Assembly: GCA_009927165.1 (NCBI GenBank)
Contig: RFNO01000038.1
Location: 13,574 to 77,573, forward strand
Direction of reading: 5' to 3'
DNA: 64,000 nucleotides
From: Pseudomonadota bacterium
GTDB lineage: Bacteria; Bdellovibrionota; FAC87; UBA2466
In this document: piece after piece, positions 1 to 64,000 of the stretch
Position numbering within the stretch: the first letter of the stretch is position 1
How the letters are laid out: the number at the start of each line of letters is the position of its first letter
The notes under the pieces: model-generated
The model's database searches: none
Told to the model about the DNA's origin: nothing
What the model saw: only the letters and a program-made list of their open reading frames with translations
Translations under genes and position numbers: made by a program

Positions 1-1226
1 ACTTTGAAGGACGAGTTGCTTCACGCATTCCTCCAGAAATGGGAGGAAGTGTAGGAAGAGCTCTGTTGGGATTGGAATCCTTGAGAAGAATGCGTCCCGG
101 CCTCAGCTCAGTAAATTTCTTTATGGCTCAGATTTATCAAAAGCAGGGAAACGAAAATGAGTCGAAGAAAGCTTTTGATAGAGCTCTGAACCATGCTCCA
201 CCCGATCACCGAGCCCAATTGGTGAGCAAAGGTGAAGTCGGGGGTCAGCTTCCCTCGGAAGAACCTTCTGAATCAAAATTCTATTTTGGGGTTATCGCTA
301 ATCCAGCTGGAGGAACAGGACTTGTTTTGGGCAGACGAGATGATCGATTGGGGGATACACGTCGTAAATTAGACATGGCTATCTTTGGACAAAGTCGGGG
401 GATTGTTGGAGCACGAGTGAGTTATCAAGACGAAGAATCACTGAAACCTTATTTTCTGTCGGGTCGAGTGTTGGGACAGACTGAAATTGAGCAGTTTTAT
501 GGATTGGGCCAAGAAAGTAAACTCACTGAAATAACTGAAATTCATCAAAACCAGGGAAAGGCTGAGATTTCTTTGAAGAGAAACTTTCAAGCTTGGTATG
601 TTCAGATGGCAATTGATTGGTTTTATCGAGAGCCAACCAAGCTTTCGGGGGAGTATGCGAGCTCTGTGTTTCTAAGTGAGAAACAAAACAGTCTTTATCC
701 TTCCTTGGAGTTGGGGTGGGATAATCGAGAATCTCCATTTCAGCCGAGGCGAGGAACCTTAATTTTTGCACGCTTAGGGAAGGGCGTAAAAGGTATGGGG
801 AGTACCCATGAATTTGAGAGTTATCGATTAACTCTTAGGCAATGGTTTCCTGTGTTTCGCCGAGGGAGTGTTGAATGTAGGGTCACTCAAAGTTGGGTAT
901 CAGAAAATTCCCCGTTTGGCCTTCTTCCACAGCTGAGTGGTAACCCCGTGTTACCTGGTGTGCGTTGGGGGCGATTTAGAGATGGGGCAGCTCTCGCTGG
1001 TACAATTGAAGCTGTTACGCCCATAGCAGGTGAGCTCCGATTGGCAATATTTGGAAATGTGGGGAGAGTAGGAGAATCCGTGAGCGACCTGTGGAAAAAA
1101 AGTCTGTTAATGGGCGGCGGAGCAGCCTTAACTGTGGGATCCGGACCGTTTCAAAGCAGAATCGAAGTGGGTCAATTCGGAGGGGAGAGTATCATTCAGG
1201 TAGGGCTCCAACTTTCCTCTGAATGA
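1..1226 (+). CDS. Omp85/D15 surface-antigen family outer-membrane beta-barrel protein with N-terminal TPR-like segment (5' partial, runs off window start)
   Basis: The reading frame is open from nt 3, with no stop before the listed start at 39. There is a TPR-like stretch (FMAQIYQKQGNENESKKAFDRALNHAP). The rest has alternating-hydrophobic strands and motifs typical of the Bac_surface_Ag barrel (DNRESPFQPRRGTL, LPGVRWGRFRDGAAL, FGNVGRVG). Family call is from memory only. Confidence 0.5.
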   Translation, partial: FEGRVASRIPPEMGGSVGRALLGLESLRRMRPGLSSVNFFMAQIYQKQGNENESKKAFDRALNHAPPDHRAQLVSKGEVGGQLPSEEPSESKFYFGVIANPAGGTGLVLGRRDDRLGDTRRKLDMAIFGQSRGIVGARVSYQDEESLKPYFLSGRVLGQTEIEQFYGLGQESKLTEITEIHQNQGKAEISLKRNFQAWYVQMAIDWFYREPTKLSGEYASSVFLSEKQNSLYPSLELGWDNRESPFQPRRGTLIFARLGKGVKGMGSTHEFESYRLTLRQWFPVFRRGSVECRVTQSWVSENSPFGLLPQLSGNPVLPGVRWGRFRDGAALAGTIEAVTPIAGELRLAIFGNVGRVGESVSDLWKKSLLMGGGAALTVGSGPFQSRIEVGQFGGESIIQVGLQLSSE

Positions 1227-2310
1227 AATCCTGAATGAGGTCCTTCTGATTTTCAGCATCTTTCATTCCTAGGTCCAGAAGCTTTCGAATGTAAGGCGCA
1301 GAGAACATCAAATAACTGAGTAAATCTCCCATTTCCTCTGGGTTGGCCGTTGATTTTAAGAGTTGCCTAAAATGAAAGGGAACTTCTTCGATATGCCCTT
1401 TTGCGAGAGCCCCCAAATCCCGGCTCGGTCTCAACAATAGCGCATCAACCGGATTGGCGTTTTTACCTCGCATTCGATTAATGCGGAGCAGATTCTCATA
1501 ATCTAAATCGATACTATCGAGAAAAATCGAATTGAGTACTGCTCCAGCAATAAATCCCATGCCTGCTTGTTCAGGGCGTTCTTTGAAAGGGTTTTCTGGG
1601 TTGGGGCTTCGTATCCCAATCGCCAAAATTTTATTAGCTCCTAACTTGATGGCAGGGCTAAAAGGGAAATTAAATCTCAATGCTCCGTCACCATAAAAAA
1701 AGTCACCTATTCTGATCGGTTCGAAGAGGATCGGAATCGAGCAAGAGGCCATAATATGCTTCAGCTTGATAGGAGTTCGAATACCAATTCGATGAGCTCT
1801 CTCCCATCCTGCTTCCTCATGATGTGAATCAAAAAAGACGGTTGTGATCCCCGTGTGATAATTGGTCGCAGTTACTGCGAGTCCCCTTACTTTTCCTTGT
1901 CTAATCGCTCGGGCAATTTTCCAGAAATGGGTATGAGTCAGAATGGTCTGAGATAATGGACTGGCATCTAAAAGCGAACGCAGCAAAAGTTTTCGCGTCA
2001 ATTTGGATATGAAAAGGTCGTAGAGCCAACGATTCAAAATCGAAAAAAGATTGGTAAAATTAGTCTCTAGAACTTGCTCAAAAGTTAAGGAGTACCAAAG
2101 ATCATAAAGCTGTCTGGAGGCCACGGAAAAGGGTTGTCCTTGGGCCAGAAAGGAAGCATTGATAGAGCCCGAAGAAACCCCGGCATAAATCTGAGGATTA
2201 AACTCAGGAAAGTGTTCTCCAATATACCTAAGAACCCCAACTTGATAGGCCGCTCGGGCACCACCTGCCGAAAGGACTAGGCCTTGATTATGAGGGGAAA
2301 AATCATTCAC
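1192..2310 (-). CDS. patatin-like phospholipase
   Basis: The three patatin motifs occur in the correct order: GGxR oxyanion motif (LSAGGARAAY), GxSxG nucleophile (GVSSG) and catalytic Asp motif (YGDGALRFNFP). Confidence 0.85.
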   Translation of the reverse strand: MNDFSPHNQGLVLSAGGARAAYQVGVLRYIGEHFPEFNPQIYAGVSSGSINASFLAQGQPFSVASRQLYDLWYSLTFEQVLETNFTNLFSILNRWLYDLFISKLTRKLLLRSLLDASPLSQTILTHTHFWKIARAIRQGKVRGLAVTATNYHTGITTVFFDSHHEEAGWERAHRIGIRTPIKLKHIMASCSIPILFEPIRIGDFFYGDGALRFNFPFSPAIKLGANKILAIGIRSPNPENPFKERPEQAGMGFIAGAVLNSIFLDSIDLDYENLLRINRMRGKNANPVDALLLRPSRDLGALAKGHIEEVPFHFRQLLKSTANPEEMGDLLSYLMFSAPYIRKLLDLGMKDAENQKDLIQDFIQRKVGALPE

Positions 2311-2314
2311 CTTC

Positions 2315-3013
2315 TTATTTTACACCGGCTTCTTGAATCAGAAGAATAAATTCCCCTTTTTTCAGAGAACGCCGTTCGGCTTCCCGCTCCAAGTCTTTAA
2401 GAGTTCCCCAAAAATAAAACTCTGAGGAAGACCCGATTTCCCAAGCGAGAAAAGTATGGCGCTCAGCCCCTAAGATTTGGATACAATCCTTCAGTAGGGC
2501 CTGAAACCGGTAGGGGGTATCCATAAGGACTAAATGACCAGTCCCTGAAGCATACTGCCGTAATTGCTGTTGCCTTTCCTCCACTTTTGGAGAAAGAAAA
2601 CCTACTATCAAAAAAGGCGGAGACCAGCCTGATAAAGCACACGCTGTGCCCCAGGAAGTGGGGCCAGGAACGCAACGAATCGTGTACTCGAGGGAGTGAG
2701 CACTTTGAAGTACTTCATTCCCTGGATCAAACAGAATGGGCATCCCCATATCTGAAAAAAGACTGACACAAACACCTTTGTTTGCATAATTTTTCAGTTG
2801 TTTGGTTAATTCTGATTTATCCCTTACAGAAAGATTATCGAGATAAAAAATTTGAACATCTGGTTTTAAAGTTAGTTTGGCGAGCACGCGGCTAACAATC
2901 TTCGGGCTCTCTCCAATAATGAGGGTACTTTTTTCCAGAACTTCCGCTACCCAGCGTGGTGTTGGTTTTCGCTCGTCAAGGGGCATTCCCAAAACATAGA
3001 AACTAGATTTCAT
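2315..3013 (-). CDS. SAM-dependent methyltransferase, tetrapyrrole-methylase superfamily (RsmI-like)
   Basis: FYVLGMPLDE, LFSDMGMPILFDPG and GPTSWGTACALSG resemble the TP_methylase fold used by RsmI. The protein is divergent, so no substrate is called. The start overlaps the lptD stop by 4 nt. Confidence 0.5.
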   Translation of the reverse strand: MKSSFYVLGMPLDERKPTPRWVAEVLEKSTLIIGESPKIVSRVLAKLTLKPDVQIFYLDNLSVRDKSELTKQLKNYANKGVCVSLFSDMGMPILFDPGNEVLQSAHSLEYTIRCVPGPTSWGTACALSGWSPPFLIVGFLSPKVEERQQQLRQYASGTGHLVLMDTPYRFQALLKDCIQILGAERHTFLAWEIGSSSEFYFWGTLKDLEREAERRSLKKGEFILLIQEAGVK

Positions 3014-5364
3014 GAGGGGCCTCGGGTATTCGAAGTTCCAGTGGGCGGCCCTCCAAATGACAGACCAAAAACAAGGCGCGCATATCGTTCATTTTGAACC
3101 GTTCTTCCCGTTAGAAAACTCAAAGACCAGCAATTTCTGGGTTTAGCAGCAAATAAAAATCCAATCTGATAATTGCGAGTAATAGCTTGTCTGAAAGAGT
3201 GTTCTACTGAACCAAAAAAATCTAAATAAATCGGAAGCGTCTTATAAATAGATAAAACAATCGATTGATCATCATTAATTGGGTCAGCTTTTTGTCTGAT
3301 TAAAGTTGCCAAACTTACTTTATCTCCCAGCTCGCTGACATAGGAGAGGGTGCCCGACCAATCATTTTCATGAATTCCATTGATGCTTTTTAAACTATAA
3401 GTCCCCTGAATTTGGGTAGAAAATCTGCCCAGTTGGAGATCAAGATAACCTTCAAGAGGTCCCATTCCCGCTTCCTGATTATTAAGCGGGGAGGGTTTGA
3501 CAAAGTAATTGCTGGAGAGCTGAGCTAACATGAACCGTTGGGCTTCATTTGAGACTTTTTTGAGAAGCCGATTATTGAATTCAAATCTAAAAAAACCAAA
3601 CTCCTGATTATCATCTAAAATATCAAACCTGGGACTTGTAAAGCCAGGGTAGTCTGATTTAGCAAAAAATACGTGTTGGGGAGTAGCGCTCTTGTAAAGA
3701 CTTGCCGAAAAAAGCACACGAGGTTGAACAATGTGCCGAATTTTTTCTTCCGGGTTTTCAGCAGAACCATAAGTGCGAGACAAATAGAGAGCAAAGGGAA
3801 TTTCGGTTTCAATGTAACTTTGCTTTTCGATGCTCGGTTGAGGAAGATCGAATTGATAGGCCAGTAATCCAGCTTTTAGCACCGGTTGGAATTGAAAACC
3901 AGGTGCCAAAGGGGCATTGGCTACTAAACGAGGTTCTAAGTGAAGCCTTCTTCCCACTCTCAAAAAATCATTACTGTCGAAATCGGTATTAGAGTCAGAA
4001 ATGATGGGATTACTCAAATCAAACAACGGGTTATTGTTTGCGAGATCGGCATTGGTTGTTATTCGGCTTGAGGGAATATTATCCCAAGCCGAGTTCGGCC
4101 GAATATAATTGGTAAACCGACTGCCGACTTCAAAATAAAAATGATCCCAAAACAGAGGGGATGTCTTCTGGTAGAATCTAATCTCAGGAGCACTGCCTAC
4201 AGAGCCTTTGTCTGCTCCATGGTCAATCGTGTTTACGATCGATTGGTTAAGTTTCACAGTTGCCGTTGTTAACGTTGAGTTTCCGGGGGCTGAAAAAGAA
4301 ATTTGATTGCGCAAATACTGAAAGTCTCCCAATCCCCCTAAATCGTTCGGAAAATCCTGGGTCCAAAAGTTGTTAGTAACGAGATTAATATCCTGGCGTG
4401 ACTGGGTTCTTCCAAAAAGTGAGAGCTGGTTGTGAATATCCAGGGCAGCTTCACTGAAGAGGCCTGCGTAACGATGTTCTGAGGGGCGCACCCATGCGAT
4501 GCTTTCATTCGGGTTGAAGGGGCGCTCCAATAAAAAGATGCGAGCCTGTCCCTTTTTGGTAGATGAGTAGATATACCGATAATCAATCCCCAAATGATAA
4601 CCAATGTTAGTCCACCAAGTTGGGGTGAGAGTGAGGTCGTGCCAAGAACCCAGAGCAATAAAAAGGGGAAGTGAGAAACCCGTGCCGAGTCTTTCGCGAA
4701 ACGTCAGGGATGGAACCAGTACTCCAGTTTGCCTTTTAGTTTTAGCTGGGGCCACAAAATACGGGGTGTAAAATACTGGCAGCTCTTTCGTATAAAGAAT
4801 AGCATCGTAAATATGAACGTAAGATTCCAGTGTCAGAAAAAATTTTCGAGCATAAATTTTAACGTCAAAAGGGCACTTAGCCACGTCGCGATCGACGAAG
4901 GGAACCGTATTACAGTTTGTGTAAACTCCATCTTGAACTTCAAAATCTTCCTTACTGAGCTGATTGATCGCACTTCCCGAAATCACCGTTTGGCCAAAAA
5001 TTAAGGTCGCTTTTTCTAATGAAGCGTCACCACCCTCAAGAGCGTAGGTCCCGCTTTCACAAAAAATATCGAGGTCTTTGTCTTTGATATGGACATTGCC
5101 CGTTGCAAAGACTCTATTGAGCGTGAGGTCCACTTCAAGCTCATCAGCCGAAATCTCTTTGCCGGCCATTCTTACCCAGGCAGCTCCTCGACCTTTGAGG
5201 GTGTTTCGACTATTGTCACGTTGGTAAAAACTGGCACCAAATTCTAATCCTTGTCCGAGGGCTAAAAAGCCAAATGAGAGGAATAAAATTGAGATCGATA
5301 AATAAAGTTTCAAGTGTTTTAAACCTTCAACAATGCTGCAATCCCTTGACCCCCACCAATACAA
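3010..5364 (-). CDS. lptD: LPS-assembly outer-membrane protein LptD
   Basis: The N-terminus has an OstA-like region (ADELEVDLTLNRVFATGNVHIKDKDLDIFCESGTYALEGGDASLEKATL), followed by a long beta-barrel-like C-terminal part. The listed TTG start at 5364 overlaps the thiolase 3' end. TTG at 5313 would give MKLYLSISILFLSFGFLALG (a signal peptide) and is a plausible true start. Confidence 0.8.
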   Translation of the reverse strand: MYWWGSRDCSIVEGLKHLKLYLSISILFLSFGFLALGQGLEFGASFYQRDNSRNTLKGRGAAWVRMAGKEISADELEVDLTLNRVFATGNVHIKDKDLDIFCESGTYALEGGDASLEKATLIFGQTVISGSAINQLSKEDFEVQDGVYTNCNTVPFVDRDVAKCPFDVKIYARKFFLTLESYVHIYDAILYTKELPVFYTPYFVAPAKTKRQTGVLVPSLTFRERLGTGFSLPLFIALGSWHDLTLTPTWWTNIGYHLGIDYRYIYSSTKKGQARIFLLERPFNPNESIAWVRPSEHRYAGLFSEAALDIHNQLSLFGRTQSRQDINLVTNNFWTQDFPNDLGGLGDFQYLRNQISFSAPGNSTLTTATVKLNQSIVNTIDHGADKGSVGSAPEIRFYQKTSPLFWDHFYFEVGSRFTNYIRPNSAWDNIPSSRITTNADLANNNPLFDLSNPIISDSNTDFDSNDFLRVGRRLHLEPRLVANAPLAPGFQFQPVLKAGLLAYQFDLPQPSIEKQSYIETEIPFALYLSRTYGSAENPEEKIRHIVQPRVLFSASLYKSATPQHVFFAKSDYPGFTSPRFDILDDNQEFGFFRFEFNNRLLKKVSNEAQRFMLAQLSSNYFVKPSPLNNQEAGMGPLEGYLDLQLGRFSTQIQGTYSLKSINGIHENDWSGTLSYVSELGDKVSLATLIRQKADPINDDQSIVLSIYKTLPIYLDFFGSVEHSFRQAITRNYQIGFLFAAKPRNCWSLSFLTGRTVQNERYARLVFGLSFGGPPTGTSNTRGPS

Positions 5365-6518
5365 GCCGTAGCAATTCCCAAACCTCCTCCGACAGATTTC
5401 AAACGGTAAATCAAGTGAGTTGCTAGTCGGGTCCCACTTGCAGCGAGAGGATGGCCTACAGCAATTGCTCCCCCATCAATGTTGAGTTTGCTTACCGGGA
5501 ATTTTAATTCTCTTTGAACGGCTAAAACCTGGGCTGCAAAAGCTTCATTGATTTCAATCAAACGAATATCGGTTTCACTGACATCTAATTGTTTTAAGAG
5601 CTTGCGAGTGGCTTCTACCGGGCCCAAGCCCATTTCTTTAGGATCACATCCCGTAACGGTAGAACCACACCAAATAGCCAATACGGGCCAGCCGTGCTCT
5701 TGTGCTTTCTGTTGTGTAGTGAGAATCATAGCAGCAGCTCCATCACAAATACCGCTGGCATTGCCCGCAGTGACTACACCATCAGTTTTAAAAACCGGCT
5801 TGAGTTTTTTTAGAGATTCCAGAGTAGCATCAGTACGTAAATGTTCGTCGTTTAAAAATTGGGTTACTGAAGTTCGGGACTTGATTTCAACAGGGGTTAT
5901 TTCCTCTTTGAAATGTCCCTCCTTTTGGGCTGCCGCTGCTTTCTTTTGAGAATCCAAAGCAAAGGTATCGATTTCATCGCGAGTAATCGAATACTTTTCT
6001 GCAAGTCTTTCAGCTGTTAGCGCCATCGGTAAGTTGGCGTAAGTATCAAAGAGTCCAGCCATCAACGTATCTTCGATTTCCCCATTTCCCATTCGATAAC
6101 CAAATCGAGCTTTTCGCAGAGTGAAAGGAGCTTGGCTCATATTCTCAGTTCCACCCACTAGAACTACCGAAGCTTCTCCTAAACGAATGCGCCGGAAACC
6201 ATCTGCGGCAGCTTCCAACCCGGAACCACAGAGGCGGTTGAGAGTGAGGGCCGGAGTAGTTATGGGAATTCCTGTTTTGAGTCCAACATGCCTTGCCAGA
6301 TAGGCGGCATCCGAAGAGGAGGGGATGACGTTTCCAAAAACAACATGGTCAATCAAGTGAGGATCCATTTTTATTTGAGCCAGAGCCCCTTGAGAAGCTT
6401 GGACTGCGAGATCGGTAGCTGAAAAGTCTGTGAGAGAGCCTCCAAAAGCTCCGAATGCGGTGCGTTTAGCCGCTACGATTACGAGAGAGTCTTGATTCAA
6501 CGTTTTTTCGTTTTTCAT
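5319..6518 (-). CDS. acetyl-CoA C-acetyltransferase (thiolase II)
   Basis: Thiolase signatures are present: NRLCGSGLEA (active-site Cys), GNASGICDGAAA, GHPLAASGTRL and ACIGGGQGIA. Confidence 0.9.
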   Translation of the reverse strand: MKNEKTLNQDSLVIVAAKRTAFGAFGGSLTDFSATDLAVQASQGALAQIKMDPHLIDHVVFGNVIPSSSDAAYLARHVGLKTGIPITTPALTLNRLCGSGLEAAADGFRRIRLGEASVVLVGGTENMSQAPFTLRKARFGYRMGNGEIEDTLMAGLFDTYANLPMALTAERLAEKYSITRDEIDTFALDSQKKAAAAQKEGHFKEEITPVEIKSRTSVTQFLNDEHLRTDATLESLKKLKPVFKTDGVVTAGNASGICDGAAAMILTTQQKAQEHGWPVLAIWCGSTVTGCDPKEMGLGPVEATRKLLKQLDVSETDIRLIEINEAFAAQVLAVQRELKFPVSKLNIDGGAIAVGHPLAASGTRLATHLIYRLKSVGGGLGIATACIGGGQGIAALLKV

Positions 6519-6641
6519 AATGGGCCCAGGGGTTGAAGCGTAAAAAGTATCGAACCTAGGGGCATTGGTAAACGGTTTCTCAACGCAAAAAACACTTAAA
6601 AATCTTGAAATAGATGTTGGGTATTCTTAGAATTTTCAATC

Positions 6642-7385
6642 ATGGATTATTTCGAAAAAAATCGAACGGCCAACCGGGATGGCGCATTGCATAATTGTTG
6701 GGTGATGTGGGGGGATCAAGTAGCCCCAGTGGGTGATTTGTCTTTCAGTCGTTTGGTTGTGGACGAGGCCCCTGCCGATTTGGCTTTTCCTGAACAGGGG
6801 CCAGTTGAAGTCCGACTACAACTGCATACGCTTCAATTGAGTGCTACGGTTGTTTTTCATAGCCGGTCCAGCAAGTGGATTCGGCTGAGTTTTGGTAAAT
6901 TGTCGTTAGGCAATCAAGCAGTGTTAAGAGCTTTCCTACATTCAAAAAGAATCGCGGATTCTTTATTTGAAGTGGAAACGGTTACTAGCCTTACTCACTA
7001 TCACGGACTGAATGAAACAGAGCTCTTCATTGATAAACGGGGTGAAGTGTTTTTTACTTTTGTTGAGCCCGCAATGGAACAAAAGCAATTTGTATTAAGA
7101 ATGTCTGCTCAAGGAGAAATTCTACAAATAGGACTCATGAGTCGAGAAAGTTATTTGAGTTTAGAAAATATGGAAGGCCATTTTGATTTGTTACCGGAAG
7201 CCCCAAACCCATCTCACTGGGAGCTTTGTCGTGGCATTCTTACGAACTGGAAACCGTCGGTTGCCACCAAGTTGCCAGTGAAACAAAAAATTCTGCAAGC
7301 GATTTCTGATTATTTTTTGCAGAGGAAATATATGCCCACCAAGGTCGAAAGGAGTCGGCTGTGGCCTGGATATCAGTCTCATTAG
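6642..7385 (+). CDS. PilZ-like domain protein (N-terminal), function unknown
   Basis: RxxxR (RTANR) is followed about 20 residues later by DLSFSR, where PilZ has D/NxSxxG. After that comes the usual beta-barrel pattern (ATVVFHSRSSKWIRLSFGKLSLGNQAVLRAFL). Confidence 0.4.
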   Translation: MDYFEKNRTANRDGALHNCWVMWGDQVAPVGDLSFSRLVVDEAPADLAFPEQGPVEVRLQLHTLQLSATVVFHSRSSKWIRLSFGKLSLGNQAVLRAFLHSKRIADSLFEVETVTSLTHYHGLNETELFIDKRGEVFFTFVEPAMEQKQFVLRMSAQGEILQIGLMSRESYLSLENMEGHFDLLPEAPNPSHWELCRGILTNWKPSVATKLPVKQKILQAISDYFLQRKYMPTKVERSRLWPGYQSH

Positions 7386-7768
7386 TTTTTTCTTTGATTC
7401 ATTTGTTTGTCGCCTTTTCTGTGATGAGCTTTGCGGATCCTGGCCATTTGAATGAGCCAGTTGTTCCTTCTGAAAGTGATATGCGATTGCTCGTTAAGAG
7501 ACGGTTTGAAAAAAACGATTCGGCTCAACGAGGCGTTTTAATTTCCACTTCCTATCGTTGTCGAAGTGCTTGCCGATGTGAGGGAATGGCTCGAGCCAGG
7601 TCCTCAACGGAATATGTTGTTTGCGCCGATTCTCAAGAAGAGGCTACTGATATGGTTGTAGCAACCGGCGCATGTAAGTCTATTTGTCCTTTGGGCTCTG
7701 CTCCTCGTCCCGCTTCTCCCGCGTGCCAGCCTACGAATGTTCAGTGCAAAAAAGCTCATTGTCCTTAA
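7361..7768 (+). CDS. small secreted cysteine-rich protein, unknown function
   Basis: The GTG start is preceded by AAGGAG at 6-nt spacing. A signal-peptide-like N-terminus is present (MAWISVSLVFSLIHLFVAFSVMSFA). There are nine Cys in the last ~72 residues (hand count). Confidence 0.5.
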   Translation: MAWISVSLVFSLIHLFVAFSVMSFADPGHLNEPVVPSESDMRLLVKRRFEKNDSAQRGVLISTSYRCRSACRCEGMARARSSTEYVVCADSQEEATDMVVATGACKSICPLGSAPRPASPACQPTNVQCKKAHCP

Positions 7769-7821
7769 ATCCCCGTTATAAAATTGACGAAGGTTTAGGC
7801 ACCTGTCGAATCACTCAAAAA

Positions 7822-7839
7822 TGTCGAACTTTTTGACAG
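7822..7839. promoter_or_regulatory. 18-bp dyad element TGTCGAACTTTTTGACAG (TGTC-N9-GACA), candidate upstream activator site
   Basis: It matches 12958-12975 at 17 of 18 positions. It lies ~100 nt upstream of a sigma-54-type promoter. An extra half-site, CTGTCGAA, is at 7803-7810. Confidence 0.4.
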
Positions 7840-7931
7840 AGTAACCCCTTGAAGGAAGAAAGAAAATTAACCCTCCAATACCGAAATTGCGAAAGCGATC
7901 TAACTTTACCTTTTTCCCGCACAAAAAGCCT

Positions 7932-7947
7932 TGGCTCTCTCTTTGCA
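7932..7947 (+). promoter_or_regulatory. sigma-54-type -24/-12 promoter (TGGCTC-N5-TTGCA)
   Basis: The GG and GC dinucleotides are 11 nt apart, as in the TGGCAC-N5-TTGCA consensus. It is intergenic, on the same strand as the GTG start at 7997 and 50 nt upstream of it. Confidence 0.5.
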
Positions 7948-7996
7948 CCTCCAGGGGGTGATCGCACAACTGTTAAGCTTACGAAGGACCTGATAA

Positions 7997-9403
7997 GTGG
8001 CAGAAGTATTTACAAAAATCTTCTTAGTGATGACTCTCTGCTGGGTGTCGCTAGTTTCAGCAGAAAGTGAAGAGTCTCACGGTCCGTCCGCAGCGTTACC
8101 CGAACCAGAAAATAAAGTGGTAACCCAGGGAGAGCTTAAGCGACTGTTCGAGGAAGCCAAAAAAGAAGCTCCCACTCTCAATGCTACGGAAGCTGCTCTG
8201 AGAAAAGCGGCGAAAGCCATTGACGACAGAAAACAAGTAACGGTGATTGCTAACGAGTTTCCACACGCCAAAGAATTGGTAGAAGCTTTTGAAACCTTTG
8301 TGGAGCAACACAAAGGAAAAGTTAAAGCCGATGATATCCGCACCGAAATATTCGAAGAGGATTCTGAACCCGCACCAAAAAGCGCTAAACCTGAGGAGGC
8401 TCAGGAAAGCGCTCGGTTAAGAGAAAAACTTCGAGAATTGGAAAACGAAGTTTTAAATAAAGACCGGGCCGATCGGGGGCGTTCAGGTGGAGCAGGGTCA
8501 GGAGGTTCGGGCGGTGACGGAGACAGGGGTGATTCGAGCGGACAAAATTCCACGCCGTTTCCATCACCCAATAACGCCAGTCAAAATTCCAATAGTGGTA
8601 ATTCAACCGACCCTTTTAACCAATTAATGAATAAGCTTGGCAGCTCCAATCAAGGATTGGGAAATTTTTCCATCTCACCTAACAGTTCAAAAAAAGAAGA
8701 TGAAAAGAAATCTGACTTTTCTTTGGGGTCGTCAAAGTCCAATGCTAAAGACGATTTTTTCAGCTCCGAAAACAGTGCCAAGAAAGCAAGCCCAACACTA
8801 CCTAAGCCTTTGGGCAATGATTTACCGGAGCTTAGCACTGCAAAAAACAGCTTGCCTCCTCAAGGGGAACCTTTGACTTTGATGGACGCTGCTTCGCAAC
8901 CCGGGATTTCTAAAAACAACAACTCTGGTTTTAATGGGTCACAGGGCAATGGAATGAATAATAGCGGCATGAGTAACGCAGTGAACAATGGCATGGCAGG
9001 GCAGTCTCAGTTGGGAAGCTTAGGAGGCAATGGAGATTTTCCTTTCAATATTACAGGTGAGCCAGCTCCAGGAGAGAGTGAAGGCTATGAAGGCCCTCGG
9101 TTTAGAACGGTTCCTATTACGATGAATGGAAGCAGCGACGGACAAAGCGATGGAATGGGTTCAGTCGGATCAGGAGCTGCCAGCTCACCCGATGCATCTA
9201 AAAGATTACAAGCGAATGGGATAATTCCCCAAAATCTTTATACACTTTCAGCAGAAGAAGCGGCACTCAAAAATGTCCCTGGTGTCTTTAGAAGCTTGGC
9301 AGCTGGATTTCGTACATCACGCATTCAAAATCTTTGTAAGAGCGCAGACAAACAAGTCATTGGTGTCTGTTCCCGTCTTGAAAGTCAAAGACGAAACCAA
9401 TGA
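7997..9403 (+). CDS. secreted low-complexity (Ser/Asn/Gly-rich) protein, unknown function
   Basis: The N-terminus looks like a signal peptide (…IFLVMTLCWVSLVSAESEE). A charged, helical-looking region follows, then ~250 residues rich in S/N/G. Long open frame. The exact start is uncertain (GTG 7997 or a downstream ATG). Confidence 0.6.
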   Translation: MAEVFTKIFLVMTLCWVSLVSAESEESHGPSAALPEPENKVVTQGELKRLFEEAKKEAPTLNATEAALRKAAKAIDDRKQVTVIANEFPHAKELVEAFETFVEQHKGKVKADDIRTEIFEEDSEPAPKSAKPEEAQESARLREKLRELENEVLNKDRADRGRSGGAGSGGSGGDGDRGDSSGQNSTPFPSPNNASQNSNSGNSTDPFNQLMNKLGSSNQGLGNFSISPNSSKKEDEKKSDFSLGSSKSNAKDDFFSSENSAKKASPTLPKPLGNDLPELSTAKNSLPPQGEPLTLMDAASQPGISKNNNSGFNGSQGNGMNNSGMSNAVNNGMAGQSQLGSLGGNGDFPFNITGEPAPGESEGYEGPRFRTVPITMNGSSDGQSDGMGSVGSGAASSPDASKRLQANGIIPQNLYTLSAEEAALKNVPGVFRSLAAGFRTSRIQNLCKSADKQVIGVCSRLESQRRNQ

Positions 9404-9424
9404 AGTGAGAGTGAGGAGTAACCT

Positions 9425-10498
9425 ATGAAAAAGCACCTTCTTTTATTTGCCGTAATCGTATACCTCCCGACTACGTTACTGGCTGATGCAGGGTCTATCG
9501 CAAACAGTATTGTCGACCATTCGGAAAAAACCATGAATCAAGCCGTCACGAGCACCGGGAGAGAGTTTGCTTTTCAGGAAGCGGGTAATAATGCTGCTAC
9601 GGGCGCCGCTCTTGCGGGCGCTACGGGAGCTGCATTAACGGGCGCTGCGGTGGCTCAGTTTCTTTTAGGGAACTGGGGAGTAGGGGGAACTCTCATGGGC
9701 ATGGCGGGAATGGAATTTGCCCAGATGGCCGCTTCAAGTGGGGTTGCTAGAGACAATGGAAGTCGTTCCATGTGCATTCAAAATAACAATGCCATTAGTG
9801 ACGTAAATGGAGGATGTTATGGGTTTGATCCGATGACAGGAACTGCTTCGGGTCCAGTGGGTCAGTCAAATAACATGAGCAGCCAGATTCAGCCAGAGCT
9901 GCCGGCGAGTTTAGACAAGTATTTGGCTCAAGCCGGTGTAGATCCTAATCTATTCAGAGACGCGCTTCTTTCGGGACGACTGACTGATGGAGCTTCAGTG
10001 ATGGAAGCGCTAGGAAAAGATCCCAGTCTGGTGCGAGAATCTGATATGGCAAAAGCTCTCGAATTGGCTCAGGATGTAGTCAAAAGTACATCCGAAGAAA
10101 TGTCATTGGCAACACCAGCAGGAGATGTAGCTAAATCACAAAGCACGTATCAAAACAAAAATGAAGCTGAAAAAGGAAAAGACTTTGAAAATAGAGAAGC
10201 AGAGGAACGCAAAAGCGAACGCAAAAATGCAAAGAGTCTGGTCGCTGAAACAGGAACAGAAAATGAGCTAGCAGGCTCCGCTAATTTGTTGCGTAACTTG
10301 TTCGGAGCTCCCACAGAGAGTTTTACTTTGCGAGATCAAGGTCTGGTGTTTGAAATGTATTTGAAGGATCAGGGCCTTGTTAAAACGAGACAGGGAATGA
10401 ATATTTTTCAAATTGCAAAACAAAACTACCGTGGATTTTCCAAGTGGAGAACAAAATCACAGCCAAAGAAAAGTCCTCGCGTTGCTACTCTTCAGTAA
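9425..10498 (+). CDS. secreted/membrane-associated protein with Gly/Ala-rich hydrophobic repeat, unknown function
   Basis: Signal peptide MKKHLLLFAVIVYLPTTLLADA and an upstream GAGGAG RBS are present. Residues 57-106 are Gly/Ala-zipper-like (AATGAALAGATGAALTGAAVAQFLLGNWGVGGTLMGMAGM). The C-terminal half is charged. Confidence 0.6.
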   Translation: MKKHLLLFAVIVYLPTTLLADAGSIANSIVDHSEKTMNQAVTSTGREFAFQEAGNNAATGAALAGATGAALTGAAVAQFLLGNWGVGGTLMGMAGMEFAQMAASSGVARDNGSRSMCIQNNNAISDVNGGCYGFDPMTGTASGPVGQSNNMSSQIQPELPASLDKYLAQAGVDPNLFRDALLSGRLTDGASVMEALGKDPSLVRESDMAKALELAQDVVKSTSEEMSLATPAGDVAKSQSTYQNKNEAEKGKDFENREAEERKSERKNAKSLVAETGTENELAGSANLLRNLFGAPTESFTLRDQGLVFEMYLKDQGLVKTRQGMNIFQIAKQNYRGFSKWRTKSQPKKSPRVATLQ

Positions 10499-10511
10499 TG
10501 TCCTAGGCAAT

Positions 10512-10540
10512 TTACCAGAATGTGAAGAATTGACCATAAT
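10512..10540 (+). promoter_or_regulatory. possible sigma-70 promoter (TTACCA-N17-CATAAT) for the S8 protease gene
   Basis: This is a hexamer match by eye, ~77 nt upstream of ATG 10617. Weak evidence. Confidence 0.25.
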
Positions 10541-10616
10541 CTACTGTTATCAAATCTCAAGCGAGTTCTGCTCTGTGCCGAAAAGACTTCAAGTCTGTGT
10601 TTGGGTTTGAGGTGCT

Positions 10617-12185
10617 ATGGTGAGATTTTGGGTCCTTTGGGCCCTAGGGCTTTGCCTCTTTACGCAAAGCCTTACCGCGAAGGAAATTGCGGGAGAATGG
10701 ATTCTCACAGTAGATGTCCCAGGGAATTGGGAAAGCGTCGTTCAATCCTTACGAGGTCGGGCAAAGTTCATACGGGCATTGGGGTCTTCCCATCGCCATG
10801 CCCTATTCTTTTCGGAGCAGGCGTTTTCTAAAGAACGCAGTCAATGGCCAAGACATATTCTCTTTATTCAACCCAACCTGTCCTACAATACTCAGGAGAG
10901 TGTGGACCCCAATAACAACGGACCAAGAAACACGGTCAATAGTTGGGGGCTTCAACTGAATGAAGCTTGGAAAATCACTCAGGGTTCGAAAGAGGTTCGT
11001 GTAGCGATTTTAGATTCGGGAATAGATAGAAACCACGAAGACTTGCGCCAAAACATAGGGATATTAACAAAAGAAGTTCCCGGTAATGGAAAAGACGATG
11101 ATGGAAACGGTTGGATAGACGATGACTGGGGATGGAATTTCATTCATCAGAACAATAACCCTCAAGATGACAAAGGACATGGGTCGTTTTGTGCTGGCAT
11201 CATCGGAGCCGATTGGGACAACGACAAAGGGGTTCAAGGGATTAATCGGTTAGTCAGTCTGTTATCTGTGAAGATTTTAGATTCTTTTGGGCAAGGGAGC
11301 ACGGCTACGGCTATCGAGGGCATCGAGTATGCCATGAGCACGGGGGTGCACATCATCAATGCCAGTTGGGGGGGGAAACAGTTTGATCCGGCACTCTTTG
11401 AGACCATTAAACGAGCAACCCTGCAAGGCATCCTCTTTGTTGCAGCTGCGGGCAATAACTCGGAAGACAACGATGAAAATTCAAAGGCTATTTATCCAGC
11501 GAGTTTCAATATTCCAGGCCTCATTGCAGTAGCCGCTTATGACGATGGAGGAACACGGGCCCCCTGTTCAAACTATGGTCGACAACGAGTTCATTTGGGA
11601 GCTCCTGGAGTGGATCTTGTTGGTCTTCAATTAGGGGGGTACGGAGTTAAAAGTGGAACTTCGTTCGCGGCTCCGCAAGTCGCTGGAATAGCCGCTCTTT
11701 TGAAAGCTGCTTTCTTTGAAATGACCCCCTTCGAAATCCAAAGGATTTTGATGAGAACAAGTTCTCCGCTTCATTACAGTGAAAAGTATTACACAGTAAC
11801 TGGAGGCCTAGTAAATGCAGAGCACGCTGTTGCTCAGTTCGCTCCTCCTACGCCAACTTCTCCCAAGCGTTGGAAAAAGATTCCGTTCTTTGTGAGCTCA
11901 GCCCATCCTTACGCAGCCAGCTCCTCTGAAGAAATCACCATCAAGGAGCCAGGAGCGCAATTCCTGCGCATCAATTTTAAGAAGTTTGATGTAGAGAAAA
12001 CATTCGACAAAGTTGTGCTACGTGATAGTGAAGGCTACAAAGTGTATGAGTACTCGGGAAAATTAGAGAGTTTTACTTCTGTAGAGTCTCAGGGTGAGGA
12101 ATTAAGGTTGCAGTTGATAAGCGATTATAACCGTCAGTTTTACGGCTTCGATATTGATTCTATCGAAGCCGCCTATGAAAACTAA
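10617..12185 (+). CDS. secreted subtilisin-family (S8) serine protease with C-terminal CUB-like domain
   Basis: A signal peptide is present. The catalytic triad motifs are VAILDSGIDRNHEDL (Asp), HGSFCAGIIGA (His) and SGTSFAAPQVAGIAALL (Ser). There is a Ca-loop-like segment GNGKDDDGNGWIDDDWGWNF. The last ~100 residues show a CUB-like pattern. Confidence 0.9.
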   Translation: MVRFWVLWALGLCLFTQSLTAKEIAGEWILTVDVPGNWESVVQSLRGRAKFIRALGSSHRHALFFSEQAFSKERSQWPRHILFIQPNLSYNTQESVDPNNNGPRNTVNSWGLQLNEAWKITQGSKEVRVAILDSGIDRNHEDLRQNIGILTKEVPGNGKDDDGNGWIDDDWGWNFIHQNNNPQDDKGHGSFCAGIIGADWDNDKGVQGINRLVSLLSVKILDSFGQGSTATAIEGIEYAMSTGVHIINASWGGKQFDPALFETIKRATLQGILFVAAAGNNSEDNDENSKAIYPASFNIPGLIAVAAYDDGGTRAPCSNYGRQRVHLGAPGVDLVGLQLGGYGVKSGTSFAAPQVAGIAALLKAAFFEMTPFEIQRILMRTSSPLHYSEKYYTVTGGLVNAEHAVAQFAPPTPTSPKRWKKIPFFVSSAHPYAASSSEEITIKEPGAQFLRINFKKFDVEKTFDKVVLRDSEGYKVYEYSGKLESFTSVESQGEELRLQLISDYNRQFYGFDIDSIEAAYEN

Positions 12186-12191
12186 GCTAGC

Positions 12192-12845
12192 TTACCTTCG
12201 TACTTTTGAGCGTGCTGGAGCCCCTTCACTCATCGAGGGAAGTTGAATGGGCCGGTAAGCAATTTGTTGGGAAATAGACTTGGCGTGTGTTTCTAAAAAG
12301 GTGTTTGAATAATGCCAAGTGGTCATAACCAAAAGAACGGCAAAGCCACCCACAAACGCAGTTTCAATAAAACCCAATCCGAACTGCTCTCTCAGTGAAA
12401 AGAATCCCAACAAGGCTGCCCAAAAGAAAATAAATAAGCTGGCAGTTTCCATCCAGGGATAAAGGTGGGTTAAATGAGTGCTGGTATAAGCGGTTAAAAA
12501 TAAAGTGAACACGACAGACAATCTTCTAAAAAGAACTCTTTGGCTAGATGAGTGCCCCAAGAACGAGCCTACAAACCAGACTCCCAAAGAAATCAGCGAA
12601 GCTCCAATTAAAGTACAGGCTAGTTTCAGCGAAACGATTAACCAGGTGCCAATTTCCTTGCTGACACCTAGACGGAAAGAAAGGGCTTCTCCAAAAGCTT
12701 CCAGAACAACGTGATGGCGGCCGACATGAGCCTCTACTCCAGCTACCATCAAAAAAGCAAGTAGTAACCAGGTGTGGTGACTTGACCACTGAAGTTGATT
12801 TACAAACGCATTTGGCTTAACGAAAAAACGTACACCCTGTCGCAC
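12192..12845 (-). CDS. integral membrane protein (about 5 TM segments), unknown function
   Basis: Several ~20-residue hydrophobic stretches are present (WLLLAFLMVAGV, WLIVSLKLACTLIGASLISLGVWFV, VVFTLFLTAYT, LFIFFWAALLGFF, FVGGFAVLLVM). I recognised no family motif. Confidence 0.5.
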   Translation of the reverse strand: MRQGVRFFVKPNAFVNQLQWSSHHTWLLLAFLMVAGVEAHVGRHHVVLEAFGEALSFRLGVSKEIGTWLIVSLKLACTLIGASLISLGVWFVGSFLGHSSSQRVLFRRLSVVFTLFLTAYTSTHLTHLYPWMETASLFIFFWAALLGFFSLREQFGLGFIETAFVGGFAVLLVMTTWHYSNTFLETHAKSISQQIAYRPIQLPSMSEGAPARSKVRR

Positions 12846-12957
12846 ACGACCCCCTGAGAGATGGCCTTCTCCCCAACGAGGGATGAGTGCAAGAGTATGC
12901 CAACGGGCTACACATGATATTTATGCGTAAAATGGCGAAGAGTGCTCAAAAAAATAC

Positions 12958-12975
12958 TGTCGAACTTTTGGACAG
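12958..12975. promoter_or_regulatory. 18-bp dyad element TGTCGAACTTTTGGACAG (second copy), candidate upstream activator site
   Basis: It matches 7822-7839 at 17 of 18 positions. With flanks it reads ACTGTC-N9-GACAGT. It lies ~115 nt upstream of a sigma-54-type promoter at 13081. Confidence 0.4.
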
Positions 12976-13080
12976 TGGGCCCAAAGACCGCCTGTATACG
13001 CCGTGAACGGAGGTCTTTGAGTTCAACAAAAAAAATCGGACGACAGTCGAAAAATACCAATGGTTTCAAGGGGGGCAAAG

Positions 13081-13096
13081 TGGACTCCAAGTTGCA
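13081..13096 (+). promoter_or_regulatory. sigma-54-type -24/-12 promoter (TGGACT-N5-TTGCA)
   Basis: GG/GC spacing is correct (11 nt). It is intergenic and 31 nt upstream of ATG 13127, on the same strand. Confidence 0.45.
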
Positions 13097-13126
13097 TCAA
13101 GTTAGGGGTAAGAATTTTTTACAACC

Positions 13127-14089
13127 ATGGGAATGACTACTGTGAAACACATCACGAAACACATCGTTTTTCTCGGAGCTTTACTGCTCACTTCGTCGGG
13201 TTGTACCCAAAAAATGCCAAAAATTACGATGCCCGTTCAACAAGATACAGGGTTGCTTCCCGAAAGCGAATTTACCGAAATTAATCAAGACGTGAAACTA
13301 TTCCAAGCTGATGGTTATCTTTATGCGACTGGCCGTGGCGAAGGGTTCGGTATTTGGCAATTAAGTTCCAGAACTTTTTACAGCGGGTTGAATACTCTTC
13401 AAACCACAACCGGTGGTTTTAATTTTTTGGGCACTAATCCGCTCTCTGTCGGTGCCATCGTCAAAGCTGGCGGGATTTTAGTCATCAGTAGTGGAACAGG
13501 GCTTACGTTCATTGATGTTGCAACCAACGTCTCTATTCCCCAGGTCGTAGGGAGATTACCGCAAGTAAGTGGCCAACCTGTAGGTCCCGAATTTATTTGG
13601 CAAAGTGCGGTTTACGATTCCTCTACAAATCAAGTCTATGGATTTCGCGGAAACCAAATGTTTACTCTGAGTATGGCCTCTAGAACCATTGTCAGCACGG
13701 CTGCTATTCCTGATTTGGGCTGTGGTCGAGGAGCGACTCGTTTCAATAATCGAATTTTCGTAGCCGGTTGTTCTAGTTTATACGAACTGACAAATCCGAA
13801 TGGTGCAATGAGACAGATCACGGGCATTAACGCAGTTGATATCGTCTCGACTGCTCGGTTTCTTTATATCCACCACAAGCCATTGGTTAATAATTCTTAT
13901 GAGGGAATTTACGTGTATGATTCCAATTTGGCGTCGCGACTAACCATGCTGCGTAAAGTTGGTTCCTTGGAACCACGAAGTTTTGCTATTTCTCCCGATG
14001 ATCAGTTTATTTATTCCAATGATGTAGACGCCAATGGTCGAGGTGTTGAACTGAACATCTATCGCATTCCATGGACAAATAACTTTTAG
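13127..14089 (+). CDS. putative lipoprotein, beta-propeller-like repeats, unknown function
   Basis: The signal sequence ends in LLLTSSGC (lipobox-like). The rest is beta-rich with repeated G/hydrophobic strand patterns. Confidence 0.6.
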   Translation: MGMTTVKHITKHIVFLGALLLTSSGCTQKMPKITMPVQQDTGLLPESEFTEINQDVKLFQADGYLYATGRGEGFGIWQLSSRTFYSGLNTLQTTTGGFNFLGTNPLSVGAIVKAGGILVISSGTGLTFIDVATNVSIPQVVGRLPQVSGQPVGPEFIWQSAVYDSSTNQVYGFRGNQMFTLSMASRTIVSTAAIPDLGCGRGATRFNNRIFVAGCSSLYELTNPNGAMRQITGINAVDIVSTARFLYIHHKPLVNNSYEGIYVYDSNLASRLTMLRKVGSLEPRSFAISPDDQFIYSNDVDANGRGVELNIYRIPWTNNF

Positions 14090-14106
14090 CCCCGTACTCT
14101 TTAAGA

Positions 14107-14826
14107 ATGAGAAATGCATCTTGGTTTTTCCGAAAAGGACTTGTCTGCACCTTAACGCTCAGTTTGCTTTCTTTCCCGGCTTGGTGTGCTCCCGTAAAAT
14201 TTGAAATCCGAGATTTAACCCATAGAAATGTTTTGGCTTTTATCTCAGATGCGCTTCTTGAAAAAATCATCGCTCAATTCCAGCTCGTAAAGGGATACGT
14301 TTTATTAGATCCTGAGAATCTTTCCAGCGGGATACAAGGAGAAATGGAGGTCGATTTAAGAACCTTATTAACAGGAAGCCAAGTTCGTGATGTTGTGATT
14401 CAAGAGCAAGTACTAGACTCAAGGCAGTATCCATCCGCTTTTCTCAAAGTGAATAAATGGGCTCAAATTGTGAGCGGTAAATTAATCGAAGGCCAAAGTA
14501 ATGCCCATTCCGTAGAGGCCAATTTATCGTATCGAGGCAAAGATATTGCGCTGACTTTGCCCCTAAAAATTACCTATTTTAAAGAAGGGGAGACAACGCG
14601 AAGACGTTTACCAGGAAATTTATTGAAGGTGTCCAGTGAGTGGGATATCGAACTGTCTCAGTTGGGGATTACTCTTTCTGATTCTCTAAAACCGCTCATT
14701 GCAAAAAAGGTACAAGTTGCTTTTGATGGTATAGGGACTGATAAGCTACCCAATGAAAAAGTCACTCTCCCCGAAGGCCCCAAGCCTAAAGAAAGGGAGT
14801 CCTCCTCTTCGTCGCCGACCCAATAA
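14107..14826 (+). CDS. YceI-like (polyisoprenoid-binding-like) periplasmic protein
   Basis: A signal peptide is present, followed by the pattern F.I.D...V.F.S......I.G.F..V.G....D........G...VDL..L.TG...RD.......L....YP.A.F, which is typical of the YceI family. The C-terminal tail is Ser/Pro-rich. Confidence 0.5.
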   Translation: MRNASWFFRKGLVCTLTLSLLSFPAWCAPVKFEIRDLTHRNVLAFISDALLEKIIAQFQLVKGYVLLDPENLSSGIQGEMEVDLRTLLTGSQVRDVVIQEQVLDSRQYPSAFLKVNKWAQIVSGKLIEGQSNAHSVEANLSYRGKDIALTLPLKITYFKEGETTRRRLPGNLLKVSSEWDIELSQLGITLSDSLKPLIAKKVQVAFDGIGTDKLPNEKVTLPEGPKPKERESSSSSPTQ

Positions 14827-14865
14827 AACAGTCGATGACAGAGTTTGCTGCTCAAGGCTCCAGAC

Positions 14866-14884
14866 AGCGACAATCCTTGTCGCT
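14866..14884. repeat. perfect 8-bp inverted repeat AGCGACAA-tcc-TTGTCGCT (hairpin or operator)
   Basis: Read directly from the sequence. It lies 40 nt after the YceI-like stop and 29 nt before the -24 element at 14913. There is no strong T-tract, so it is not a convincing intrinsic terminator. Confidence 0.3.
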
Positions 14885-14912
14885 TTAAGTAAGTGTCCAA
14901 GCCTGAGACAGT

Positions 14913-14928
14913 TGGTCTTTACCTTGCA
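14913..14928 (+). promoter_or_regulatory. sigma-54-type -24/-12 promoter (TGGTCT-N5-TTGCA)
   Basis: GG/GC spacing is correct (11 nt). It is intergenic and 33 nt upstream of ATG 14961, on the same strand. Confidence 0.4.
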
Positions 14929-14960
14929 GAATCCCCAGTCGGGAGCGGTGAGGGGGCACT

Positions 14961-15530
14961 ATGCGGGATTCGATCATCACCTTAGGCATCTTCGGGATAC
15001 TCATCGGTAGCTTTATTGGTTACAGAAATCATCATTTGAATCGCGCCCAGAATCGGTCAACGCTCGTTAAACCTTCCTCACGGCAAACGGTTAGTAAAAA
15101 TCATCAAAATATTCGAGGAGAATCACAGCATGAAAGCTCAAATCATCGACGTTATGAACAAAAGCGGCCTCTTGAATCGCGCACGCGAACTTCAGGAGAA
15201 GTTGCAGAAACTGATCACGTCCCTCATCTCTACGAAGCCGAAGAGTCCGAACTCGGACTCTCAGTAGAAGAGGGTTCTGATGAATTAGCTGCATCCGAGC
15301 AGCTTTCTGAAGCTCCTGTGATTGCGGGGGTTCCGGTAGCTGCTTGGGTGCGCTCTCATAAAAATACACTAAAGGATGCGGTCGTTTCAGGTCCGGCGCC
15401 TAATGGTTTGAGATTATTCCTAGGATGTATGGAACTGAAAAAACAAGGCACTCGTTCTGCTGAAAAAGAAAACTGCGAAAAGTTGCTGGCGCGAGACAGT
15501 AAGCTAGCTAACGAAAGAGAACGTTACTAA
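14961..15530 (+). CDS. N-terminally membrane-anchored acidic/charged protein, unknown function
   Basis: It has a single N-terminal TM segment (IITLGIFGILIGSFIGY), then a polar, probably disordered region. No family motif recognised. Confidence 0.5.
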   Translation: MRDSIITLGIFGILIGSFIGYRNHHLNRAQNRSTLVKPSSRQTVSKNHQNIRGESQHESSNHRRYEQKRPLESRTRTSGEVAETDHVPHLYEAEESELGLSVEEGSDELAASEQLSEAPVIAGVPVAAWVRSHKNTLKDAVVSGPAPNGLRLFLGCMELKKQGTRSAEKENCEKLLARDSKLANERERY

Positions 15531-15539
15531 ATTGCTCAT

Positions 15540-16538
15540 TTGAAGTACGCTACTAGCGTGATTTCGGTTATTCAATTACTTCTTCTAAAACTCAATCCAG
15601 AAATTGCACACCACATAGCAGTACGCCTTCTTTCCCTCTATCAGTTTTTTAAAACTAAAATACTAAGGCAAATCCCCCAAGGCGTTCTTTTGATCAAAGT
15701 TCCACGGCACTTCGAATGGAAATTGAGTTCACGATTAGGGATGGCAGCTGGCTTTGATAAGCAAGCTCAAGTGTTCCCAGCCCTTTTTCACTTGGGCTTT
15801 GGATTTGTAGAAGTGGGAACAGTTACCCCGTTGCCTCAGCCAGGGAATCCTCCCCCTAGAATTTGGAGAGTAGCCCCCCAAGCTTTGGTTAATCACTTCG
15901 GGTTTAACAGCATTGGTTTAGAAGTATTCAAAAAAAATATTCGGCACTATCGCCGACAAGCGCGGCTCCCGGTTCTAGCTAATATTGGGAAAAACAAGTC
16001 TACTCCCGCCGAAAATGCCTTGAGTGATTATGAAAGCTGCTTAAAGGCGCTTGAGGGTAATGTTGATGGTTTTGTCATTAATATCAGCTCGCCTAATACT
16101 CCAGGCTTAAGAGAACTTCAGTCTACAGAGTTTATAAGAGCGTTATGTAAAGTGCTTCCCTTGAGTTCACCGGTGCTGCTGAAATTAGCTCCTGACATTT
16201 CAATTTCCACGCTTCAAGAAATCTGCGAACTGGTGCTTAGCGAAGATTGTTTGTCTGGTCTAGTTTTAGTCAATACTTCACGAGAGTTGTCAGAAAAAAG
16301 AGGGTTCAGCCAGGGAGGATTGTCGGGACCCCCTCTGTTTTCGACAAGCATGGATTTTATTGAGAGAGCGAGACAGATTTTGCTCGGAAAAAAGATTATT
16401 ATTGGCGTCGGAGGAGTAAGTTCACTTGAGGAAGCACAACAAATGAGAGACTCCGGGGCAGATTTAATTGAAATTTACACAAGCTTTATTTATCAAGGGC
16501 CTAAACTGATAAAAACTATCAGCTCAAGGCTTCAGTAA
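15540..16538 (+). CDS. pyrD: dihydroorotate dehydrogenase (quinone), class 2
   Basis: Motifs GMAAGFDKQAQ, GFGFVEVGTVTPLPQPGNPPPRIWR, NIGKNK, INISSPNTPGLRELQ and GVGGV are present. TTG start. Confidence 0.9.
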   Translation: MKYATSVISVIQLLLLKLNPEIAHHIAVRLLSLYQFFKTKILRQIPQGVLLIKVPRHFEWKLSSRLGMAAGFDKQAQVFPALFHLGFGFVEVGTVTPLPQPGNPPPRIWRVAPQALVNHFGFNSIGLEVFKKNIRHYRRQARLPVLANIGKNKSTPAENALSDYESCLKALEGNVDGFVINISSPNTPGLRELQSTEFIRALCKVLPLSSPVLLKLAPDISISTLQEICELVLSEDCLSGLVLVNTSRELSEKRGFSQGGLSGPPLFSTSMDFIERARQILLGKKIIIGVGGVSSLEEAQQMRDSGADLIEIYTSFIYQGPKLIKTISSRLQ

Positions 16539-16541
16539 CTC

Positions 16542-19253
<2,712 letters not shown>

Positions 19254-19257
<4 letters not shown>

Positions 19258-20369
19258 AAGGACAAAGCGGAGTAAGTCAGGCCATGAGCTTTCGCCACCG
19301 CTTCGTGAACAACTTTACCTTGGTAGGTATTGAAGCCCTTAACAATAGCCGGTGAATTTTTTGCAGCCGTTTCCGGACCTTTTTCTGCAAGTTGCAAAGC
19401 GTACTTGAGCGTGACGTTGGTCAGCGCATACGTAGAGGTTCGAGAAACAGCTCCCGGCATATTCGTAACACAGTAGTGAATGACTCCCTCTTCGACGAAA
19501 GTCGGGCTTTCATGAGAAGTGGGCCGGCAGGTCTCCACGCAACCTCCCTGGTCGACTGCTATGTCTACAACAACAGAACCAGGGGACATGGATGCAATCG
19601 ATTTTCTTGATACGAGTTTGGGTGCTTTAGCTCCTGGCAGTAGCACCGAGCCAATCAGCAGATCGGCTTTGGAAACACTTTCTTCGATGTTGTCGATATT
19701 GGACATCAAGGTGAGGACGCGACCGGCAAAAATATGTTCGAGATATTCTAATCGCCGAGCATCTTGATCGATAATCGTGACCATGGCGCCCATTCCCAAA
19801 GCAACTTTGGCAGCATGAGATCCCGCTACACCCCCTCCTAAAACCACCACGTGCCCCGGCATTACTCCAGGAACTCCCCCGAGCAAAATCCCTTTTCCAG
19901 AATTCGTATTCCCCCAACTACTTTGGAGATAAAAAGCCCCTACTTGCGCAGACATTCTGCCCGCAACTTCACTCATGGGACGAAGTAGGGGAAGGGAATG
20001 ATCAGCTTCTTGAATGGTTTCATAGGCAATTCCGGTAACTTTTCTCTCCACCAAAACTTCTGTTAATTTTTTTTCAGCTGCGAGGTGAAGGTAAGTGAAC
20101 AGAATTTGTCCTGGGCGAAGTAACTCAAATTCAGAGAAGAGAGGTTCTTTGACTTTGATAACCATATCGGCGGCCCAAGCATCAGCTGCATGAGGAACAA
20201 TCGAAGCCCCTGCATTGACATAAGCCTCATCCGAAACACCACTGCCGAGGCCAGCGCCTTTTTGCACAAGTACTTTGTGGCCTTGGGCGGCTAGTGATTT
20301 TACGCCAGAGGGCACAAGCCCAACCCGATTTTCTCGGTTTTTAATCTCTTTAGGTACGCCGATGATCAC
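19254..20369 (-). CDS. ald: alanine dehydrogenase
   Basis: N-terminus MIIGVPKEIKNRENRVGLVPSGV, Rossmann motif VVVLGGGVAGSHAA, 371 aa. Confidence 0.92.
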
Positions 20370-20590
20370 GGTTTTTTCTCCGGTAAAAGGTCCAGAATAT
20401 CATTAGCCTCAATTTCGATGGGGCCTTTTTCTTCTGATTGGAACTGAAGCTTTCCGCGAAGTTTTCCCCCGGAAATTCGAATCCACGAATCAATAATCGT
20501 TCCGTGAAAGTATTTTCCCATCTTGTTGACGAGGGTGTATTTCCCCTTAGATTCCAATGCCTTATCTATTTTTTCTAGAATTGGAAACAT
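20366..20590 (-). CDS. small hypothetical protein (74 aa)
   Basis: The ORF's stop overlaps the ald start by 4 nt (ATGA), suggesting translational coupling. No family recognised. Confidence 0.4.
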   Translation of the reverse strand: MFPILEKIDKALESKGKYTLVNKMGKYFHGTIIDSWIRISGGKLRGKLQFQSEEKGPIEIEANDILDLLPEKKP

Positions 20591-20632
20591 GTGGCAAAAC
20601 TATAGCAGAGAGCCGTACGACGAGCAAGGAAA

Positions 20633-21919
20633 CTACCAGTAATTATTCTGTGGAACCGACCCGGGGACGTGAAGTTCAGCACTCAGGGCCGACGGTGCTG
20701 TTACTTCAACAAATAGCGACTGCCCCGCTTTATGGAGCTGGAGGGGATGGGGTTGACTATCTTCCGAGAAAATTTTGAAAGAGCGAAAAAGATCCGTCAA
20801 AGAAGTGGACCATAACAGGGGTTCAATCCAGTCGCCCTCTTGTCCTTGATGAACCAAGGAAGCTTCTTGAATTTGAAGCGTAATATGAGGCGAGCTGGGA
20901 TGAAAATCCACCACTTCCGCTTCATAAACGCGCAACCCTTTTTCTAAACGAGAAATCGGTTTGTCGAGACGTTCGATACCAAAAAGAGCGGGTTCCCAAG
21001 GAGCGGTAATCGGAAAATCTCGGTGAGATTGCCGTCGGAAATTGCCAAGTTGGATCTGGTCAAATTCCATGCAGAGCTTTTCTCTCTCTAAAATTACTCG
21101 AGGAATTCGAGGCGTTCCTGCTACGTCAAAAGACTGGGCTTGCTTCCAATTATCAATGAGTTGAAATGCAAAAGGAGGAAGAGTTTGGAGCAAAGTCTGG
21201 TAGCGCTGAGGTGTCTGGATGTGAAAATCCAAATATTGCATCAAACAGAGAGTTAATTTTGCCACTACTGAGGACGACCAAAGTACGGGTAACTCTCCTC
21301 GGGGAGCTGGCCATGGTTTCTGAAGTGCTTTAGTCACTCGATGACGAGATAACCACGGTTCTCTGAGCTCGGAGAGCAAGGAGGGAACGTCGGTCCGCCC
21401 TTTGAATACTTTGAATTGTTTTTGAGTGTTTCCGTGAGAAAAAGAAAACTGTGATTGTAGCCAGGCAAAAGTGGATGTTCCGGTTTTCTCGACTCCCTGA
21501 TCATTAGCAAACAAAAACTGTTGTGTCTCTTCGTGGTAGCAGGCATGAAACTTCTGAATATCTTGGTGTTCGAGAAGAGTCTTTCGATACGCAGTTTCCA
21601 AGAGACGATGGGTTTCAAACGAAGGCGGTTCTGTGGGTTTAAAAAGCGAATCTCGTTGGGGGGCAACTAACTGAGGCTCCCCCGTCAACATCCGAATCAG
21701 GTAATCAGGGTCGATGATCGATGAAACGAAAGTTTTAGGGCCCTGTTCAGTTTCCAAAACAAGTTGAACTCCCCCAGTTTGAAAGCTTCGAGCCCGAGAT
21801 TTCTTCATTTCAAAAGTGATTTCGGTTTGGAAACGAGTGTCTCCATAAAGTTCACAAGACTTAGCTCCGAGTGTTCGGGCAACTTCGAAAATGTTTTTTA
21901 AACGGTTAGGATTTAGCAT
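20633..21919 (-). CDS. divergent PmbA/TldD-family (metalloprotease-like) protein
   Basis: The N-terminal pattern (VARTLGAKSCELYGDTRFQTEITFEMKKSRARSFQTGGVQLVL) and the ~430 aa size resemble PmbA/TldD. Weak, from memory only. Confidence 0.35.
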   Translation of the reverse strand: MLNPNRLKNIFEVARTLGAKSCELYGDTRFQTEITFEMKKSRARSFQTGGVQLVLETEQGPKTFVSSIIDPDYLIRMLTGEPQLVAPQRDSLFKPTEPPSFETHRLLETAYRKTLLEHQDIQKFHACYHEETQQFLFANDQGVEKTGTSTFAWLQSQFSFSHGNTQKQFKVFKGRTDVPSLLSELREPWLSRHRVTKALQKPWPAPRGELPVLWSSSVVAKLTLCLMQYLDFHIQTPQRYQTLLQTLPPFAFQLIDNWKQAQSFDVAGTPRIPRVILEREKLCMEFDQIQLGNFRRQSHRDFPITAPWEPALFGIERLDKPISRLEKGLRVYEAEVVDFHPSSPHITLQIQEASLVHQGQEGDWIEPLLWSTSLTDLFRSFKIFSEDSQPHPLQLHKAGQSLFVEVTAPSALSAELHVPGSVPQNNYW

Positions 21920-22016
21920 GTGCGTTGAACGGGTTTGGCGTGCCGCATCTAGAGTTCAAAGGTTTTTTAGCGGATTATCCTCGAAATCTACGTGGCCCAC
22001 CGGATAGAATAATACC

Positions 22017-22757
22017 ATGCAGATAAAGGTTAAACACAGACCTAATTTTAAATATCCCTTGCTGTCTTTCGCCTTTCTCCCTGGATTATTCTTTCTGATG
22101 AGTTGTGCGAGTTCAGAAGTTCAAAAAGAGGTTCAGAAACGAGTAGGTTTAGAAAAGAAAGTAGCTTTTCTGGAACAAAAAATTTTGGATCAGAAAAAGG
22201 AATTGATGAGTTTGAAGGGAAATGTGGCAACCAAGAATGATTGGTCAGTTCTGCATTTGGAAGCAAAAGTAAAAGAACTGGAAGGGGCTACTGAAAAAAG
22301 TATGGCTTTGCCCCCAGTGACTGCATTTGTGTCTCCGCACGAAGATACCGTCGCCGATTCATCTGATGAAGCTATGCACCTATACTATGAGGGCACTCAG
22401 GAATTAAAAGAAAAAAAATATGATAGTGCAGTAAAAAGTTTTAATGATTTCCTAAGTGAAAACCCTGATCATGTTTATGCTGATCGGGCCCAATTTATGA
22501 TTCTTGAAGCCCATTTGGAGAATCGAGAGTATGGCCTCGCTTTAGTAGCGTCCAATGTCTTGGAAAATCGATACCCTCACAGCTTGAAACTACCTAATGC
22601 CCTCTTTAAAAGAGCTCTGTGTTTCTTGGGCCTTGAGCAGAAAGCCAAAGGGATTCAGGCCTTAAAAACGGTGTTGTCAAACTACCCCCAAAGTTCTGTT
22701 GCGCCGATCGCTTCGGAGCGATTGGCGACCCTCACCGAGGATCGGAGAATGCCATGA
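22017..22757 (+). CDS. ybgF: YbgF/CpoB-like Tol-Pal-associated TPR protein
   Basis: It has a signal/lipoprotein-like N-terminus (LFFLMSCASS), a coiled-coil segment, then TPR repeats ending ...VLSNYPQSSVAPIASERLATL, as in YbgF. Confidence 0.6.
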   Translation: MQIKVKHRPNFKYPLLSFAFLPGLFFLMSCASSEVQKEVQKRVGLEKKVAFLEQKILDQKKELMSLKGNVATKNDWSVLHLEAKVKELEGATEKSMALPPVTAFVSPHEDTVADSSDEAMHLYYEGTQELKEKKYDSAVKSFNDFLSENPDHVYADRAQFMILEAHLENREYGLALVASNVLENRYPHSLKLPNALFKRALCFLGLEQKAKGIQALKTVLSNYPQSSVAPIASERLATLTEDRRMP

Positions 22758-23920
22758 AGATTTTTTGGCTGAGTTTATGTTTTCTGATCGGGACAAGTAG
22801 CTTTGCAGGCAACGATGTCTATCAGTTATTCGAGGACCCAAAGAAAGGTCCCGAGAGATTAAAGAAATGGCGAATTCCCGAGCCGTTGTCGGAAGAAGAG
22901 TGGGAACGCATTGTTGGGACTGGAACCAATGATTACACTGTAAAGAGCGGCGATACCCTCTCAAAGATTAGTAAGAAGGAGCTCGGAAATCGGGATTACT
23001 GGCCTAAGCTTTGGGAAGTGAATCGTGAGGGTATTACCAATCCGCACCTCATTGAGCCAGACCAACAGCTTACTTACACAAAAAAGTCCCAACCCACGAG
23101 GACAACTGCAGCTGAAGCTTCTGCTGCTCCTGCGCAAACAGCCCCGCTTCAGCCAGGAAAAGCGGTGGATATTGAGGAAGGTCTTGAGCTGAGTCGTTTG
23201 CGCTTTAGTAATTCCCATCGACTCAGATTTTTTTTCCTGGGCGATGAACAAATGCTTGGCATTGTTACAGGGTCTTATCAAGACGGTAATAGTTTTCTTG
23301 CTGGGCAGGAGCTTTTTGTGGGCGCTTTTGATAAAAACCGAGTTCTTCCCGGAAAATCTTACATTGTAGTTCGTGAGGTTTCCTCGGTTCCCGATAAAAT
23401 CAAAGCGTTTGGTGACTTCGGAAAACTTCTTCAAGTAGTGGGAGAAGTAAAAATCGACCAGTACGGAGATGATTTAGCTAAAGCGATTGTGGTTCAGGCC
23501 TTTGATCTTTTGCAGAGGGGAGATCGTTTGATTGAGCTTTCCCCTATCAAAACTAATGAGAAACCTGAGGTACCCCCTGCTAACTTAAGTTGTCGAATTA
23601 TGTTCGGGGAGAACTTAGATTCTAATCAACTTTTTCGGGGAAACTTAGTTGTTGTAGATAAAGGTATTGAAGCGGGAATGAAAACCGGATTTGTTTTTAG
23701 AGTATTCGATGACGTTGATAATCATGGGAATGTAAAATTAATTGAACCTCGTTCAAAAGGCGAAATTAAAATTGCTTATGTAGGAAAAAAAAGTAGCGTT
23801 GGCCTGGTGACAAAAAATCGAGATCCTCTTAAGCCGGGGGAAGTCCTGGTATCCCCGAGCATCCTCGAAGAGAACACTCTCGGCATCAAAAAGCTGAGAG
23901 AAACTGTGTTGATAGATTAG
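22754..23920 (+). CDS. LysM peptidoglycan-binding domain protein
   Basis: A signal peptide is present, plus a LysM motif (YTVKSGDTLSKISKKELGNRDYWPKLWEVNREGITNPHLIEPDQQLTY). ATGA overlap with the upstream gene. Confidence 0.7.
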   Translation: MKIFWLSLCFLIGTSSFAGNDVYQLFEDPKKGPERLKKWRIPEPLSEEEWERIVGTGTNDYTVKSGDTLSKISKKELGNRDYWPKLWEVNREGITNPHLIEPDQQLTYTKKSQPTRTTAAEASAAPAQTAPLQPGKAVDIEEGLELSRLRFSNSHRLRFFFLGDEQMLGIVTGSYQDGNSFLAGQELFVGAFDKNRVLPGKSYIVVREVSSVPDKIKAFGDFGKLLQVVGEVKIDQYGDDLAKAIVVQAFDLLQRGDRLIELSPIKTNEKPEVPPANLSCRIMFGENLDSNQLFRGNLVVVDKGIEAGMKTGFVFRVFDDVDNHGNVKLIEPRSKGEIKIAYVGKKSSVGLVTKNRDPLKPGEVLVSPSILEENTLGIKKLRETVLID

Positions 23921-23973
23921 TTTGAGCTAAATGCATCCCCTGCTTTCTTGCTAAACAAAAAAAGCTCTTTTAA

Positions 23974-24912
23974 TTGTCCTCTATGACTATTAGGGACAGT
24001 TTGAAGATTGCACTGAAGTGGTTAGATTCCGACCGGTTTTCTGAAGAAAAAATCGATCGCATCCTTAACTGGTGTGAAAAAAATCAAACCCTTATTCTCT
24101 TTCGGGAAAACTTACCTCCTTTACTCAAACAGATCCCGCTCACTCCTCAAGTCCTTTTCATTAAAGGCTCGCTAGAAACACTCTTTTCGCCGTTGATTGG
24201 AATTGTGGGGGCCCGAAAAGCATCCTCGTACGGATTGGCTTGTGCTTTTAAATTTGCACGTCAGATTTCTGCCTGTGGAGTCGGGGTGGTGAGTGGTCTT
24301 GCCCGAGGAGTGGATGGGGTAGCTCATCAAGGGGCATTAACTGGGGGAGGAAAAACAATAGCAGTGTTGGGATCGGGGTTTACTCATATTTACCCCCGGG
24401 AGCATCAATGGCTTGCCGCTCAAATCCTTGAAAAAGGAGGAACTTGGGTAAGCGAATATCCTCCTTTTACTCCGCCCCTAGCCCATCATTTTCCTCACCG
24501 GAATCGGATTATTTCCGGAATGAGCTTAGGCACTCTCGTAGTGGAAGCAAAAAAGAAAAGCGGTTCCTTGATTACGGCACTCTCTGGATTAAATCAGGGA
24601 AGAGAAGTGTTTGTGGTTCCCGGTCCTATCGATGATGAGAGGTTTCAAGGAGGCCATGAGCTTATTCAACAGGGGGCTAAATTGGTAACTGAACTGAAAG
24701 ATGTAGTTGATGAACTCCCATTGCTTTTATCTGCTGAAAAGTTTCAGCGGCTTGGGGGAAAAAATCCATTTAAGTTTGCTGAGTCTTTTACTTTAGCCGA
24801 TTGGTTGGAAGGTGCTGAAAATAACGAGCTTCGCGACCTGCAGCACCTCATTTCCCAAGGCCAAATTATTGAGATTGCGCCTCAACGCTACTTGTCTATC
24901 GGAAATGTCTAG
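23974..24912 (+). CDS. dprA: DNA-processing protein DprA
   Basis: GIVGARKASSYG...VVSGLARGVDGVAHQGAL...HFPHRNRIISG are present. Synteny with smg and topA supports the call. Start is uncertain (TTG 23974 or ATG 23983). Confidence 0.85.
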   Translation: MSSMTIRDSLKIALKWLDSDRFSEEKIDRILNWCEKNQTLILFRENLPPLLKQIPLTPQVLFIKGSLETLFSPLIGIVGARKASSYGLACAFKFARQISACGVGVVSGLARGVDGVAHQGALTGGGKTIAVLGSGFTHIYPREHQWLAAQILEKGGTWVSEYPPFTPPLAHHFPHRNRIISGMSLGTLVVEAKKKSGSLITALSGLNQGREVFVVPGPIDDERFQGGHELIQQGAKLVTELKDVVDELPLLLSAEKFQRLGGKNPFKFAESFTLADWLEGAENNELRDLQHLISQGQIIEIAPQRYLSIGNV

Positions 24913-24983
24913 AGCAAACCAACTTGCCAAATCACCATTTTTTAAGAACAATTAAATAAACAGCAGGCAAACTAAAAGAAAAC

Positions 24984-25436
24984 TTGCGACAAAAAATCTT
25001 AAACATTCTGGGGCATCTTTCGCAAAGTCTGCAAAAAGATCAGGACCTGTTTTATGATGCGGATAAGATTTGGGAAGAGCTGAGTGGTCAGGGATTCTCG
25101 GAAGAAGATATTTTGGCTACACTTTCTCACATAGAAAAAACTACGTTAGAAGAGATTGGACCTTTTTGGAGTGAGGAAATACCGGTTTGTCGTGTTTATT
25201 CTTCCAAAGAAGCATCGCAGATCAGCAAACGAGCCCGCGGATACTTGTGGAAGCTCAAAGTCCGCGGAATTATTGATCATGCTTTAGAAGATGAAATTAT
25301 TCAAAAAGCAATGGATCTGGAAGGTGAGACAACGCTAAGAGAAATAAAAACCGTTGCCGCTCTTACTCTTTTCGGTTATGAGCACAAATCTCACACTGAG
25401 ACAAACTTTGGTTTTTCTGATTCTTTTTTAAACTAA
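24984..25436 (+). CDS. smg: Smg (DUF494) protein
   Basis: ~150 aa acidic protein located between dprA and topA, the classical position. TTG start. Confidence 0.65.
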   Translation: MRQKILNILGHLSQSLQKDQDLFYDADKIWEELSGQGFSEEDILATLSHIEKTTLEEIGPFWSEEIPVCRVYSSKEASQISKRARGYLWKLKVRGIIDHALEDEIIQKAMDLEGETTLREIKTVAALTLFGYEHKSHTETNFGFSDSFLN

Positions 25437-25474
25437 TTTGTAATTTTGGAATCGTTCAGGGTGACTGGGAACTC

Positions 25475-27847
25475 ATGGAAGCTGCTAAAGTAAAAAAGAA
25501 ATCGTCTACGAAGGCTAAAAAGCCCGCGAAAAGCACTCAAGAAGCGGTGGAAGTTTCGTCTAGTCGTGGGCGAGCTTCTAAAGGGTTAGTTGTAGTAGAG
25601 TCTCCCGCCAAAGCAAAGACCCTGAAGAAATATCTGGGAAAAAATTTCGATGTAAAAGCTTCGGTCGGACATATTTTGGACTTGCCCAAAAGCAATTTGG
25701 GGGTGGATTTAGAGCATGATTTTCAGCCCACCTATGAATTAATTAAAGGCAAGACGAAAGTCGTTGAAGAGCTCAAAAAAGCGGCACTCAATGCTCAAAA
25801 AATTTACCTGGCAGCTGACCCTGATAGAGAAGGGGAAGCTATCGCATGGCACATCATTGAGGTTTTGAAACTCCCCGAAGATCAAGTTCATCGAGTCTTG
25901 TTTCATGAAATTACAAAGCCTGCGGTTTTGAAAGCCATCGAAAACCCTGTGCGAATGTCTAAGGAACGTTATGAGTCTCAACAGGCGCGTCGGGTCCTGG
26001 ATAGATTAGTAGGCTACAAGATTTCTCCGATCCTGTGGACCAAAGTTAGACGAGGTCTATCGGCGGGTCGTGTACAAAGTGTTGCAGTTCGAATGATTGT
26101 TGAGCGAGAAAAAGAAGTTTTGGCGTTTCAACCCAAAGCTTATTGGACGATTGAATCTTTGTTAGAAGCTGAAGGGAAAAAGTTCCCTGGTCGTCTTGTT
26201 AAAATAGAAGATAAGAAAGTTGAAAGAACAGATATCGACAAAGAAGAGTGGGCGCAAGAAATAGTACGAGATGCAAAAACTGCAGATTGGAAAATAAGCA
26301 ATATCACCCAAAAACAACGGAGACGGAATCCCGATCCCCCCTTTATCACTTCCACGCTTCAACAAGAGGCCTCAAAACGATTGTACTTCAGTGCAAAAAA
26401 AACCATGACCCTTGCTCAGCAGTTGTATGAAGGGATTGAGCTTGGGGAAATGGGGGCTCAAGGTCTGATTACGTACATGAGAACAGACTCTACTCGTTTG
26501 TCCGATGATGCCATTCAACAAGCTCGAAACATTATTCGTGATATTTTGGGTAAGGAATATCTCCCGAACAGTCCTTTAGAATACCGAAATAAGAAGAATG
26601 CCCAAGATGCTCACGAAGCGATTAGGCCAACATCGGTCGATTTTACTCCGGAAAAAGTGAAGGCCTATCTTGAGCCTGATCAGTACAAATTGTATGAGTT
26701 GATCTGGAAACGTTACCTGGCTTCCCAAATGGAGCAGGCTATTTTCGACCAAACCTCTGTGGATATGGATGCCGTTGCAAAAAACGGTAAAAAATATGGC
26801 TTTCGAGCAAATGGCTCCGTGCTTCGTTTCGATGGTTTTTTAGTCATGTGGCAAACGGAAGATGAAAAGAATCAGGATGAAGGAGATTCTGTTCAACTTC
26901 CTGATTTGACAAACAAATCGAAGCTGAAAAGCCACGATGTTAAAGAAGAAAAACATTTTACGCAACCGCCTCCAAGATACTCCGAAAGCTCGCTGATTAA
27001 GGAACTGGAAGAGAAAGGAATCGGTCGTCCATCTACTTACGCTTCTATTTTGAGCACTATCCAAGATCGCAAGTATGTGGAGAAAAAGGAAAACCGATTT
27101 TACCCAACTGAGCTCGGAAATTTAGTTACAGAACTGCTCGTGGAAAGCTTTTCAGACATTCTTAACGTGCAATTTACCGCTAACTTAGAAGATCAACTCG
27201 ATCAAATCGAGGAAGGAAAAGCAAATTGGATTAAAACACTCAGAGATTTTTACGTTCCTTTTGAGAAAGATCTTGCAACAGCTGCTGAAAAAATGCGCAA
27301 CATCAAGCGCGAGGAAACTGTTACTGATTTAAAATGTCCCAAGTGCGATAAACCAGTCATTCTCAAATGGGGCAAGAACGGTAAATTTGCTGCTTGCCAA
27401 GGTTATCCGGATTGCCGATTTACCAGTGAATACACAGTAGACGATGGAAAAGTTAAATTAGTGGAACAGCAAGTAACTGATGAAAAGTGTCCCAACTGTA
27501 GTGCGCCGATGATGGTAAAAACAGGAAGGTTTGGAAAGTTCTTGGCTTGTTCTACTTATCCTACTTGTAAAACAACTAAACCAATTACTACAGGAATCGC
27601 ATGTCCTGATTGTGGCCAGGGCGAACTTTCTGAAAAACGAACCCGGTTCGGCAAAGTGTTTTACAGCTGTACTAAATATCCTAATTGTAAGTACGCCATG
27701 TGGGATAAACCCATCAAGGGAAGAACGTGTCCGCAGTGCAGTTACCCGTTTCTGGCCGAGCATTACACCAAAAAAGAAGGGGCTTCCGTTCGTTGCCCAA
27801 ATAAGGAATGCGGATTCGTAGAAAAAGTGGAAACGCCTGCTCAATAG
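25475..27847 (+). CDS. topA: DNA topoisomerase I
   Basis: Toprim N-terminus (LVVVESPAKAKTLKKYLG, ADPDREGEAIAWH), catalytic Tyr region (ITYMRTDS) and four C-terminal CxxC...CxxC zinc ribbons are present. Confidence 0.95.
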   Translation: MEAAKVKKKSSTKAKKPAKSTQEAVEVSSSRGRASKGLVVVESPAKAKTLKKYLGKNFDVKASVGHILDLPKSNLGVDLEHDFQPTYELIKGKTKVVEELKKAALNAQKIYLAADPDREGEAIAWHIIEVLKLPEDQVHRVLFHEITKPAVLKAIENPVRMSKERYESQQARRVLDRLVGYKISPILWTKVRRGLSAGRVQSVAVRMIVEREKEVLAFQPKAYWTIESLLEAEGKKFPGRLVKIEDKKVERTDIDKEEWAQEIVRDAKTADWKISNITQKQRRRNPDPPFITSTLQQEASKRLYFSAKKTMTLAQQLYEGIELGEMGAQGLITYMRTDSTRLSDDAIQQARNIIRDILGKEYLPNSPLEYRNKKNAQDAHEAIRPTSVDFTPEKVKAYLEPDQYKLYELIWKRYLASQMEQAIFDQTSVDMDAVAKNGKKYGFRANGSVLRFDGFLVMWQTEDEKNQDEGDSVQLPDLTNKSKLKSHDVKEEKHFTQPPPRYSESSLIKELEEKGIGRPSTYASILSTIQDRKYVEKKENRFYPTELGNLVTELLVESFSDILNVQFTANLEDQLDQIEEGKANWIKTLRDFYVPFEKDLATAAEKMRNIKREETVTDLKCPKCDKPVILKWGKNGKFAACQGYPDCRFTSEYTVDDGKVKLVEQQVTDEKCPNCSAPMMVKTGRFGKFLACSTYPTCKTTKPITTGIACPDCGQGELSEKRTRFGKVFYSCTKYPNCKYAMWDKPIKGRTCPQCSYPFLAEHYTKKEGASVRCPNKECGFVEKVETPAQ

Positions 27848-27908
27848 CTACTGCGACTTCTCCAGCAATCGTTTGCCTTTCGCAAGTAATCAGTGTTAAA
27901 TTCTAGAA

Positions 27909-28412
27909 ATGATGAAACTAATTTACTCTTTACTGTTACTTCTTGGGACTTCAGCAATGGCTCTGGATGGGGTTTACGTCGGGGGCGAGCTAGGTCAGAT
28001 CAGTCTTACGGGGACAACAAAAAGTGTTTACAATAACGCGATTGGGTTTGGTCTTGATGTGGGTTTTCGCATCAACCCAACGCTAGATGTCATGTTTCAA
28101 TCTCAAATGAGTTCTCATAGTGGACTTGCACCCAATTTAAAAATTTATAGTCAAACACTCGGAGCAAATCTTCATTTCGGAATGACAGATTTTGATTTCA
28201 CGTTAGGAATGGGCCCAGGTTTTTATACTTATGACTCAGGAGTCAGTGAAACTCACTTTGGAATTCATGGAGATGTGGGAGCCGATGTTGTGGTTTCTGA
28301 TGGCATGAGAGTGGGTTTGGGGCTTCGTTACCACTCACTATTAGGTGCTACTGGAATGGATGACTATTGGTCCTTGATGATGAGAGTGGGTTATATTTTT
28401 GGCATGAATTAA
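27909..28412 (+). CDS. small outer-membrane beta-barrel protein (OmpA-like/opacity-type 8-strand barrel)
   Basis: It has a signal peptide, alternating aromatic/Gly strands, and a C-terminal ...MMRVGYIFGMN. Confidence 0.55.
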   Translation: MMKLIYSLLLLLGTSAMALDGVYVGGELGQISLTGTTKSVYNNAIGFGLDVGFRINPTLDVMFQSQMSSHSGLAPNLKIYSQTLGANLHFGMTDFDFTLGMGPGFYTYDSGVSETHFGIHGDVGADVVVSDGMRVGLGLRYHSLLGATGMDDYWSLMMRVGYIFGMN

Positions 28413-28425
28413 GAAGCTGGACTCC

Positions 28426-28641
28426 ATGGCATCAAAAATCATCTCCAACATGGCGGGCACCTTGTTAGAAGTTAGTGTTAAAGTAGGGGACTCGGTTAAA
28501 TCAGGTCAAGAAGTCGCTATTCTTGAGTCCATGAAAATGGAAGTGCCCCTGATGAGTTCTCAGGCCGGTAAAGTAATCACCATCATGAAAAACAAAGGGG
28601 ATTTTGTTAATGAAGGTGAAGCAGTCATAGAATTAGCTTAA
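28426..28641 (+). CDS. stand-alone biotinyl/lipoyl-domain carrier protein (BCCP-like, 71 aa)
   Basis: Biotinylation-type motif ILESMKMEVPL (compare EAMKM) within a typical ~70-aa hammerhead domain. Confidence 0.8.
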   Translation: MASKIISNMAGTLLEVSVKVGDSVKSGQEVAILESMKMEVPLMSSQAGKVITIMKNKGDFVNEGEAVIELA

Positions 28642-28653
28642 AAGTGGAGCTAC

Positions 28654-29565
28654 GTGATTAAACTCACCGATGTCACTCTTCGAGATGGCTTACAAAGTGA
28701 TCCTGTCTCTCTTTCCACCCAGCAAAAATTAGAAGTCTTTGAAGCTCTACAAGCTTGTCATTATAATAGGCTAGAAATTACCAGTTTTTCACATCCTAAG
28801 TGGATTCCTCAGTTAGCAGATAGTGATTCCTTTTGCGAAGAACTATTTAAATTGCGCAAGGATTTTGCGACTGAACTGATGGCATTCGTGCCTAATGAAC
28901 GAGGACTTGAGCGCTTGCTGAAATTTCCAATTCCTTGGGTGAGTCTTTTTATTGCTGCGAGCGAATCTTTCAATCAAAAAAATATCAATTGTCCTCGGCA
29001 ACAGACTTTGAACGAATTACGTGCTCTTATCCAAAAAGCACATGCGAATCAGCGGAAGGTAAGGGTGTATATTTCTACTGCTTTCGGATGTCCTTATGAA
29101 GGTGCTGTCTCTGAGGATACAGTTCAGGACCTGACCGAAAAAGTATTAGGCCTGTCGCCTGATGAGATCGCGCTGAGCGATACCATCGGTGTTGCAAATC
29201 CGATTCAAGTAAAAAGTATTCTAGGAAAAATAGCTCCGAAATGCGCGCTAGATCGAATTGCACTACACTTTCACGACACTTACGGATTAGCTCTTTCCAA
29301 TATCGTTGCCGGAATTGAAATGGGTATTACTCGTTTTGATGGAGCTACAGGGGGAATTGGAGGATGTCCTTACGCTAAAGGAGCCAGTGGAAATGTCGCA
29401 ACTGAAGCAATAGCTTATTTGTTAAATCGATTGGGACACAAGAATCAGGTTCATTGGGGCTCTATCAAAAACACACTACAACTTTTAAGGCAGCTTGGAC
29501 TTCAGGTGGAAAGCAAATTAGCAGCTGTTGAAGCAAGAGGGGGAAACTTATATGGCATCCAATAA
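28654..29565 (+). CDS. hydroxymethylglutaryl-CoA lyase
   Basis: VTLRDGLQS, ALHFHDTYGLALSNIVAG and GGIGGCPYA motifs are present. GTG start. Confidence 0.85.
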   Translation: MIKLTDVTLRDGLQSDPVSLSTQQKLEVFEALQACHYNRLEITSFSHPKWIPQLADSDSFCEELFKLRKDFATELMAFVPNERGLERLLKFPIPWVSLFIAASESFNQKNINCPRQQTLNELRALIQKAHANQRKVRVYISTAFGCPYEGAVSEDTVQDLTEKVLGLSPDEIALSDTIGVANPIQVKSILGKIAPKCALDRIALHFHDTYGLALSNIVAGIEMGITRFDGATGGIGGCPYAKGASGNVATEAIAYLLNRLGHKNQVHWGSIKNTLQLLRQLGLQVESKLAAVEARGGNLYGIQ

Positions 29566-30334
29566 CGTCTTGTTCAGAAGAGAAGGGCCCGTAGTTATTA
29601 TTACCTTAAATCGCCCTGATAAAATGAACGCAATCAATCGCGATGTGATTGAGGATTTAAAAAAAATTATCGACGTTTTGGAAACTGATCACTCTGCACG
29701 TGCAATCGTTGTAACAGGAAGCGGTGATAAATCCTTCTGTGTTGGGGCTGATCTCAAGGAGCGACAGGGAATGAACGAGAAAGATGTCCTTGTCCGGTTA
29801 GAATCCGTAAGAAATTTGTATTTGAGATGGGAACGACTTTCCCTCCCGAGTGTTGCTGCCCTGAATGGGGTTGCGCTTGGTGGTGGGTTGGAGTTGGCCT
29901 TGGTTTGCGATTTAAGAATTGCAGATGAAGGAGTGACGATGGGGCTGCCGGAGACGGACTTGGCAATCATTCCCGGCAATGGAGGCACTCAAAGGCTTAC
30001 TCGACTGTTGGGCCTGGCCAGAAGTATGGAAATGATTCTTCTGGCGAAACGTATCAATGCTTTGGAGGCTCAGAAATGGGGATTGGTTAATCACGTTTCT
30101 ACGCAGGGGCAAGCTTTGAAAGATGCACTAGCGTGGGCTCATAAAATTGCAGAGGCTGGACCGATTGCGATTCGACAAGCAAAAAAAGCTGTGTTGAGGG
30201 GATTAGAAAAAAGCTGGGAAGAGGCCTTACAGTGGGAAGTCGAATGTTATAAACCCTGTTTGTATTCCAAGGATCGTTTAGAGGGATTGAAAGCCTTTTC
30301 TGAGAAACGAAAGCCCAACTACGAGGGAGAATGA
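29552..30334 (+). CDS. enoyl-CoA hydratase/isomerase family protein (probably methylglutaconyl-CoA hydratase)
   Basis: Crotonase motifs FCVGADLKE and ALNGVALGGGLELALVCD are present. I place the start at ATG 29552 (MASNNVLF), preceded by AAGAGGGGG. The listed TTG 29528 is less likely. Confidence 0.85.
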   Translation: MASNNVLFRREGPVVIITLNRPDKMNAINRDVIEDLKKIIDVLETDHSARAIVVTGSGDKSFCVGADLKERQGMNEKDVLVRLESVRNLYLRWERLSLPSVAALNGVALGGGLELALVCDLRIADEGVTMGLPETDLAIIPGNGGTQRLTRLLGLARSMEMILLAKRINALEAQKWGLVNHVSTQGQALKDALAWAHKIAEAGPIAIRQAKKAVLRGLEKSWEEALQWEVECYKPCLYSKDRLEGLKAFSEKRKPNYEGE

Positions 30335-31860
30335 TGCAAGATTCAAAAGAGTTTTTAAAGCAGCGCGAACGAATTTTACAGGGCGGTGGAAAAAAGTATC
30401 ATGATAAGAACCGTACCGAAGGCAAATTATTTGCTCGAGAACGCATACAGTTATTGGTGGATAAAAACTCCTTTGTTGAGGATGGGATGTTTGCGAATTG
30501 TCTCAATGAGGAGCTTCCTGCCGACGGCGTGATTACTGGGTTGGGAAAAGTAGAAGGTAGAATCGTAGCTATTATGGCCAATGATTCCACTGTCAAAGCG
30601 GGTTCGTGGGGAGCAAGGACGGTAGAGAAAATCATTAGGCTCCAAGAAACAGCAGAAAAACTCAGTGTCCCTGTTTTTTTTCTCGTAGATAGCGCTGGCG
30701 CTAGGATAACTGACCAAGTGGAAATGTTTCCTGGCAGACGAGGAGCAGGAAGAATCTTCAGAAATCAGGCAGTTCTCTCTGGAAAAATCCCGCAGGTGTG
30801 TATTCTTTTTGGACCTTCTGCTGCGGGCGGTGCTTACATCCCAGCGTTTTGCGATGTTCTGATCATGGTGGAGAAAAATGCCAGCATGTATTTGGGTTCA
30901 CCGCGAATGGCCGAAGCTGTGATAGGTGAAAAAGTATCGCTAGAAGAAATGGGTGGAGCCAGGATGCACTGTACCCAGAGTGGTTGCGGAGATTTTTTAG
31001 TTCAGACCGAAGAAGAAGCTTTAAGTTTAGGTAGAAAATATCTTTCTTATTTCCCGCAGAACTGCAGCAGTCGTTCAGCCGAACTAACAGCTGTTGCTCC
31101 AGAAAGGTCTACGGAGGAAATAAAACATATTTTGCCCGTTCAAGCCGCTCGAGCTTATGACGTGAAAGAAATCATCAAAGCTATTGTTGATAAGGGAACC
31201 TTTTTACAAATAAAGGAACTTTATGCACCTGAAATAATCACTGGGTTAGCTAGGTTGAATGGAAAAGTGATTGGCATTATTGCCAACCAACCCCTAATCA
31301 AAGGAGGAGTTCTCTTTGTAGAGTCTTCCGATAAAGCAGCTCGATTTATTCAAATCTGTGATGCATTTAATATCCCCTTGCTGTTTTTAGCGGATGTCCC
31401 TGGCTATATGATTGGTTCCAAAGTTGAAAGGGAGGGAATGATTAGGGCGGGTGCCAAACTGATCCACTGTATGTCAAATGCAACAGTTCCCAAAATAACT
31501 GTAATTCTCCGAAAAGCTTTTGGTGCAGGTTTGTATGCGATGTGTGGTCCAGCTTTTGATTCGGATTGTGTGATTGGCTTACCATCTTCAGCAATTGCCG
31601 TGATGGGAGCCGAACCCGCTGTGAACGCAGTATACTTTAATAAAATGGTTGATATGAGTCCGGATCAGAAAAAACAGTTTATGGCTGAGAAGGTTCTTGA
31701 GTACGAAAAAAATATCAATATCTATCGAATGGCTTCAGAGCTTGTGGTCGATACGTTGATCGATTTTTCACAGTTGAGAAAAGAGTTAGTGGATCGCTTT
31801 GAGCTTTATGCCCCCAAAAAACAAGACAGAAGGAATGGTTCAGCAGTATTGCCTATGTAA
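30331..31860 (+). CDS. acyl-CoA carboxylase carboxyltransferase (beta) subunit, methylcrotonyl-/propionyl-CoA carboxylase type
   Basis: It has the two-domain carboxyl_trans architecture (MANDSTVKAGSWG..., FLVDSAGARI, GPSAAGGAYIPA, FLADVPGYMIG). ATGA overlap with the upstream gene. Confidence 0.85.
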   Translation: MMQDSKEFLKQRERILQGGGKKYHDKNRTEGKLFARERIQLLVDKNSFVEDGMFANCLNEELPADGVITGLGKVEGRIVAIMANDSTVKAGSWGARTVEKIIRLQETAEKLSVPVFFLVDSAGARITDQVEMFPGRRGAGRIFRNQAVLSGKIPQVCILFGPSAAGGAYIPAFCDVLIMVEKNASMYLGSPRMAEAVIGEKVSLEEMGGARMHCTQSGCGDFLVQTEEEALSLGRKYLSYFPQNCSSRSAELTAVAPERSTEEIKHILPVQAARAYDVKEIIKAIVDKGTFLQIKELYAPEIITGLARLNGKVIGIIANQPLIKGGVLFVESSDKAARFIQICDAFNIPLLFLADVPGYMIGSKVEREGMIRAGAKLIHCMSNATVPKITVILRKAFGAGLYAMCGPAFDSDCVIGLPSSAIAVMGAEPAVNAVYFNKMVDMSPDQKKQFMAEKVLEYEKNINIYRMASELVVDTLIDFSQLRKELVDRFELYAPKKQDRRNGSAVLPM

Positions 31861-31865
31861 AACTG

Positions 31866-32792
31866 CTAACGAGAGGTCTGTCCAATAGCCAATGGTGGCT
31901 TAGCGCGTCCCATGGCGAAAACCAGAACGACTAAAGAAATTACATAGGGAAGACTTTGGATGAATTGAGCAGGTAAAATTAGGTTTAGCATTTCTGAACT
32001 CTGAAGTTCGATCTGTAAAGCATCAGTGAATCCAAAAAAAACGCAAGCCACGAGCGTAGGAATCGGCTGCCATTTTCCAATGATGATGGCTGCTAGAGCA
32101 ATAAAGCCTCTACCAGCTGACATGTCCCTAATAAACTGACTTGAATGTCCAATGGCTAAATAAGAACCTGAGAATGCCATTAAGCATCCCCCTAAAAAAA
32201 GGGCCACAAATCTCGTGTGGTTGAGTGATACGCCGGAAGTTACCAACGCTTCTGGACCGTCGCCTGCTGCAATCAATCGCAAGCCCCATCGAGTGTTGGT
32301 CAGGGTGATTTGTATTACAAAGGGGAGAAGAATTGCCAAATAAACCAGTGATAGATGGTTGGAAAAGTGTCTGATAATAGGAAAGCTACTGAGGAATGGA
32401 ATAAAAACCGGTAGAAACCGGTTCTCCTGAGGGAGAGAAGGGGTGTTGGTGGAATTGGAAAATAACAATTTCATTAGCAGAGGTGTCATTCCCGACGCCA
32501 GAAGATTCACCGTAATAGCGCTGATAATAGGATCAGATTTTACCCTCACGGTAAGAAAAGCATGAAGAAGCATGAAAACTCCACCTACTAAAAGTGCTGC
32601 CCCCAGCGATAACCACGGGCTGGATGAATAATAATCAAATGCCGCTGAAGTAAAAGCTGACACTAAGATAATGCCTTCAATGCAAATCGTTGCTATACCA
32701 GCTCGTTCACACAGAAGGCCTCCCATGCTTGCAAAAATTAATGGAGTAGCAAAACGAAGAGTTGAATTGATGAAATCAATCATGACTTTCAC
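31866..32792 (-). CDS. ABC transporter permease (BMP/nucleoside-type, second permease)
   Basis: It is polytopic with the BPD_transp_2-like pattern, and sits in an operon with a BMP-family binding protein and a double-NBD ATPase. Confidence 0.8.
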   Translation of the reverse strand: MKVMIDFINSTLRFATPLIFASMGGLLCERAGIATICIEGIILVSAFTSAAFDYYSSSPWLSLGAALLVGGVFMLLHAFLTVRVKSDPIISAITVNLLASGMTPLLMKLLFSNSTNTPSLPQENRFLPVFIPFLSSFPIIRHFSNHLSLVYLAILLPFVIQITLTNTRWGLRLIAAGDGPEALVTSGVSLNHTRFVALFLGGCLMAFSGSYLAIGHSSQFIRDMSAGRGFIALAAIIIGKWQPIPTLVACVFFGFTDALQIELQSSEMLNLILPAQFIQSLPYVISLVVLVFAMGRAKPPLAIGQTSR

Positions 32793-33837
32793 CTCGTTGT
32801 TTTAAAAGGCGTTTTGCCAGCCATGGGCGACAAGCGATAAAAATGAGGAGTATGGCTTGAAGGACAATAGAAATATCCTTAGAAATATTATCACTCAAAA
32901 ACTCAAGCTCTCGTGCAAAGGTTTGTAAGCCACCAAAAAGAAAAGCAGAGGCAATAATTCCAAGTGGATTATTTTCTGCTACGAGAGCTACCGCAATTCC
33001 TGAAAAGCCGTATCCAGGGGAAAAACCCTCGATGACTTTGTGCTCGCTTCCCATAACTTCATTTACCCCAACTAGCCCTGCGAAAGCTCCGGAGATAACA
33101 AATAAGCAGAGTGTTTGTGTTCGAGTACGTATTCCAGCGAAACGAGCTGCGGTAAAATTAGTCCCCATTGCTCGCCATTCATATCCCAGCGCGCTTCGAT
33201 AGAGGATAAGATGAGCCAGTAGAGCACAAAATAGAGCAATGAAAAACGAGAGATTCGCAGGAGTAGTTCTGAAAAGTTCGGTTCCGAACCAAGAAAAAGC
33301 ATTGGAGAATTTTGGGATAAAGTAAGTCGAGGAGATGATCTCGGTCTCGGCACTCTGTGTATTCGGGTTTTTGAGGGGATATAAAATGAGATACCCCACC
33401 CACGTCGTTGCAATAAAATTTAATAGGATGGTAACTACTACTTCATGGCTTCCTCGGTAGGCCTTAAGGTAGCCAGGTATTAAGCCCCATAAGGCCCCAG
33501 CCAGCGCCGCTAAAATTATTCCCAAGGGAATAGCCAGAAAAACGGGTAGCTGAGAAAAATGATGGCTGACTGCTACAATAGCAATAGATCCCCACAGTAA
33601 CTGACCTTCCGCTCCGATATTGAAAAGCCCTGCATGAAAGCAAAGGGCTACTGATAGGCCCGTGAAGATCAACGGGGTTGCATAATAAATCGTATAACCT
33701 AGACCAAAGGGGGAAAAGAAAGTGTTCGAAAATGCTTCCGCTAAAATGGCAGGGTTTTCACCACATGCCCAAATGATTCCAGCGGTTATTAGCCCTATTA
33801 ATACCATGGGAATGAAAATACGATTCACGGTATTCAT
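32776..33837 (-). CDS. ABC transporter permease (BMP/nucleoside-type, first permease)
   Basis: Polytopic. I place the start at ATG 33837 (MNTVNRIF), which forms an ATGA overlap with the ATPase stop. The listed ORF extends to 33858. Confidence 0.8.
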   Translation of the reverse strand: MNTVNRIFIPMVLIGLITAGIIWACGENPAILAEAFSNTFFSPFGLGYTIYYATPLIFTGLSVALCFHAGLFNIGAEGQLLWGSIAIVAVSHHFSQLPVFLAIPLGIILAALAGALWGLIPGYLKAYRGSHEVVVTILLNFIATTWVGYLILYPLKNPNTQSAETEIISSTYFIPKFSNAFSWFGTELFRTTPANLSFFIALFCALLAHLILYRSALGYEWRAMGTNFTAARFAGIRTRTQTLCLFVISGAFAGLVGVNEVMGSEHKVIEGFSPGYGFSGIAVALVAENNPLGIIASAFLFGGLQTFARELEFLSDNISKDISIVLQAILLIFIACRPWLAKRLLKQRGESHD

Positions 33838-35339
33838 GATTCTGTTCCAGTCATACAAAGGCCTAAGTCAGGTAAAGTCCAATTACTGGCTGCTTTTTCT
33901 GCGATAAATGCCCCATTTCTGATGACTAGGATCCTATCAGAGAGAGTCCTTAATTCGTCGAGATCGGATGAAATAAGGAGGATCCCCGCTCCTTCCGCCC
34001 TTAGCTTCCTGAAGTGTTCATGAAAAAACTCCATTGCCCCAATGTCGACTCCTCGAGAAGGATGGCAAGCTAATAAAAATCGCACTCGATCAGAAGCTTC
34101 GCGAGCAATAATTATCTTTTGCTGATTTCCTCCCGAGAGTGTTGCAGTGGACAAATCGGGATGGCAAGGGCGCACGTCAAAATGCTTCAGTTGATCTTGG
34201 GCGAATTGCCGGATGTGTGGAAAAGAAAGACAACCCAGGCCTTGAAAAGGTTTTTCCCAATGATGTCCAAGGATCAAGTTGTACTCGTTAGTAAATGGGA
34301 GAATGAGCCCATTTTTTTGGCGATCCGGAGGAATGACACCAAAACCTCTTTGCCGGTTTTGATAAGCAGTGAAGTTCAGCAGATCTTCACCAAGCATTTT
34401 AATATGACCTGAGAAGCTCTTAAGTTGTGTGAGTACCTGAACCAGTTCCTCTTGGCCCTGTCCTTCGATCCCGGCAATCCCAACGATTTCGCCAGCCGCC
34501 ACGTTCAGTGATAAGTTGCGAAGCTGTAATCCTTTGCGAGATTTCGTACTGAGCGAAGAAACTTCCAGCACTGCAGTTTGGGGCTCAAAAGAACGTTGAG
34601 ACGTGACAGGAACTTGCCGGTCTCGCCCCATCATCAAAGTAGCTAGCTTATGCTCATCGAGTGAGGCAGTGCTTTCCGTAGCAACGACTTTACCCTGCCT
34701 CATGATCGTGACAGTGTCGGTAAATTCGAGAATTTCTCTCAGTTTGTGAGTAATCAAAATAATTGTCTTTTGCTGTTTTTTCAGCTGAAGCAGTCGATTG
34801 AGTAATACCTCCGACTCTTGCGGAGTAAGAACAGCTGTCGGTTCATCAAGAATTAATATGCGGGCTTTCCGGAAGAGTAGCTTTAGAATTTCTACTTGCT
34901 GTTGTTGCCCGACGGGCAATGTCTCAACTTTCTCTTCAAGGTCTAGTGAAAAACCAAAATCGTTTTGGAGTTGCTGAATTGTTGCTAAAAGATTCGTTTT
35001 GGGAATAAACAAAGATGTGGGTTCATGGCCTAAGATGATATTTTCCCAAACTGAGAGTGTAGGTACCAACTTGAAGTGTTGATGAACCATTCCGATCCCG
35101 GCGCGAATCGCTTGATTTGGATTGTTGAATTGCGTGCTAATCCCGTTTAGTAGGATAGTTCCGGAGTCAGGTGAATGAACCCCATAAAGAATTTTCATGA
35201 TGGTCGATTTTCCGGCGCCATTTTCTCCAACAATACCGTGGAATGAGCCCTGCTGTACTTCAAAAGACACAAGGGTATTTGCTGAGTTTCCATTAAAGTT
35301 TTTTGAAACGCGATCAAACTGTAAAAAGGGGAGGGTCAT
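33834..35339 (-). CDS. ABC transporter ATP-binding protein with two fused NBDs
   Basis: NBD1 has Walker A GENGAGKST and Walker B LILDEPTAVL. In NBD2, LSGGNQQK and the Walker B region are recognisable. Confidence 0.9.
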   Translation of the reverse strand: MTLPFLQFDRVSKNFNGNSANTLVSFEVQQGSFHGIVGENGAGKSTIMKILYGVHSPDSGTILLNGISTQFNNPNQAIRAGIGMVHQHFKLVPTLSVWENIILGHEPTSLFIPKTNLLATIQQLQNDFGFSLDLEEKVETLPVGQQQQVEILKLLFRKARILILDEPTAVLTPQESEVLLNRLLQLKKQQKTIILITHKLREILEFTDTVTIMRQGKVVATESTASLDEHKLATLMMGRDRQVPVTSQRSFEPQTAVLEVSSLSTKSRKGLQLRNLSLNVAAGEIVGIAGIEGQGQEELVQVLTQLKSFSGHIKMLGEDLLNFTAYQNRQRGFGVIPPDRQKNGLILPFTNEYNLILGHHWEKPFQGLGCLSFPHIRQFAQDQLKHFDVRPCHPDLSTATLSGGNQQKIIIAREASDRVRFLLACHPSRGVDIGAMEFFHEHFRKLRAEGAGILLISSDLDELRTLSDRILVIRNGAFIAEKAASNWTLPDLGLCMTGTES

Positions 35340-36343
35340 TTCGACTGATCCCGTTGGTTTTCTTTGTAGTAATCCGGAACAACTATAGTCCCTTTCATAA
35401 TGAGGTTGCGAATAGCGTTCGTTTGCTTTTCAACTTGCGCAGAGATCAAAGGGCGATTGTATTGATCCAAAGAGTAGCTAATAGCTCCTTCTTTAAGTCC
35501 TAAGTGAATGATGCCCGGTTTGAAGCGACCTTTGAGTTTCTGTTCTATCGTTTGAAAGACTGCTAGATCCACTCCTTTGACCATACTTGTGAGAATAAAA
35601 CCAGGTTTTACCCAGTTTTGATTAGAATCCACACCAATGGCGAGTCGATGAGATTCTTCTGCAGCATCAAATACGCCAGCACAGGAAGATCCAGCAGCAC
35701 AAAAAGAGATATCGACCCCTTTTGAGAACTGACCCAGAGCAAGTTCTTTCGCTTTAGTCGGGTTTCTCCACGCGTCAGACGACGCTCCTACATAGTAAGT
35801 CAATGTTTTAATACGGGGCTCAATGGATTGTGCTCCTGCGCGGAATCCTCTCTCGAAACGGCGTATCAAAGGAATATCCATGCCGCCAATAAATCCAATA
35901 TGATTCGTTTTCGTGGTGAGCGCAGCGATGACTCCAACTAAATAGGAACCTTCATGCTCATTAAAAATAACAGATCGAACATTGGGTAAAGAGCTCGGAG
36001 CATCAACTAACAGAAAAGATAAGTTGGGAAATTCTTTTGCAACTTCTTCAATTGGAGATTGCTGAACAAATCCGATTCCAATAATAAGATCATAGTTGTG
36101 TTGAGCAAATGTTCGCAATGATGCTGCGATTGCAGAATCACTTTGGCATTCCAGTACTTTCAAATGGATTCCCAGTTGTTTTTTTGCTTCTGTGGCGCCT
36201 GAGAAAGCCGATGCGTTGAATGATTTATCATCTTTGCCCCCTTTATCTAGAACTAGACCAACTTTAAGTGAAGAGCTTGGGTAAGCGGCATCAGAAAAAA
36301 AGAATAATAGAAAATAAGAGAGAGCTTTCAGGAAGCTGTTCAT
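35336..36343 (-). CDS. BMP-family (basic membrane protein/PnrA-like) ABC substrate-binding protein
   Basis: A signal peptide is present, plus VGLVLDKGGKDDKSFN near the N-terminus, which is typical of the Bmp family. Confidence 0.85.
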   Translation of the reverse strand: MNSFLKALSYFLLFFFSDAAYPSSSLKVGLVLDKGGKDDKSFNASAFSGATEAKKQLGIHLKVLECQSDSAIAASLRTFAQHNYDLIIGIGFVQQSPIEEVAKEFPNLSFLLVDAPSSLPNVRSVIFNEHEGSYLVGVIAALTTKTNHIGFIGGMDIPLIRRFERGFRAGAQSIEPRIKTLTYYVGASSDAWRNPTKAKELALGQFSKGVDISFCAAGSSCAGVFDAAEESHRLAIGVDSNQNWVKPGFILTSMVKGVDLAVFQTIEQKLKGRFKPGIIHLGLKEGAISYSLDQYNRPLISAQVEKQTNAIRNLIMKGTIVVPDYYKENQRDQSK

Positions 36344-36345
36344 AA

Positions 36346-36972
36346 TCAGCTGGTTAATTCATAACGAAGTGGAAGTTCAAATTGGAGTTCTTCCAAAGAG
36401 AGTCCGCCCGGAGGAATGGGGACTTTCTTTAGTTTTTGGAGGAATCGAAGAGCTTCTCTCTGGAGTGCGTGGGGTGCATCTGAAGCCACTAAACGAATAT
36501 TGTCGAGGTACCCCTCTGGCGTTACTTGAAATCTTACTTTTACGGTTCCCGAAATGCCCAGTTCTTTGAGCGAGGGAGGAAACACCTTGGCCGAATCTAA
36601 AAAAGCATGAAGAACCGAGTGATAGGAAGTTGAAGTGCCTCCTTGTCCAATGCCACGGCTTGCGACAGAGTTGCCCGTAACTTCGGAGGTTGCTTGACCA
36701 GTCGTTCCCCTTTTTTCTTGATGAGGTAACTCTAAAGGGGATGTCTGGAGGGAAGCTTTGTGAGTAGGGGATTGGGCAAAAACAGGAAAAAAAGAAACTT
36801 CGGTGGCGTTTCCTAGATTTCCTTGGCGTCCCCACAGTTTCTCAGGCGACGCAAAAGACGCGATTTTTCCTAATTGAGAAAAAATGGCTAAGTGAATGAT
36901 AATACTAGCAAAAATCGAAAGAGAAAATACGGGCCTTTCGAAATTGAAGCCATTCTTGCAAAGGGTAGCCAT
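36346..36972 (-). CDS. tonB: TonB-family energy transducer (C-terminal domain protein)
   Basis: It has an N-terminal TM anchor (FSLSIFASIIIHLAIF), a polar linker, and a TonB_C-like end (GTVKVRFQVTPEGYLDNIRLVASDAPHALQREALRFLQKLKKVPIPP). Confidence 0.7.
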   Translation of the reverse strand: MATLCKNGFNFERPVFSLSIFASIIIHLAIFSQLGKIASFASPEKLWGRQGNLGNATEVSFFPVFAQSPTHKASLQTSPLELPHQEKRGTTGQATSEVTGNSVASRGIGQGGTSTSYHSVLHAFLDSAKVFPPSLKELGISGTVKVRFQVTPEGYLDNIRLVASDAPHALQREALRFLQKLKKVPIPPGGLSLEELQFELPLRYELTS

Positions 36973-36987
36973 GATGCGTTAAACCTT

Positions 36988-37473
36988 ATGCTTAATTTAA
37001 AAAAGGAGCAAGCCCTGGTTCACTTAATCACCCGTTTTGTTCTCTTGGTCTTGGGCGCCTCTCTTATTGAGGGGTGCGGTAATGAGCCTGTCCTTAACCG
37101 TATGGTCACCAGTTTAAATGATTTTTATGCAAAATACGAAGGAATGGATAAAGGAAAATCGTGCTCGGTCATAGTGCATCGAGAGTGGAAAGAAAACAGC
37201 TCTGAATCTAAATCGGTTTATCGAGTTGAAGTCTCCACGAGCTATGAGCACCAAGGGCAGGGACTCGGTAAAGTGATACTCACTTTTGCTCCCACTGGAC
37301 AGGGAAAGATACTTGAGTGGACCAATCCACAAAATGGTGAGTTTTTAAGAATCCAATTATCGGCAGCCAGCGACACACTGCTGGACCCTGTTGCTTTCCG
37401 AATTAAATGGATACACTTCGATCATCTTCACGATGCAACCTGTTCCCAACTAAAAAAGGTAGAAAACCTGTGA
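36988..37473 (+). CDS. putative lipoprotein, unknown function
   Basis: I place the start at ATG 36988 (MLNLKKEQALVHLITRFVLLVLGASLIEGC). The lipobox is atypical (E at -2). The stop overlaps the receptor GTG start (GTGA). Confidence 0.45.
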   Translation: MLNLKKEQALVHLITRFVLLVLGASLIEGCGNEPVLNRMVTSLNDFYAKYEGMDKGKSCSVIVHREWKENSSESKSVYRVEVSTSYEHQGQGLGKVILTFAPTGQGKILEWTNPQNGEFLRIQLSAASDTLLDPVAFRIKWIHFDHLHDATCSQLKKVENL

Positions 37474-39623
37474 AACAAATCGGTTTAATTTGGTTTTTGT
37501 TGGCGGGACTGGCCCTCTCTGCAGAAGAAATAGAAAAACTTCCAGAAATCATTGTTCAAGAAGACTCGGAGAGCACAGCAGTCGAAATGGATAAATCAGC
37601 CGTAATTCCGACATTGCGGTTGCCAAAAGAACGTATTGAACAAAAAAATGCGCCAACTCTGTCAGAGGCCGTAGCTGGTGAAAGCGGAGTAGATGCCCAA
37701 ACCTCTTGTGCTACTTGTGGTTCAAAGCGGGTGACAGTGAATGGTCTTCGAGGAGAACATACAACCATTCTTGTTGATGGTGTCCCTCTGCACTCGGCGG
37801 TTTCCAGTTTTTACGGAGTTGATGCTGTACCCATGTCTGGAGTAGAGTCCATTGAAATTAGTCGAGGTTCAGGAGCGTCTCTCATTGCTCCGGAAGCCAT
37901 CGGAGGGGTACTTAACATCATTACGGAAACTCCTCGAAAAAACGAAGTTGATTTGGCGTTATCTTCGGGAACTTCTCAAAATTGGTTGTTAACAGGGGCG
38001 GCATCAGACACCAAATTATTTAAAAACACCCGATTATTTATTTCCGGTCAGTGGAACCGGCAAGGTTACTGGGATGCTAACAAAAGTGGCGTTTGGGATG
38101 TCGACAAAAATGGTGTTTCCGACGCCCCATTTTTTTCAAATGCTGGAATTTTATCTAAAGTTATTTTTGATTTGGGATCTCGTGACAATCTCGAACTCAG
38201 GTACGCTTGGCAGAATGTGTCCATTCTTGGGGGAACCACTGACGGTACAAAACCCTCTTCTTATTTAGCCATAGTAGACTTGCCCAAGTTTCAGGATAAC
38301 AACGTAGAGAAACCCTACTTAGATTCCCAAATAAAAATATCGGATGTAGTTGGGTTGGAGAGACAAGAAGCAGTTGCTCGGTGGCGACATAGGGTCGGAG
38401 ATAGCGCGCAACTTCAAAGCACTTCTAGTGTCGCGTGGCAGAATCAGGACTCGATTTATTTTCACGGGTATGACTATCGAAACAGAGACTTGTTAGCATT
38501 TCAGGAAGTTCGTTTTTCCACCCCCGTATCGATGGATCATATTTTGACTTTGGGAACGGACGGTCGCTGGGAGGACATGCGCTCTTTTTCGGACAAGCTT
38601 TATGGAATTAAAAAATTGGCTCCCGATGATTTTAACTTTAGAAATGCAGCGCTATTTCTGCAAGACACTTGGCAGATAGGTCTTGATCATGAACTCAACG
38701 TTGCAGGTCGTTTAGATTACCTTCATGTGACTTGGCCATATCAGCAAGATGGACAAAGAACAGTTGAGAAGGTCCTTGCATCTCCTCGTTTGTTCTGGAA
38801 ATGGAATCAATCCCAAGAGTGGATTGGAAGACTGTCCTATGGTCGCGGATATCGAGCACCGTTAAGTTTCTTTGAGTCCCAGCACGGGCTCAGTGAGAAT
38901 GGATTTACGATTGGTCTCTCCGAGATTGAGACAGCGCATTCCTTGGGAGTTTCCGAACAACTGACAACGGGCCCTTGGGAAGTCAATAGCAGCGTTTATG
39001 GAACGTGTTTGAGCCATCTAGCTTATGCTGCAGATCCAGTCGATAACTTTTCGCCGGCTCGATTTGAGAACTTAACAAATGATGTCTGGGTTGTTGCGAG
39101 CGGAGTATCTGGGACTTATCGAAAATCTGGCTGGCTATTTGAATTAGCTCTTGAGGATTTTAGATTGCCCCAAGTATACAAAAAATTGCTTCCAGTCGCG
39201 GCTACTGAGCAGCGAGCGAGGATCCGAGCTGAGAAAAAGCTGGGTTCATGGGAAGTGTCTTTGGCAGCTAATATAACCGGTCCCAGAAATCTGTCGGATT
39301 ACGGATACAATCACCATTTTGTAAACTATGAATCAGTGGATTCTGGCTTGGGACCAGTTGAGGTTCTTAAGGATCGAAAGAATCAAATGGCTCCGTTGTT
39401 TGCTACCCTTGATGTAGGAACATCCTTTCAGCCCACACGAGAGTTAGAAATTGCTCTAAATGTATTCAATGTTACAGACTTTACTCAAACGGGTTGGGGT
39501 GATTCCCCACTTACTTGGAATCAGCATGGTTCAGATCCGGCACATTTTCATTTAGATAACCTTCATGTGTGGGGCCCATTGAGAGGCCGCGTATTTATGT
39601 TTTCTTTAAAGGCGCAAATGTAG
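37470..39623 (+). CDS. TonB-dependent outer-membrane receptor
   Basis: Plug motifs (VTVNGLRGEHTTILVDGVPL, IEISRGSGASLIAPEAIGGVLNIIT) and a long barrel are present. I place the start at GTG 37470, which gives signal peptide VKQIGLIWFLLAGLALSA. Confidence 0.85.
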   Translation: MKQIGLIWFLLAGLALSAEEIEKLPEIIVQEDSESTAVEMDKSAVIPTLRLPKERIEQKNAPTLSEAVAGESGVDAQTSCATCGSKRVTVNGLRGEHTTILVDGVPLHSAVSSFYGVDAVPMSGVESIEISRGSGASLIAPEAIGGVLNIITETPRKNEVDLALSSGTSQNWLLTGAASDTKLFKNTRLFISGQWNRQGYWDANKSGVWDVDKNGVSDAPFFSNAGILSKVIFDLGSRDNLELRYAWQNVSILGGTTDGTKPSSYLAIVDLPKFQDNNVEKPYLDSQIKISDVVGLERQEAVARWRHRVGDSAQLQSTSSVAWQNQDSIYFHGYDYRNRDLLAFQEVRFSTPVSMDHILTLGTDGRWEDMRSFSDKLYGIKKLAPDDFNFRNAALFLQDTWQIGLDHELNVAGRLDYLHVTWPYQQDGQRTVEKVLASPRLFWKWNQSQEWIGRLSYGRGYRAPLSFFESQHGLSENGFTIGLSEIETAHSLGVSEQLTTGPWEVNSSVYGTCLSHLAYAADPVDNFSPARFENLTNDVWVVASGVSGTYRKSGWLFELALEDFRLPQVYKKLLPVAATEQRARIRAEKKLGSWEVSLAANITGPRNLSDYGYNHHFVNYESVDSGLGPVEVLKDRKNQMAPLFATLDVGTSFQPTRELEIALNVFNVTDFTQTGWGDSPLTWNQHGSDPAHFHLDNLHVWGPLRGRVFMFSLKAQM

Positions 39624-39625
39624 CG

Positions 39626-40078
39626 ATGAGTGTGAAGAGCAGTCTAGTTAGCATCGGTATTTTTCTTGCGGCAACCAGCTGGGGCATTTCCTGCCCAGGA
39701 GATTCGCTTTCTGTTTCTGATCCTCTAACCCAGCAACAAACTTGCCTACAGCGATGGAGCTCTAAATCTCTCGTTATGGTAACCGAATCGGATTGTCATT
39801 ACTGTCAATTACTCCTAAAGAGGATTCAGTCCGAAGCTCGAAAGCCAGACCTTTTTGAGTTGGTTTTAGTATGGGTTGATTCCGCTCCTGACTACTGTTT
39901 GAGTGCGGCTCAAAAATTCAGTACTTTAGGGAAGAACGTTTGTTCATCGAGACGTGACGTGGAGCAAAAGTGGAAAATTAATTCGACGCCGACGATCTTT
40001 TGGAAAGAAAAGGGGATTCCCAGAGTTCAAAAAGGTTTGGTCGATACGAATAAACCTCTTCTTTGGAACATTCCTTGA
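39626..40078 (+). CDS. periplasmic thioredoxin-fold protein (CxxC)
   Basis: Start is at ATG 39626, giving signal peptide MSVKSSLVSIGIFLAATSWG. The CHYC motif sits in the context VMVTESDCHYCQLL, and a ...STPTIFW cis-Pro-loop-like region is present. Confidence 0.55.
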   Translation: MSVKSSLVSIGIFLAATSWGISCPGDSLSVSDPLTQQQTCLQRWSSKSLVMVTESDCHYCQLLLKRIQSEARKPDLFELVLVWVDSAPDYCLSAAQKFSTLGKNVCSSRRDVEQKWKINSTPTIFWKEKGIPRVQKGLVDTNKPLLWNIP

Positions 40079-40860
40079 AAATTGATTCAAGCCCACCACT
40101 CATGCTTCTTCAGTCGGTCGCTTACCAGTTCGGTAATCAAGAAAAAATGCTATTTGACGAAATTTATCTCGCTTTAGGAGTTCGGGAAACGATTGTTGTC
40201 CTGGGGCCTTCTGGTGCTGGAAAAACGACGTTGCTAAAACTCATGGCAGGCCTTATCAATCCTATCCACGGAAAAATTCTGTTTCGTGGAGAAGAAGTGG
40301 CTCGCACAAACAAAAAGACTAGCATTGAACTGTCTAAACAGATTGGGATGAGCTTTCAAATGGGTGGGCTCTTGGATACTTTTTCTGTGGGAGGTAACAT
40401 TGATTTCGCTCTTGAGCAGCTTACTTTATTGAATAGAAGCGAAAGAAGTGAAGTGGTCCATTCTGTTTTAGACCAAGTTGGGTTAGCAAAAGTGGAAAAT
40501 TGTCTTTTGGAGGAACTCAGTGGGGGAATGTTGAAGCGCCTTTCTCTCGCTCGTGCGATTGCTCTTGAGCCCAGTATTTTGCTGCTGGATGAGCCTACTG
40601 CGGGGTTGGATCCAGTCACCTCGTTGGAAATTGTGAACCTAATTAAGGATTTTCAGGGGAAAAAACAAGCTTCGGTCGTTGTGGTAACAAGCGATCTCTC
40701 TGTCGCCTTTTCGATGGCTGATAGGTTAGTGTTTCTTTGGAATGGCAAGCTAATTGACGTGGGGACACCGGCACAAGCGCTGAATAGTACTTATCCGGCT
40801 GTAAATCAGTTTATCAGCGGAAAAAGTATCGGGCCCTTAACGGCTGATGAATATGCTTGA
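40063..40860 (+). CDS. Mla-type ABC ATPase paralog 1 (MlaF-like)
   Basis: Walker A GPSGAGKTT, Q-loop GMSFQ, signature LSGGMLKR (as in MlaF), Walker B LLLDEPTAGLD. The H-loop position reads VVVTSDL, with Ser in place of His. ATG 40102 (MLLQSVAYQFG) is an alternative start. Confidence 0.85.
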   Translation: MEHSLKIDSSPPLMLLQSVAYQFGNQEKMLFDEIYLALGVRETIVVLGPSGAGKTTLLKLMAGLINPIHGKILFRGEEVARTNKKTSIELSKQIGMSFQMGGLLDTFSVGGNIDFALEQLTLLNRSERSEVVHSVLDQVGLAKVENCLLEELSGGMLKRLSLARAIALEPSILLLDEPTAGLDPVTSLEIVNLIKDFQGKKQASVVVVTSDLSVAFSMADRLVFLWNGKLIDVGTPAQALNSTYPAVNQFISGKSIGPLTADEYA

Positions 40861-41575
40861 AGTAAAAAATCTTTCAAAAGTGTTGGGAGAGCGACAGGTC
40901 TTGGAAAATATGTCTCTGTCAGTTCAACAGGGAGAGATTCTCTTTGTTCTGGGACGCTCAGGTGTTGGGAAGTCGGTGTTGTTAAAGACAATTGTAGGTT
41001 TAATTCATCAAGATAAAGGAGAAGTATGGATTGATGGGGAAAAAACTCATCCGGAAAGAGAATTAGCAATGGTAGCAGTCAGGCGACAGTGCGGATTAGT
41101 GTTTCAGAGCCCTGCGTTGTTTGATTCCATGACCGTAAAGGAAAATTTGATTTTTGGTGACGAGGATAAAGCAAGACATATTTCAGCAACTATGGCCTGG
41201 TTGAAGCTCCCCGAAAAGATATTAAACTTTTATCCATCGGAGTTAAGTTTCGGATTCCAAAAAAAAGTGAGCCTGTTGCGAACATTGCTTTCTAACCCGA
41301 AGTATCTTTTATTTGATGAACCCACTACAGGGCTCGACCCAGTTACTACAAATTTGGTGAATGATGTAATTCGGGATTGCGCCAAGGCACGAAACATGGG
41401 CTGTCTAGTGGTTTCACACGATCTTCAAAGTGCTTACCACTTAGCCGACAGAATTGTTCTCATTGATCAGGGCAAAATCGCACTGAGTGGAACTCCATCG
41501 AATTTTAAAGAATCAGATTATCCACTTGCCGTGGCTTTTCGTAAAGGAACTATCAATTTTGCTGAAGGCTATTAA
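40847..41575 (+). CDS. Mla-type ABC ATPase paralog 2 (MlaF-like, degenerate signature)
   Basis: Walker A GRSGVGKS, Walker B LLFDEPTTGLD and H-loop VVSHDL are intact. The signature motif is degenerate (LSFGFQKK instead of LSGGM/Q). Confidence 0.85.
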   Translation: MNMLEVKNLSKVLGERQVLENMSLSVQQGEILFVLGRSGVGKSVLLKTIVGLIHQDKGEVWIDGEKTHPERELAMVAVRRQCGLVFQSPALFDSMTVKENLIFGDEDKARHISATMAWLKLPEKILNFYPSELSFGFQKKVSLLRTLLSNPKYLLFDEPTTGLDPVTTNLVNDVIRDCAKARNMGCLVVSHDLQSAYHLADRIVLIDQGKIALSGTPSNFKESDYPLAVAFRKGTINFAEGY

Positions 41576-42344
41576 CAAGGGAATAGAAGGGTTAGGACGT
41601 TGGGCTGAGTTTTCAATCCGAGTGTTCAAGACTTTTACAAGCAAGGGCGTGTCCAGCACTTCACTTGTGGAGCAAATGTATCATGTGGGAGTCCGCTCAC
41701 TGCCTATTACTATTGTATCGGGTTTGTTTGTCGGGGCTATTCTAGCCATCCAGATCAATCTACAGTTGAAGGATTTTGGCGCTCAGACCTTTTTAGGGGG
41801 ACTGAGCACTTCTACTACCTTGCGAAATTTAGGACCAGTTTTGATAGCTTTTTTGCTGTCTGGAAGAGTAGGGGCTTTTACTTCAGCGGAACTAGGGACG
41901 ATGGCAATTACTGACCAATTAAATGCTATACGTTGTTTAGGCATGGATCCTGTTGAGAAAATTGTAGTTCCACGATTAGTAGCACTCACTTGTTCAAGTT
42001 TTTTGTTATTAATTTTGGGGTTGGGAATGACAGTGGTGGGGGGAGTGGTGATTTCATCAGCGCATTTGGGGGTTAATCCTATTCAGTTTTCCCAAAACAT
42101 TTCCCTCTTTGTGTCTTCGTGGAGCATTGGAATCGGAGTGGTAAAAAGTTTTCTTTTTGGACTTATGATTGGAACTATTTCGTGTTTTTTTGGATATCAC
42201 ACAGCAGGGGGAGCCAGAGGTGTGGGCCGTGCCGTTAAACGAACCTCAGTTGCTACATTAGTATCGATTATTTTGATGGATTTTCTTGTGTCCACAGCTT
42301 TGGAAAGCTTGAAAACGTTTTTTGAAATCATGGCAAACTCATGA
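41487..42344 (+). CDS. MlaE-type ABC permease paralog 1
   Basis: The MlaE pattern is present (...TDQLNAIRCLGMDPVEKIVVPRLVA...). The listed start overlaps the ATPase gene by 89 nt. TTG 41559 is a plausible alternative start. Confidence 0.8.
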   Translation: MELHRILKNQIIHLPWLFVKELSILLKAINKGIEGLGRWAEFSIRVFKTFTSKGVSSTSLVEQMYHVGVRSLPITIVSGLFVGAILAIQINLQLKDFGAQTFLGGLSTSTTLRNLGPVLIAFLLSGRVGAFTSAELGTMAITDQLNAIRCLGMDPVEKIVVPRLVALTCSSFLLLILGLGMTVVGGVVISSAHLGVNPIQFSQNISLFVSSWSIGIGVVKSFLFGLMIGTISCFFGYHTAGGARGVGRAVKRTSVATLVSIILMDFLVSTALESLKTFFEIMANS

Positions 42345-43123
42345 GAAACAACGAACAGAGAGTTTTGTTTTTGGGATTTGAAGCCCTTTTAAGCCCCATT
42401 CGGTTGTTTGCAACATCTTGTCGAGTGTTGGTCTTTTCAATAGTTAATATACGGCTTCACGGGCGAGAGATCACCAATCAGATGTTTGAGTCGGCAGTCT
42501 TAAGCCTTCCCATCATTTTGTTTTCGTTAACCATTGTTTCTCTGATGAGTATTTTGGAATTTTCTTGGCATATGAAATTGGTTTTAAAGCAGGATGCTTT
42601 GGTTCCCGGATTCTCAATGGTTTTAATGGTGCGTGAAGTAGCTCCTGTGGTGACAGCGATGCTCTTAACTTCGCGTGTAGGAGCATCCATTGCAGCTGAG
42701 TTAGGATTTATGAAAGTAACCGAGCAGCTAGATCAACTGAAACTACTATCGGTATCTGAAGTTGAGTATCTCGTGATCCCACGTTGGGTTGGGTGTGTTT
42801 TTGCGAGCATCACGCTTACGCTAGCGTCTTTGGTAACTTCAATTTGCGTTTCTACAGGTATCGCTTCTCGATTCATGAACTACCAGCCCCATGAATTTTT
42901 TAATACCTTATTTGTATTTACGAAAGCTTTTGACCTGGGAGGAGGCTTATTGAAAGCATTTTGTTTTGGAACGATTATTCCCTTTGTTTCGTGTGTGTGC
43001 GGGTTGTCGTGTCAAGGCGGGAGCCGGGGAGTCGGGCAAGCGGCCACTCGAGCAGTGGTTCAAAGCTGTTTGTTTATCATTTTTGCTGATTTCTTTCTCA
43101 GTTACTGGTTGTGGACCTTCTAG
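42341..43123 (+). CDS. MlaE-type ABC permease paralog 2
   Basis: The MlaE pattern is present (...VTEQLDQLKLLSVSEVEYLVIPRWVG...). ATGA overlap with paralog 1. Confidence 0.8.
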   Translation: MRNNEQRVLFLGFEALLSPIRLFATSCRVLVFSIVNIRLHGREITNQMFESAVLSLPIILFSLTIVSLMSILEFSWHMKLVLKQDALVPGFSMVLMVREVAPVVTAMLLTSRVGASIAAELGFMKVTEQLDQLKLLSVSEVEYLVIPRWVGCVFASITLTLASLVTSICVSTGIASRFMNYQPHEFFNTLFVFTKAFDLGGGLLKAFCFGTIIPFVSCVCGLSCQGGSRGVGQAATRAVVQSCLFIIFADFFLSYWLWTF

Positions 43124-43278
43124 ATACGCGCACATGACTCACTCAATCATAAAGAAAGAGCTCCGGGCGCCACGCGTTACTAATTTAGATCCCTGTCGTG
43201 TTCCCTCTCGAGTATAATAAAGAGAAACGCAGTTAGTCTTACCTTCTTTAATTCCACCAGCTTAAAAATTAATTCGTC

Positions 43279-44055
43279 ATGGCACAACAGCACCGAAAAC
43301 AGTTTTGGGTCGGCTCACTTGTTTTAATATCTGTCGGATTTCTATTCGCTTTCACTTGGGGCTTAGGCTTGATCAGCCCTTTAAGTTCAAGCAATCAGTA
43401 CGACGTCTTCTATAATTTTGCTGGCGGGGTAGAGGTGGGAGCACCCGTGAGAGTCAGTGGCATTAAGGTAGGCAAAGTTGAGAAAATTCAGTTTTTGCAT
43501 GAGGAGTTACCCGAGCCGTTCACTGGAACCTCAGTGAAACTCACTGTGAGTGTGAATCAGGAAGCAAAATCACTGGTAAAAGAGGATTCTAAGTTTTATG
43601 TGAATATCGCTGGCATCATCGGCGAAAGATACATTGAAATAACACCTGGAAGCGCCGCTAGTGCCCTGTTAATTCCGAGCTCAAAGGTTCGTGGAATTGA
43701 TCCTCCACGAGTCGATCAACTGCTTTCCCAGGGATACGGCGTGTTTGGAAGAGTACAGGATTTTCTCGAGCAAAATGAAAGCACTTTGAAAGAGCTGCTC
43801 ACCACAGTGAATTCACTGATGACTGATACCAACCAACTCCTAAAAACCGTTGATCGGAAAAAGCTCAACCGGTTGGTAGATAATCTCAATGAAGTCAGCT
43901 CGAATTTTGGAGCACTTTCGCGCGGATTCAGAGAACCAAGAAGTCGGAAATTTGTCGATCAAGTCTATGATTTAGTGGACCGGGCTCACCAAATCGACAA
44001 AGAAGCATTAAAACAATTTTTCCAAGAAGAAGGCGTACGAGCTCGAATTTTTTAA
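43279..44055 (+). CDS. MlaD-like MCE-domain protein
   Basis: It has an N-terminal TM anchor, then an MCE core (FAGGVEVGAPVRVSGIKVGKVEKI ... NIAGIIGERYIEITPG) and a C-terminal helical region. Confidence 0.8.
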   Translation: MAQQHRKQFWVGSLVLISVGFLFAFTWGLGLISPLSSSNQYDVFYNFAGGVEVGAPVRVSGIKVGKVEKIQFLHEELPEPFTGTSVKLTVSVNQEAKSLVKEDSKFYVNIAGIIGERYIEITPGSAASALLIPSSKVRGIDPPRVDQLLSQGYGVFGRVQDFLEQNESTLKELLTTVNSLMTDTNQLLKTVDRKKLNRLVDNLNEVSSNFGALSRGFREPRSRKFVDQVYDLVDRAHQIDKEALKQFFQEEGVRARIF

Positions 44056-44071
44056 CAAAAAAGGTCATCGT

Positions 44072-44587
44072 ATGAAAAAAATTATTTGTCTGATTGCTCT
44101 GGTCATAACAAATCTTACCTATGCCAGTTTTATGGCTGATTTTCGTTTAGAACGTCGTTTCGGAGTAGGGTTGGGGGTAGGGGGCCCTCTCAGTGTCTTA
44201 GGATTAGAAGTTGAATTTAATTTATCATCAGATGTGTCATTGGTCGGAGGAATTGGCAGTGGCCATGATTACTCAACTTTTGCCGCCAGAGGAAAGTATT
44301 TTTTTCTCGGTGACCAAGTGAGCCCTTATTTCTTGCTTGGGTTTGCCCGTTGGTGGAGCCAGGGGACTACCCAAACAGACGTTGGACCAGCAGTCCTCAA
44401 AAATATCTTTCTTCAGGGCGAGGATCCCAGACAAGGTTTCAGCGTTTGGACTGTTTATCCAGGAATTGGTGTCCAATTTATCCACGATTCCGGATTTTCA
44501 ATGTATGCCGAAGCTCACTACTTATTTAAGATGCCGAGTTTTTCAAATGGTACTTATGCCGGGCTAGGAGCTTCCTGGTTCTTCTAA
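44072..44587 (+). CDS. small outer-membrane beta-barrel protein
   Basis: Signal peptide MKKIICLIALVITNLTYA, alternating strands, and a C-terminal aromatic signature ...GLGASWFF. It starts 16 nt after the MlaD-like gene. Confidence 0.55.
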   Translation: MKKIICLIALVITNLTYASFMADFRLERRFGVGLGVGGPLSVLGLEVEFNLSSDVSLVGGIGSGHDYSTFAARGKYFFLGDQVSPYFLLGFARWWSQGTTQTDVGPAVLKNIFLQGEDPRQGFSVWTVYPGIGVQFIHDSGFSMYAEAHYLFKMPSFSNGTYAGLGASWFF

Positions 44588-44597
44588 TCGTTATCAA

Positions 44598-46547
44598 ATG
44601 CGCCGATTTCTTAACTATTTCCAGTCAAGCACACGTAGCTTAAAAACGCAGCTTGCCTTCTATTTCATTCCCGTAACGGTGCTGCCTGTTTTGGGTATTA
44701 GTTATTATGCAACCCACATTTTTGAAAAAAGCACCGAGGAAAGATTATTCCGTCAAGCAGAGTCTGAACAAAGTTTAGTGGTTTCGGAACTAGAAGCAGC
44801 AGAAAAAACCATTTCAGCGCAAATTCGTCGATACGCCAATTTGGATATTTTAATTTCTGCTGTCTCAAGTAAGAGTCCCCAAAAAATCACCCCCATTATT
44901 TCTGGCCTACGCTCCAACGGAAAACTGAGAGTTTATACAGCCGATGGTGATTTTCTTGCTGAAGGAGTGAGCGAACCCAACCTTCATTCGAGAGTCAACT
45001 ACATATCGAGAGAAGGACTAAAAAAAGTAAAAACTCAAGGAATCACAGTCGAGCGCTTTTTTGCTGACGATGGAGCGGGTCTTATTATTCTGGGAAGAGC
45101 GCTGTTGAAAGATGGTGATCGGCTTTATGGGATCTTGGAACAAGAAACTCTCTTCGGTCATGCCCAACTTGCGGAGATTCGAAGTAGACGACAGCTAGAT
45201 GTTATTTTTGTGAAGCGAGACTTTTCTACAGCGACATCAAGTTTGTCTATCGGATCCCAGCGCCTCGTTGATTTTTCCAAGGGGTTATTACAGTCAAAAA
45301 TAGTGGCATCTCATGCCTTCAACCCGATATGGCTGGGAGATGTTAGGTATGCCAGCTATCTGTACGACTTACCTGACATGACTGGGAAAACCAAGAGCTG
45401 GGCTTATCTAGGTATCCTGTTGCCTCTGACTCAAAGCGATCAAACTTCTCGTCAGTTAAGGATTAATATTATCTATATAACTGCTTTCTTGGCATTGGGT
45501 TTTGGATACCTCATCTTTGTTTTCTCAAATCGAATCGTGAAACCGATTGAAGTGCTTGTCGTCGCCATGAAACGAGTGAAAACTGGAAACGTTGAGGAAA
45601 TCCCACCTAACGATTCCAGCTATGAAATCGACTATCTGATCAGTGCGTTCAACGAAATGATACGGAATGTTAGTGCTGCTAAGAGAGCGCTGGAACTGAA
45701 AGTAGATGAGCTTAGAAAAGCTAACGCTGAAATAAAGAGCACCCAGACTACCTTGGTACAATCAGCAAAGATGATCTCCCTGGGACAGATAGTTGCAGGC
45801 GTTGCCCATGAACTGAATAATCCTGTCGCATTTATTTATAGTAATATGCATCATTTGTCGGGATATATAGAAAAAATAAAAGAAATGATTTCCGCCTACC
45901 AGGCTTTGAAAATGGAGATACCAGTAGATAAACGTAAAGAAGTTGAGAATCTTGAGCAAAAACTTGAGATTTCATTTCTCTTAAATGACATGGGTGAGCT
46001 TACCCAGAGTTGTTTAGATGGAGCGAATCGTACCAAGGAAATCGTTCTTGGATTGCGAACATTTTCTCGTATGGATGAGTCAAGCTTTCGACCCTCTGAT
46101 CTCCATGAAGGTCTCAAGAGCACTCTGCGTCTTTTGAGCGCCGAATTAAAAAATCGAATTACCGTTCATCAGGAATTCGGTGAAATCCCGAAAGTCGAGT
46201 GTGCACTTTCACAGATAAATCAAGTGTTCATGAATCTGATCTCAAATGCGGCGCAAGCGATAAATGGGAAAGGCAGTATATGGATTCGAACATACTCTGA
46301 AGAGAAATCCGTTATTATTGAGATTGAAGACTCAGGGATGGGAATGAGTCCCGAAGTAGTGAGCCAAGTTTTTGTTCCGTTTTTTACGACGAAGAGAGTG
46401 GGCGAGGGAACTGGGCTAGGTCTCTCAATAGCTTATGGTCTGATTCAAAAGCATAATGGGCGTATAGAAGTTGAAAGTGAACCGGGAAAAGGTACTTTGT
46501 TTAGAATAATTCTGCCTATCACACAAAGAGTTTCCGAAGCAGGGTAA
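44598..46547 (+). CDS. sensor histidine kinase (2 TM, periplasmic sensor, HAMP, HisKA, HATPase_c)
   Basis: H-box GVAHELNNP, N-box FMNLISNAAQA, G1 EIEDSGMGM and G2 GTGLGLSIAYG are present. There are two hydrophobic segments at residues ~20-40 and ~290-310. Confidence 0.9.
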   Translation: MRRFLNYFQSSTRSLKTQLAFYFIPVTVLPVLGISYYATHIFEKSTEERLFRQAESEQSLVVSELEAAEKTISAQIRRYANLDILISAVSSKSPQKITPIISGLRSNGKLRVYTADGDFLAEGVSEPNLHSRVNYISREGLKKVKTQGITVERFFADDGAGLIILGRALLKDGDRLYGILEQETLFGHAQLAEIRSRRQLDVIFVKRDFSTATSSLSIGSQRLVDFSKGLLQSKIVASHAFNPIWLGDVRYASYLYDLPDMTGKTKSWAYLGILLPLTQSDQTSRQLRINIIYITAFLALGFGYLIFVFSNRIVKPIEVLVVAMKRVKTGNVEEIPPNDSSYEIDYLISAFNEMIRNVSAAKRALELKVDELRKANAEIKSTQTTLVQSAKMISLGQIVAGVAHELNNPVAFIYSNMHHLSGYIEKIKEMISAYQALKMEIPVDKRKEVENLEQKLEISFLLNDMGELTQSCLDGANRTKEIVLGLRTFSRMDESSFRPSDLHEGLKSTLRLLSAELKNRITVHQEFGEIPKVECALSQINQVFMNLISNAAQAINGKGSIWIRTYSEEKSVIIEIEDSGMGMSPEVVSQVFVPFFTTKRVGEGTGLGLSIAYGLIQKHNGRIEVESEPGKGTLFRIILPITQRVSEAG

Positions 46548-46554
46548 TAAACAT

Positions 46555-48822
46555 ATGAAGATTTGGAACATCGGATATCCGCGAATAGGGAGACAAAAAG
46601 AGTTAACTGCTATTGTCGACTCCTTTCTTAAGAATCAGATAAAAGATAACGAGCTTTTGAGCAAGGGAAGTGAACTACTCAGAAGCCGATGGGAAACGCA
46701 GCATAATTTAGGGGTGGATAGTATCCCACTCAACGATTTCAGTTTTTGCGACCCTATTCTTGATACGGCCCAACTGTTCAATCTCATTCCTGAAATAGGA
46801 GAGGAGAAGAAGAGCTGGCTTCTCGATTCTTTTGTGCTCACGGGACAAAGAACGTTAGCTGGTCAACTTCCGCTCAAATTGGCTAAGTGGTTTAACACGA
46901 ACTACCATGTCTCTTCGCCTGAAGTAAACGCTCAGACAAAATTTAGTCTGAAAAAAGGGAAACTCCACTGGGAATTAGAACAGTCAAAAGCTGTTCCCTA
47001 TAATTTTCATGTCACGCTTGTGGGACCATGGACGCTTGCAAAGTATTGCCGATTACAGGGTATAACTTTGCCAGGTATTTTGGCGGAATTGGCACCCCTG
47101 TACAAAAGCCTAATCAATGAAATCCACAAAAAAGGCATCCAGTGGATTCAACTTGAGGAACCCGCACTTTGTCAGGATCTCGATCGCTCCGATCTCAAAA
47201 CTATTCAAAAAACGTATGAAAGTTTTGAGGGGGCAGCATCAAAGATAATGCTGTCGCTCGCTTATGAATCTCCGGATCCTTGGTTGACTGACCTTGCGCT
47301 CTTGCCGGTACATGGGTTTCACTTTGATCTTGTTTCTGGACCCGCAACGTTCAGTTGGATTAAGACACGTTCTTTCCCCCGAGATAAAATTTTGTGTCTG
47401 GGACTTGTTGATGCGCGAAATGTCTGGGCAGCTCCTCTATCCAGCTTATACAAACAGATTGAGATCCTGAAGGGCTTTCATCCAGTCAGCAAAATGATGG
47501 TTGCGCCGAGTGCATCATTAACTCATTTGCCGATCTGCAAAAAAGTCGAAGTGGAACTTAAAAAGAAAGAGGCTCTTTTCAGATCTCTTTCCTTTGCTGA
47601 TCAGAGGCTGGAAGAGTTGGCACAACTGAAAATGGTGCTTTTGGGAGAAGCAGATGCAGAAGGTCTCCAAAAAGCCGAAACTTTATTGAGGCAGGATCTG
47701 AAGAACCTTCATAAAGTAGACGAGGGTGTTCAAAAGCAGATAAATAAAATTGAACCAACCATGAAACGACGAACGTCCTCATTTGCAAAGCGTTTCAAGG
47801 CCCAGAGCAAAAAATTGGGTCTGCCCCGTCTTCCATGCACAACCGTTGGTTCATTTCCTCAAACAGATGAAATCGTAGAAGCTAGAAAAAGGGCCAAAGA
47901 AGGAGCCGACCGAGAAAGCTACTATCATAGTCTCATTAAGATGGAGATTGCTAAAGCCATTGATATTCAGGAATCAGTGGGGATGGATGTGCTTGTGCAC
48001 GGGGAATGTGAAAGATCAGACGTTGTTGAATATTTTGCCGCTCAGCTGGCGGGTTTTTCGGTTACAGAACATGGTTGGGTACAGTGTCTCGGGACTCATT
48101 GTGTTCGACCCCCCATCATTGTTTCGGATATTCAACGAAAAGAGCCCATGAGTCTCCTGGGTTATAAAATGGCCCAAGAATTAACGCCCAAACCAGTTAA
48201 AGCGATAGTTACCGGGCCAGTAACGTTAGTAAACTGGTCATTTGTTCGCCAGGATCAACCTCAAGAAAAAACTGCACTTCAAGCGGCGTTAGCTATTCGG
48301 GCTGAACTTAAGGAGCTAGAGCGCTTTGGTGCAAAAATCATTCAAATAGACGAGCCGGGGATCAAAGAAGGTCTACCCATCAAAAAGGGAAAGAGGCCGA
48401 ACTATCTACGTTGGGTAACCGATGTGTTTCGTTTAGCAACTTCTGGCGTACAAGATGAAACTCAAATTCAAACCCATTTGTGTCTCAACGATCTATCGGA
48501 ACTGATTGAAGCCGTCGGCAAGTTTGACAGTGACGTATTTCTCATTGAAACATCCCGTTCAAATGGAAATCTATTGAGCTTTTTGAAAACAACTGTTTTT
48601 GAGTCCAGTATCGGCCCCGGAATTTATGATGTCCATTCCAGACATGTCCCTACAGTAAATGAATTTGAACTGTCCCTCCGGAAATGTTTCGAAGTTCTCG
48701 CTCCGGAAAAGATATGGGTTGTCCCCGATTGTGGATTGCGTACTAGAACCCACGACGAAGTACGACAAGCGTTGGCCAACATGGTGGAATCCGCCAAAAG
48801 AATTCGGAAATTATTAGGTTAA
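46555..48822 (+). CDS. metE: cobalamin-independent methionine synthase
   Basis: 755 aa with the two-barrel architecture. C-terminal Zn ligand motifs THLCLND and VVPDCGLRTR are present. Confidence 0.92.
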   Translation: MKIWNIGYPRIGRQKELTAIVDSFLKNQIKDNELLSKGSELLRSRWETQHNLGVDSIPLNDFSFCDPILDTAQLFNLIPEIGEEKKSWLLDSFVLTGQRTLAGQLPLKLAKWFNTNYHVSSPEVNAQTKFSLKKGKLHWELEQSKAVPYNFHVTLVGPWTLAKYCRLQGITLPGILAELAPLYKSLINEIHKKGIQWIQLEEPALCQDLDRSDLKTIQKTYESFEGAASKIMLSLAYESPDPWLTDLALLPVHGFHFDLVSGPATFSWIKTRSFPRDKILCLGLVDARNVWAAPLSSLYKQIEILKGFHPVSKMMVAPSASLTHLPICKKVEVELKKKEALFRSLSFADQRLEELAQLKMVLLGEADAEGLQKAETLLRQDLKNLHKVDEGVQKQINKIEPTMKRRTSSFAKRFKAQSKKLGLPRLPCTTVGSFPQTDEIVEARKRAKEGADRESYYHSLIKMEIAKAIDIQESVGMDVLVHGECERSDVVEYFAAQLAGFSVTEHGWVQCLGTHCVRPPIIVSDIQRKEPMSLLGYKMAQELTPKPVKAIVTGPVTLVNWSFVRQDQPQEKTALQAALAIRAELKELERFGAKIIQIDEPGIKEGLPIKKGKRPNYLRWVTDVFRLATSGVQDETQIQTHLCLNDLSELIEAVGKFDSDVFLIETSRSNGNLLSFLKTTVFESSIGPGIYDVHSRHVPTVNEFELSLRKCFEVLAPEKIWVVPDCGLRTRTHDEVRQALANMVESAKRIRKLLG

Positions 48823-48823
48823 A

Positions 48824-50164
48824 CTAAAAAATCTCCTTTCGGTGTAAATCCTCTCCACAATGAACTTCCTCTCGTTCCTTAAGGTACTGTAAGACCCTTT
48901 TCCTAGTTTGGTCCGTCGTGATTTCGCTTTGGAAAGAACCACTACCAATGTGCGCTTTGTGCCAGGGCTCCGGGGGATAAGTGGCAGAATCAAGCAAATG
49001 GATGAGCCGAAGCGTCTTAAGGGCATCGAAGTTAGTATAAAACTGCCTGATTCGTTGTCGGTAATTGGTCCTTTGCTGGTAGGCGGCTTGAAGCAAATCG
49101 GGAAGTAACAATTTCTCTCCAGCGGAAAAGCCAGAAGGGGATTGCAAAATCAAATATTCTCGCCAACTTTGAAAAGCTTTAGCAAATTGTTCGGAAGGAA
49201 CGTTTAATGTCTGCTCAGAAGCCTTCATGAGTTGTTTGAGGAAAACAAAAGAAGCCGGATTATAAAGACTGTACTCATCGCCTTGAGTGAGAAGCCGAAA
49301 AATATCCGTCGTTGATTGACCGGTTCCAAATGGAACGCGATGTGAAAAACGCCCTCTTAAAGAAATGGGTTCGCCTTTTCGATAGTGAATTGCCCCCAGC
49401 TTTCGCAGTTTATTTAACAAATGAAAATCTTCTCCAGCTTGACGTTTGGGGAACCCTCTCACTTGAGCATATGAAGATGCTTGAATTGCAAGACAGCTTC
49501 CAATCGATGGAAAAGCAAAGGGAGATTCAGCTTCATAAAGCATCAAGAAATAATTTCTTAAATGAATTTCATAAAGTTCAAGCGCCTCAGCACCATCAAA
49601 ACCCTCGATATGATGTCGGTAGGGATAATGATGAGCCACTGCTGAAGTGTTAGTGGCTTGGAAGTAGTCTAAAGGAAGCGAAGCATCGGAATCGGTAGTC
49701 CGAAGCAATGAATCGACAATCAGTCCGTTCGCGTAAAGCTGACAAAGAATGTCGCATCCGATTTTTCGAGCTAGACCGACGCCTTCCTTTTCCTGAAATG
49801 GCAAATAACGACAACGGTCCACCCAAAGAATATGTAAGAGCGAAGAAATACTCTGAAAGCAGAAGCCCTCTTCAAATACTAAACCCATGCTTTTGAAAAA
49901 TTCAAAAAGCGCGTCATTAAAAAAAGATTCTTCACCAGTAGGATGGATCGACGAATTGATCACGGCTACGACGAGAACCGATCGATTTATCCCCTTGGTT
50001 ATGTTACTAAGGGAACTGAATAAGTGCTCTAAGTCAGACCACGATTCTCCGCGAATAGGCACGGCCACTCCAAAAGAAAACTCTGTTTTAATATGTGTCA
50101 GGAATTCAGCGCGAACTTCCGGCTCCGCATAGTCAGTTAAATAGTGAACTAAGTTCCGGTCCAT
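48824..50164 (-). CDS. uncharacterised protein with GT-A-like glycosyltransferase features
   Basis: The order of motifs resembles a GT-A fold: FGVAVPIRGE, GVGLARKIGCD, TDSDASLPLDY (DxD-like), then GSCLAIQASSYAQVRGFPKRQAGEDFHLLNKL (ED). The start codon overlaps the miaE stop (TAATG). CDS confidence is higher than product confidence. Confidence 0.45.
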   Translation of the reverse strand: MDRNLVHYLTDYAEPEVRAEFLTHIKTEFSFGVAVPIRGESWSDLEHLFSSLSNITKGINRSVLVVAVINSSIHPTGEESFFNDALFEFFKSMGLVFEEGFCFQSISSLLHILWVDRCRYLPFQEKEGVGLARKIGCDILCQLYANGLIVDSLLRTTDSDASLPLDYFQATNTSAVAHHYPYRHHIEGFDGAEALELYEIHLRNYFLMLYEAESPFAFPSIGSCLAIQASSYAQVRGFPKRQAGEDFHLLNKLRKLGAIHYRKGEPISLRGRFSHRVPFGTGQSTTDIFRLLTQGDEYSLYNPASFVFLKQLMKASEQTLNVPSEQFAKAFQSWREYLILQSPSGFSAGEKLLLPDLLQAAYQQRTNYRQRIRQFYTNFDALKTLRLIHLLDSATYPPEPWHKAHIGSGSFQSEITTDQTRKRVLQYLKEREEVHCGEDLHRKEIF

Positions 50165-50733
50165 TAGTGAACAGCAGGTCTGATAGGAGAAGCCTCAAAA
50201 GCTTTCGCTTCTTGATCGAGCCAAAAGTCGAGTCTTGCGAACACTTCTGCTTCTGTAAAAAATGGTAACGCCAGGTCTACAAACAAGCGTTTGTGGTGGT
50301 CTTCAGCTTTGGCTAGTCGATGGTAGAAAGCTTTCAATTCAGAGTCGGTCAGCGCTTGAGCCACGAGTTCTAGTTTTTCAGTGCCTCGCGCCTCAATTAT
50401 TCCAGATACTAAGAGACGATCGAGGAATCGTTCGTCTCTTCCAAAGCGAACCTGTTTCATTAAAAGATTAACATAGGAGTCTGGCTCATCGGGTGCCAGT
50501 GTCAGTCCTCTGCGGAAGATTAATTTGCAGACTTGGTGAAAATGTTCCAGCTCCTCTCGCGCAAAATTAATCATCGGCTCCAATAAAGCGGTACGATCGG
50601 GGTAGCGCACAACAAAAGACATGCCAACTGCGCTTGCCTTTCTTTCACAGGAAGCATGATCGATCAAAAAGGCATCAAAATTATTTAAGACGCATTCAAC
50701 CCACTCTGGGGGGGTTTTGGTTCTGAGGAGCAT
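50164..50733 (-). CDS. miaE: tRNA-(ms2io6A37)-hydroxylase MiaE
   Basis: DHASCERKA and REELEHFHQV di-iron ligand-type motifs are present in a ~190 aa four-helix protein, typical of MiaE. Confidence 0.75.
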   Translation of the reverse strand: MLLRTKTPPEWVECVLNNFDAFLIDHASCERKASAVGMSFVVRYPDRTALLEPMINFAREELEHFHQVCKLIFRRGLTLAPDEPDSYVNLLMKQVRFGRDERFLDRLLVSGIIEARGTEKLELVAQALTDSELKAFYHRLAKAEDHHKRLFVDLALPFFTEAEVFARLDFWLDQEAKAFEASPIRPAVH

Positions 50734-50793
50734 GTGCCTTTAATAATGGGATTGGTCGGTAGGGTCAATGGGGTTTAGATAAGTGCCTGAGAA

Positions 50794-51684
50794 TTACATT
50801 TGTGCCGTCATTTGAACCTGTTGATAGCGTTCCCGAGGATCTAGCTGATCGGAAAAACGGTTAGAAAGGCTATGAATACCAAAAAGAAGGCCACTGGTTA
50901 CGATGAGGGGATAGGCGAGCAGCCACCAGGCATCCCTGTTATCAGAGTACTGATGAAACAACTCCGAAAGAGTGGGGGTTGGAATGGGAAACCCCAAGCC
51001 AAAAAAGTCCAGAGCTGCCAGAGAAAGAATACTAGAAAATATCACTAGAGGAAAAAATGCGAAAACGACGGGTCTCACTGTTGGAATTAAATATCTGAAA
51101 AATATCTGTAGCTGTTTTAGCCCTTGGGAACGAGCTGCTTGGAGCAGGGGGCTTCGTAACGATGAGTCGGTTTGAATCCTGACCAGTTGGGCAAGGGTCC
51201 CCCATCCCAAGAACACTTTTAAAAGACCTACAAGAAAAACCTGACCGGGATAAAAGCTTAACCCAATCAGCGCCAATGGAAATAAAGGCAGTGATGAAAG
51301 TAGCTCTGTCGCTGAGTTCGCTGCATGCTTCAGTGTTGATGGAAGAAAAGAAAGAGCAATTCCCAAAAGCAGGCCGAGAAGGCAGGTAAAAAATGCCACG
51401 AACCCCCCAAAGAGGAGTGAGTAGCCGGAACCAAAAAGAAGTCGGCTTAACACATCTCGCCCTATTTCATCTGTTCCCCAGAGATGTTTTGTTGAGGGCG
51501 CTGAAGGTGGCAAGACAGTAGCATCAGTACGATCGGGTTCAAGAACAGACCAGGAGCCATTGTGAGATTGTTGATAATCCACATCAAGGCTCGGTTTCAT
51601 AAATACAACCCATAAACTGACCAAAAGCCAAAGTGCCCAACAACCCCAACCCACCGTTTTTAAAAAAACTGAAAATGCTTTCAT
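50794..51684 (-). CDS. peptide/nickel-type ABC permease (OppC/DppC-like)
   Basis: BPD_transp_1 pattern with GTDEIGRDVLSRLLFG near the N-terminal loop. Confidence 0.85.
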   Translation of the reverse strand: MKAFSVFLKTVGWGCWALWLLVSLWVVFMKPSLDVDYQQSHNGSWSVLEPDRTDATVLPPSAPSTKHLWGTDEIGRDVLSRLLFGSGYSLLFGGFVAFFTCLLGLLLGIALSFLPSTLKHAANSATELLSSLPLFPLALIGLSFYPGQVFLVGLLKVFLGWGTLAQLVRIQTDSSLRSPLLQAARSQGLKQLQIFFRYLIPTVRPVVFAFFPLVIFSSILSLAALDFFGLGFPIPTPTLSELFHQYSDNRDAWWLLAYPLIVTSGLLFGIHSLSNRFSDQLDPRERYQQVQMTAQM

Positions 51685-52595
51685 GTGGAGTGACCGTATT
51701 TCCTACTAGGAAAAAAGAGAAGCAATGCGAGTTCCCTCAGATTGCTTAAGATTATCCTTCCCCCGCCAATTACCAGTGTAATTCCAATCAGGATGGGGAG
51801 ATCTTGATTACGAAATGCTTCTACTGCAAGAAAGCCCAGCCCTTGAATTCGGAAAATAGGCTCTACCACAAGGCTCGCTCCAAAAAACAGGCCCCACCAA
51901 AGCGGTAAAATGGAAACTGTGACTTCTAAGCAAGGGCGACTCAAGTGTCGTAAATAAAACTGCCGGCGACTTAAACCTTTCGCGATTACGGCCTTAGCGT
52001 AAGGTTCTCGCTCCTCCTGGGCCAATCGTTGTTGAATTAAGCTCGCCAAATAGGGAACAGTGGCGGCCAAGTAAACAAGAGAAGGAGGAATCCAAAAGAC
52101 AAACAAAGAAGTGCTGAAAATGAAAAATGTTGCAAGGGAAAAAGAAGGCAAGCAAAAAAGGAAATCAGCAGCAATTGTTAGAATTCTCCCAGGCCACTTT
52201 TTGTCCCAAAGTGATTGGCCCATTCCCCAAAAAATACCTAGCGGGACAAACAATAAAAAAGAAAAAATACCGTAGCTGAGGGTGGCACGGGAACGCTCTT
52301 TGAGCAGTGTGAGCACCGGTGTTCCCGTCCAAAGTGATTCTCCTAAGCTTCCATGGCTCATGCCTATTAAGAAATCACAAACCTGTTTGCTAAAAGAGCC
52401 TGTGAGGCCCCACTGTTTAAGAAGAAGTCTTTGATCAGCTACTGACGGGGCGGCTTGGGGATTAAAAGAGTGGATCCGGACCAGAAAATACTCCAGCGGA
52501 GCAGATGAAAAAAAATGGTAGATAGAAAAAACAGCGATAGTAAAAACAAGAAGGGAAACCATGAGCGTAACCACTTTTAGTGAAAAGCGGATCAT
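51681..52595 (-). CDS. peptide/nickel-type ABC permease (OppB/DppB-like)
   Basis: Polytopic. I place the start at ATG 52595 (MIRFSLKVVTLMV), which forms an ATGA overlap with the binding-protein stop. The listed ORF extends to 52679. Confidence 0.85.
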   Translation of the reverse strand: MIRFSLKVVTLMVSLLVFTIAVFSIYHFFSSAPLEYFLVRIHSFNPQAAPSVADQRLLLKQWGLTGSFSKQVCDFLIGMSHGSLGESLWTGTPVLTLLKERSRATLSYGIFSFLLFVPLGIFWGMGQSLWDKKWPGRILTIAADFLFCLPSFSLATFFIFSTSLFVFWIPPSLVYLAATVPYLASLIQQRLAQEEREPYAKAVIAKGLSRRQFYLRHLSRPCLEVTVSILPLWWGLFFGASLVVEPIFRIQGLGFLAVEAFRNQDLPILIGITLVIGGGRIILSNLRELALLLFFPSRKYGHST

Positions 52596-54271
52596 GATTT
52601 GCCGTTTCCTCCAGGGAGAAGGGGAGAAGAGGGCATGTCCTTCGGTGCCCATTTCCAAAAATGAAATACATTGATCCATCGCGAGAAGGGGAGATACCCA
52701 GGCTTTTTAAATGAGTATCGATTCCAATAAGCAATTCGAGTAGAAGTGGGCTCCCACGAAAAAGCTATGGGATAGGCTTCGGAAATTAACTTGTCCAAAC
52801 GACGTATTACTTCGGACTTCTTTTTCTGGGGAAGTGGCCGTCTGAGTTGTTCCAAAAGTGAATCGACAGCGGGATCGGAAAAGCCTGTGATGTTACCGGA
52901 AGGGTCTTTGGAACCAGAACTGTGCCAAGTGGTTTCCAGGTCATTCATTTGGAAATTGCGATTTCGTGAAAAATCCAAAGCATCAAAGTTTCCTTGGCTT
53001 CTCAATCGCAAATAAGAACTCCAATCGACAATTCGGATTGATGCCTGAATGCCGACTTTTTTGAGATCTTCTTGGTAGATGGCAAGGTGTTTCGCGGCCG
53101 GAGGATTGCCAGTTAATATTTCAAACGTAAATGGAGTATCCCCTTTTTCCAAAACGCCATGGGAATTTTTTTTCCAGCCTGCCTGGAATAATAATTGAAC
53201 TGCTGCTTGAGGATCATAGGGCAGTGGATTGTTATCTGGGTGATGATATTCAGATCGGATAGGAGCTATTCCAGCTGATAACTGGTACTGGTCATAAAAC
53301 AGATCTTTAATGAGGCGCTGACGATCGAAGAGAAGTCCTAACGCTTTCCGAACTTTCGGATCGGAAAACAAGGGTTTTCTCATGTTCCATGCAATTCCTG
53401 CGACTGCAAATGGGTTTTGGTTTTTTACTTCCATTTTGTTAATTTGATGCTCGCTAAAGAGAGGACCAATCGTATCTTTGGCCCAAGATTTAGCAGACAA
53501 ATAATAAAGATAATCAATTTCATCTTTGAGCAACATTTCGTTCAAAAGAGCTGGTTCGGTTTGAATCTGGAATTCCACTCGTTGAATCAAAAAACGGGAC
53601 TGTTTGTCAGCCCGCTTTCTGGCCCAATAATTCGGATTTGCTTTGAGCGAAATACTTTTTCCCCACTCTACTTTGTCAAAAATGTAAGGGCCAGAGCCGA
53701 TGTAACTCTCATTGAAATCACGATGAAATACTTTGTTTGAAAAATGTCTTTTGGGCAAAATCAGAAAGCTTTCAAAAAGAGCAAAACCATCAGCAACTGG
53801 TTTGTCCGCAAAAAAGCGAACTTTATGTGCAGAGATAACTTGGCAAGAACGAATCGAGGAAAACAGAGAAGCAAAAGCTTGAGTTCTGTTTTCCGGTTTG
53901 TGAATGGAGTCCCAAGTAAAAAGAACATCTTCAGCTGTTACAGGGGTTCCATCCGAAAAGTGAGCGTGGGGGTCGAGTTCGAAATCAAATTCGGTGTGTA
54001 AAGCATTCTTGGCAAAAGATTGTGCCAGAGCGGGTTCTGGTTCCAGGTTGGTGAGACTGAGTCGAACGAGCGGTTCTAATACAAGATAGCTCACGGCCTC
54101 GGAGTACTCATCAAATCCCAAGAAAAAGAGATTGGAGAGCGGGAAGCCTAACATTCCAACGCGAATCCGATTAGAGGCAGGTTCTCTGATTGGCGCAGTT
54201 CCGCCGGAGTGTCCCCCCAGCAGCATCAAGATCGAACATAACAAAAATGTGTTTCTGAAGTTCATACCCAA
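52592..54271 (-). CDS. ABC substrate-binding protein, family 5 (OppA/DppA-like)
   Basis: Signal peptide present, 559 aa, SBP_bac_5-like pattern (FSDGTPVTAEDVLFTW, GSGPYIF, ANPNYW). Confidence 0.85.
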   Translation of the reverse strand: MGMNFRNTFLLCSILMLLGGHSGGTAPIREPASNRIRVGMLGFPLSNLFFLGFDEYSEAVSYLVLEPLVRLSLTNLEPEPALAQSFAKNALHTEFDFELDPHAHFSDGTPVTAEDVLFTWDSIHKPENRTQAFASLFSSIRSCQVISAHKVRFFADKPVADGFALFESFLILPKRHFSNKVFHRDFNESYIGSGPYIFDKVEWGKSISLKANPNYWARKRADKQSRFLIQRVEFQIQTEPALLNEMLLKDEIDYLYYLSAKSWAKDTIGPLFSEHQINKMEVKNQNPFAVAGIAWNMRKPLFSDPKVRKALGLLFDRQRLIKDLFYDQYQLSAGIAPIRSEYHHPDNNPLPYDPQAAVQLLFQAGWKKNSHGVLEKGDTPFTFEILTGNPPAAKHLAIYQEDLKKVGIQASIRIVDWSSYLRLRSQGNFDALDFSRNRNFQMNDLETTWHSSGSKDPSGNITGFSDPAVDSLLEQLRRPLPQKKKSEVIRRLDKLISEAYPIAFSWEPTSTRIAYWNRYSFKKPGYLPFSRWINVFHFWKWAPKDMPSSPLLPGGNGKS

Positions 54272-54365
54272 AGGCCTAACTTAAGTCTTGTGTAAACTCC
54301 GCTGGGCTGTACAGAGTTTGTCCTCATTTTGCATTAGCCCAAGTTTCTGAGGAGGACTGAAGTTA

Positions 54366-54605
54366 ATGAAACACCAATATCAATTAAAACGAGACGAAGT
54401 AAATCGAATCATTGGAAGCCAAGAGTTAAAAAAATGGTGGGTAGCCGAATTCACGGGGGTTCACAAAACAACTCTTCGACGCTGGTTACAGGGTAAAATT
54501 CATACAGTGCGGGGGGAGCACGCAGAACAATTAGCCCAAGTGCTGCAAGCACGCTTAAGCGAGATAGCTGACCCCGTCGCTAAAAGGAATAACCAGAACA
54601 TTTAA
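54366..54605 (+). CDS. small helix-turn-helix DNA-binding protein
   Basis: 79 aa. The HTH-like segment is WVAEFTGVHKTTLRRWLQGK. Confidence 0.5.
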   Translation: MKHQYQLKRDEVNRIIGSQELKKWWVAEFTGVHKTTLRRWLQGKIHTVRGEHAEQLAQVLQARLSEIADPVAKRNNQNI

Positions 54606-54661
54606 AAATCAGTAAATACAGGCAGTTACATCTAACAAACCTGTTCTTGACGATCCTGCTT

Positions 54662-54703
54662 CGCTCCCCTAGTTTGAGCTTTATGAATTCAACTAGGGGA
54701 GCG
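54662..54703. repeat. perfect 13-bp inverted repeat CGCTCCCCTAGTT-N16-AACTAGGGGAGCG
   Basis: Read directly from the sequence. It lies between the HTH gene stop (54605) and ATG 54713. Confidence 0.7.
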
Positions 54704-54712
54704 GCTAGGGAC

Positions 54713-55315
54713 ATGGAGCGAAGAGTGTTTTTTCGAAAACTTGTCCCATTTTTGATGATTTTCGGCAGTGTGGCCTATCCCTCTGTGGATATTCTGGGGT
54801 TGGGAGAAACTCTAACCCAGGGGCTTCGAGTCTTTGAGCGGGTTTATGAAGGCAATGATCAGTGGGCTGGAAGCTTTTGTAACGGACAGTATTCTTACCG
54901 TCTCAGAGTAAGAACCCAAATTAACGATGTTCAGATTGAATTAAATGAAGACGGTTCTGTGCTGCTCAATGCCACGTTAGAGAATCCCTACTTTGGTTTT
55001 GAGGGAAGTTACACCGGGGCCTATTCCTTATGTTTTCCGACATCGGCTTGGACAGGATTATCAGCCGACCAGATTCATGCAAGCGCTCGCATCGAGTTTA
55101 CTGATAAAGAAGATGGAAAAGTTGAATTTACAGTTCATGTGAATTCTCTTGCGTTAGACCGTCTTCACACCGGGGGACTGTCTGGAGAAGCAGAGGAAAC
55201 CTTGACGCTTTTGCTCAACAAAACATTAAAAGAAGTGTGGACTTCCCAATTTGGAGAGTGGTTGAGCCAACAAATTTCCCTCTACATCAATAAAAATATT
55301 CCTGTAAAATCGTAA
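54713..55315 (+). CDS. secreted hypothetical protein
   Basis: I place the start at ATG 54713 (MERRVFFRKLVPFLMIFGSVAYPSVD, a signal peptide). The longer listed ORF (54647) would have to read through the inverted repeat. Confidence 0.5.
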   Translation: MERRVFFRKLVPFLMIFGSVAYPSVDILGLGETLTQGLRVFERVYEGNDQWAGSFCNGQYSYRLRVRTQINDVQIELNEDGSVLLNATLENPYFGFEGSYTGAYSLCFPTSAWTGLSADQIHASARIEFTDKEDGKVEFTVHVNSLALDRLHTGGLSGEAEETLTLLLNKTLKEVWTSQFGEWLSQQISLYINKNIPVKS

Positions 55316-55343
55316 AGCATCATTTTCAGGAAAGGTCTCGAGT

Positions 55344-55868
55344 ATGAAAGATTGGATAGAGTGGTTTAAACAAGCCCCCAGAAACACTCAAGTCCTGACA
55401 TCCTTTCTATTGGTTGCTGGCTTCGCAGTCCTTTTGATTTCGGTGACTTCGATTGGGATCATCATGAAAGCTCAGTTTTCTACTTCCAATACGATCGCAG
55501 AGTCTAAAGTCCATCACTCGGAAACAAACGAAGAGACCAAACCTACGGTGACCTCTTTTCCCTTTGAGCTTAACCAAGTTTCGATGGCTGTGATGAGCAA
55601 GAAGGGAACCAAAACTGCCTACGCTCAATTTACGCTCAGTCTGGACTGTCCCTCTGAAGAGTCGCAGAAATTAATGGCTTTGAATCGTGCGAAACTCTTG
55701 GATTCTGTGTTTTTGGTGGGAAGTAATTTTTATCTTGATGATTTTACCGCTGAGGCAGCCCCCAAATCTCTTGAAAAATTCAAACATGAGTTATTAGAAA
55801 AGTACCAGGAACACTTCCAAGCAGAAGCTCCTCGAGGCATCGTTCTGAAAGAATGGTTCATCAACTAA
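55344..55868 (+). CDS. FliL-like flagellar basal-body-associated protein (paralog)
   Basis: It has a single N-terminal TM segment, then the pattern ...MSKKGTKTAYAQFTLSLDC..., ...NRAKLLDSVFLVGS..., ...LLEKYQEHFQ....GIVLKEWFIN. This matches the FliL family layout. Confidence 0.5.
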   Translation: MKDWIEWFKQAPRNTQVLTSFLLVAGFAVLLISVTSIGIIMKAQFSTSNTIAESKVHHSETNEETKPTVTSFPFELNQVSMAVMSKKGTKTAYAQFTLSLDCPSEESQKLMALNRAKLLDSVFLVGSNFYLDDFTAEAAPKSLEKFKHELLEKYQEHFQAEAPRGIVLKEWFIN

Positions 55869-56041
55869 AAAGACTAAAAATGTCAGCGCGTTGAATACTC
55901 TTCATACATCTTCCTCTGTATACTCCTTGACTTCCCTGCGTGAGCTAATTGGCACGACTTTGCAACTTCTGATCCGCAGTTATGTTTCGGAATTCGAATG
56001 AATTGCGATAATTCACTAAGAATACGGAATTGAGTAAAGCA

Positions 56042-56584
56042 ATGAAAAAGAAAACGATCATAGCGCTTAGTTTATTATTCCTCGTGGGGTGTGGAAAGAA
56101 TGACCCCATTACCACTGCTGGTCGTTATCCCTATGGTCCGAGTGTTCCTGCGCCCTCACCGACGTATCCCGGTTTTCCCGGTGGGTATGGCGGAGGAGGG
56201 GGGTATCCTGGAACCGGATATCCCGGCGGAGGCTATTTCCAACCCAATTATCCTGCTTCTTACGGTCCTGGCTTTTACCCTTGGGCGCCAATTTATGGAT
56301 TTTATCAGCAAAACGTAGTTCTTCAGCCTGTCTTTGTGGTCCTCTGGAGCGGCTGGCAAAACTACTGCAATCAATACCGGGTTCCAATCTATGATTTTAC
56401 AACTTTTTGGTACAACTATAGCCCCCAAGTGATGTCTCCTCAGCTTTATGGTTATTTTGCAAATCAGTTCTATCCTTGGATGAACCCCTATGCGACTTTT
56501 AGTCCTTACTCAGCACCCGAAGTATTTTGGCAGAACTATTCGGGGATACCCTATGGGTACTCGTGTGCTTCTGGATGTTATTAG
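56042..56584 (+). CDS. Tyr/Gly/Pro-rich lipoprotein, unknown function
   Basis: MKKKTIIALSLLFLVGC carries a canonical lipobox. The mature part is very rich in Tyr, Gly, Pro, Phe and Trp (YPGFPGGYGGGGGYPGTGYPGGGYFQPNYPASYGPGFYPW...). Confidence 0.65.
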   Translation: MKKKTIIALSLLFLVGCGKNDPITTAGRYPYGPSVPAPSPTYPGFPGGYGGGGGYPGTGYPGGGYFQPNYPASYGPGFYPWAPIYGFYQQNVVLQPVFVVLWSGWQNYCNQYRVPIYDFTTFWYNYSPQVMSPQLYGYFANQFYPWMNPYATFSPYSAPEVFWQNYSGIPYGYSCASGCY

Positions 56585-56684
56585 CCTCCTAAAAACGATT
56601 CTCATCTCAGTCAATGAAATGACGCTTGGAAAGCCTCTCTGACGTTTGATTCACTGGGTCTAGCGTATTCTTAAGGAATATCTC

Positions 56685-56700
56685 TGGCACTCCCTTTGCA
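56685..56700 (+). promoter_or_regulatory. consensus sigma-54 promoter TGGCAC-N5-TTGCA upstream of fliL
   Basis: Exact match to the -24/-12 consensus. It is intergenic and 43 nt upstream of ATG 56743, which has the RBS GAGGGGGAG. Confidence 0.65.
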
Positions 56701-56742
56701 CAATTTGCCAGCAAGTCACACACATTTCAGAGGGGGAGTCCT

Positions 56743-57330
56743 ATGGCTGAAGTCGCCAAAAAACCAACTGAAGCACCGCAAAAAAAAGAAGGTGCAGCCG
56801 AAGCACCCAAAACCAAAGCCAAGCTTGACCTTCTTGGATTGGTCTCGGTGGTTGTTGTTACTTTGAATTTGGCCGCAGTGGCAGGCTTAGGTCTCTACTT
56901 AAAAAAAATATGGTCAAAAATGTCTGAGTTGGAAACTCGGATGGAACAAGTAGCCCACCAAAATGATGAAGAATTAGTTTCCAGTCCAAAAGAAAAACCT
57001 ACGGTAAGAGCGATTACTCCTGGAGTTCAGGGAACGCTTTATCCGATGGACAGTTTCTTGGTAAATATTTCCAGCGATCAAGGGCCAAAATTTCTCCAAA
57101 CTCAAATGGAGTTTGAACTCAGCGATGCTGCTACTGAAGATGAGGTTACTCGAAAGAAAGCAGCAATTCGTGATGCCATCATCGTTCTTTTGAGTAGTCG
57201 CAGTTATAAACAGATTCGTGAAACTACGGGGATGGTGACTTTGCGAAGAGACCTTTTAAGAGCGGTAAACAACTTACTCTCAAATGGAAAAGTTCGAGAA
57301 ATTTACTTTACCCAGTTCCACTTCAACTAA
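56743..57330 (+). CDS. fliL: flagellar basal-body-associated protein FliL
   Basis: It has a single TM segment, then LYPMDSFLVNISSDQGPKFLQTQMEFEL..., AAIRDAIIVLLSS..., KVREIYFTQFHFN. Position is immediately upstream of fliM. Confidence 0.85.
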   Translation: MAEVAKKPTEAPQKKEGAAEAPKTKAKLDLLGLVSVVVVTLNLAAVAGLGLYLKKIWSKMSELETRMEQVAHQNDEELVSSPKEKPTVRAITPGVQGTLYPMDSFLVNISSDQGPKFLQTQMEFELSDAATEDEVTRKKAAIRDAIIVLLSSRSYKQIRETTGMVTLRRDLLRAVNNLLSNGKVREIYFTQFHFN

Positions 57331-57344
57331 TTGGAGCGTAGCCA

Positions 57345-58406
57345 ATGCCAGAAGTTCTTAGTCAATCAGAAATAGATTCTCTTCTGTCTGCGGTATCCAC
57401 CGGGGCTGTCGAGAGCGATAGTGGCAAGGCCGATCAGGCAAATCCTAAAGGAGGAAAGGCGACTTCCTCTGCTTCCGATTGGATTGCTTACGATTTGACG
57501 TCCCAGGAGAAAATAGTACGTGGTCGATTAGTTGCACTTCAAGGGATCCATGAACGTTTCGCGCGCCTTTTCCGAGTTTCCTTAACTAATTCATTAAAGA
57601 AACCAGTGACCGTTAATTTTGTGAGAACTGATTTTGTAAAGGCTGGAGATTACCTCTCAAATCTCATGTTGCCTACTTCGATCAATATCGTATCCTTAAA
57701 GGACCTCAAGGGATATTTGTTGTTTATAGTCAGCTCAAAACTTACTTATGCTCTAGTAGATGCCTATTATGGTGGTTCAGAGCGCCCATTCGCTAAAGTT
57801 GGAGCTCGCGAAGAGTTTACTAATATTGAAAACAACATGATCCAAAAGATCTCCCAAATCGCTTACCGCGATATGGAAGAAGCATGGAAATTAAATTATC
57901 CTTTGAGTCTCCAGCACCAACGAACTGAAAATAATCCACACTTTGTCGGAACCATTCATCCATCCGAATTGGTGGCAGTAGTCACTCTTGATGTTGAATT
58001 CGAAAACCTAACAGGCCCTTGTGTAATTTTGCTGCAGCTATCGGCTCTTGAAAGTATCCAGGAATATTTGGGTTTCAATATTACTGGTGAGTTTTCGATG
58101 GATAAGAGAACATGGCGCAAGCATTGGATCAAAGAATTGTTAACCTGTGAAATGCTCTTACAAGTCGAATTAGGTTCGGCCACAAAGACTTTGGGAGAAA
58201 TGGAGCAATTGAAAGTGGGAGATGTTCTCACTCTGACACAGGACTCGGTAGCCCCTCTGGATATTTACATTCAGGGACAGGCAAAAATGAAGGGACTCAT
58301 GGGCACTTTTCGCGGAAATTCAGCAGTTCAAGTAACGACTACGCTTAACTCAGAAGATACAGGTGAAGGAGAATATCATGATCAACGTAAAGTTTCCCAT
58401 GGCTAA
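57345..58406 (+). CDS. fliM: flagellar motor switch protein FliM
   Basis: N-terminal CheY-P-binding-type motif LSQSEIDSLL, ~350 aa, C-terminal SpoA-like domain. Confidence 0.9.
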   Translation: MPEVLSQSEIDSLLSAVSTGAVESDSGKADQANPKGGKATSSASDWIAYDLTSQEKIVRGRLVALQGIHERFARLFRVSLTNSLKKPVTVNFVRTDFVKAGDYLSNLMLPTSINIVSLKDLKGYLLFIVSSKLTYALVDAYYGGSERPFAKVGAREEFTNIENNMIQKISQIAYRDMEEAWKLNYPLSLQHQRTENNPHFVGTIHPSELVAVVTLDVEFENLTGPCVILLQLSALESIQEYLGFNITGEFSMDKRTWRKHWIKELLTCEMLLQVELGSATKTLGEMEQLKVGDVLTLTQDSVAPLDIYIQGQAKMKGLMGTFRGNSAVQVTTTLNSEDTGEGEYHDQRKVSHG

Positions 58407-58737
58407 TAATGAGACAGAAGGAGGCTCGGGCACTCCAAATTTGAAAGTCGTCCCCGAAATAAAAGAAGAGTCCCAACTTCAGTATGTTTTGGATATCCCA
58501 CTTCGTGTGAGTGTGGAATTGGGACGAACCAAAATCCTTGTTCAAGATCTGATCAAACTGCACAAAGGCTCTGTGATTGAGTTGTCAAAAATAGCGGGTG
58601 AAGCACTTGAAGTATTAGTAAATGATAAAGTGGTTGCTAAAGGCGAAGTCATTGTGGTCAATGAAAAATTTGGGGTTCGCCTGACAGACATCGTGAGCAA
58701 TACGCAACGAATTAGACAGCTAGGAGAATTGGCATGA
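58378..58737 (+). CDS. fliN: flagellar motor switch protein FliN
   Basis: SpoA domain present (VSVELGRTKILVQDLIKLHKGSVIELSKIAGEALEVLVNDKVVAKGEVIVVNEKFGVRLTDIV). I place the start at ATG 58378, behind AAGGAG at 6 nt spacing. The listed GTG 58363 and ATG 58399 are alternatives. Confidence 0.9.
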   Translation: MINVKFPMANNETEGGSGTPNLKVVPEIKEESQLQYVLDIPLRVSVELGRTKILVQDLIKLHKGSVIELSKIAGEALEVLVNDKVVAKGEVIVVNEKFGVRLTDIVSNTQRIRQLGELA

Positions 58738-59534
58738 GACAGTTCCTCATCGCTTTCCTTTTGTGTTGTGCCTACTTCGCTATTGGGGCGGAAGTAAAAG
58801 AAGTCAAAGTGGGTGGCACGGAACGCGCTGAAGTATCTATTGTCGGCGATCTTACGTCGGAATCACCTTCCTGGAAAATCACCAACAATATTCTCGAACT
58901 CAACTTCTCAAACACGCATCTTTCCTCAGCGACCGGAGGGAAAATTGAATTGGATGCTCCCCATTCCCTGATTAAACGTCTAACTTTATACGCCAGCGAT
59001 GAGAATACTGTTAAAGGGAAAATTATTCTCAATGGCAGCACCGAAGACATTAAGAAAAGAATACAGATGGGGCAGGCGGGACAGACGCTGAAGCTGGCAA
59101 TTGATTATCCGAAAAATCAAAGCGCAACGCTGAGTCTTCTCCAAGAAGAGCAGTTGCCTCTAGCGGGACTCGCGGCTACTGGCAAGACCGGAAATGAAAA
59201 GGGGTATAGAAGTGCCGTTGCGATTGTTCTTTTAGTTCTTCTGTTTATTGGCATGGGTGTGTTTCTTGTTTTGAGAACGGTAAAAAATAAAGTTGGGCTC
59301 AAAGGAACTCGTCGTTATTTGATTGAACAACTCGGCTATCATTCTTTAGGAGCAAAGTCGGGAGTGAGTCTGCTGCGTATCGGACAAGAGTTTGTGCTTG
59401 TGGGTGTTACCCCTAACTCAATTAATATCATTTCCCATCTTCCCAAACTTCGGGAGCAGTACGAAGAGGAAACGGGTTTTGAACGTGGGGTATTTAAGCA
59501 GGCGATTGCCGAAGAAGTTCAACGTCTCAAGTAA
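58734..59534 (+). CDS. fliO: FliO-like flagellar export-gate assembly protein with long periplasmic N-terminal (AMIN-like) extension
   Basis: Position between fliN and fliP. It has a central TM segment (AVAIVLLVLLFIGMGVFLVL) followed by a FliO-type segment (RRYLIEQLGYHSLGAKSGVSLLRIGQEFVLVGVTPNSINIISHL). An extra ~150-residue N-terminal domain sits behind a signal peptide. Confidence 0.6.
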   Translation: MRQFLIAFLLCCAYFAIGAEVKEVKVGGTERAEVSIVGDLTSESPSWKITNNILELNFSNTHLSSATGGKIELDAPHSLIKRLTLYASDENTVKGKIILNGSTEDIKKRIQMGQAGQTLKLAIDYPKNQSATLSLLQEEQLPLAGLAATGKTGNEKGYRSAVAIVLLVLLFIGMGVFLVLRTVKNKVGLKGTRRYLIEQLGYHSLGAKSGVSLLRIGQEFVLVGVTPNSINIISHLPKLREQYEEETGFERGVFKQAIAEEVQRLK

Positions 59535-59561
59535 GCCATAAAATAATCGCGAGAAAGTCCT

Positions 59562-60311
59562 ATGATTCGTTTGATCACACTTTTATTTCAAAGTCTGTGG
59601 GTAAATGGGCTTTCCCACGCTGCAGCCTCCGGTTCGGCCATTCCTCCTTTGCAATTATCTGTTGGAGCAGGGGGAACTCCCGAGCAAACAGCAGTAGCAC
59701 TGAAAATCGTTGCCCTTCTCACGATTTTAGGGCTAGCTCCTTCACTTCTCATTATGCTCACATCTTTTGTTAGGATTGTGATCGTAATGTCTTTTCTTCG
59801 ACAAGCGATTGGTACCCAAGTTCTGCCCCCCAATCAATTAATCATCGCTCTTTCAATGTTTTTGACCGTTTTCATCATGGCCCCTGTTTGGAAGGGGATC
59901 AATCAGGATGCTTTGCAGCCTTATTTGAGCAATAAGATAAGTCAGATGGAAGCGCTCAAATATACAGAAAGCTACGTCCGAAAATTCATGTTTAAACAAA
60001 CGAGAGACAAAGATCTGGGACTGTTTGTGAAGTTGGCTGGGCTTCAAACTCCCGATAAACGCGCTGACGTTCCTACCTATATCCTGATTCCAGCATTCAT
60101 GATTTCAGAGCTCAAAACGGCATTTTATATTGGGTTCATGATCTATATTCCATTTCTTGTCTTAGACATGGTCGTAGCAGCCATCTTGATGGCTATGGGT
60201 ATGATGATGTTACCGCCTGTTGTGATTTCACTGCCCTTTAAGCTGATTCTATTTGTTCTGGTAGATGGTTGGCAGCTGATTGTGGGATCGCTCGTGAAGA
60301 GTTTCGGGTAA
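59562..60311 (+). CDS. fliP: flagellar type III export protein FliP
   Basis: Conserved FliP segments are present (LTSFVRIVIVMSFLRQAIGTQ, PPNQLIIALSMFLTVFIMAPV, IPAFMISELKTAFYIGF). Confidence 0.95.
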   Translation: MIRLITLLFQSLWVNGLSHAAASGSAIPPLQLSVGAGGTPEQTAVALKIVALLTILGLAPSLLIMLTSFVRIVIVMSFLRQAIGTQVLPPNQLIIALSMFLTVFIMAPVWKGINQDALQPYLSNKISQMEALKYTESYVRKFMFKQTRDKDLGLFVKLAGLQTPDKRADVPTYILIPAFMISELKTAFYIGFMIYIPFLVLDMVVAAILMAMGMMMLPPVVISLPFKLILFVLVDGWQLIVGSLVKSFG

Positions 60312-60321
60312 AGGAAGAAAT

Positions 60322-60591
60322 ATGACTCCAGAATATGTGTTGGATATTTTGAGGCAAGCTTTAAAAACCGCAGTGCTCTTATCGGCTCCGCTCTTGCTTT
60401 TTGGTCTAATAGTAGGGGTGATTACAAATATTTTTCAAGCGGTAACCCAGTTGAGTGAAACTACACTCGCTGTTGTTCCCAAATTCGCCGCGATGTTGTT
60501 GGCTTTTATCTTGTTCTCTCCTTGGATGGTGGATGTGATCACAGATTTCACTATTCAGTTGTTTGAGAATATTCCCAGCGCAGTGAGGTGA
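60322..60591 (+). CDS. fliQ: flagellar type III export protein FliQ
   Basis: 89 aa, two TM segments, with the motif ...QAVTQLSETTLAVVPK... Confidence 0.9.
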   Translation: MTPEYVLDILRQALKTAVLLSAPLLLFGLIVGVITNIFQAVTQLSETTLAVVPKFAAMLLAFILFSPWMVDVITDFTIQLFENIPSAVR

Positions 60592-61382
60592 AGGTGCTTT
60601 CTGAGCTTTATCCTTTAGCATGGAACAACTATCTCGATATCACTGCGGTCGTTCTTCGCCTAGTAGGTGTGTTTGTTCTTGCTCCCGCTTTTAATCACCG
60701 TTCTATACCCGCCTCGATCAAGATCTGCTTGGCCCTTTCATTGTCGTTAGCGCTGTATCCAGTACTACGGCCGTACTTAAGCCCATTCCCGAATGATTTG
60801 TCCGGATTGATTGGGTTAGCCTTAAGAGAGACATTGATCGGTTTCTTCCTGGGGTTGTCCATTCACCTTGCAGTTGAAGGGGTTCATGTTGCTGCTCAAT
60901 TTATTGGTTTTCAAATGGGGTTCGGAGTAGGGGGACTGATGGACCCTCAAATACAGAGCTCGGTGACTGTGATGGTGCCGCTGTACGGCTGGATGGTACT
61001 CATGTTGTTTTTTGCTCTTAATCTTCATCATGAAGTTCTTTTCCTTTTTGTACAAAGCTTCAAAATTACCAAAAGTGCACAGCAATCATTTTTAGAAAAT
61101 CCCTCATTAATGAAGCTAATCGTATCGATGTTCTCAGAGTTATTTATCACTGCGGTAAAAATGGCTACTCCATTTACACTGCTAGCACTTTCGAGTAACG
61201 CTGCTGTAGGAATTTTGAATCGACTGATGCCTCAAATGAATGTCCTGTTGTTCAGTTTCCCGATCACTATTCTTTTGGGCTTTATCACTTTTTATATCGT
61301 AGCTCCCGAACTCTTAGAGTTTATTGAAAACGTATTAACAGAAGCTAGTGAAAAGACGGTTGCAATTTTGAGGGCGCTTTAA
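60588..61382 (+). CDS. fliR: flagellar type III export protein FliR
   Basis: 264 aa polytopic protein in the canonical position. GTG start overlaps the fliQ stop. Confidence 0.9.
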   Translation: MKVLSELYPLAWNNYLDITAVVLRLVGVFVLAPAFNHRSIPASIKICLALSLSLALYPVLRPYLSPFPNDLSGLIGLALRETLIGFFLGLSIHLAVEGVHVAAQFIGFQMGFGVGGLMDPQIQSSVTVMVPLYGWMVLMLFFALNLHHEVLFLFVQSFKITKSAQQSFLENPSLMKLIVSMFSELFITAVKMATPFTLLALSSNAAVGILNRLMPQMNVLLFSFPITILLGFITFYIVAPELLEFIENVLTEASEKTVAILRAL

Positions 61383-61385
61383 CCA

Positions 61386-62458
61386 ATGGCGCTGTTCGAA
61401 GGATCAGACGAGGAAAGGACTGAAACCGCGAGCGCGTTTCGTCGCGAGGAATTCCGGAAAAAGGGTTCTGTTGCTGTTTCCCGGGAGCTACTTTCCGTAG
61501 CTTTGATGTTTGCGGTTGTTGCCACACTTTACTTTTCCGTAAATGGGATTTTCCGGGAGTTTGGTGGTCTTATTGAAAAGTTTTTTAAGTTTGGGAATGG
61601 TGGTGACTTTAGCAAGCAGGAGTTCCTAAGAATTAAAAATGACATGGGGATTTCATTCTTTTGGATGGTCACTCCTGTTTTTGTAGTAGCGATGATAGCT
61701 GGAATTCTTACTAGCGCTGCACAAGTAGGATTTTATATTACTTGGGAGCCACTGACCCCCAACTGGGACAGAATAAATCCAGTTTCTGGGTTGCAGAGAT
61801 TGTTTCTTCAAAAGGACTCGTAGAAGCGTTAAAAGCCGTTCTGAAAATAGTAGTCGTTGGTTGGGTTGCTTGGAAATTTTGCCTTTCCCATTCCGAAGTA
61901 GTCTCTGGACTTCTTGGAAAGACTCCAGGCGAAGAGGCCATTTTAGTATTACAGATTCTCGGGAAACTGTTTCTGACCCTTGTGTCCGCTTGTGTTGTGA
62001 TAGCTGCAGCTGATTATGGATTTCAGAAATACTTTCTCGAAAAGCAGATGAGAATGACTCGTCGGGAAATGAAAGAGGAGTTTAAACTGCGAGAGGGGGA
62101 TCCCCTTATCAAATCGAGGATCCGAGGAATTCAGAAGCGAATTGCTGGTCGCAGAATGATGGAAGATGTCCCGAAAGCGGCAGTTATTGTTACCAACCCG
62201 ACACATTTGGCGGTTGCGCTCCAATATGAAGAGGGAATGGCCGCACCGAAAGTGATTGCAAAGGGTGCTGGATTTATCGCAGACAAAATAAGGGAACTCG
62301 CAAAAACTAATGGCATTCCGATTGTGGAGAACAAGCCGCTGGCGAGAACACTTTTTAAGAATATAAAAATTGGGCACTCCATCCCTAAAGATCTCTACAA
62401 AGCGGTCGCAGAGGTTTTAGCTTATGTTTTCAAGCTGAAGGGTCTGAGAAGAGCCTGA
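61386..62458 (+). pseudogene. flhB: flagellar export switch protein FlhB, interrupted by a 1-nt frameshift near 61803-61806 (two ORFs: 61386..61823 and 61742..62458)
   Basis: ORF 1 carries the FlhB N-terminus (EERTETASAFRREEFRKKGSVAVSRE ... NPVSGLQRLF). The conserved continuation SSKGLVEALKAVLKIVVVG is in the -1 frame, and that frame runs on to the NPTH autocleavage motif (VTNPTHLAVAL). Adding 1 nt to the combined length gives 358 codons, a normal FlhB size. Confidence 0.85.
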
Positions 62459-62476
62459 AGAGCAGGAGAAAAATAA

Positions 62477-64000
62477 ATGAAAGAAAAAGCATTGTCACTG
62501 AATAGTCTTCTCAAGCACACAGATTTGTTGATTGCCCTTGGAGTGTTAGGAACCCTGTTAGTCATGATCGTTCCCATGCCAGCAATGGTAATGGATATAC
62601 TTTTAGTTGGTAGTATTACGCTCAGTGTGACAATTCTTCTTGTTGCTGTTTATTCGGGACGACCCTTAGAGTTCTCTGTTTTTCCTACTATCTTATTGTT
62701 TGCAACCTTATTTAGATTGTCACTCAACGTGGCTAGCACCCGTTTAATTCTTCTCAACGGGCACTTGGGAACCGCGGCTGCAGGGCATGTAATCGAAACG
62801 TTCGGTAGCTTCGTAGTTGGGGGAAACTACATTGTTGGGCTCGTTGTGTTTACACTTCTGATTGTTATCAATTTCGTCGTTATCACTAAAGGTTCGGGGC
62901 GAGTCGCTGAAGTAGCAGCTCGTTTTATTTTGGATGCGATGCCTGGAAAACAAATGAGCATCGATGCCGATCTTAACGCTGGATTAATTAATGAGGAACA
63001 AGCGCGAGAGCGACGCTCCAAGATTGAGCAGGAGGCCGATTTCTATGGAGCGATGGATGGTGCTAGTAAATTTGTACGCGGAGACGCTATTGCGGGAATC
63101 ATTATTACAGTGATTAACATTATTGGTGGCTTTGCGATTGGGGTTTTTCAAAAAGACCTCGCAATTGGGAAAGCTGCTGAAATGTACACTTTGATGACCA
63201 TTGGTGACGGCTTAGTAACCCAGATTCCTTCGCTTATTGTTTCAACGGCCGCTGGTATCGTAGTTACTCGGGCAGCTTCTGGCAATAATCTGTCAAAAGA
63301 AGTTGCACGTCAGCTCTTCTTGCAGTCACGTGCTTTGGGGGCAACTGCCGGTATTCTCTTTCTGATGGGATTGATGCCAGGTCTACCTACGGCACCCTTT
63401 CTTTTCTTGTCAGTGGTGTGTGGTTCCATCTCCTACACAGTGGGAAAAAAGGAAAAAGCTGAGGAAGTACTGAAGAAAGAAGAAGAAAAGAAGCAGATTG
63501 AAGCACAAGCTGTTGAAACCAATGTTCCGCCTGATGTGGATACCCTTGAGCTCCAAGTGGGGTATGGAATTGTGAACTTGGTTGAAGGTGAAGGAAAAGG
63601 CGATTTGATCGACAGAATTTTCCAGATCCGAAAAGAGTTTGCTAAAGAGCTTGGCATCATTGTTCCTAAAGTTCGGATTAAAGACAATCTGGAGCTGCAA
63701 CCAGCTCAGTATTCCCTCCTGATTAAGGGAGTGCCCGTAGGAGGGGGCGAGCTTCTCTCCGGTTATGTTTTGGCCATGGATTCTGGCAATGTTGAGGAAC
63801 CTGTGCCAGGTATAGAAACGAAGGAGCCTGTGTTTGGGCTGCCGGCACTTTGGATTCCCGAAAAATTAAGGGAAAAAGCTCAGATGGATGGGTACACAGT
63901 AGTAGATGCGTCAACTATTGTTGCCACTCATCTTACGGAGACAATCCGTCGCCACGCTTCTGAATTAATTGGTCGGCAAGAGTTGCAATCTCTTGTGGAT
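62477..64000 (+). CDS. flhA: flagellar type III export protein FlhA (3' partial, runs off window end)
   Basis: Not in the ORF track because no stop is reached. My translation from ATG 62477 gives MKEKALSLNSLLKHTDLLIALGVLGTLLVMIVPMP...FPTILLFATLFRLSLNVASTRLIL...RFILDAMPGKQMSIDADLNAGLI...EADFYGAMDGASKFVRGDAIAG, the conserved FlhA N-terminal domain. Confidence 0.95.
   Translation, partial: MKEKALSLNSLLKHTDLLIALGVLGTLLVMIVPMPAMVMDILLVGSITLSVTILLVAVYSGRPLEFSVFPTILLFATLFRLSLNVASTRLILLNGHLGTAAAGHVIETFGSFVVGGNYIVGLVVFTLLIVINFVVITKGSGRVAEVAARFILDAMPGKQMSIDADLNAGLINEEQARERRSKIEQEADFYGAMDGASKFVRGDAIAGIIITVINIIGGFAIGVFQKDLAIGKAAEMYTLMTIGDGLVTQIPSLIVSTAAGIVVTRAASGNNLSKEVARQLFLQSRALGATAGILFLMGLMPGLPTAPFLFLSVVCGSISYTVGKKEKAEEVLKKEEEKKQIEAQAVETNVPPDVDTLELQVGYGIVNLVEGEGKGDLIDRIFQIRKEFAKELGIIVPKVRIKDNLELQPAQYSLLIKGVPVGGGELLSGYVLAMDSGNVEEPVPGIETKEPVFGLPALWIPEKLREKAQMDGYTVVDASTIVATHLTETIRRHASELIGRQELQSLVD

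Follow-up and report, generated by a model that had tools for sequence, protein, structure and literature searches.

The window analyzed here, the whole stretch of DNA under study at 64,000 nt, comes from an uncultured member of the Bdellovibrionota, a relative of Bdellovibrio. It carries two neighboring units of genes for exported proteins, each preceded by an intergenic region with the same kind of inverted repeat (dyad) and a promoter-like element of the sigma-54 (-24/-12) type. The coordinates of these genes and elements are collected in Table 1, where region 1 denotes the DNA upstream of unit 1 and region 2 the DNA upstream of unit 2. The two units had been described, from the letters of the DNA alone, as unlinked operons. 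This description has to be corrected, as they lie 5 kb apart within one gene neighborhood whose synteny extends to at least five species. For the lipoprotein that opens unit 2, an AlphaFold2 model (pTM 0.73) and Foldseek matches to it, e.g., YncE (3vh0), indicate a predicted beta-propeller fold. In each of the 10 orthologous loci, the membrane-protein gene on the opposite strand runs divergently from the lipoprotein gene and its protein is 40-84% identical; this gene may also be controlled from the dyad-bearing intergenic region.

Table 1. Genes and putative regulatory elements of the two exported-protein units and their surroundings (positions within the window; a dot marks elements without an assigned strand).
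Feature	Position	Strand	Remarks
Half-site CTGTCGAA	7803-7810	+	Extra half-site, 19 nt upstream of dyad copy 1; CTGTCAAA and CTGTCTAA in L007 and L010
Dyad copy 1, 18 bp, TGTCGAACTTTTTGACAG	7822-7839	.	Kept in L007 and L010; degenerate in L110
-24/-12 promoter TGGCTCTCTCTTTGCA	7932-7947	+	Upstream of the 468-aa/357-aa/S8-protease unit; predicted start near 7958
Target unit 1	7997-12185	+	468-aa protein, 357-aa protein, S8 protease; synteny in relatives
Secreted low-complexity 468-aa protein	7997-9403	+	Unit 1
Secreted 357-aa protein	9425-10498	+	Unit 1
Subtilisin-like S8 protease	10617-12185	+	Unit 1
217-aa multi-pass membrane-protein gene	12192-12845	-	Divergent; shares the intergenic region of dyad copy 2
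Dyad copy 2, 18 bp, TGTCGAACTTTTGGACAG	12958-12975	.	Kept in 10 of 10 orthologous lipoprotein loci
TGTATAC(A)-type palindrome (TGTATACA type)	12993-12999	.	Between dyad and lipoprotein promoter; GTATAC at 12994-12999
-24/-12 sigma-54-type promoter TGGACTCCAAGTTGCA	13081-13096	+	Upstream of the lipoprotein-YceI unit; predicted start near 13107
Target unit 2	13127-14826	+	Lipoprotein and YceI-like protein
320-aa lipoprotein	13127-14089	+	Unit 2
YceI-like periplasmic protein	14107-14826	+	Unit 2
Third conserved -24/-12 element TGGTCTTTACCTTGCA	14913-14928	+	Before a 189-aa gene (14961-15530)

The Dyad and Its Copies in the Window

The two copies of the dyad differ from each other only at position 13, and the sequence-only reading, which had recorded this single difference, was correct in sequence and coordinates. 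They are the only near-matches to the 18-mer in the 64 kb when both strands are searched with up to 3 mismatches, where 0.07 would be expected, and two dyad matches were reached in none of 100 dinucleotide-preserving shuffles of the window. Together with the C that precedes it, copy 2 forms a 19-bp imperfect palindrome, CTGTCGAAC-T-TTTGGACAG, with TGTCRAA as its half-site. Written as the arms CTGTCGAAC-T-TTTTGACAG, the dyad is symmetric at 7 of 9 arm positions, a shape that suits a dimer of a helix-turn-helix (HTH) protein. The core, TGTC-N9-GACA, spans 17 bp around a strongly conserved interior, GAACTTTTT. The same letters also fit a TGT-N11-ACA or T-N11-A pattern, and the 3' end reads TTGACA. 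Each promoter possesses one full dyad, to which region 1 adds the conserved half-site of Table 1, while region 2 has the single dyad only. Many sigma-54 activators of the enhancer-binding protein (EBP) class use two or three sites.

The surroundings of the dyad are less constant than the dyad itself. A CTCAAAAA tract, said to precede both copies, is indeed present at both, but relatives keep it only in part in region 1 and do not keep it upstream of the lipoprotein gene. A related half-site, CAGTCGAA, had been placed at 13045-13052; it really occupies 13044-13051, one position earlier, and it is kept in no ortholog and was rejected as a half-site. Two further identities of the dyad were considered and rejected. 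The occurrence of GAAC and TTGACA had suggested an ECF-type promoter, but no conserved -10 lies downstream at any locus, and as a terminator the dyad would offer a stem of just 4 bp.

The -24/-12 Promoters and Other Elements

The dyads lie 103-116 nt upstream of correctly spaced -24/-12 elements (7932-7947 and 13081-13096), with spacers of 92 nt in region 1 and 105 nt in region 2 from the end of the dyad to the -24/-12 element. Both TGGACTCCAAGTTGCA and TGGCTCTCTCTTTGCA have the GG-N10-GC spacing that is canonical for RpoN promoters (TGGCAC-N5-TTGCW), and they stand about 30-31 nt before the ATG at 13127 and about 49-50 nt before the GTG at 7997, respectively. The lipoprotein promoter had been read earlier as TGGACT-N5-TTGCA some 31 nt ahead of its gene, and both the coordinates and the GG-N10-GC spacing proved right; its -24 region, TGGACT, is weaker than the consensus. 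A simple sigma-70 scan of the intergenic stretches 7769-7996 and 12846-13126 found no sigma-70-like -35/-10 elements in either of them. In the window as a whole, TGG-N8-TTGCW occurs 12 times with 5.65 expected, a number that was reached by 1 of 100 shuffles, and 4 of these 12 occurrences (at 7932, 13081, 14913, and 56685) are found 30-50 nt before a start codon on the same strand.

The last of these four, TGGCACTCCCTTTGCA at 56685-56700, is consensus-perfect and lies 43 nt before the flagellar genes fliL-fliM-fliN-fliO-fliP. The use of sigma-54 in the source genome is indirectly supported by this perfect fliL promoter, a positive control within the window. Additionally, a FleQ-box-like dyad, GTCAATGAAATGAC, is located 75 nt upstream of the fliL -24/-12 promoter, and a FleQ box with the consensus GTCaNTAAAtTGAC is known from flagellar sigma-54 promoters (PMC6120874). 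An RpoN-like sigma factor, bd0843, is encoded by B. bacteriovorus HD100 (PMC3464611).

Two more elements share the intergenic region of the lipoprotein gene. The TGTATACA-type palindrome is absent from region 1, i.e., it is promoter-specific, and the distance from its GTATAC to the -24 TGG is fixed at 86-87 nt in six lineages and is 96-98 nt in two. It could be a candidate site for a second protein, or even the site of the EBP at the lipoprotein promoter. The other element, a conserved minus-strand TTGGCAT-N4-TTGCA (12888-12903), was rejected as a divergent sigma-54 promoter, its GG..GC spacing being 9 (8 in the ortholog L065) and not 10. In the metatranscriptome runs that were compared, none of the sampled words of the locus was present.

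Footprints in Orthologous Loci

The syntenic loci of relatives were recovered through the few homologs of the lipoprotein and through DNA pattern scans. The lipoprotein was found on metagenomic contigs and in two NCBI MAGs. The closest labelled relative is the MAG "Bdellovibrio sp. ZAP7" (Bdellovibrionota), in which the membrane protein is 70% and the lipoprotein 30% identical to that of the window. When the DNA upstream of the lipoprotein gene is aligned across four lineages, the 18-mer is invariant save for the G that the window carries at position 13. The promoter keeps its TGG and TTGCA unchanged around an interior that varies, and the DNA separating dyad and promoter has diverged and includes a 22-nt indel. 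The same footprint extends to ten lineages, whose lipoproteins are 26-46% identical. The exact 18-mer, with T or G at position 13, is kept in all ten of these loci, in two of them (L042 and L090) in inverted orientation, and TGG and TTGCA, with an interior of 5-8 variable nt, are invariant in 8 of the 10. The remaining two, which are the lineages with the inverted dyad, have GTGCACGCTCTTTGCA as their promoter, with TG for GG at -25/-24.

Upstream of the 468-aa gene, the comparison covers three lineages, and here too dyad and promoter are kept while the flanks have diverged. The region 1 promoter reads TGGATCCTCCCTTGCA in L007 and L010 and TGGATCAAGGCTTGCA in a fourth lineage, L110. At this last locus the -24/-12 element TGGATCAAGGCTTGCA of the first operon is retained, and the dyad has decayed to TGTCTAAGTTTCAGTCAA. 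Taken together, the comparisons establish the dyad and the -24/-12 elements as non-random, as held by purifying selection, and as co-occurring beyond chance.

Could these conserved blocks be something other than sigma-54 promoters, with sigma-70 or another sigma factor reading the genes and the TGG...TTGCA blocks serving, e.g., as leader or operator? Such a reading would sit well with the sub-consensus TGGACT of the lipoprotein promoter and with the conserved minus-strand block, whose wrong spacing shows that TGGCA/TTGCA-like blocks can be kept here for other reasons; moreover, no RpoN was found in the window or the fetched loci. However, exact GG-N10-GC spacing is kept in four separate promoters and in their orthologs, and conservation is confined to the blocks that bear the doublets, with no -35/-10 candidates. 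In view also of the perfect consensus before fliL and of a phylum that encodes RpoN, we regard this reading as improbable and continue to treat the elements as sigma-54-type promoters.

Over 13 ortholog promoters, the centre of the dyad lies 101-200 nt from the GG of the promoter. This varying distance, together with the varying orientation, gives an enhancer-like geometry. The dyad-promoter distances lean to whole helical turns (Rayleigh p 0.03-0.06 at 10.5-10.7 bp/turn, a value that depends on the helical repeat), and helical phasing of the dyad relative to the promoter is only suggestive.

Distribution of the Dyad across Genomes

The exact 18-mer was searched in 185,579 species, each represented by one genome, and this search gave 43 matches, of which 23 fall in Bdellovibrionota MAGs. 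By our estimate, roughly 35 matches would arise by chance in the collection as a whole, which accounts for the scattered and mostly intragenic matches in other phyla. Within the Bdellovibrionota, the dyads are almost always intergenic, and the genes next to them encode exported or envelope proteins, such as OMP beta-barrels, a trypsin-like protease, and lipoproteins, as well as a YkuD-type L,D-transpeptidase whose gene adjoins one for an MscS-like channel.

The promoters near these sites are oriented. Sigma-54-like elements were defined by obligatory GG and GC, at least 9 of 12 consensus positions, and a distance of at most 300 nt from the dyad. By this definition, the Bdellovibrionota loci contain 12 elements pointing away from the dyad and none pointing toward it. 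Judged by the remaining DNA of these loci, 1.83 away-pointing elements would be expected, which corresponds to a 6.6-fold enrichment (Poisson 5e-7); with families counted once, an outward element is present in 7 of 15 (P about 7e-5). The matches outside the Bdellovibrionota have 2 elements away and 4 toward. A genome-wide search for the dyad and for co-occurring -24/-12 elements had been proposed as a check by the sequence-only reading. The exact-match search, with its concentration in the Bdellovibrionota and its enrichment of outward sigma-54-like elements, supports the core of that reading. Roughly half of the dyads in the Bdellovibrionota are without a recognizable GG-N10-GC within 300 nt. 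An example is the site of L016, L019, and L055, which is flanked by mscS-like and ykuD-like genes and at which an extended -10-like TGnTATAAC is the promoter that stands out more.

These data also bear on whether the dyad is anything more than one member of a dispersed REP- or MITE-like repeat family, or a sequence that recurs by chance and has no regulatory role. About 20 exact matches in unrelated phyla, mostly within genes and near the chance number, are what such a reading would draw on. The window, however, has two copies in 64 kb and each MAG one or two exact copies; the similarity between copies ends at 18-19 bp, with unrelated flanks; and the orthologous position is kept where the proteins are 26-46% identical, with nearly all Bdellovibrionota sites intergenic. 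A dispersed repeat without a positional link to promoters had been named at the outset as the finding that would count against a shared regulatory site, and the 12 promoters away and 0 toward show the opposite. On these sequence comparisons, the reading as repeat or chance appears effectively refuted and hardly credible.

A metagenome scan added more orthologs of the lipoprotein locus and further dyad sites, although its count of away and toward elements is less clean than that of the labelled genomes, with chance matches in high-GC DNA and a promoter-packed phage region. The 18-mer also occurs in six viral contigs. In one of them (L119), three tandem dyad-like sites are found, the centre of the first dyad lying about 78 nt from a strong TGGCACGCCGCATGCA that points away from it, toward a gene. 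In L116 and L118, which have the same sequence as L107, TGGCACGGCGCTGGCA is located at +78 from the dyad, and five or six tandem sigma-54-like promoters precede the dyad. Outside the Bdellovibrionota, in a Rubrivivax MAG (L021), an identical 18-mer precedes CGGCACGACCCTTGCT by 125 nt, and a gene whose product has a PEP-CTERM domain follows.

The Dyad as a Probable Upstream Activator Sequence

The reading that we prefer, with a probability of roughly 0.6, is that the dyad is an upstream activator sequence for an EBP that drives sigma-54 promoters. The protein binding to it would be a dimeric HTH activator, most likely an EBP of the NtrC family encoded elsewhere in the genome. Bound about 100-140 nt upstream of the RpoN-type -24/-12 promoters, this activator would loop the DNA to the closed sigma-54 holoenzyme at -24/-12, and its hydrolysis of ATP would open the promoter. 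The neighboring units 1 and 2 would thereby be switched on together, and the site would be part of a regulon that is conserved across the Bdellovibrionota and comprises exported and envelope proteins. We infer that an EBP is the binding protein, that RpoN reads the promoters here, and that both units answer to a common signal.

The sequence-only reading had likewise posited a shared enhancer-type site with a -24/-12 promoter before two units of exported proteins. This proposal is strongly backed by the footprints, the concentration in the phylum, the enrichment of outward promoters, and the enhancer-like variation of distance and orientation, whereas about half of the sites in the phylum, which are without a -24/-12 element, and the decayed dyad of L110 do not fit it as well. 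It appears to have been largely right in kind, its details being putative.

The activator gene would lie outside the window. The earlier statement that the window holds no EBP gene agrees with two scans. When the window was translated in six frames, the GAFTGA, EBP Walker A, and RpoN-box motifs were all absent, and a Pfam search of 57 of its 59 ORFs of at least 150 aa returned no Sigma54_activat domain. Neither an EBP gene nor rpoN turned up within the window, over about 7 kb past its 3' end, or at any of about 100 dyad-bearing loci, the lone motif exception in the scan of all loci being a coincidental GSYTGA in a 200-aa protein. The DNA beyond the 3' end of the window (L111) carries flhA-flhF-flhG-fliA-xerD and no EBP; past the 5' end, the search reached short contigs only.

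A less likely reading is that the dyad binds a conventional dimeric regulator that is not an EBP (e.g., a LysR-type or other HTH protein) and modulates promoters of either class, with the EBP binding elsewhere, e.g., at TGTATACA, or without a fixed site. At the lipoprotein promoter it is indeed the TGTATACA palindrome that keeps a fixed distance of 86-87 nt, while the distance of the dyad drifts; yet the dyad is the only element common to both promoters of the window, and outward sigma-54-like promoters are significantly enriched at it. In some cases a mere 2-30 nt separate the dyad from the start codon of a divergent gene, and in others it precedes an extended -10-like element by about 60-75 nt, positions that a conventional regulator could occupy. 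The variation of both distance and orientation is harder to reconcile with such a protein, as class I and class II sigma-70 activators are intolerant of changes in either. The sole literature match found for TGT-N11-ACA is a LysR-family regulator, but no LysR or other regulator gene lies beside the dyad, no LysR domain occurs nearby, and the divergent gene of the window encodes the 217-aa membrane protein. The dyad sites that come without a recognizable sigma-54 promoter, about half of those in the phylum, would be natural for a conventional regulator. EBPs such as FleQ, however, are known to act at sigma-70 promoters as well (PMC3424551), and sites without a -24/-12 element are therefore compatible with an EBP.

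Comparison with Described Systems

An upstream activator sequence is a well-known device of sigma-54 regulation. The NifA sequence TGT-N10-ACA and the sites of NtrC lie at about -100 to -150, act by looping, and tolerate changes of distance and orientation. The dyad is like them in its TGT...ACA and in its similar distance, and unlike them in having N11 and in its targets, which are unrelated to nitrogen metabolism. The same logic of an upstream activator sequence and a -24/-12 promoter is found within the window at fliL, where the FleQ box system differs from the dyad in sequence, presumed regulator, and regulon.

As judged by motif comparison, the sites of GlrR (QseF/YfhA) are the nearest described sites. 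They read TGTC-N10-GACA, and in Enterobacteriaceae three copies precede each of the sigma-54 promoters that serve glmY and glmZ (PMC3045617). GlrR is an NtrC-family response regulator, and its envelope-linked system has these sites more than 100 bp upstream of the -24/-12 element with IHF sites in between (PMC3045617). The window resembles this system in having a TGTC...GACA inverted repeat far upstream of a -24/-12 element, site and promoter being conserved together in alignments. It differs in the N9 spacing, in one full site per promoter, in the conserved interior, in the exported-protein operons as targets, and in the phylum. With N9, a single site, and other targets, the dyad falls outside the definition of a GlrR site.

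The nearest described architecture, by the same kind of comparison, is the "PEP-CTERM" region of PrsK/PrsR in Proteobacteria, in which a 17-nt motif 1, reported to end in TTTACA, is followed by a spacer and a sigma-54 motif 2 (PMC1569441). The spacer of that region is 63 +/- 11 nt (32-92), and the regions are long intergenic ones before genes for exported proteins (PMC1569441). The layout of motif, spacer, and sigma-54 element before exported proteins is shared, and the Rubrivivax locus links both systems. The motif of the window ends in TTGACA instead, its spacers are 92 and 105 nt, and its targets are without PEP-CTERM; a Pfam search found no PEP-CTERM domain in the target proteins of the window, and this feature of the PrsR region was encountered solely at the Rubrivivax locus. 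By these features, the window dyad does not count as a member of the PrsR/PrsK region. A literature search returned no description of the dyad motif or of a Bdellovibrio sigma-54 regulon.

Implications for the Bdellovibrionota

Sigma-54 regulation in the Bdellovibrionota is essentially uncharted, the literature found mentioning only the existence of an rpoN-like gene. The mechanism proposed for the dyad is the standard switch of EBP and sigma-54, and what it offers is a gain for annotation and for finding regulons rather than new transcription biology. The signature of enhancer and promoter gives a handle with which the regulon can be enumerated in any Bdellovibrio-like genome. It also allows the activator to be sought by phylogenetic profiling, for which PrsR is the precedent; the region came to light from genome comparisons alone, after which phylogenetic profiling led to PrsR as its EBP (Haft et al. 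2006, PMC1569441). Finally, the signature lets one ask whether exported proteins, including proteases, form one programme in a predatory bacterium.

A wider picture is possible, and we offer it tentatively. A single sigma-54 activator, acting through an unusually invariant 18-bp enhancer, might govern a phylum-wide regulon of proteases, outer-membrane barrels, lipoproteins, and cell-wall enzymes in the Bdellovibrionota, and it might gate one of the stages through which these predators pass in their life cycle. Phages of these bacteria would have borrowed the enhancer, which would be related by evolution to the "PEP-CTERM box" of PrsR in Proteobacteria.

Downstream of the two target units, the third conserved -24/-12 element of the window, TGGTCTTTACCTTGCA, is directly abutted by a TGTC-N9-GACAG dyad, TGTCCAAGCCTGAGACAG (14894-14911), the interior of which differs from that of the main dyad.

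Conserved elements around the dyad-linked promoters

The third conserved -24/-12 element of the window, TGGTCTTTACCTTGCA, is directly abutted by a dyad of its own, TGTCCAAGCCTGAGACAG, which keeps the TGTC-N9-GACAG frame of the main dyad (the 18-bp near-palindrome proposed as an activator site) with a different interior. Both TGGTCTTTACCTTGCA and TGTCCAAGCCTGAGACAG are invariant in six lineages, and in locus L050 the homolog of the TGTCCAAGCCTGAGACAG dyad is located about 60 nt farther upstream. The window contains four TGTC-N9-GACA sites, with 0.64 expected, and three of them are found at the dyad-linked promoters, namely the two main ones and the third element.

The two main promoters differ in their surroundings. 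Upstream of the lipoprotein gene, a TGTATAC(A)-type palindrome is held at a fixed 86-87 nt from the -24 TGG in six lineages and at 96-98 nt in two, whereas the distance of the main dyad to the same promoter drifts. The promoter region of the 468-aa gene lacks this palindrome. The conserved blocks preceding the two -24 elements are likewise unlike each other (AATGRTTTCAAG versus TTTTTCCCGCACAAAAA), and are possibly sites for DNA-bending proteins.

Coordinates of the promoter-associated features in the window
Feature	Position	Strand	Location
TTGGCATACTCTTGCA	12888-12903	minus	upstream of divergent 217-aa membrane-protein gene
TGTATAC(A)-type palindrome	12993-12999		upstream of lipoprotein -24 TGG
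AATGRTTTCAAG, conserved block	13059-13070		directly upstream of lipoprotein -24 element
TTTTTCCCGCACAAAAA, conserved block	7913-7930		directly upstream of -24 element of the other promoter (7932-7947)
TGGTCTTTACCTTGCA, third -24/-12 element, with abutting dyad TGTCCAAGCCTGAGACAG	14894-14928		before 189-aa gene (14961-15530)
GTCAATGAAATGAC, FleQ-box-like dyad	56610-56623		75 nt upstream of TGGCACTCCCTTTGCA
TGGCACTCCCTTTGCA, consensus-perfect sigma-54 promoter	56685-56700		43 nt before fliL

The minus-strand element TTGGCATACTCTTGCA is kept in all 10 orthologous loci. It resembles a -24/-12 promoter, with a GG..GC spacing of 9 nt (8 in L065) versus the canonical 10, and may represent a non-canonical promoter or the site of another factor.

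The dyad in other genomes

An identical 18-mer is present in a Rubrivivax MAG (L021/L091), where the dyad, at position 244, lies 125 nt upstream of CGGCACGACCCTTGCT, which in turn precedes a PEP-CTERM protein gene (PF07589). This arrangement ties the 18-mer to the PrsR/PrsK-type regulation known from Proteobacteria. In three Bdellovibrionota MAGs (L016, L019 and L055), the dyad is placed between genes for an MscS-like channel, starting 25-29 nt from it, and a YkuD-type L,D-transpeptidase. These three sites have no -24/-12 element and carry an extended -10-like TGnTATAAC just before the ATG, so whatever protein binds the dyad may have a role at non-sigma-54 promoters as well.

The dyad in viral contigs

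In the phage-like IMG/VR viral contigs L116, L118 and L107, strong sigma-54-like promoters stand in tandem ahead of the 18-mer, five or six of them within about 130 nt. On the other side of the 18-mer, TGGCACGGCGCTGGCA lies at +78, and the stretch separating the two holds a shared CCTTGATTTTATTGG block. This layout recurs in L057, L066, L069 and L102. Additionally, IMG/VR contig L119 bears three tandem dyad-like sites at offsets 0, +50 and +69, the first at 7499 of the oriented locus. Its centre is about 78 nt from the GG of TGGCACGCCGCATGCA, which points away from the dyads and toward a 119-aa gene. A phage thus seems to share the enhancer/sigma-54 logic proposed for the window's promoters.

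Flagellar promoter and other observations

The promoter TGGCACTCCCTTTGCA and its upstream dyad GTCAATGAAATGAC suggest a separate flagellar EBP (enhancer-binding protein).

An orphan HAMP/HisKA/HATPase sensor histidine kinase, without an adjacent response regulator, is encoded at 44598-46547.

The window flhB (61386-62458) is represented by two overlapping ORFs, 61386-61823 and 61742-62458. On L111, another contig from this organism, flhB is a single intact gene of 357 aa, and the split in the window suggests either a frameshift or an error of assembly.

Follow-up and report, generated by a model that had tools for sequence, protein, structure and literature searches.

The locus at positions 36,988 to 44,587 of the window, the 64,000-nucleotide stretch of DNA that was analysed, probably holds two independent envelope modules side by side (probability about 0.72): a TonB-dependent receptor set (module A, 36346-40078) and an Mla-type transporter (module B). 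Judged by its sequence, module B would be an Mla/MCE-type ABC transporter that combines two different ATPases and two different permeases with a single MCE protein and the small barrel. It would span 40063-44587, perhaps with a histidine kinase up to 46547 included. The genes and the one larger gap are as follows.

36346-36972, minus strand: tonB (PF03544 TonB_C, 9.4e-13; TIGR01352)
36988-37473, plus strand: small secreted protein or lipoprotein (lipobox-like LIEGC, conserved His/Cys motif)
37470-39623, plus strand: TonB-dependent receptor (Pfam Plug 1.2e-16, barrel 5.1e-11)
39626-40078, plus strand: periplasmic thioredoxin-fold protein (CHYC at 39794-39805, cis-Pro-type TP at 39983-39994)
40063-40860, plus strand: F1, ABC ATPase (PF00005, 8.8e-30; MlaF NF008809, 1.8e-46, below cut-off)
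40847-41575, plus strand: F2, ABC ATPase (PF00005, 6.9e-32)
41559-42344, plus strand: E1, MlaE-family permease paralogue 1 (PF02405, 3.6e-62; TIGR00056, 1.4e-59)
42341-43123, plus strand: E2, second MlaE-family permease paralogue, more diverged than E1 (PF02405, 3.6e-53)
43124-43278, plus strand: intergenic gap of 155 nt with a conserved TATAAT at 43213-43218
43279-44055, plus strand: MCE (MlaD-like) protein (PF02470, 7.5e-17)
44072-44587, plus strand: eight-stranded outer-membrane β-barrel, OmpA/OprF-N/OmpX-like, 171 aa (AlphaFold2 model)
44598-46547, plus strand: HAMP histidine kinase (HAMP, HisKA, and HATPase_c matches)
46555-48822, plus strand: metE, 7 nt after the histidine kinase

The complete nine-gene order, from the small lipoprotein to the barrel, was found only in L001/L002 and L093 (receptor identity 67-79%), which are syntenic with the window over the whole ~22 kb from topA to metE. 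Because this entire neighbourhood is syntenic, the linkage of the two modules in such close relatives carries no extra information. The adjacency is probably limited to a single shallow clade of uncultivated bacteria from freshwater, likely related to Bdellovibrionota. The receptor set also occurs in L003 (57% identity), L004/L005 (44%), L091 (35%), and L092 (34%); all four of these contexts lack Mla genes, and a FUR-family gene is adjacent in two of them (L004 and L091). The series F1-F2-E1-E2-MCE, usually followed by the barrel, is present at 12 further loci (L006-L015, L089, and L090) from Bdellovibrionota MAGs and metagenome contigs, and no receptor was found within 10 kb of any of them. 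L006 retains the Bmp operon on its upstream side and the kinase with metE on its downstream side, and a PAS sensor occupies the place of the tonB-receptor set.

The initial annotation had read the nine genes as one composite locus. As a unit they fail, as their order is restricted to the close syntenic relatives; the six-gene sub-unit F1-F2-E1-E2-MCE-barrel is conserved well beyond the genome of the window. From the non-canonical trans-envelope system that it proposed, the core of two ATPases and two permeases, the MCE protein, and the barrel are retained, and the receptor, the lipoprotein, and the thioredoxin-fold protein drop out. The suggestion that the receptor takes the place of MlaA finds no support: the receptor set recurs without Mla genes, and the 12 other Mla-type loci have no receptor.

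The receptor set

Module A is probably a TonB-dependent uptake system, likely for metal, by analogy with a published receptor pair described below. The divergent tonB starts 15 nt from the start of the lipoprotein gene and heads a Bmp-family ABC operon, and the N-terminal membrane helix of TonB carries an SxxxH motif. This tonB goes with the receptor; L001, L093, and L004 also have a divergent TonB next to the receptor set, and in L092 the order is receptor-TonB-ExbB-ExbD. The small His/Cys lipoprotein gave no match in Pfam or the PDB. Its homologues, which sit immediately 5′ of the receptor in L001, L003, L004, and L091, have in common C...VSTSYEH and [KR]W[LIM]H[FG]xH[LF]H..C, represented in the window by STSYEH (37234-37251) and WIHFDHLHDATC (37408-37443); the His/Cys motif is kept across five contexts.

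The receptor ORF opens at 37407; its likely start, the GTG at 37470, forms a GTGA overlap with the lipoprotein stop. Its product contains a TonB box (LPEIIVQ, 37539-37559) and a plug CxxC (CATC, 37707-37718), and of 119 database homologues, with identities as low as ~31%, 117 keep the motif C-x-x-C-G-x-[KR]-R. Named NCBIfam receptor families gave sub-threshold matches only, and PDB relatives align in the plug region only.

The gene of the thioredoxin-fold protein likely starts at ATG 39626 and stops at 40078. The protein scores 23.5 bits against PF13098, under the 27-bit cut-off; its L004 orthologue reaches 27.0 bits against AhpC-TSA, over the 26-bit cut-off. The CxxC, the TP, and four more cysteines are invariant in 10 members of the family, and of the nine members besides the window protein, eight read C-x-P-C at the CxxC motif; CHYC occurs in the window alone. 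The family is tiny, with 14 representatives among 1.84 billion proteins, and fast-evolving. A small thioredoxin-type gene lies immediately 3′ of the receptor gene in the window, L001, L003, L004, and L093 (homology established for all of these except L093). The window yielded no regulator gene.

The published pair is from Stenotrophomonas maltophilia (2026), in which an MntR-regulated CQNC receptor and pTFP, a thioredoxin-fold protein with a CAPC motif, are induced under Mn and Fe limitation; their function is putative (PMC13217887). Likened by description, both systems combine a receptor with a C-x-x-C at the plug centre and a subsequent periplasmic thioredoxin-fold CxxC protein (PMC13217887). 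The motifs differ: the plug carries CQNC in S. maltophilia, CATC in the window, and CANC or CSMC in its relatives, and the thioredoxin-fold motif is CAPC in S. maltophilia, as in L003, versus CHYC in the window. Unlike the S. maltophilia pair, the set in the window includes a divergent tonB and an extra gene for the small His/Cys protein, and where relatives have a regulator beside the set, it is of the FUR family instead of MntR.

Module A would bring a metal ion or metal complex through the outer membrane, with the thioredoxin-fold protein holding the plug cysteines of the receptor reduced and the small His/Cys protein acting as a metal-binding partner. An unlikely alternative is that the substrate of module A is an organic chelate or cofactor such as a siderophore, haem, or cobalamin, as for ordinary TonB-dependent receptors, with the plug cysteines forming a structural disulfide and the thioredoxin-fold protein serving as a general periplasmic oxidoreductase. 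The top NCBIfam and PDB similarities are indeed to BtuB and to haem and siderophore receptors, in the plug only and far below cut-offs, and FUR-family regulators also govern iron-chelate uptake. However, no periplasmic binding protein or chelate ABC importer is linked to the set in any context examined, and a general oxidoreductase is at odds with a tiny, fast-evolving family; a small gene of this type directly follows the receptor in the five contexts given above. The His/Cys-motif partner further suggests direct metal handling, and the published analogue is under MntR control (PMC13217887).

The paired Mla-type transporter

The two ATPases of module B share 32% identity and deviate from the canonical motifs at different positions. 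In F1, Walker A, the signature (LSGGML), and Walker B are canonical, and the H-loop is degenerate (VTSDL, 40684-40698); S, T, or N stands in place of its histidine in 13/13 orthologues, and aspartate in place of the catalytic Walker-B glutamate in 9/13. In F2, Walker A, Walker B, and the H-loop (VSHDL) are canonical, and the signature is degenerate (LSFGFQ, 41243-41260), reading LS[FY]x in 14/14 orthologues, with the signature glycine lost. Among single-copy canonical MlaF controls, xSGG is present in 44/45 and the H-loop histidine in at least 40/45. Because each ATP site combines the Walker motifs and H-loop of one ATPase with the signature of its partner, the pairing of F1 with F2 would give one consensus and one degenerate site. 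These motifs predict an obligate F1/F2 heterodimer, and module B apparently has a single working ATP site. No description of such an ATPase pair with one degenerate site was found in the literature for MlaE-fold, MCE-coupled (Mla-type) transporters.

The permeases are paired as well. The E1 ORF opens at 41487, with the TTG at 41559 as the likely start, and E2 is 33% identical to E1. Orthologues of E2 form a distinct group with at least 44% identity, compared to at most 39% for generic MlaE, and in the tree the orthologues of E1 (14 sequences), of E2, and of F1 each group as a single clade.

Two tandem homodimeric Mla-type transporters (e.g., F1 with E1 and F2 with E2) that share or compete for one MCE protein would also account for paired genes. 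This arrangement is quite improbable, even though the canonical Mla core consists of homodimers of MlaF and of MlaE, Walker A is kept in both ATPases, and both permeases match the MlaE fold strongly. An F1 homodimer would lack the H-loop histidine in both sites, and an F2 homodimer would carry the degenerate signature in both, so that a fully canonical site arises from F1/F2 pairing alone. The two losses complement each other and persist across 13-14 orthologues; the genes run F1-F2-E1-E2 rather than F1-E1-F2-E2, with a single MCE gene.

The MCE protein was modelled with low confidence (pLDDT 41.5) as a membrane helix, the MCE domain, ~110 helical residues, and a C-terminal strand (EEGVRARIF, 44026-44052). 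Its orthologues are 254-263 aa long, and DPPR[IV]DQL[IL]SQ and the C-terminal [QE]E[ED]G[IV][RK][AS][RHK][ILM]F are kept in all 15 that were aligned. The AlphaFold2 model of the barrel (45 sequences, pLDDT 91.5) comprises eight strands plus a helical loop (97-122), with the OprF N-domain (4rlc, TM 0.78) as top PDB match. The barrel is a generic fold that is too narrow for lipid passage, and no sequence similarity was detected between it and the barrel fused to a long MlaD from Negativicutes. At 12 of 15 loci, a signal-peptide protein with an aromatic end, homologous or similar to the barrel, is encoded immediately 3′ of the MCE gene. The histidine kinase follows the barrel within ~12 nt in the window, L001, L093, L006, L007, L089, and L090; the Bdellovibrionales-type loci L008-L015 lack it. 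In the lineage of the window, the kinase may be part of module B.

Domain scans for MlaA, MlaC, and STAS (MlaB) found none in the nine proteins, in ~30 further window ORFs, or in the precomputed Pfam tables of related loci, as the initial annotation had noted for this locus. The missing MlaABC are not unusual but normal outside Proteobacteria, because MlaABC are mostly confined to that group and MlaEFD is regarded as the ancestral core (PMC10665443). An MlaEFD system without MlaABC that spans the envelope via a long MlaD has precedent (PMC10665443, PMC12436622).

From sequence, we infer the heterodimer, the stoichiometry, and the cargo of module B. The F1/F2 heterodimer would combine one consensus (hydrolytic) site with one degenerate (binding or regulatory) site and would drive E1/E2 as a matching asymmetric membrane dimer beneath a hexameric MCE ring. 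The helical extension and C-terminal amphipathic strand of the MCE protein would extend to the outer membrane, where the eight-stranded barrel would serve as its anchor or dock. A hydrophobic cargo, most likely phospholipid, would pass between the membranes without MlaC or MlaA.

Gene packing and transcription

All nine ORFs were confirmed on the plus strand, and Pfam and NCBIfam back each label, in agreement with the nine tightly packed genes of the initial annotation. Neighbouring genes overlap by 4-17 nt or are separated by 2-23 nt, except for the gap ahead of the MCE gene (43124-43278), for which the initial annotation had given the exact length of 155 nt. The packed run continues past 44587, with the histidine kinase 10 nt on and metE another 7 nt on, so that dense packing is a trait of the genome and no mark of the nine genes.

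Between the stop of the thioredoxin-fold gene and the start of F1, the window shows either an overlap or no more than 23 nt, and no terminator was predicted at this junction; modules A and B may therefore be co-transcribed in the clade of the window. A search for metatranscriptome contigs that map to the window locus gave none. The 155-nt gap with its TATAAT is a possible internal promoter. L001 shares TATAATAAA and one further block with the window, and the gap as a whole has diverged; neither a stable RNA fold (z +1.19) nor an Rfam match was found in it, and the gap between E2 and MCE is only 3-40 nt in most more distant loci.

A single nine-gene trans-envelope machine, in which the receptor would be the outer-membrane port, for entry or exit, replacing MlaA and would pass a hydrophobic substrate to the MCE/ABC core, is largely refuted by the contexts and highly improbable: the genes are contiguous on one strand across a tight, terminator-free junction, and the arrangement persists in relatives down to 67% receptor identity, but those relatives share the whole 22-kb neighbourhood, 4/4 receptor contexts outside the clade lack Mla genes, 12/12 other Mla-type loci lack a receptor, and the conserved partners of the receptor (His/Cys protein, thioredoxin-fold protein, TonB, FUR-family regulator) point to metal uptake.

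Comparison with known systems

The MlaFEDB/MlaC/MlaA-OmpC/F system of Escherichia coli has in common with module B an MlaE-fold permease, an MlaF-like ATPase, and an inner-membrane MCE protein, and the likely cargo of both is phospholipid moved between the membranes. In E. coli, single MlaF and MlaE genes yield homodimers with two identical ATP sites, whereas module B has paralogue pairs with complementary degenerate motifs. The MCE protein of module B exceeds that of E. coli by ~75 aa, carries a conserved C-terminal strand, and is followed by a small barrel gene of its own, and no MlaB (STAS), MlaC, or MlaA was found in the module B locus or its relatives.

Heterodimeric ABC exporters of the TM287/288, TAP1/2, BmrCD, and CFTR type contain one degenerate ATP site. 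As in F1/F2, non-canonical catalytic residues pair with the non-canonical signature of the partner, which leaves one consensus site; TM287/288-type proteins are, however, type IV exporters with a membrane fold that differs from the MlaE fold of module B. A permease heterodimer is known from actinobacterial Mce systems, which consist of YrbEA/YrbEB, the MceG ATPase, and six MCE proteins, whose helical extensions build a needle through the periplasm with single C-terminal strands as its cap. Two MlaE-family paralogues and MCE helical extensions are thus shared with module B, but the actinobacterial systems have one ATPase gene (homodimer) and six MCE proteins in place of two asymmetric ATPases and one MCE gene.

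In the MlaEFD system of Veillonella parvula, a long MlaD terminates in a barrel in the outer membrane; the system resembles module B in its minimal core without MlaABC, its helical MCE extension, and the β-barrel at the outer-membrane end (PMC10665443). In V. parvula, the barrel is part of MlaD itself, with 10 predicted strands, compared to a separate 171-aa, eight-stranded gene product here, and MlaE and MlaF are single genes where module B has two of each. The Mpc system of Brucella (MpcEFDA), a chimeric Mla-Pqi bridge, likewise couples an Mla-type ABC core and a long MCE protein to a dedicated outer-membrane partner in the operon (PMC12436622). This partner is a PqiC-like lipoprotein in Brucella and a β-barrel in module B, and MpcE and MpcF are encoded by single genes, whereas the ATPases and permeases of module B are paired paralogues.

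Two modules within one gene run

The initial annotation described the locus as a single nine-gene trans-envelope system at 36988-44587, in which the receptor and/or the small barrel would replace MlaA. The relevant features are the following.

31866-36343 (-), Bmp-family (nucleoside-type) ABC importer: binding lipoprotein, fused double ATPase, two permeases
36346-36972 (-), tonB
36346-40078, module A: tonB, small His/Cys lipoprotein, TonB-dependent receptor with a CxxC plug, putative thioredoxin-fold protein
40063-44587, module B: ABC ATPases F1 and F2, MlaE-type permeases E1 and E2, MCE protein, eight-stranded barrel
43124-43278, 155-nt gap before the MCE gene
44598-46547 (+), HAMP/HisKA/HATPase histidine kinase

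All nine plus-strand ORFs are present as annotated, the length of the 155-nt gap is exact, and every other junction is an overlap or a gap of at most 23 nt. The gene labels are each backed by profile searches, with the thioredoxin-like match (PF13098) below its cut-off and the barrel match (OMP_b-brl) weak; the receptor carries Plug and barrel domains, the ABC ATPases and MlaE permeases are each encoded twice, and the MCE gene is single. The reported absence of MlaA, MlaB, and MlaC holds, as no such Pfam domain occurs in the locus, in ~40 ORFs of the window, or in ~10 kb around the related loci. Probable start codons are GTG 37470 for the receptor, where it overlaps the stop of the lipoprotein gene, ATG 39626 for the thioredoxin gene, and TTG 41559 for E1; for F1, reading of the junction leaves TTG 40063 or ATG 40102 as candidates. 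The divergent tonB, the first gene of the Bmp-type ABC operon, begins 15 nt upstream of the lipoprotein gene. On the other side, the same-strand run extends past the endpoint first proposed into the histidine kinase gene (gap of 10 nt) and then metE (gap of 7 nt). The sequence originates from freshwater metagenomes.

Gene contexts were compared for homologs of the receptor, of the second permease (E2), and of the barrel. The nine-gene set is also found in L001/L002 and L093 (receptor identity of 79% and 67%), which likewise match the window over 22 kb from topA to metE, so that the nine-gene linkage is plain synteny among close relatives. Receptor homologs at lower identity stand in contexts that contain no Mla genes. 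L003 (57%) encodes the small protein, the receptor, and a thioredoxin-like protein; L004/L005 (44%) have the same three genes with a divergent tonB and a FUR-family regulator; L091 (35%) has the small protein, the receptor, and a convergent FUR-family gene; and L092 (34%) has the receptor with TonB, ExbB, and ExbD. E2 orthologs at identities of 56%, 53%, and 44%, like barrel orthologs at 51% and 50%, lie in F1-F2-E1-E2-MCE(-barrel) clusters that lack a receptor. A scan of species-representative genomes adds seven further clusters of this order, in MAGs labelled Pseudobdellovibrionaceae, Bdellovibrionales, Bdellovibrionaceae, and Oligoflexia, while the other phyla in the scan show the ordinary single E-F(-D) order. 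L006 retains the Bmp operon upstream and barrel-kinase-metE downstream, with a PAS sensor in place of the tonB-receptor set.

Judged from the receptor contexts without Mla genes, the Mla-type clusters without a receptor, and the layout of L006, the locus is composite, with modules A and B inherited independently in the contexts examined. The first two of these observations also speak against the receptor as a replacement for MlaA. Conservation of gene order is thus divided: the F1-F2-E1-E2-MCE(-barrel) order recurs in more distant loci, but the nine-gene order is confined to close syntenic relatives. For genome scanning, the lesson is that close packing of genes on one strand of a compact genome does not count as evidence for a single system.

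The histidine kinase, an orphan with a periplasmic domain of ~250 aa, begins 10 nt after the barrel gene, and no response regulator is encoded nearby. Its position is kept in L001, L093, L006, L007, L089, and L090, which makes the kinase a more conserved neighbor of module B than the receptor. L001 and L093 share the odd pairing of tonB with the Bmp importer in one same-strand run, whereas L004 has MTHFR and an MFS transporter after tonB in place of a Bmp importer. Elsewhere in the window, a patatin-like phospholipase gene and a YceI-like (polyisoprenoid- or lipid-binding) gene lie at 1192-2310 (-) and 14107-14826 (+), neither of them linked to the module A/B locus. Within a flagellar export cluster (fliL, fliM, fliO, fliP, fliR, flhB), flhB consists of two overlapping ORFs, 61386-61823 and 61742-62458 (+), which align to positions 1-128 and 124-335 of the Bac_export_2 profile; the arrangement could stem from a frameshift or an assembly error, or the gene may truly be split.

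In three metatranscriptome runs of a related study, no contig maps to 36000-49000. The scans for promoter-like sites (12 found; 17.7 expected from shuffled controls) and terminator-like sites (16 found; 13.5 expected) did not exceed chance and serve as weak hints only. Rfam models match nowhere between 30 and 50 kb, even with E values up to 1, and nowhere in the whole window when gathering scores are applied; no tRNA was found, and the predicted fold of the 155-nt gap is no more stable than its shuffles. The junction between the thioredoxin gene and F1 is too tight for a classical terminator plus promoter, so transcription may run on from module A into module B in the clade of the window. Within the 155-nt gap, a TATAAT at 43213-43218 and a second block are conserved with L001 although the gap has diverged overall, which suggests an internal promoter for MCE-barrel-kinase. 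In most of the more distant loci, the gap before the MCE gene measures 3-40 nt. Upstream, AATGATAAT at 36895-36903 (+) agrees with the E. coli Fur-box consensus over nine consecutive bases and overlaps the top-scoring promoter-like site (36874-36903); it may be coincidental, since it lies inside the tonB coding region.

Paired ATPases and permeases, MCE protein, and barrel of module B

Both permeases match PF02405 (3.6e-62 for E1, 3.6e-53 for E2) and score 201.9 and 155.1 bits against TIGR00056, below its cut-off of 212.2 bits. F1 and F2 are clear ABC ATPases (PF00005) that have the MlaF model NF008809 among their best matches, at 158.6 and 134.7 bits, though far short of its cut-off of 441 bits. 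The single mlaF and mlaE genes of the canonical symmetric F2E2 core are not found in the locus, which holds two paralogs of each. Identity between the paralogs is 32% for F1/F2 and 33% for E1/E2, and each has its own set of orthologs. The sets of E1, E2, and F1 form one clade each in a simple NJ tree, and the duplication therefore probably predates the divergence of these lineages; the F2 orthologs do not resolve as a clade in the midpoint-rooted NJ tree of the ATPases, and this crude method is not relied on. Canonical MlaE and MlaF proteins from other phyla are closer to E1 and F2 than to E2 and F1, which fits E2 and F1 as the derived partners.

In an ABC transporter, each ATP site combines one domain's Walker and H-loop side with the partner domain's signature, and complementary, conserved motif losses are the hallmark of obligate heterodimeric ABC transporters. 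The two ATPases differ in these motifs as follows.

ATPase motifs in alignments of 13 F1 and 14 F2 orthologs
Motif; F1; F2
Walker A; canonical; canonical
Signature; canonical xSGG; LS[FY]x, first Gly replaced by an aromatic residue in 14/14
Walker B; catalytic Glu replaced by Asp in 9/13; canonical DEPT
H-loop; His replaced by Ser, Thr, or Asn in 13/13; canonical His

The controls are 45 MlaF proteins, each encoded by a single-copy gene, that the same data set holds for other phyla; xSGG is found in 44 of them, the H-loop histidine in at least 40, and DEP in 42. Given the shared-site architecture, an F1/F2 dimer is predicted to hold one fully canonical site, composed of the catalytic side of F2 and the signature of F1, and one that is doubly degenerate. 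A homodimer of either F1 or F2 would have two defective sites. The heteromeric ABC core proposed at the outset gains from these complementary losses, conserved as they are in 13 F1 and 14 F2 orthologs, and they form the strongest argument that the “duplication” represents a functional heteromer.

The MCE protein matches PF02470 at 7.5e-17 (61.8 bits, cut-off of 25.1 bits). A single-sequence AlphaFold2 model has a pLDDT of 41.5 and was used for rough secondary structure only; with this low confidence, it places a membrane helix at residues 4-30 and about 100-110 helical residues before the end of the protein at residue 258. Across 15 aligned orthologs, the length is nearly fixed (254-263 aa), and two segments are conserved: a DPPR[IV]DQL[IL]SQ linker after the MCE domain and a C-terminus reading ...[QE]E[ED]G[IV][RK][AS][RHK][ILM]F, which alternates hydrophobic and basic residues in a β-strand-like manner.

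The 171-aa barrel protein has a signal peptide, an aromatic C-terminal end (...SWFF), and a subthreshold match to PF13505 (25.9 bits, cut-off of 28.7 bits). Its AlphaFold2 model, calculated with a 45-sequence alignment (pLDDT of 91.5), shows eight strands, a short N-terminal helix, and a helical loop, and the best Foldseek matches are the OprF N-domain (4rlc, TM of 0.78), the OmpA transmembrane domain, Ail, and OmpX. In 12 of the 15 loci, the gene directly 3′ of the MCE gene encodes a homolog or a similar protein that likewise has a signal peptide and an aromatic residue at its C-terminus; in two, a barrel-type gene is absent, and one contig ends before the position. The closer barrel family adjoins the MCE gene in all five contexts examined. 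A PagP-like enzyme, suggested by the N-terminal helix and eight strands, was rejected, as Foldseek ranks OprF, OmpA, and Ail first and does not list PagP among its matches. An origin of the barrel as a split-off MlaD barrel is not supported either, because BLASTP detects no similarity to the fused Negativicutes barrel in the long MlaD of Megamonas.

Two further genes were noted around such loci. A membrane protein of ~245 aa without a Pfam match, ending ...GR+xKWK[VI], is encoded just downstream of MCE/barrel in Bdellovibrionales-type loci (L008 11963-12694, L009 12443-13192, also L010, L011, L013, and L015) and is absent from the lineage of the window. A second small outer-membrane barrel gene lies after topA at 27909-28412 (+) (167 aa, PF13505 6.6e-12); it has no sequence relation to the module B barrel, and L001 and L093 carry a biotin-lipoyl gene in its place.

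Taken with published precedents (PMC10665443, PMC12436622), the features of the MCE protein and the barrel point to a bridge-type system, in which the MCE extension would reach the outer membrane and the small barrel would serve as its anchor or dock. In its full form, the proposal is that Bdellovibrionota and related uncultured lineages possess an obligately asymmetric Mla-type lipid bridge. It would combine an F1/F2 pair with one catalytic site, non-equivalent permeases E1 and E2, and a homohexameric MCE tube that docks through its C-terminal amphipathic strand (...EEG[IV]RARIF) on a dedicated eight-stranded barrel. This reading is tentative, and its probability is put at roughly 40%.

The receptor module

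The receptor carries CATC at residues 101-104, within its Plug match (residues 72-168). The plug motif C-x-x-C-G-x-[KR]-R is kept in 117 of 119 database homologs, down to ~31% identity, and the remaining two have D-x-x-C instead of C-x-x-C. Relatives show CANC, CAFC, CSMC, or CSIC at this site; CQNC, which defines a published clade (PMC13217887), occurs in none of the 119. No named NCBIfam receptor family matches above its cut-off, and matches in the PDB span only the plug.

Directly downstream of the receptor, a putative periplasmic CxxC protein of thioredoxin fold is encoded in the window (CHYC), L001 (CVPC), L003 (CAPC), and L004 (CDPC). L093 has a 139-aa candidate gene in this position, and L091 and L092 lack a downstream thioredoxin-fold gene. 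The protein of the window scores 23.5 bits against PF13098 (cut-off of 27), and the L004 ortholog 27.0 bits against AhpC-TSA (cut-off of 26). With 14 representatives among 1.84 billion proteins, the family is, by its sequences, very small and fast-evolving. In the ten aligned members, CxxC, TP, and four further cysteines are invariant, the T-P standing at the spacing of the thioredoxin cis-proline loop, which in that fold comes ~60 residues after CxxC; eight of the nine members other than that of the window have C-x-P-C. PDB sequence searches turned up nothing meaningful for either the thioredoxin-fold protein or the lipoprotein.

The small upstream protein has no known domain and has the motifs C...VSTSYEH and [KR]W[LIM]H[FG]xH[LF]H..C in common with counterparts from four further contexts. 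In two of these four, the lipobox cysteine is missing, and lipidation is thus not universal. FUR-family genes adjoin the receptor set in L004 (12606-13052) and L091 (8106-8555 (-)), and both regulators carry an HHHHH run before C-terminal CxxC pairs; neither a FUR-family gene nor any other regulator gene for module A was found in the window.

A receptor with a thioredoxin-fold protein of the periplasm (pTFP) was described in 2026 in Stenotrophomonas maltophilia as a bicistronic, MntR-regulated pair of putative function that is induced by Mn+Fe limitation (PMC13217887), and module A appears to be a member or relative of this kind. By analogy with that pair and from the FUR-family neighbors, module A may use TonB energy to take up a metal or a metal complex. 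The role of the thioredoxin-fold protein would be to maintain the receptor's plug thiols in the reduced state, and that of the small His/Cys protein to serve as a metal-binding partner.

Relation to known systems

MlaEFD is regarded as the ancestral core of Mla systems, with MlaABC mostly proteobacterial (PMC10665443). Long MlaD proteins are common, some with a fused C-terminal outer-membrane barrel, and in Mce1, single C-terminal strands assemble as a small barrel (PMC10665443). In Brucella Mpc, an Mla-type core is coupled to an outer-membrane lipoprotein (PMC12436622). Within the literature library searched, no description turned up of a two-gene MlaE/MlaF heteromer, of MCE-coupled transporters with a degenerate ATP site, of Mla in Bdellovibrio, or of selenocysteine/Cys-motif receptors.

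Of interest here is the putative asymmetric, heteromeric Mla-type core with a dedicated barrel. Questions in Mla/MCE biology concern the direction of transport, the ATP stoichiometry, and the coupling of a two-fold ABC core to a six-fold ring. A natural variant with fixed degenerate and consensus sites and two non-equivalent permeases would offer structural and biochemical work a built-in asymmetric system, and the degenerate-site principle, known from type IV exporters, would extend to the MlaE fold. If true, the asymmetric bridge would be a design of trans-envelope lipid bridge not yet described, and it could show how much ATP is used per MCE-transporter cycle and how two-fold and six-fold parts are coupled.

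Canonical proteobacterial Mla systems have a single mlaF and mlaE together with MlaABC, whereas the locus of the window has two paralogs of each and no MlaABC domains. In the long MlaD of V. parvula, the MCE domain, helical region, and barrel form one polypeptide; in the window, the barrel is a separate eight-stranded gene product and would represent a third solution at the outer-membrane end, besides MlaA-porin and fused MlaD barrels. Module A shares the plug CxxC and the downstream, putatively thioredoxin-fold gene with the CxxC-plug/pTFP module (PMC13217887), differs from it in the CQNC motif, and would broaden this recently proposed class by a His/Cys partner and links to FUR-family regulators.

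What the first reader, a model, noticed from the sequence alone, without database searches (positions are those of the whole stretch)
40063..41575. Complementary motif degeneracy in the two tandem MlaF-like ATPases predicts a heterodimer with one dead ATP site
Seen: paralog 1 has consensus Walker A (GPSGAGKTT), signature (LSGGMLKR) and Walker B (LLLDEP). Its H-loop reads VVVTSDL, with Ser where His is expected. Paralog 2 has consensus Walker A (GRSGVGKS), Walker B (LLFDEP) and H-loop (VVSHDL), but a degenerate signature (LSFGFQKK). Established: each ABC ATP site is built from Walker A/B and H-loop of one NBD plus the signature of the partner. Inference: both defects fall into the same composite site (NBD1 core plus NBD2 signature), leaving the other site fully consensus. 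That is the hallmark of asymmetric heterodimeric ABC transporters, and as far as I know it has not been described for Mla-type systems, which use MlaF homodimers.
Basis: partly seen in the sequence, partly recalled or inferred. Interest (0 to 1): 0.7.

Follow-up and report, generated by a model that had tools for sequence, protein, structure and literature searches.

The report
Two-ATPase Mla lipid transporter, one degenerate site
This Mla-type lipid transporter operon encodes two different ATPase subunits and two different membrane subunits, and the ATPases' complementary motif losses are conserved across Bdellovibrio-like bacteria, which points to a motor with only one fully working ATP site, something not yet reported for this transporter family.

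Summary
Both ORFs (40063-40860 and 40847-41575) are MlaF-like ABC ATPases. In gap-free alignments to solved MlaF structures, NBD1 has Ser where the H-loop His belongs, and NBD2 reads LSFGF where LSGGM belongs.

The pattern is not peculiar to this sequence. Twenty-two distinct loci carry the same operon, NBD1-NBD2-MlaE-MlaE-MlaD. They come from Bdellovibrionota/Oligoflexia, including B. bacteriovorus, plus one Leptospirales MAG.
- Of 146 NBD1-type cluster representatives, 145 lack the H-loop His and 91% also have Walker B Glu->Asp. All keep the SGGM signature and the Walker A Lys.
- All 120 NBD2-type representatives have a bulky residue in place of the first signature Gly. All keep the catalytic Glu and His.
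- Fifty-three single-copy MlaE-MlaF-MlaD loci from other phyla are fully consensus.

NBD1, NBD2 and the two MlaE paralogs each form their own clade, so the duplications are old.

The best reading is an obligate F1-F2-Ea-Eb heterotetramer with one ATP-binding but hydrolysis-impaired site and one consensus site. Heterodimerisation and loss of catalysis are inferred, not shown. The same motif logic exists in PatAB, E. coli LivFG and a tandem ABC in this window, so this is a new variant of a known kind. No paper describing it for Mla/MCE systems was found.

The parts
40063..40860 (+). NBD1: MlaF-like ABC ATPase with a degenerate catalytic core. The start is probably ATG 40102, giving 252 aa.
   Evidence: (P0001). 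The best PDB matches are MlaF chains. It carries a MlaF-like C-terminal QF..G...GPL tail.
40204..40230 (+). NBD1 Walker A GPSGAGKTT, consensus. The Lys is 100% conserved in the clade.
40516..40539 (+). NBD1 signature LSGGMLKR, consensus. It would complete the active site of NBD2.
   Evidence: S-G-G-M is 100% conserved in 146 NBD1-type representatives.
40579..40596 (+). NBD1 Walker B LLLDEP. The Glu is kept here, but 91% of NBD1-type relatives have Asp.
40678..40698 (+). NBD1 H-loop VVVTSDL. Ser (AGC, 40690-40692) replaces the catalytic His.
   Evidence: (aligned to MlaF VVVSHDV). The clade has N 81% and S 13%, with His in only 1 of 146.
40847..41575 (+). NBD2: MlaF-like ABC ATPase with a consensus catalytic core and a degenerate signature. 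Its start overlaps the end of NBD1 by 8-14 nt.
   Evidence: (P0121).
40952..40975 (+). NBD2 Walker A GRSGVGKS, consensus.
41243..41266 (+). NBD2 degenerate signature LSFGFQKK. Phe (TTC, 41249-41251) replaces the first Gly, and Phe (41255-41257) replaces Met/Gln.
   Evidence: All 120 NBD2-type representatives have a non-Gly residue at this position (Y 76%, F 18%).
41306..41323 (+). NBD2 Walker B LLFDEP. The Glu is 100% conserved.
41408..41425 (+). NBD2 H-loop VVSHDL. The His is 100% conserved.
41487..42344 (+). MlaE-a permease paralog. The likely start is TTG 41559, which overlaps the NBD2 stop.
   Evidence: Pfam MlaE E 3.6e-62. Start discussed. The Ea clade is monophyletic.
42341..43123 (+). 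MlaE-b permease paralog. Its ATG overlaps the MlaE-a stop by 4 nt. It is 28% identical to MlaE-a.
   Evidence: Pfam MlaE E 3.6e-53. The Eb clade is monophyletic.
43279..44055 (+). Single MCE-domain protein, MlaD-like, 258 aa. About 130 residues follow the MCE domain.
   Evidence: Pfam MlaD E 7.5e-17, residues 39-124. Present in the paired loci.
44072..44587 (+). Small secreted protein resembling an outer-membrane beta-barrel, conserved directly after MlaD. It is a probable outer-membrane partner; this is an inference.
   Evidence: Weak Pfam OMP_b-brl hit, 25.9 bits, below the cut-off. Homologues follow MlaD in 15 of 20 paired loci and end in Y[YF]F or WFF.

Best explanation
Proposed assembly. 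The locus encodes a Mla/MCE-type (type VIII) ABC transporter whose core is an obligate heterotetramer: NBD1, NBD2, MlaE-a and MlaE-b. A ring of the single MlaD sits on top, and a small outer-membrane protein is probably attached.

The two ATP sites. In the NBD1-NBD2 dimer the two composite sites are not equivalent.
- Site I is built from the NBD1 Walker A, Walker B, Q-loop and H-loop plus the NBD2 signature. It keeps everything needed to bind ATP: the Walker A Lys, the A-loop Phe and the Q-loop Gln. It has lost the H-loop His, in most relatives also the catalytic Glu (to Asp), and the partner's first signature Gly (to Phe or Tyr).
- Site II is built from the NBD2 core plus the NBD1 signature. 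It is fully consensus.

Proposed mechanism. Site II does the hydrolysis that drives the MlaE conformational cycle. Site I holds ATP and acts as a structural or allosteric latch, as in other asymmetric ABC transporters.

What is shown and what is inferred.
- Shown: the motif states, their registers, their conservation, the paired gene architecture and the old duplications.
- Inferred: physical heterodimerisation, loss of hydrolysis at site I, and which MlaE pairs with which NBD.
For: 1. Registers are fixed by gap-free alignments to solved MlaF and other ABC structures.

2. The operon NBD1-NBD2-MlaE-MlaE-MlaD occurs in 22 distinct loci.
- 21 of 22 NBD1 lack the His. The exception, L016, has Walker B DD.
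- 18 of 22 have Walker B DD.
- 22 of 22 NBD2 have a non-GG signature together with DE and His.

3. Cluster-level tallies.
- NBD1-type, n=146: His in 1; DD in 91%; signature SGGM 100%; Walker A Lys 100%; Q-loop Gln 100%.
- NBD2-type, n=120: signature position 3 is Y/F/L/I/V in 100%; Glu 100%; His 100%.
- Ordinary MlaF, n=94: all consensus.

4. Controls. Fifty-three single MlaE-MlaF-MlaD loci from other phyla, found in the same scan, are all consensus and use a different gene order.

5. NBD1, NBD2, MlaE-a and MlaE-b are each monophyletic with similar internal branching. Both subunit types were therefore duplicated once and kept together.

6. Stop and start codons overlap through NBD1/NBD2/MlaE-a/MlaE-b. 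This fits equimolar co-translation.

7. The triad of changes (Walker B E->D, loss of the H-loop His, and SGG->SxG in the partner) is exactly how the degenerate site of PatAB is defined (PMC9541285). It recurs in E. coli LivF/LivG and in the window's own tandem ABC ATPase.

8. The asymmetry extends beyond the motifs. NBD1 keeps a MlaF-like C-terminal GPL tail, and NBD2 lacks it in 85-99% of sequences.
Against: - There are no biochemical or structural data for any member.
- The window's NBD1 still has the catalytic Glu, as do 8% of the clade. Ser or Asn at the H-loop, or Asp at Walker B, might allow slow hydrolysis, so 'degenerate' is safer than 'dead'.
- No multimer model could be made with the tools at hand, so NBD1-NBD2 contact is inferred from motif logic and gene linkage only.
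- The trees are neighbour-joining on about 250 columns without support values.
- The sampling of single-copy MlaF was biased towards similarity to NBD2.
Confidence: 0.8

Rival explanations
1. Both ATP sites hydrolyse. The Ser/Asn H-loop, the Asp Walker B and the S[FY]G signature are tolerated lineage-specific variants, so the heterodimer is structurally asymmetric but catalytically near-symmetric.
For: - The window's NBD1 keeps Walker B Glu.
- Walker A, the Q-loop and the D-loop of NBD1 are 100% conserved.
- In PatAB, the degenerate H-loop residue still influences the rate of the cycle.
Against: - Three independent catalytic elements of the same site are altered, while the equivalent elements of the other site are invariant.
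- Variability at the altered positions (N/S/T/A/G at the H-loop; Y/F/L/I/V at signature position 3) points to relaxed constraint rather than a new optimum.
- From established ABC enzymology (own knowledge): mutations of the H-loop His and the Walker B Glu nearly abolish hydrolysis in many ABC ATPases.
Confidence: 0.1
2. There are two separate homodimeric transporters, NBD1(2)-MlaE-a(2) and NBD2(2)-MlaE-b(2) or the converse, that share MlaD. Under this reading the complementarity of the defects is coincidental.
For: - Canonical Mla and Mce systems use NBD homodimers (PMC7790496; PMC9882608).
- Nothing here measures the stoichiometry.
Against: - An NBD1 homodimer would have two sites without His, and mostly without Glu.
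- An NBD2 homodimer would have two sites with a broken signature.
- There would be no reason for NBD1 to keep an invariant signature or for NBD2 to keep invariant catalytic residues.
- The four genes are always adjacent in the same order, with overlapping stops and starts.
- The complementary pattern holds in 22 of 22 loci against 0 of 53 controls.
Confidence: 0.06
3. NBD1 is a pseudo-ATPase accessory subunit. It would act as a regulator or stabiliser, functionally analogous to MlaB, and would bind the complex outside the canonical NBD dimer. An NBD2 homodimer would power transport.
For: - No STAS/MlaB gene is present in the operon.
- NBD1 evolves somewhat faster than NBD2: 54% against 59% identity for P0002 and P0123, which lie on a contig of the same length.
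Against: - An NBD2 homodimer would carry the degenerate signature in both sites.
- The NBD1 signature, D-loop, Q-loop and Walker A are invariant, as expected for a subunit inside the dimer and coupled to a permease.
- The permease is duplicated too, which matches two different NBD docking partners.
Confidence: 0.04

Closest known systems
E. coli / A. baumannii / P. aeruginosa MlaFEDB (type VIII ABC lipid transporter)
   Same: - MlaE-family permease, MCE-domain MlaD and MlaF-like NBD are all present.
- MlaF chains are the best solved-structure matches of NBD1.
- NBD1 keeps a MlaF-like C-terminal tail.
   Different: - The known complex is MlaF2E2D6B2, with identical NBDs, identical permeases and near-perfect two-fold symmetry (PMC7790496). 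Here there are two NBD paralogs (32% identical) and two MlaE paralogs (28% identical), and one ATP site is degenerate.
- No MlaB, MlaC or MlaA gene is in the operon.
- The gene order is F1-F2-Ea-Eb-D.
- NCBIfam MlaF and MlaE equivalog scores are far below their cut-offs.
Mycobacterial Mce1/Mce4 (YrbEA/YrbEB + MceG2 + MceA-F)
   Same: - It is an MCE-family transporter with a heterodimeric permease pair encoded by adjacent genes (PMC9882608; PMC10517005).
   Different: - MceG is a homodimer, encoded elsewhere and shared between systems. It has no degenerate site.
- Mycobacteria use six different MCE proteins. Here there is one.
Asymmetric heterodimeric ABC exporters (PatAB; by own knowledge also TM287/288, TmrAB, LmrCD, EfrCD, TAP1/2, CFTR and other ABCC proteins)
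   Same: - The same three substitutions fall in one composite site: Walker B E->D and loss of the H-loop His in one NBD, and SGG->SxG in the partner. The second site is consensus (PatAB: D490, Q521, SAGQ).
   Different: - Those are type IV exporters with the NBD fused to the TMD. Here the NBDs are separate polypeptides on a MlaE (type VIII) scaffold topped by an MCE ring.
- There is no homology beyond the NBD.
E. coli LivFG (HAAT-family importer LivFGHMJ/K)
   Same: - Two separate NBD genes and two different permease genes.
- LivF has a consensus signature (MSGGEQQM) but H-loop VEQN.
- LivG has a consensus H-loop (IEHD) but signature LAYGDQRR, with Tyr at the first-Gly position as in Bdellovibrio NBD2.
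   Different: - It is a substrate-binding-protein-dependent amino-acid importer whose LivH/LivM permeases are unrelated to MlaE.
- LivF keeps Walker B Glu.
CUT2-type tandem ABC ATPases (example in this window, 33834-35339, minus strand)
   Same: - The N-terminal NBD has signature LPVGQQQQ.
- The C-terminal NBD has H-loop ISSDL (His->Ser, as in NBD1) with degenerate Walker A and Walker B.
   Different: - The two NBDs are fused in one chain.
- Walker A is also lost, so the site probably cannot bind ATP normally.
- The permease family is different.

Membership tests
Mla/MCE (type VIII) ABC transporter | MlaE-family permease (PF02405) | tested here: met
   Two ORFs hit with E 3.6e-62 and 3.6e-53. 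TIGR00056 scores 201.9 and 155.1 bits, just below its 212.2 cut-off.
Mla/MCE (type VIII) ABC transporter | MCE-domain substrate-binding protein (PF02470) encoded alongside the permease and ATPase | tested here: met
   ORF 43279-44055 hits PF02470 with E 7.5e-17.
Mla/MCE (type VIII) ABC transporter | MlaF/MceG-type ABC ATPase | tested here: met
   NBD1: the top PDB hits are MlaF chains, and MceG (8fed) scores E 3e-40. NBD2: MlaF chains score E 2e-39. Both cluster with MlaF-type NBDs in the tree.
Proteobacterial MlaFEDCB-MlaA pathway (orthologue of E. coli Mla) | Equivalog-level match to MlaF, MlaE and MlaD | tested here: not met
   NF008809 MlaF scores 158.6 and 134.7 bits against a 441 cut-off. 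NF033619 MlaE scores 165 and 115 against 315. TIGR04430 MlaD scores 67.9 against 135.
Proteobacterial MlaFEDCB-MlaA pathway (orthologue of E. coli Mla) | MlaB (STAS), MlaC and MlaA partners | tested here: inconclusive
   None is in the operon or in its flanking genes in the window, L001 or L003. The rest of the genome could not be searched.
Proteobacterial MlaFEDCB-MlaA pathway (orthologue of E. coli Mla) | Homodimeric MlaF2 and MlaE2 encoded by single genes | tested here: not met
   There are two NBD paralogs and two MlaE paralogs, each an old clade.
Asymmetric ABC transporter with one degenerate nucleotide-binding site | Two non-identical NBDs | tested here: met
   NBD1 and NBD2 are 32% identical. 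They form separate clades.
Asymmetric ABC transporter with one degenerate nucleotide-binding site | Non-consensus H-loop and/or Walker B Glu in one NBD | tested here: met
   The window has His->Ser and keeps the Glu. In the clade, His is lost in 145 of 146 and Glu->Asp occurs in 91%.
Asymmetric ABC transporter with one degenerate nucleotide-binding site | Non-consensus signature in the partner NBD, so that all defects fall in one composite site and the other site is consensus | tested here: met
   The window reads LSFGF. All 120 relatives have a non-Gly residue at position 3. The NBD1 signature and the NBD2 catalytic residues are invariant.
Asymmetric ABC transporter with one degenerate nucleotide-binding site | Physical NBD heterodimer, with ATP bound but not (or only slowly) hydrolysed at the degenerate site | not testable with these tools
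   This needs purification, ATPase assays on single-site mutants, nucleotide trapping, or a structure or multimer model.
Type IV heterodimeric ABC exporters (TM287/288, PatAB class) | Type IV exporter transmembrane fold fused to the NBD | tested here: not met
   The NBDs are stand-alone proteins of 242-265 aa, and the permeases are MlaE family.
Mycobacterial Mce systems | YrbEA/B permease pair plus six distinct Mce proteins and a shared MceG homodimer | tested here: not met
   A permease pair is present, but there is only one MCE gene and there are two dedicated NBD genes. The Mce architecture is taken from PMC9882608.

The most novel reading that the evidence does not exclude
Bdellovibrionota, and at least one Leptospirales lineage, run their only operon-encoded Mla-like lipid transporter as a fully asymmetric F1-F2-Ea-Eb machine. 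In it, a permanently ATP-loaded degenerate site replaces MlaB-type regulation, and one ATP is spent per cycle. Together with a split 'long MlaD plus outer-membrane barrel' bridge, this would be a distinct, one-directional trans-envelope lipid conduit. In predatory bacteria it could be relevant to envelope remodelling or to uptake of prey lipid. It would also be a natural single-site mutant for settling the stoichiometry and direction of Mla transport.
Probability: 0.2. Interest if true: 0.75.

Novelty: new variant of a known kind. Interest (0 to 1): 0.58.

Why it matters
Every structurally and biochemically studied MCE transporter (MlaFEDB, Mce1) has two identical ATPases. How many ATPs a cycle needs, and how the two-fold ABC core talks to the six-fold MCE ring, are still open questions.

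A whole phylum that has fixed a version with one consensus site and one degenerate site, plus a heterodimeric permease, offers a natural dissection of those questions. It also occurs in a genetically tractable organism: the B. bacteriovorus HD100 NBD1 orthologue is CAE81167.1.

The finding adds a fourth, independent origin of the same three-substitution solution, alongside type IV exporters, HAAT importers and CUT2 ATPases. That supports the view that a non-hydrolytic ATP latch is a general, repeatedly selected design in ABC motors.

There is a practical consequence. Both genes are currently named 'ABC transporter ATP-binding protein' or 'phospholipid/cholesterol/gamma-HCH transport system ATP-binding protein', which hides the distinction.

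Tried and rejected
- Shifted-register explanation: rejected. The alignments to solved MlaF structures are gap-free, and there is no nearby His or GG.
- Sequencing error: rejected. Each changed codon differs by two bases from the consensus codon, and the changes are conserved in homologues.
- Idiosyncrasy or pseudogene of one genome: rejected. The pattern is conserved across 22 loci and more than 260 cluster representatives.
- Rfam scan of the window, run to place the organism: no hits. Its closest relatives are unnamed MAGs at 54-62% identity, and the nearest named loci are Pseudobdellovibrionaceae and Oligoflexia at 50% or less.
- Exhaustive profile search of 1.84 billion representatives with an NBD1 profile: the top list was dominated by two-domain ABC proteins, whose two domain scores add up, so it gave no clean census. 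It did show about 21 distinct 50%-identity clusters of degenerate NBD1-type proteins. It also revealed fused tandem MlaF-like proteins.
- AlphaFold2 on the 171-aa OMP-like protein without an alignment: pLDDT 30.8, uninformative.
- Heterodimer modelling: not possible, because the structure tool takes one chain only.
- Literature: nine full-text searches and six papers read found no description of heterodimeric or degenerate NBDs in Mla/MCE systems. Grasekamp et al. mention only 'several duplications' of MlaDE in Gracilicutes. The library lacks many subscription papers, so absence is not proof.
Full report
**1. What is in the window**

On the + strand lies a run of tightly packed genes.

| Coordinates | Product |
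|---|---|
| 37407-39623 | TonB-dependent receptor |
| 39569-40078 | thioredoxin-like protein |
| 40063-40860 | ABC ATPase (NBD1) |
| 40847-41575 | second ABC ATPase (NBD2) |
| 41487-42344 | MlaE-family permease (MlaE-a) |
| 42341-43123 | MlaE-family permease (MlaE-b) |
| 43279-44055 | one MCE-domain MlaD-like protein |
| 44072-44587 | 171-aa secreted protein with a weak outer-membrane beta-barrel match |
| 44598-46547 | histidine kinase |

Family assignments come from Pfam and NCBIfam.

Stop and start codons overlap along the core of the operon.
- The NBD2 ATG (40847 or 40853) lies before the NBD1 stop at 40860.
- A TTG at 41559 gives a MlaE-a start before the NBD2 stop at 41575.
- The MlaE-b ATG at 42341 overlaps the MlaE-a stop at 42344.

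The database gene call for NBD1 is 252 aa (P0001). That length fits a start at ATG 40102.

**2. Check of the observation**

NBD1's best matches among solved structures are MlaF chains (7d06, 6z5u, 6xbd; E 5e-43 to 3e-41). The printed alignments run without gaps through all motifs.
- GPSGAGKTT aligns with GPSG[TI]GKTT.
- LSGGMLKR aligns with LSGGM[NA]RR.
- LLLDEP aligns with IM[YF]DEP.
- VVVTSDL aligns with I/VVVSHDV.

Ser210 (AGC, 40690-40692) therefore occupies the H-loop His position.

NBD2's LSFGFQKK aligns with LSGGEKQR, MSGGQKQR and LSGGMRRK of solved ABC proteins. Its Walker A, Walker B and H-loop are consensus.

There is no alternative His or GG nearby, and each changed codon is two substitutions away from the consensus codon.

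**3. Is it more than a quirk of one sequence?**

*Protein searches.* The two searches and motif extraction from alignments gave a clean split.
- The 24 closest relatives of NBD1 all lack the H-loop His (S/T/A/G), and 14 of them have Walker B DD instead of DE.
- The next hits are ordinary MlaF proteins with T-H-[DE].
- All 120 best relatives of NBD2, including named Bdellovibrio proteins, have a bulky residue at the first signature Gly, most often ISYGMQKR.
- Several NBD1-type and NBD2-type hits report the same longest-contig length, which suggested that they are neighbours.

*Genomic context.* This was confirmed directly. Bdellovibrio sp. NC01 (L001) and an ENA metagenome contig (L003) both carry ABC-ABC-MlaE-MlaE-MlaD followed by a small protein. 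The Bdellovibrio NBD1 reads ISGGMQKR / IFYDDP / ITNDM.

*Genome survey.* A scan of one genome per GTDB species with an NBD2 alignment returned 80 loci. I called their ORFs and classified them with phmmer and hmmalign.

| | Paired loci | Single-copy loci |
|---|---|---|
| Number of loci | 22 distinct | 53 |
| Source | Bdellovibrionota/Oligoflexia, including B. bacteriovorus kdesi and a Bacteriovorax stolpii MAG; one Leptospirales MAG (L031); the window | many other phyla |
| Gene order | NBD1-NBD2-E-E-D | MlaE-MlaF-MlaD |
| H-loop His | absent from NBD1 in 21 of 22 (the exception, L016, has Walker B DD) | present |
| Walker B | DD in 18 of 22 NBD1 | DEP |
| Signature | non-GG in 22 of 22 NBD2, with DE and His intact | [LI]SGG |

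*Profile search.* A third search with an NBD1 alignment gave 120 more Bdellovibrio-type NBD1 clusters. All 120 have DD, and 119 have Asn at the His position.

*Pooled tallies.*

| Class | n | H-loop | Walker B second acid | Signature | Other |
|---|---|---|---|---|---|
| NBD1-type | 146 | N 81%, S 13%, His in one sequence | Asp 91% | S-G-G-M 100% | Walker A Lys 100%, Q-loop Gln 100%, D-loop 100% |
| NBD2-type | 120 | His 100% | Glu 100% | position 3: Y 76%, F 18%, L/I/V for the rest | - |
| Ordinary MlaF | 94 | His 100% | Glu 100% | consensus | - |

**4. Evolution**

In neighbour-joining trees, NBD1, NBD2, MlaE-a and MlaE-b each form a single clade across the paired loci. Their internal groupings are similar: the window groups with L003, L020 with L022 and L008, and L001 with L013 and L010.

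Within the window, NBD1 and NBD2 are 32% identical, and MlaE-a and MlaE-b are 28% identical. Both subunit types were therefore duplicated long ago and inherited together.

The exhaustive representative search shows about 21 distinct 50%-identity clusters of degenerate NBD1-type proteins. The family is diverse.

**5. Mechanism**

Established ABC knowledge, as stated in PMC9541285, is this. Each ATP is sandwiched between the Walker A of one NBD and the signature of the other. The Walker B Glu and the H-loop His form the catalytic dyad.

*Site I.* It is made of the NBD1 core plus the NBD2 signature, and it collects all three kinds of defect. It nevertheless keeps the ATP-binding elements: the Walker A Lys, the A-loop Phe (95%) and the Q-loop Gln.

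*Site II.* It is made of the NBD2 core plus the NBD1 signature, and it is invariant consensus.

*The selection argument.* NBD1 keeps a perfect signature that its own dead core cannot use. NBD2 keeps perfect catalytic residues that its own signature cannot serve. That is only explained if the two proteins complete each other, which means a heterodimer.

The duplicated permease and the overlapping genes fit a 1:1:1:1 core.

I therefore conclude, with confidence about 0.8, that this is an obligate asymmetric F1-F2-Ea-Eb transporter. Site II hydrolyses ATP, and site I binds ATP as a latch or allosteric site.

The heterodimer and the loss of hydrolysis are inferences. In the window's own NBD1 the catalytic Glu is still present, so 'degenerate' is safer than 'dead'.

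The asymmetry also reaches the C-terminus. NBD1 keeps the MlaF-like QF..G...GPL tail, and NBD2 lacks it.

**6. Rivals**

- *Both sites active, with the substitutions tolerated (0.10).* The variability at exactly the altered positions, set against invariance at the partner site, argues against it.
- *Two separate homodimeric transporters (0.06).* Each homodimer would have two defective sites, and the conservation pattern would be unexplained.
- *NBD1 as an accessory pseudo-ATPase outside the dimer (0.04).* The invariant signature, D-loop and Q-loop of NBD1 and the duplicated permease argue against it.

**7. Comparison with what is known**

*Membership.* This is a Mla/MCE-type (type VIII) ABC transporter by its MlaE, MCE and MlaF-like parts. 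It is not an orthologue of the proteobacterial MlaFEDCB system. The equivalog scores are far below cut-off, there is no MlaB, MlaC or MlaA in the operon, and each core subunit has two paralogs.

*Known MCE architectures.* Studied MCE transporters have identical NBDs.
- MlaF2E2D6B2 has near-perfect two-fold symmetry (PMC7790496).
- Mce1 has a YrbE1A/B heterodimer but an MceG homodimer (PMC9882608; PMC10517005).

*Systems that work the same way.*
- The pattern matches the definition of the degenerate site in PatAB: D490, Q521 and SAGQ.
- I verified the same complementary pattern in E. coli LivF (MSGGEQQM; VEQN) and LivG (LAYGDQRR; IEHD).
- It is also present in the window's own tandem CUT2-type ATPase, with LPVGQQQQ in the N-terminal NBD and ISSDL, a degenerate Walker A and a degenerate Walker B in the C-terminal NBD.
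- From my own knowledge, not tested here: CFTR (LSHGH, NBD1 Ser at the His position) and other ABCC proteins follow the same scheme.

The principle is therefore known and recurrent. Its occurrence in the Mla/MCE family, phylum-wide and combined with a heterodimeric MlaE pair, is what is new.

*Literature.* Nine full-text searches and six papers read gave no prior description. Grasekamp et al. only note duplications of MlaDE in Gracilicutes.

**8. Verdict**

- Novelty: a new variant of a known kind.
- Interest: about 0.58. A specialist would find it a useful and somewhat unexpected natural experiment, testable in B. bacteriovorus, rather than a new principle.

Noticed in passing
window 44072-44587 (+), with MlaD at 43279-44055: A 171-aa secreted protein sits 16 nt after MlaD. 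It has a weak OMP beta-barrel match and ends in ...GASWFF. Homologues follow MlaD in 15 of 20 paired loci, all ending in Y[YF]F or WFF. With the 258-aa MlaD (TM + MCE + about 130 further residues), the pair resembles a split form of the 'long MlaD' (TMD-MCE-helix-beta-barrel) described in Veillonella (PMC10665443). The single-sequence AF2 model was uninformative.
   Followed up: partly
window 33834-35339 (-): This is a tandem (CUT2-type) ABC ATPase next to a Bmp-family lipoprotein and a permease. The N-terminal NBD signature is LPVGQQQQ. The C-terminal NBD has Walker A GIEGQGQEE, Walker B LLACHP and H-loop ISSDL. It is a second, independent ATPase pair in the same window with one degenerate ATP site.
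   Followed up: partly
window 37407-40078 (+); also L003 2613-5226: A TonB-dependent receptor and a thioredoxin-like protein abut or overlap the NBD1 gene in the window lineage, and a histidine kinase follows the operon in both loci. They may form one transcription unit linking an outer-membrane receptor to the MCE transporter. This linkage is absent in Bdellovibrio proper, where mdh-sucCD lies upstream.
   Followed up: no
L031 6276-10125 (uncultured Leptospirales MAG): The same NBD1-NBD2-MlaE-MlaE-MlaD operon occurs outside Bdellovibrionota, with the same logic and stronger decay. NBD1 reads GPGGHGKTV / LLLDDP / VTTNI. The NBD2 signature is TPFSIKKR. Whether this reflects horizontal transfer or old shared ancestry is unresolved.
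   Followed up: no
P0361-P0364 (about 550 aa); locus L085 5001-6668: These are fused tandem MlaF-like proteins. The C-terminal NBD has a mildly degenerate signature (ISSGQ, ISNGE, VSAGE), and all catalytic residues are intact in both halves. The P0361 gene is not adjacent to any MlaE or MlaD gene. This is another, independent asymmetric form of MlaF.
   Followed up: partly
L087 2725-4207 (E. coli K-12 livF, livG): LivF (VEQN H-loop, consensus signature) and LivG (LAYGD signature, consensus H-loop) show the same complementary degeneracy. A full-text search for LivG, LivF and 'degenerate' found no paper discussing it.
   Followed up: partly
L016 6240-7007; also P0367, P0377, P0415: A few NBD1-type proteins keep the H-loop His but have Walker B DD. 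Conversely, the window, L008, L012 and L020 keep DE but have lost the His. The two catalytic losses were therefore not acquired in a fixed order.
   Followed up: no
L005 5046-7729: In one Pseudobdellovibrionaceae MAG, NBD1 and NBD2 are separated by about 1.1 kb instead of overlapping. The intervening sequence was not examined.
   Followed up: no
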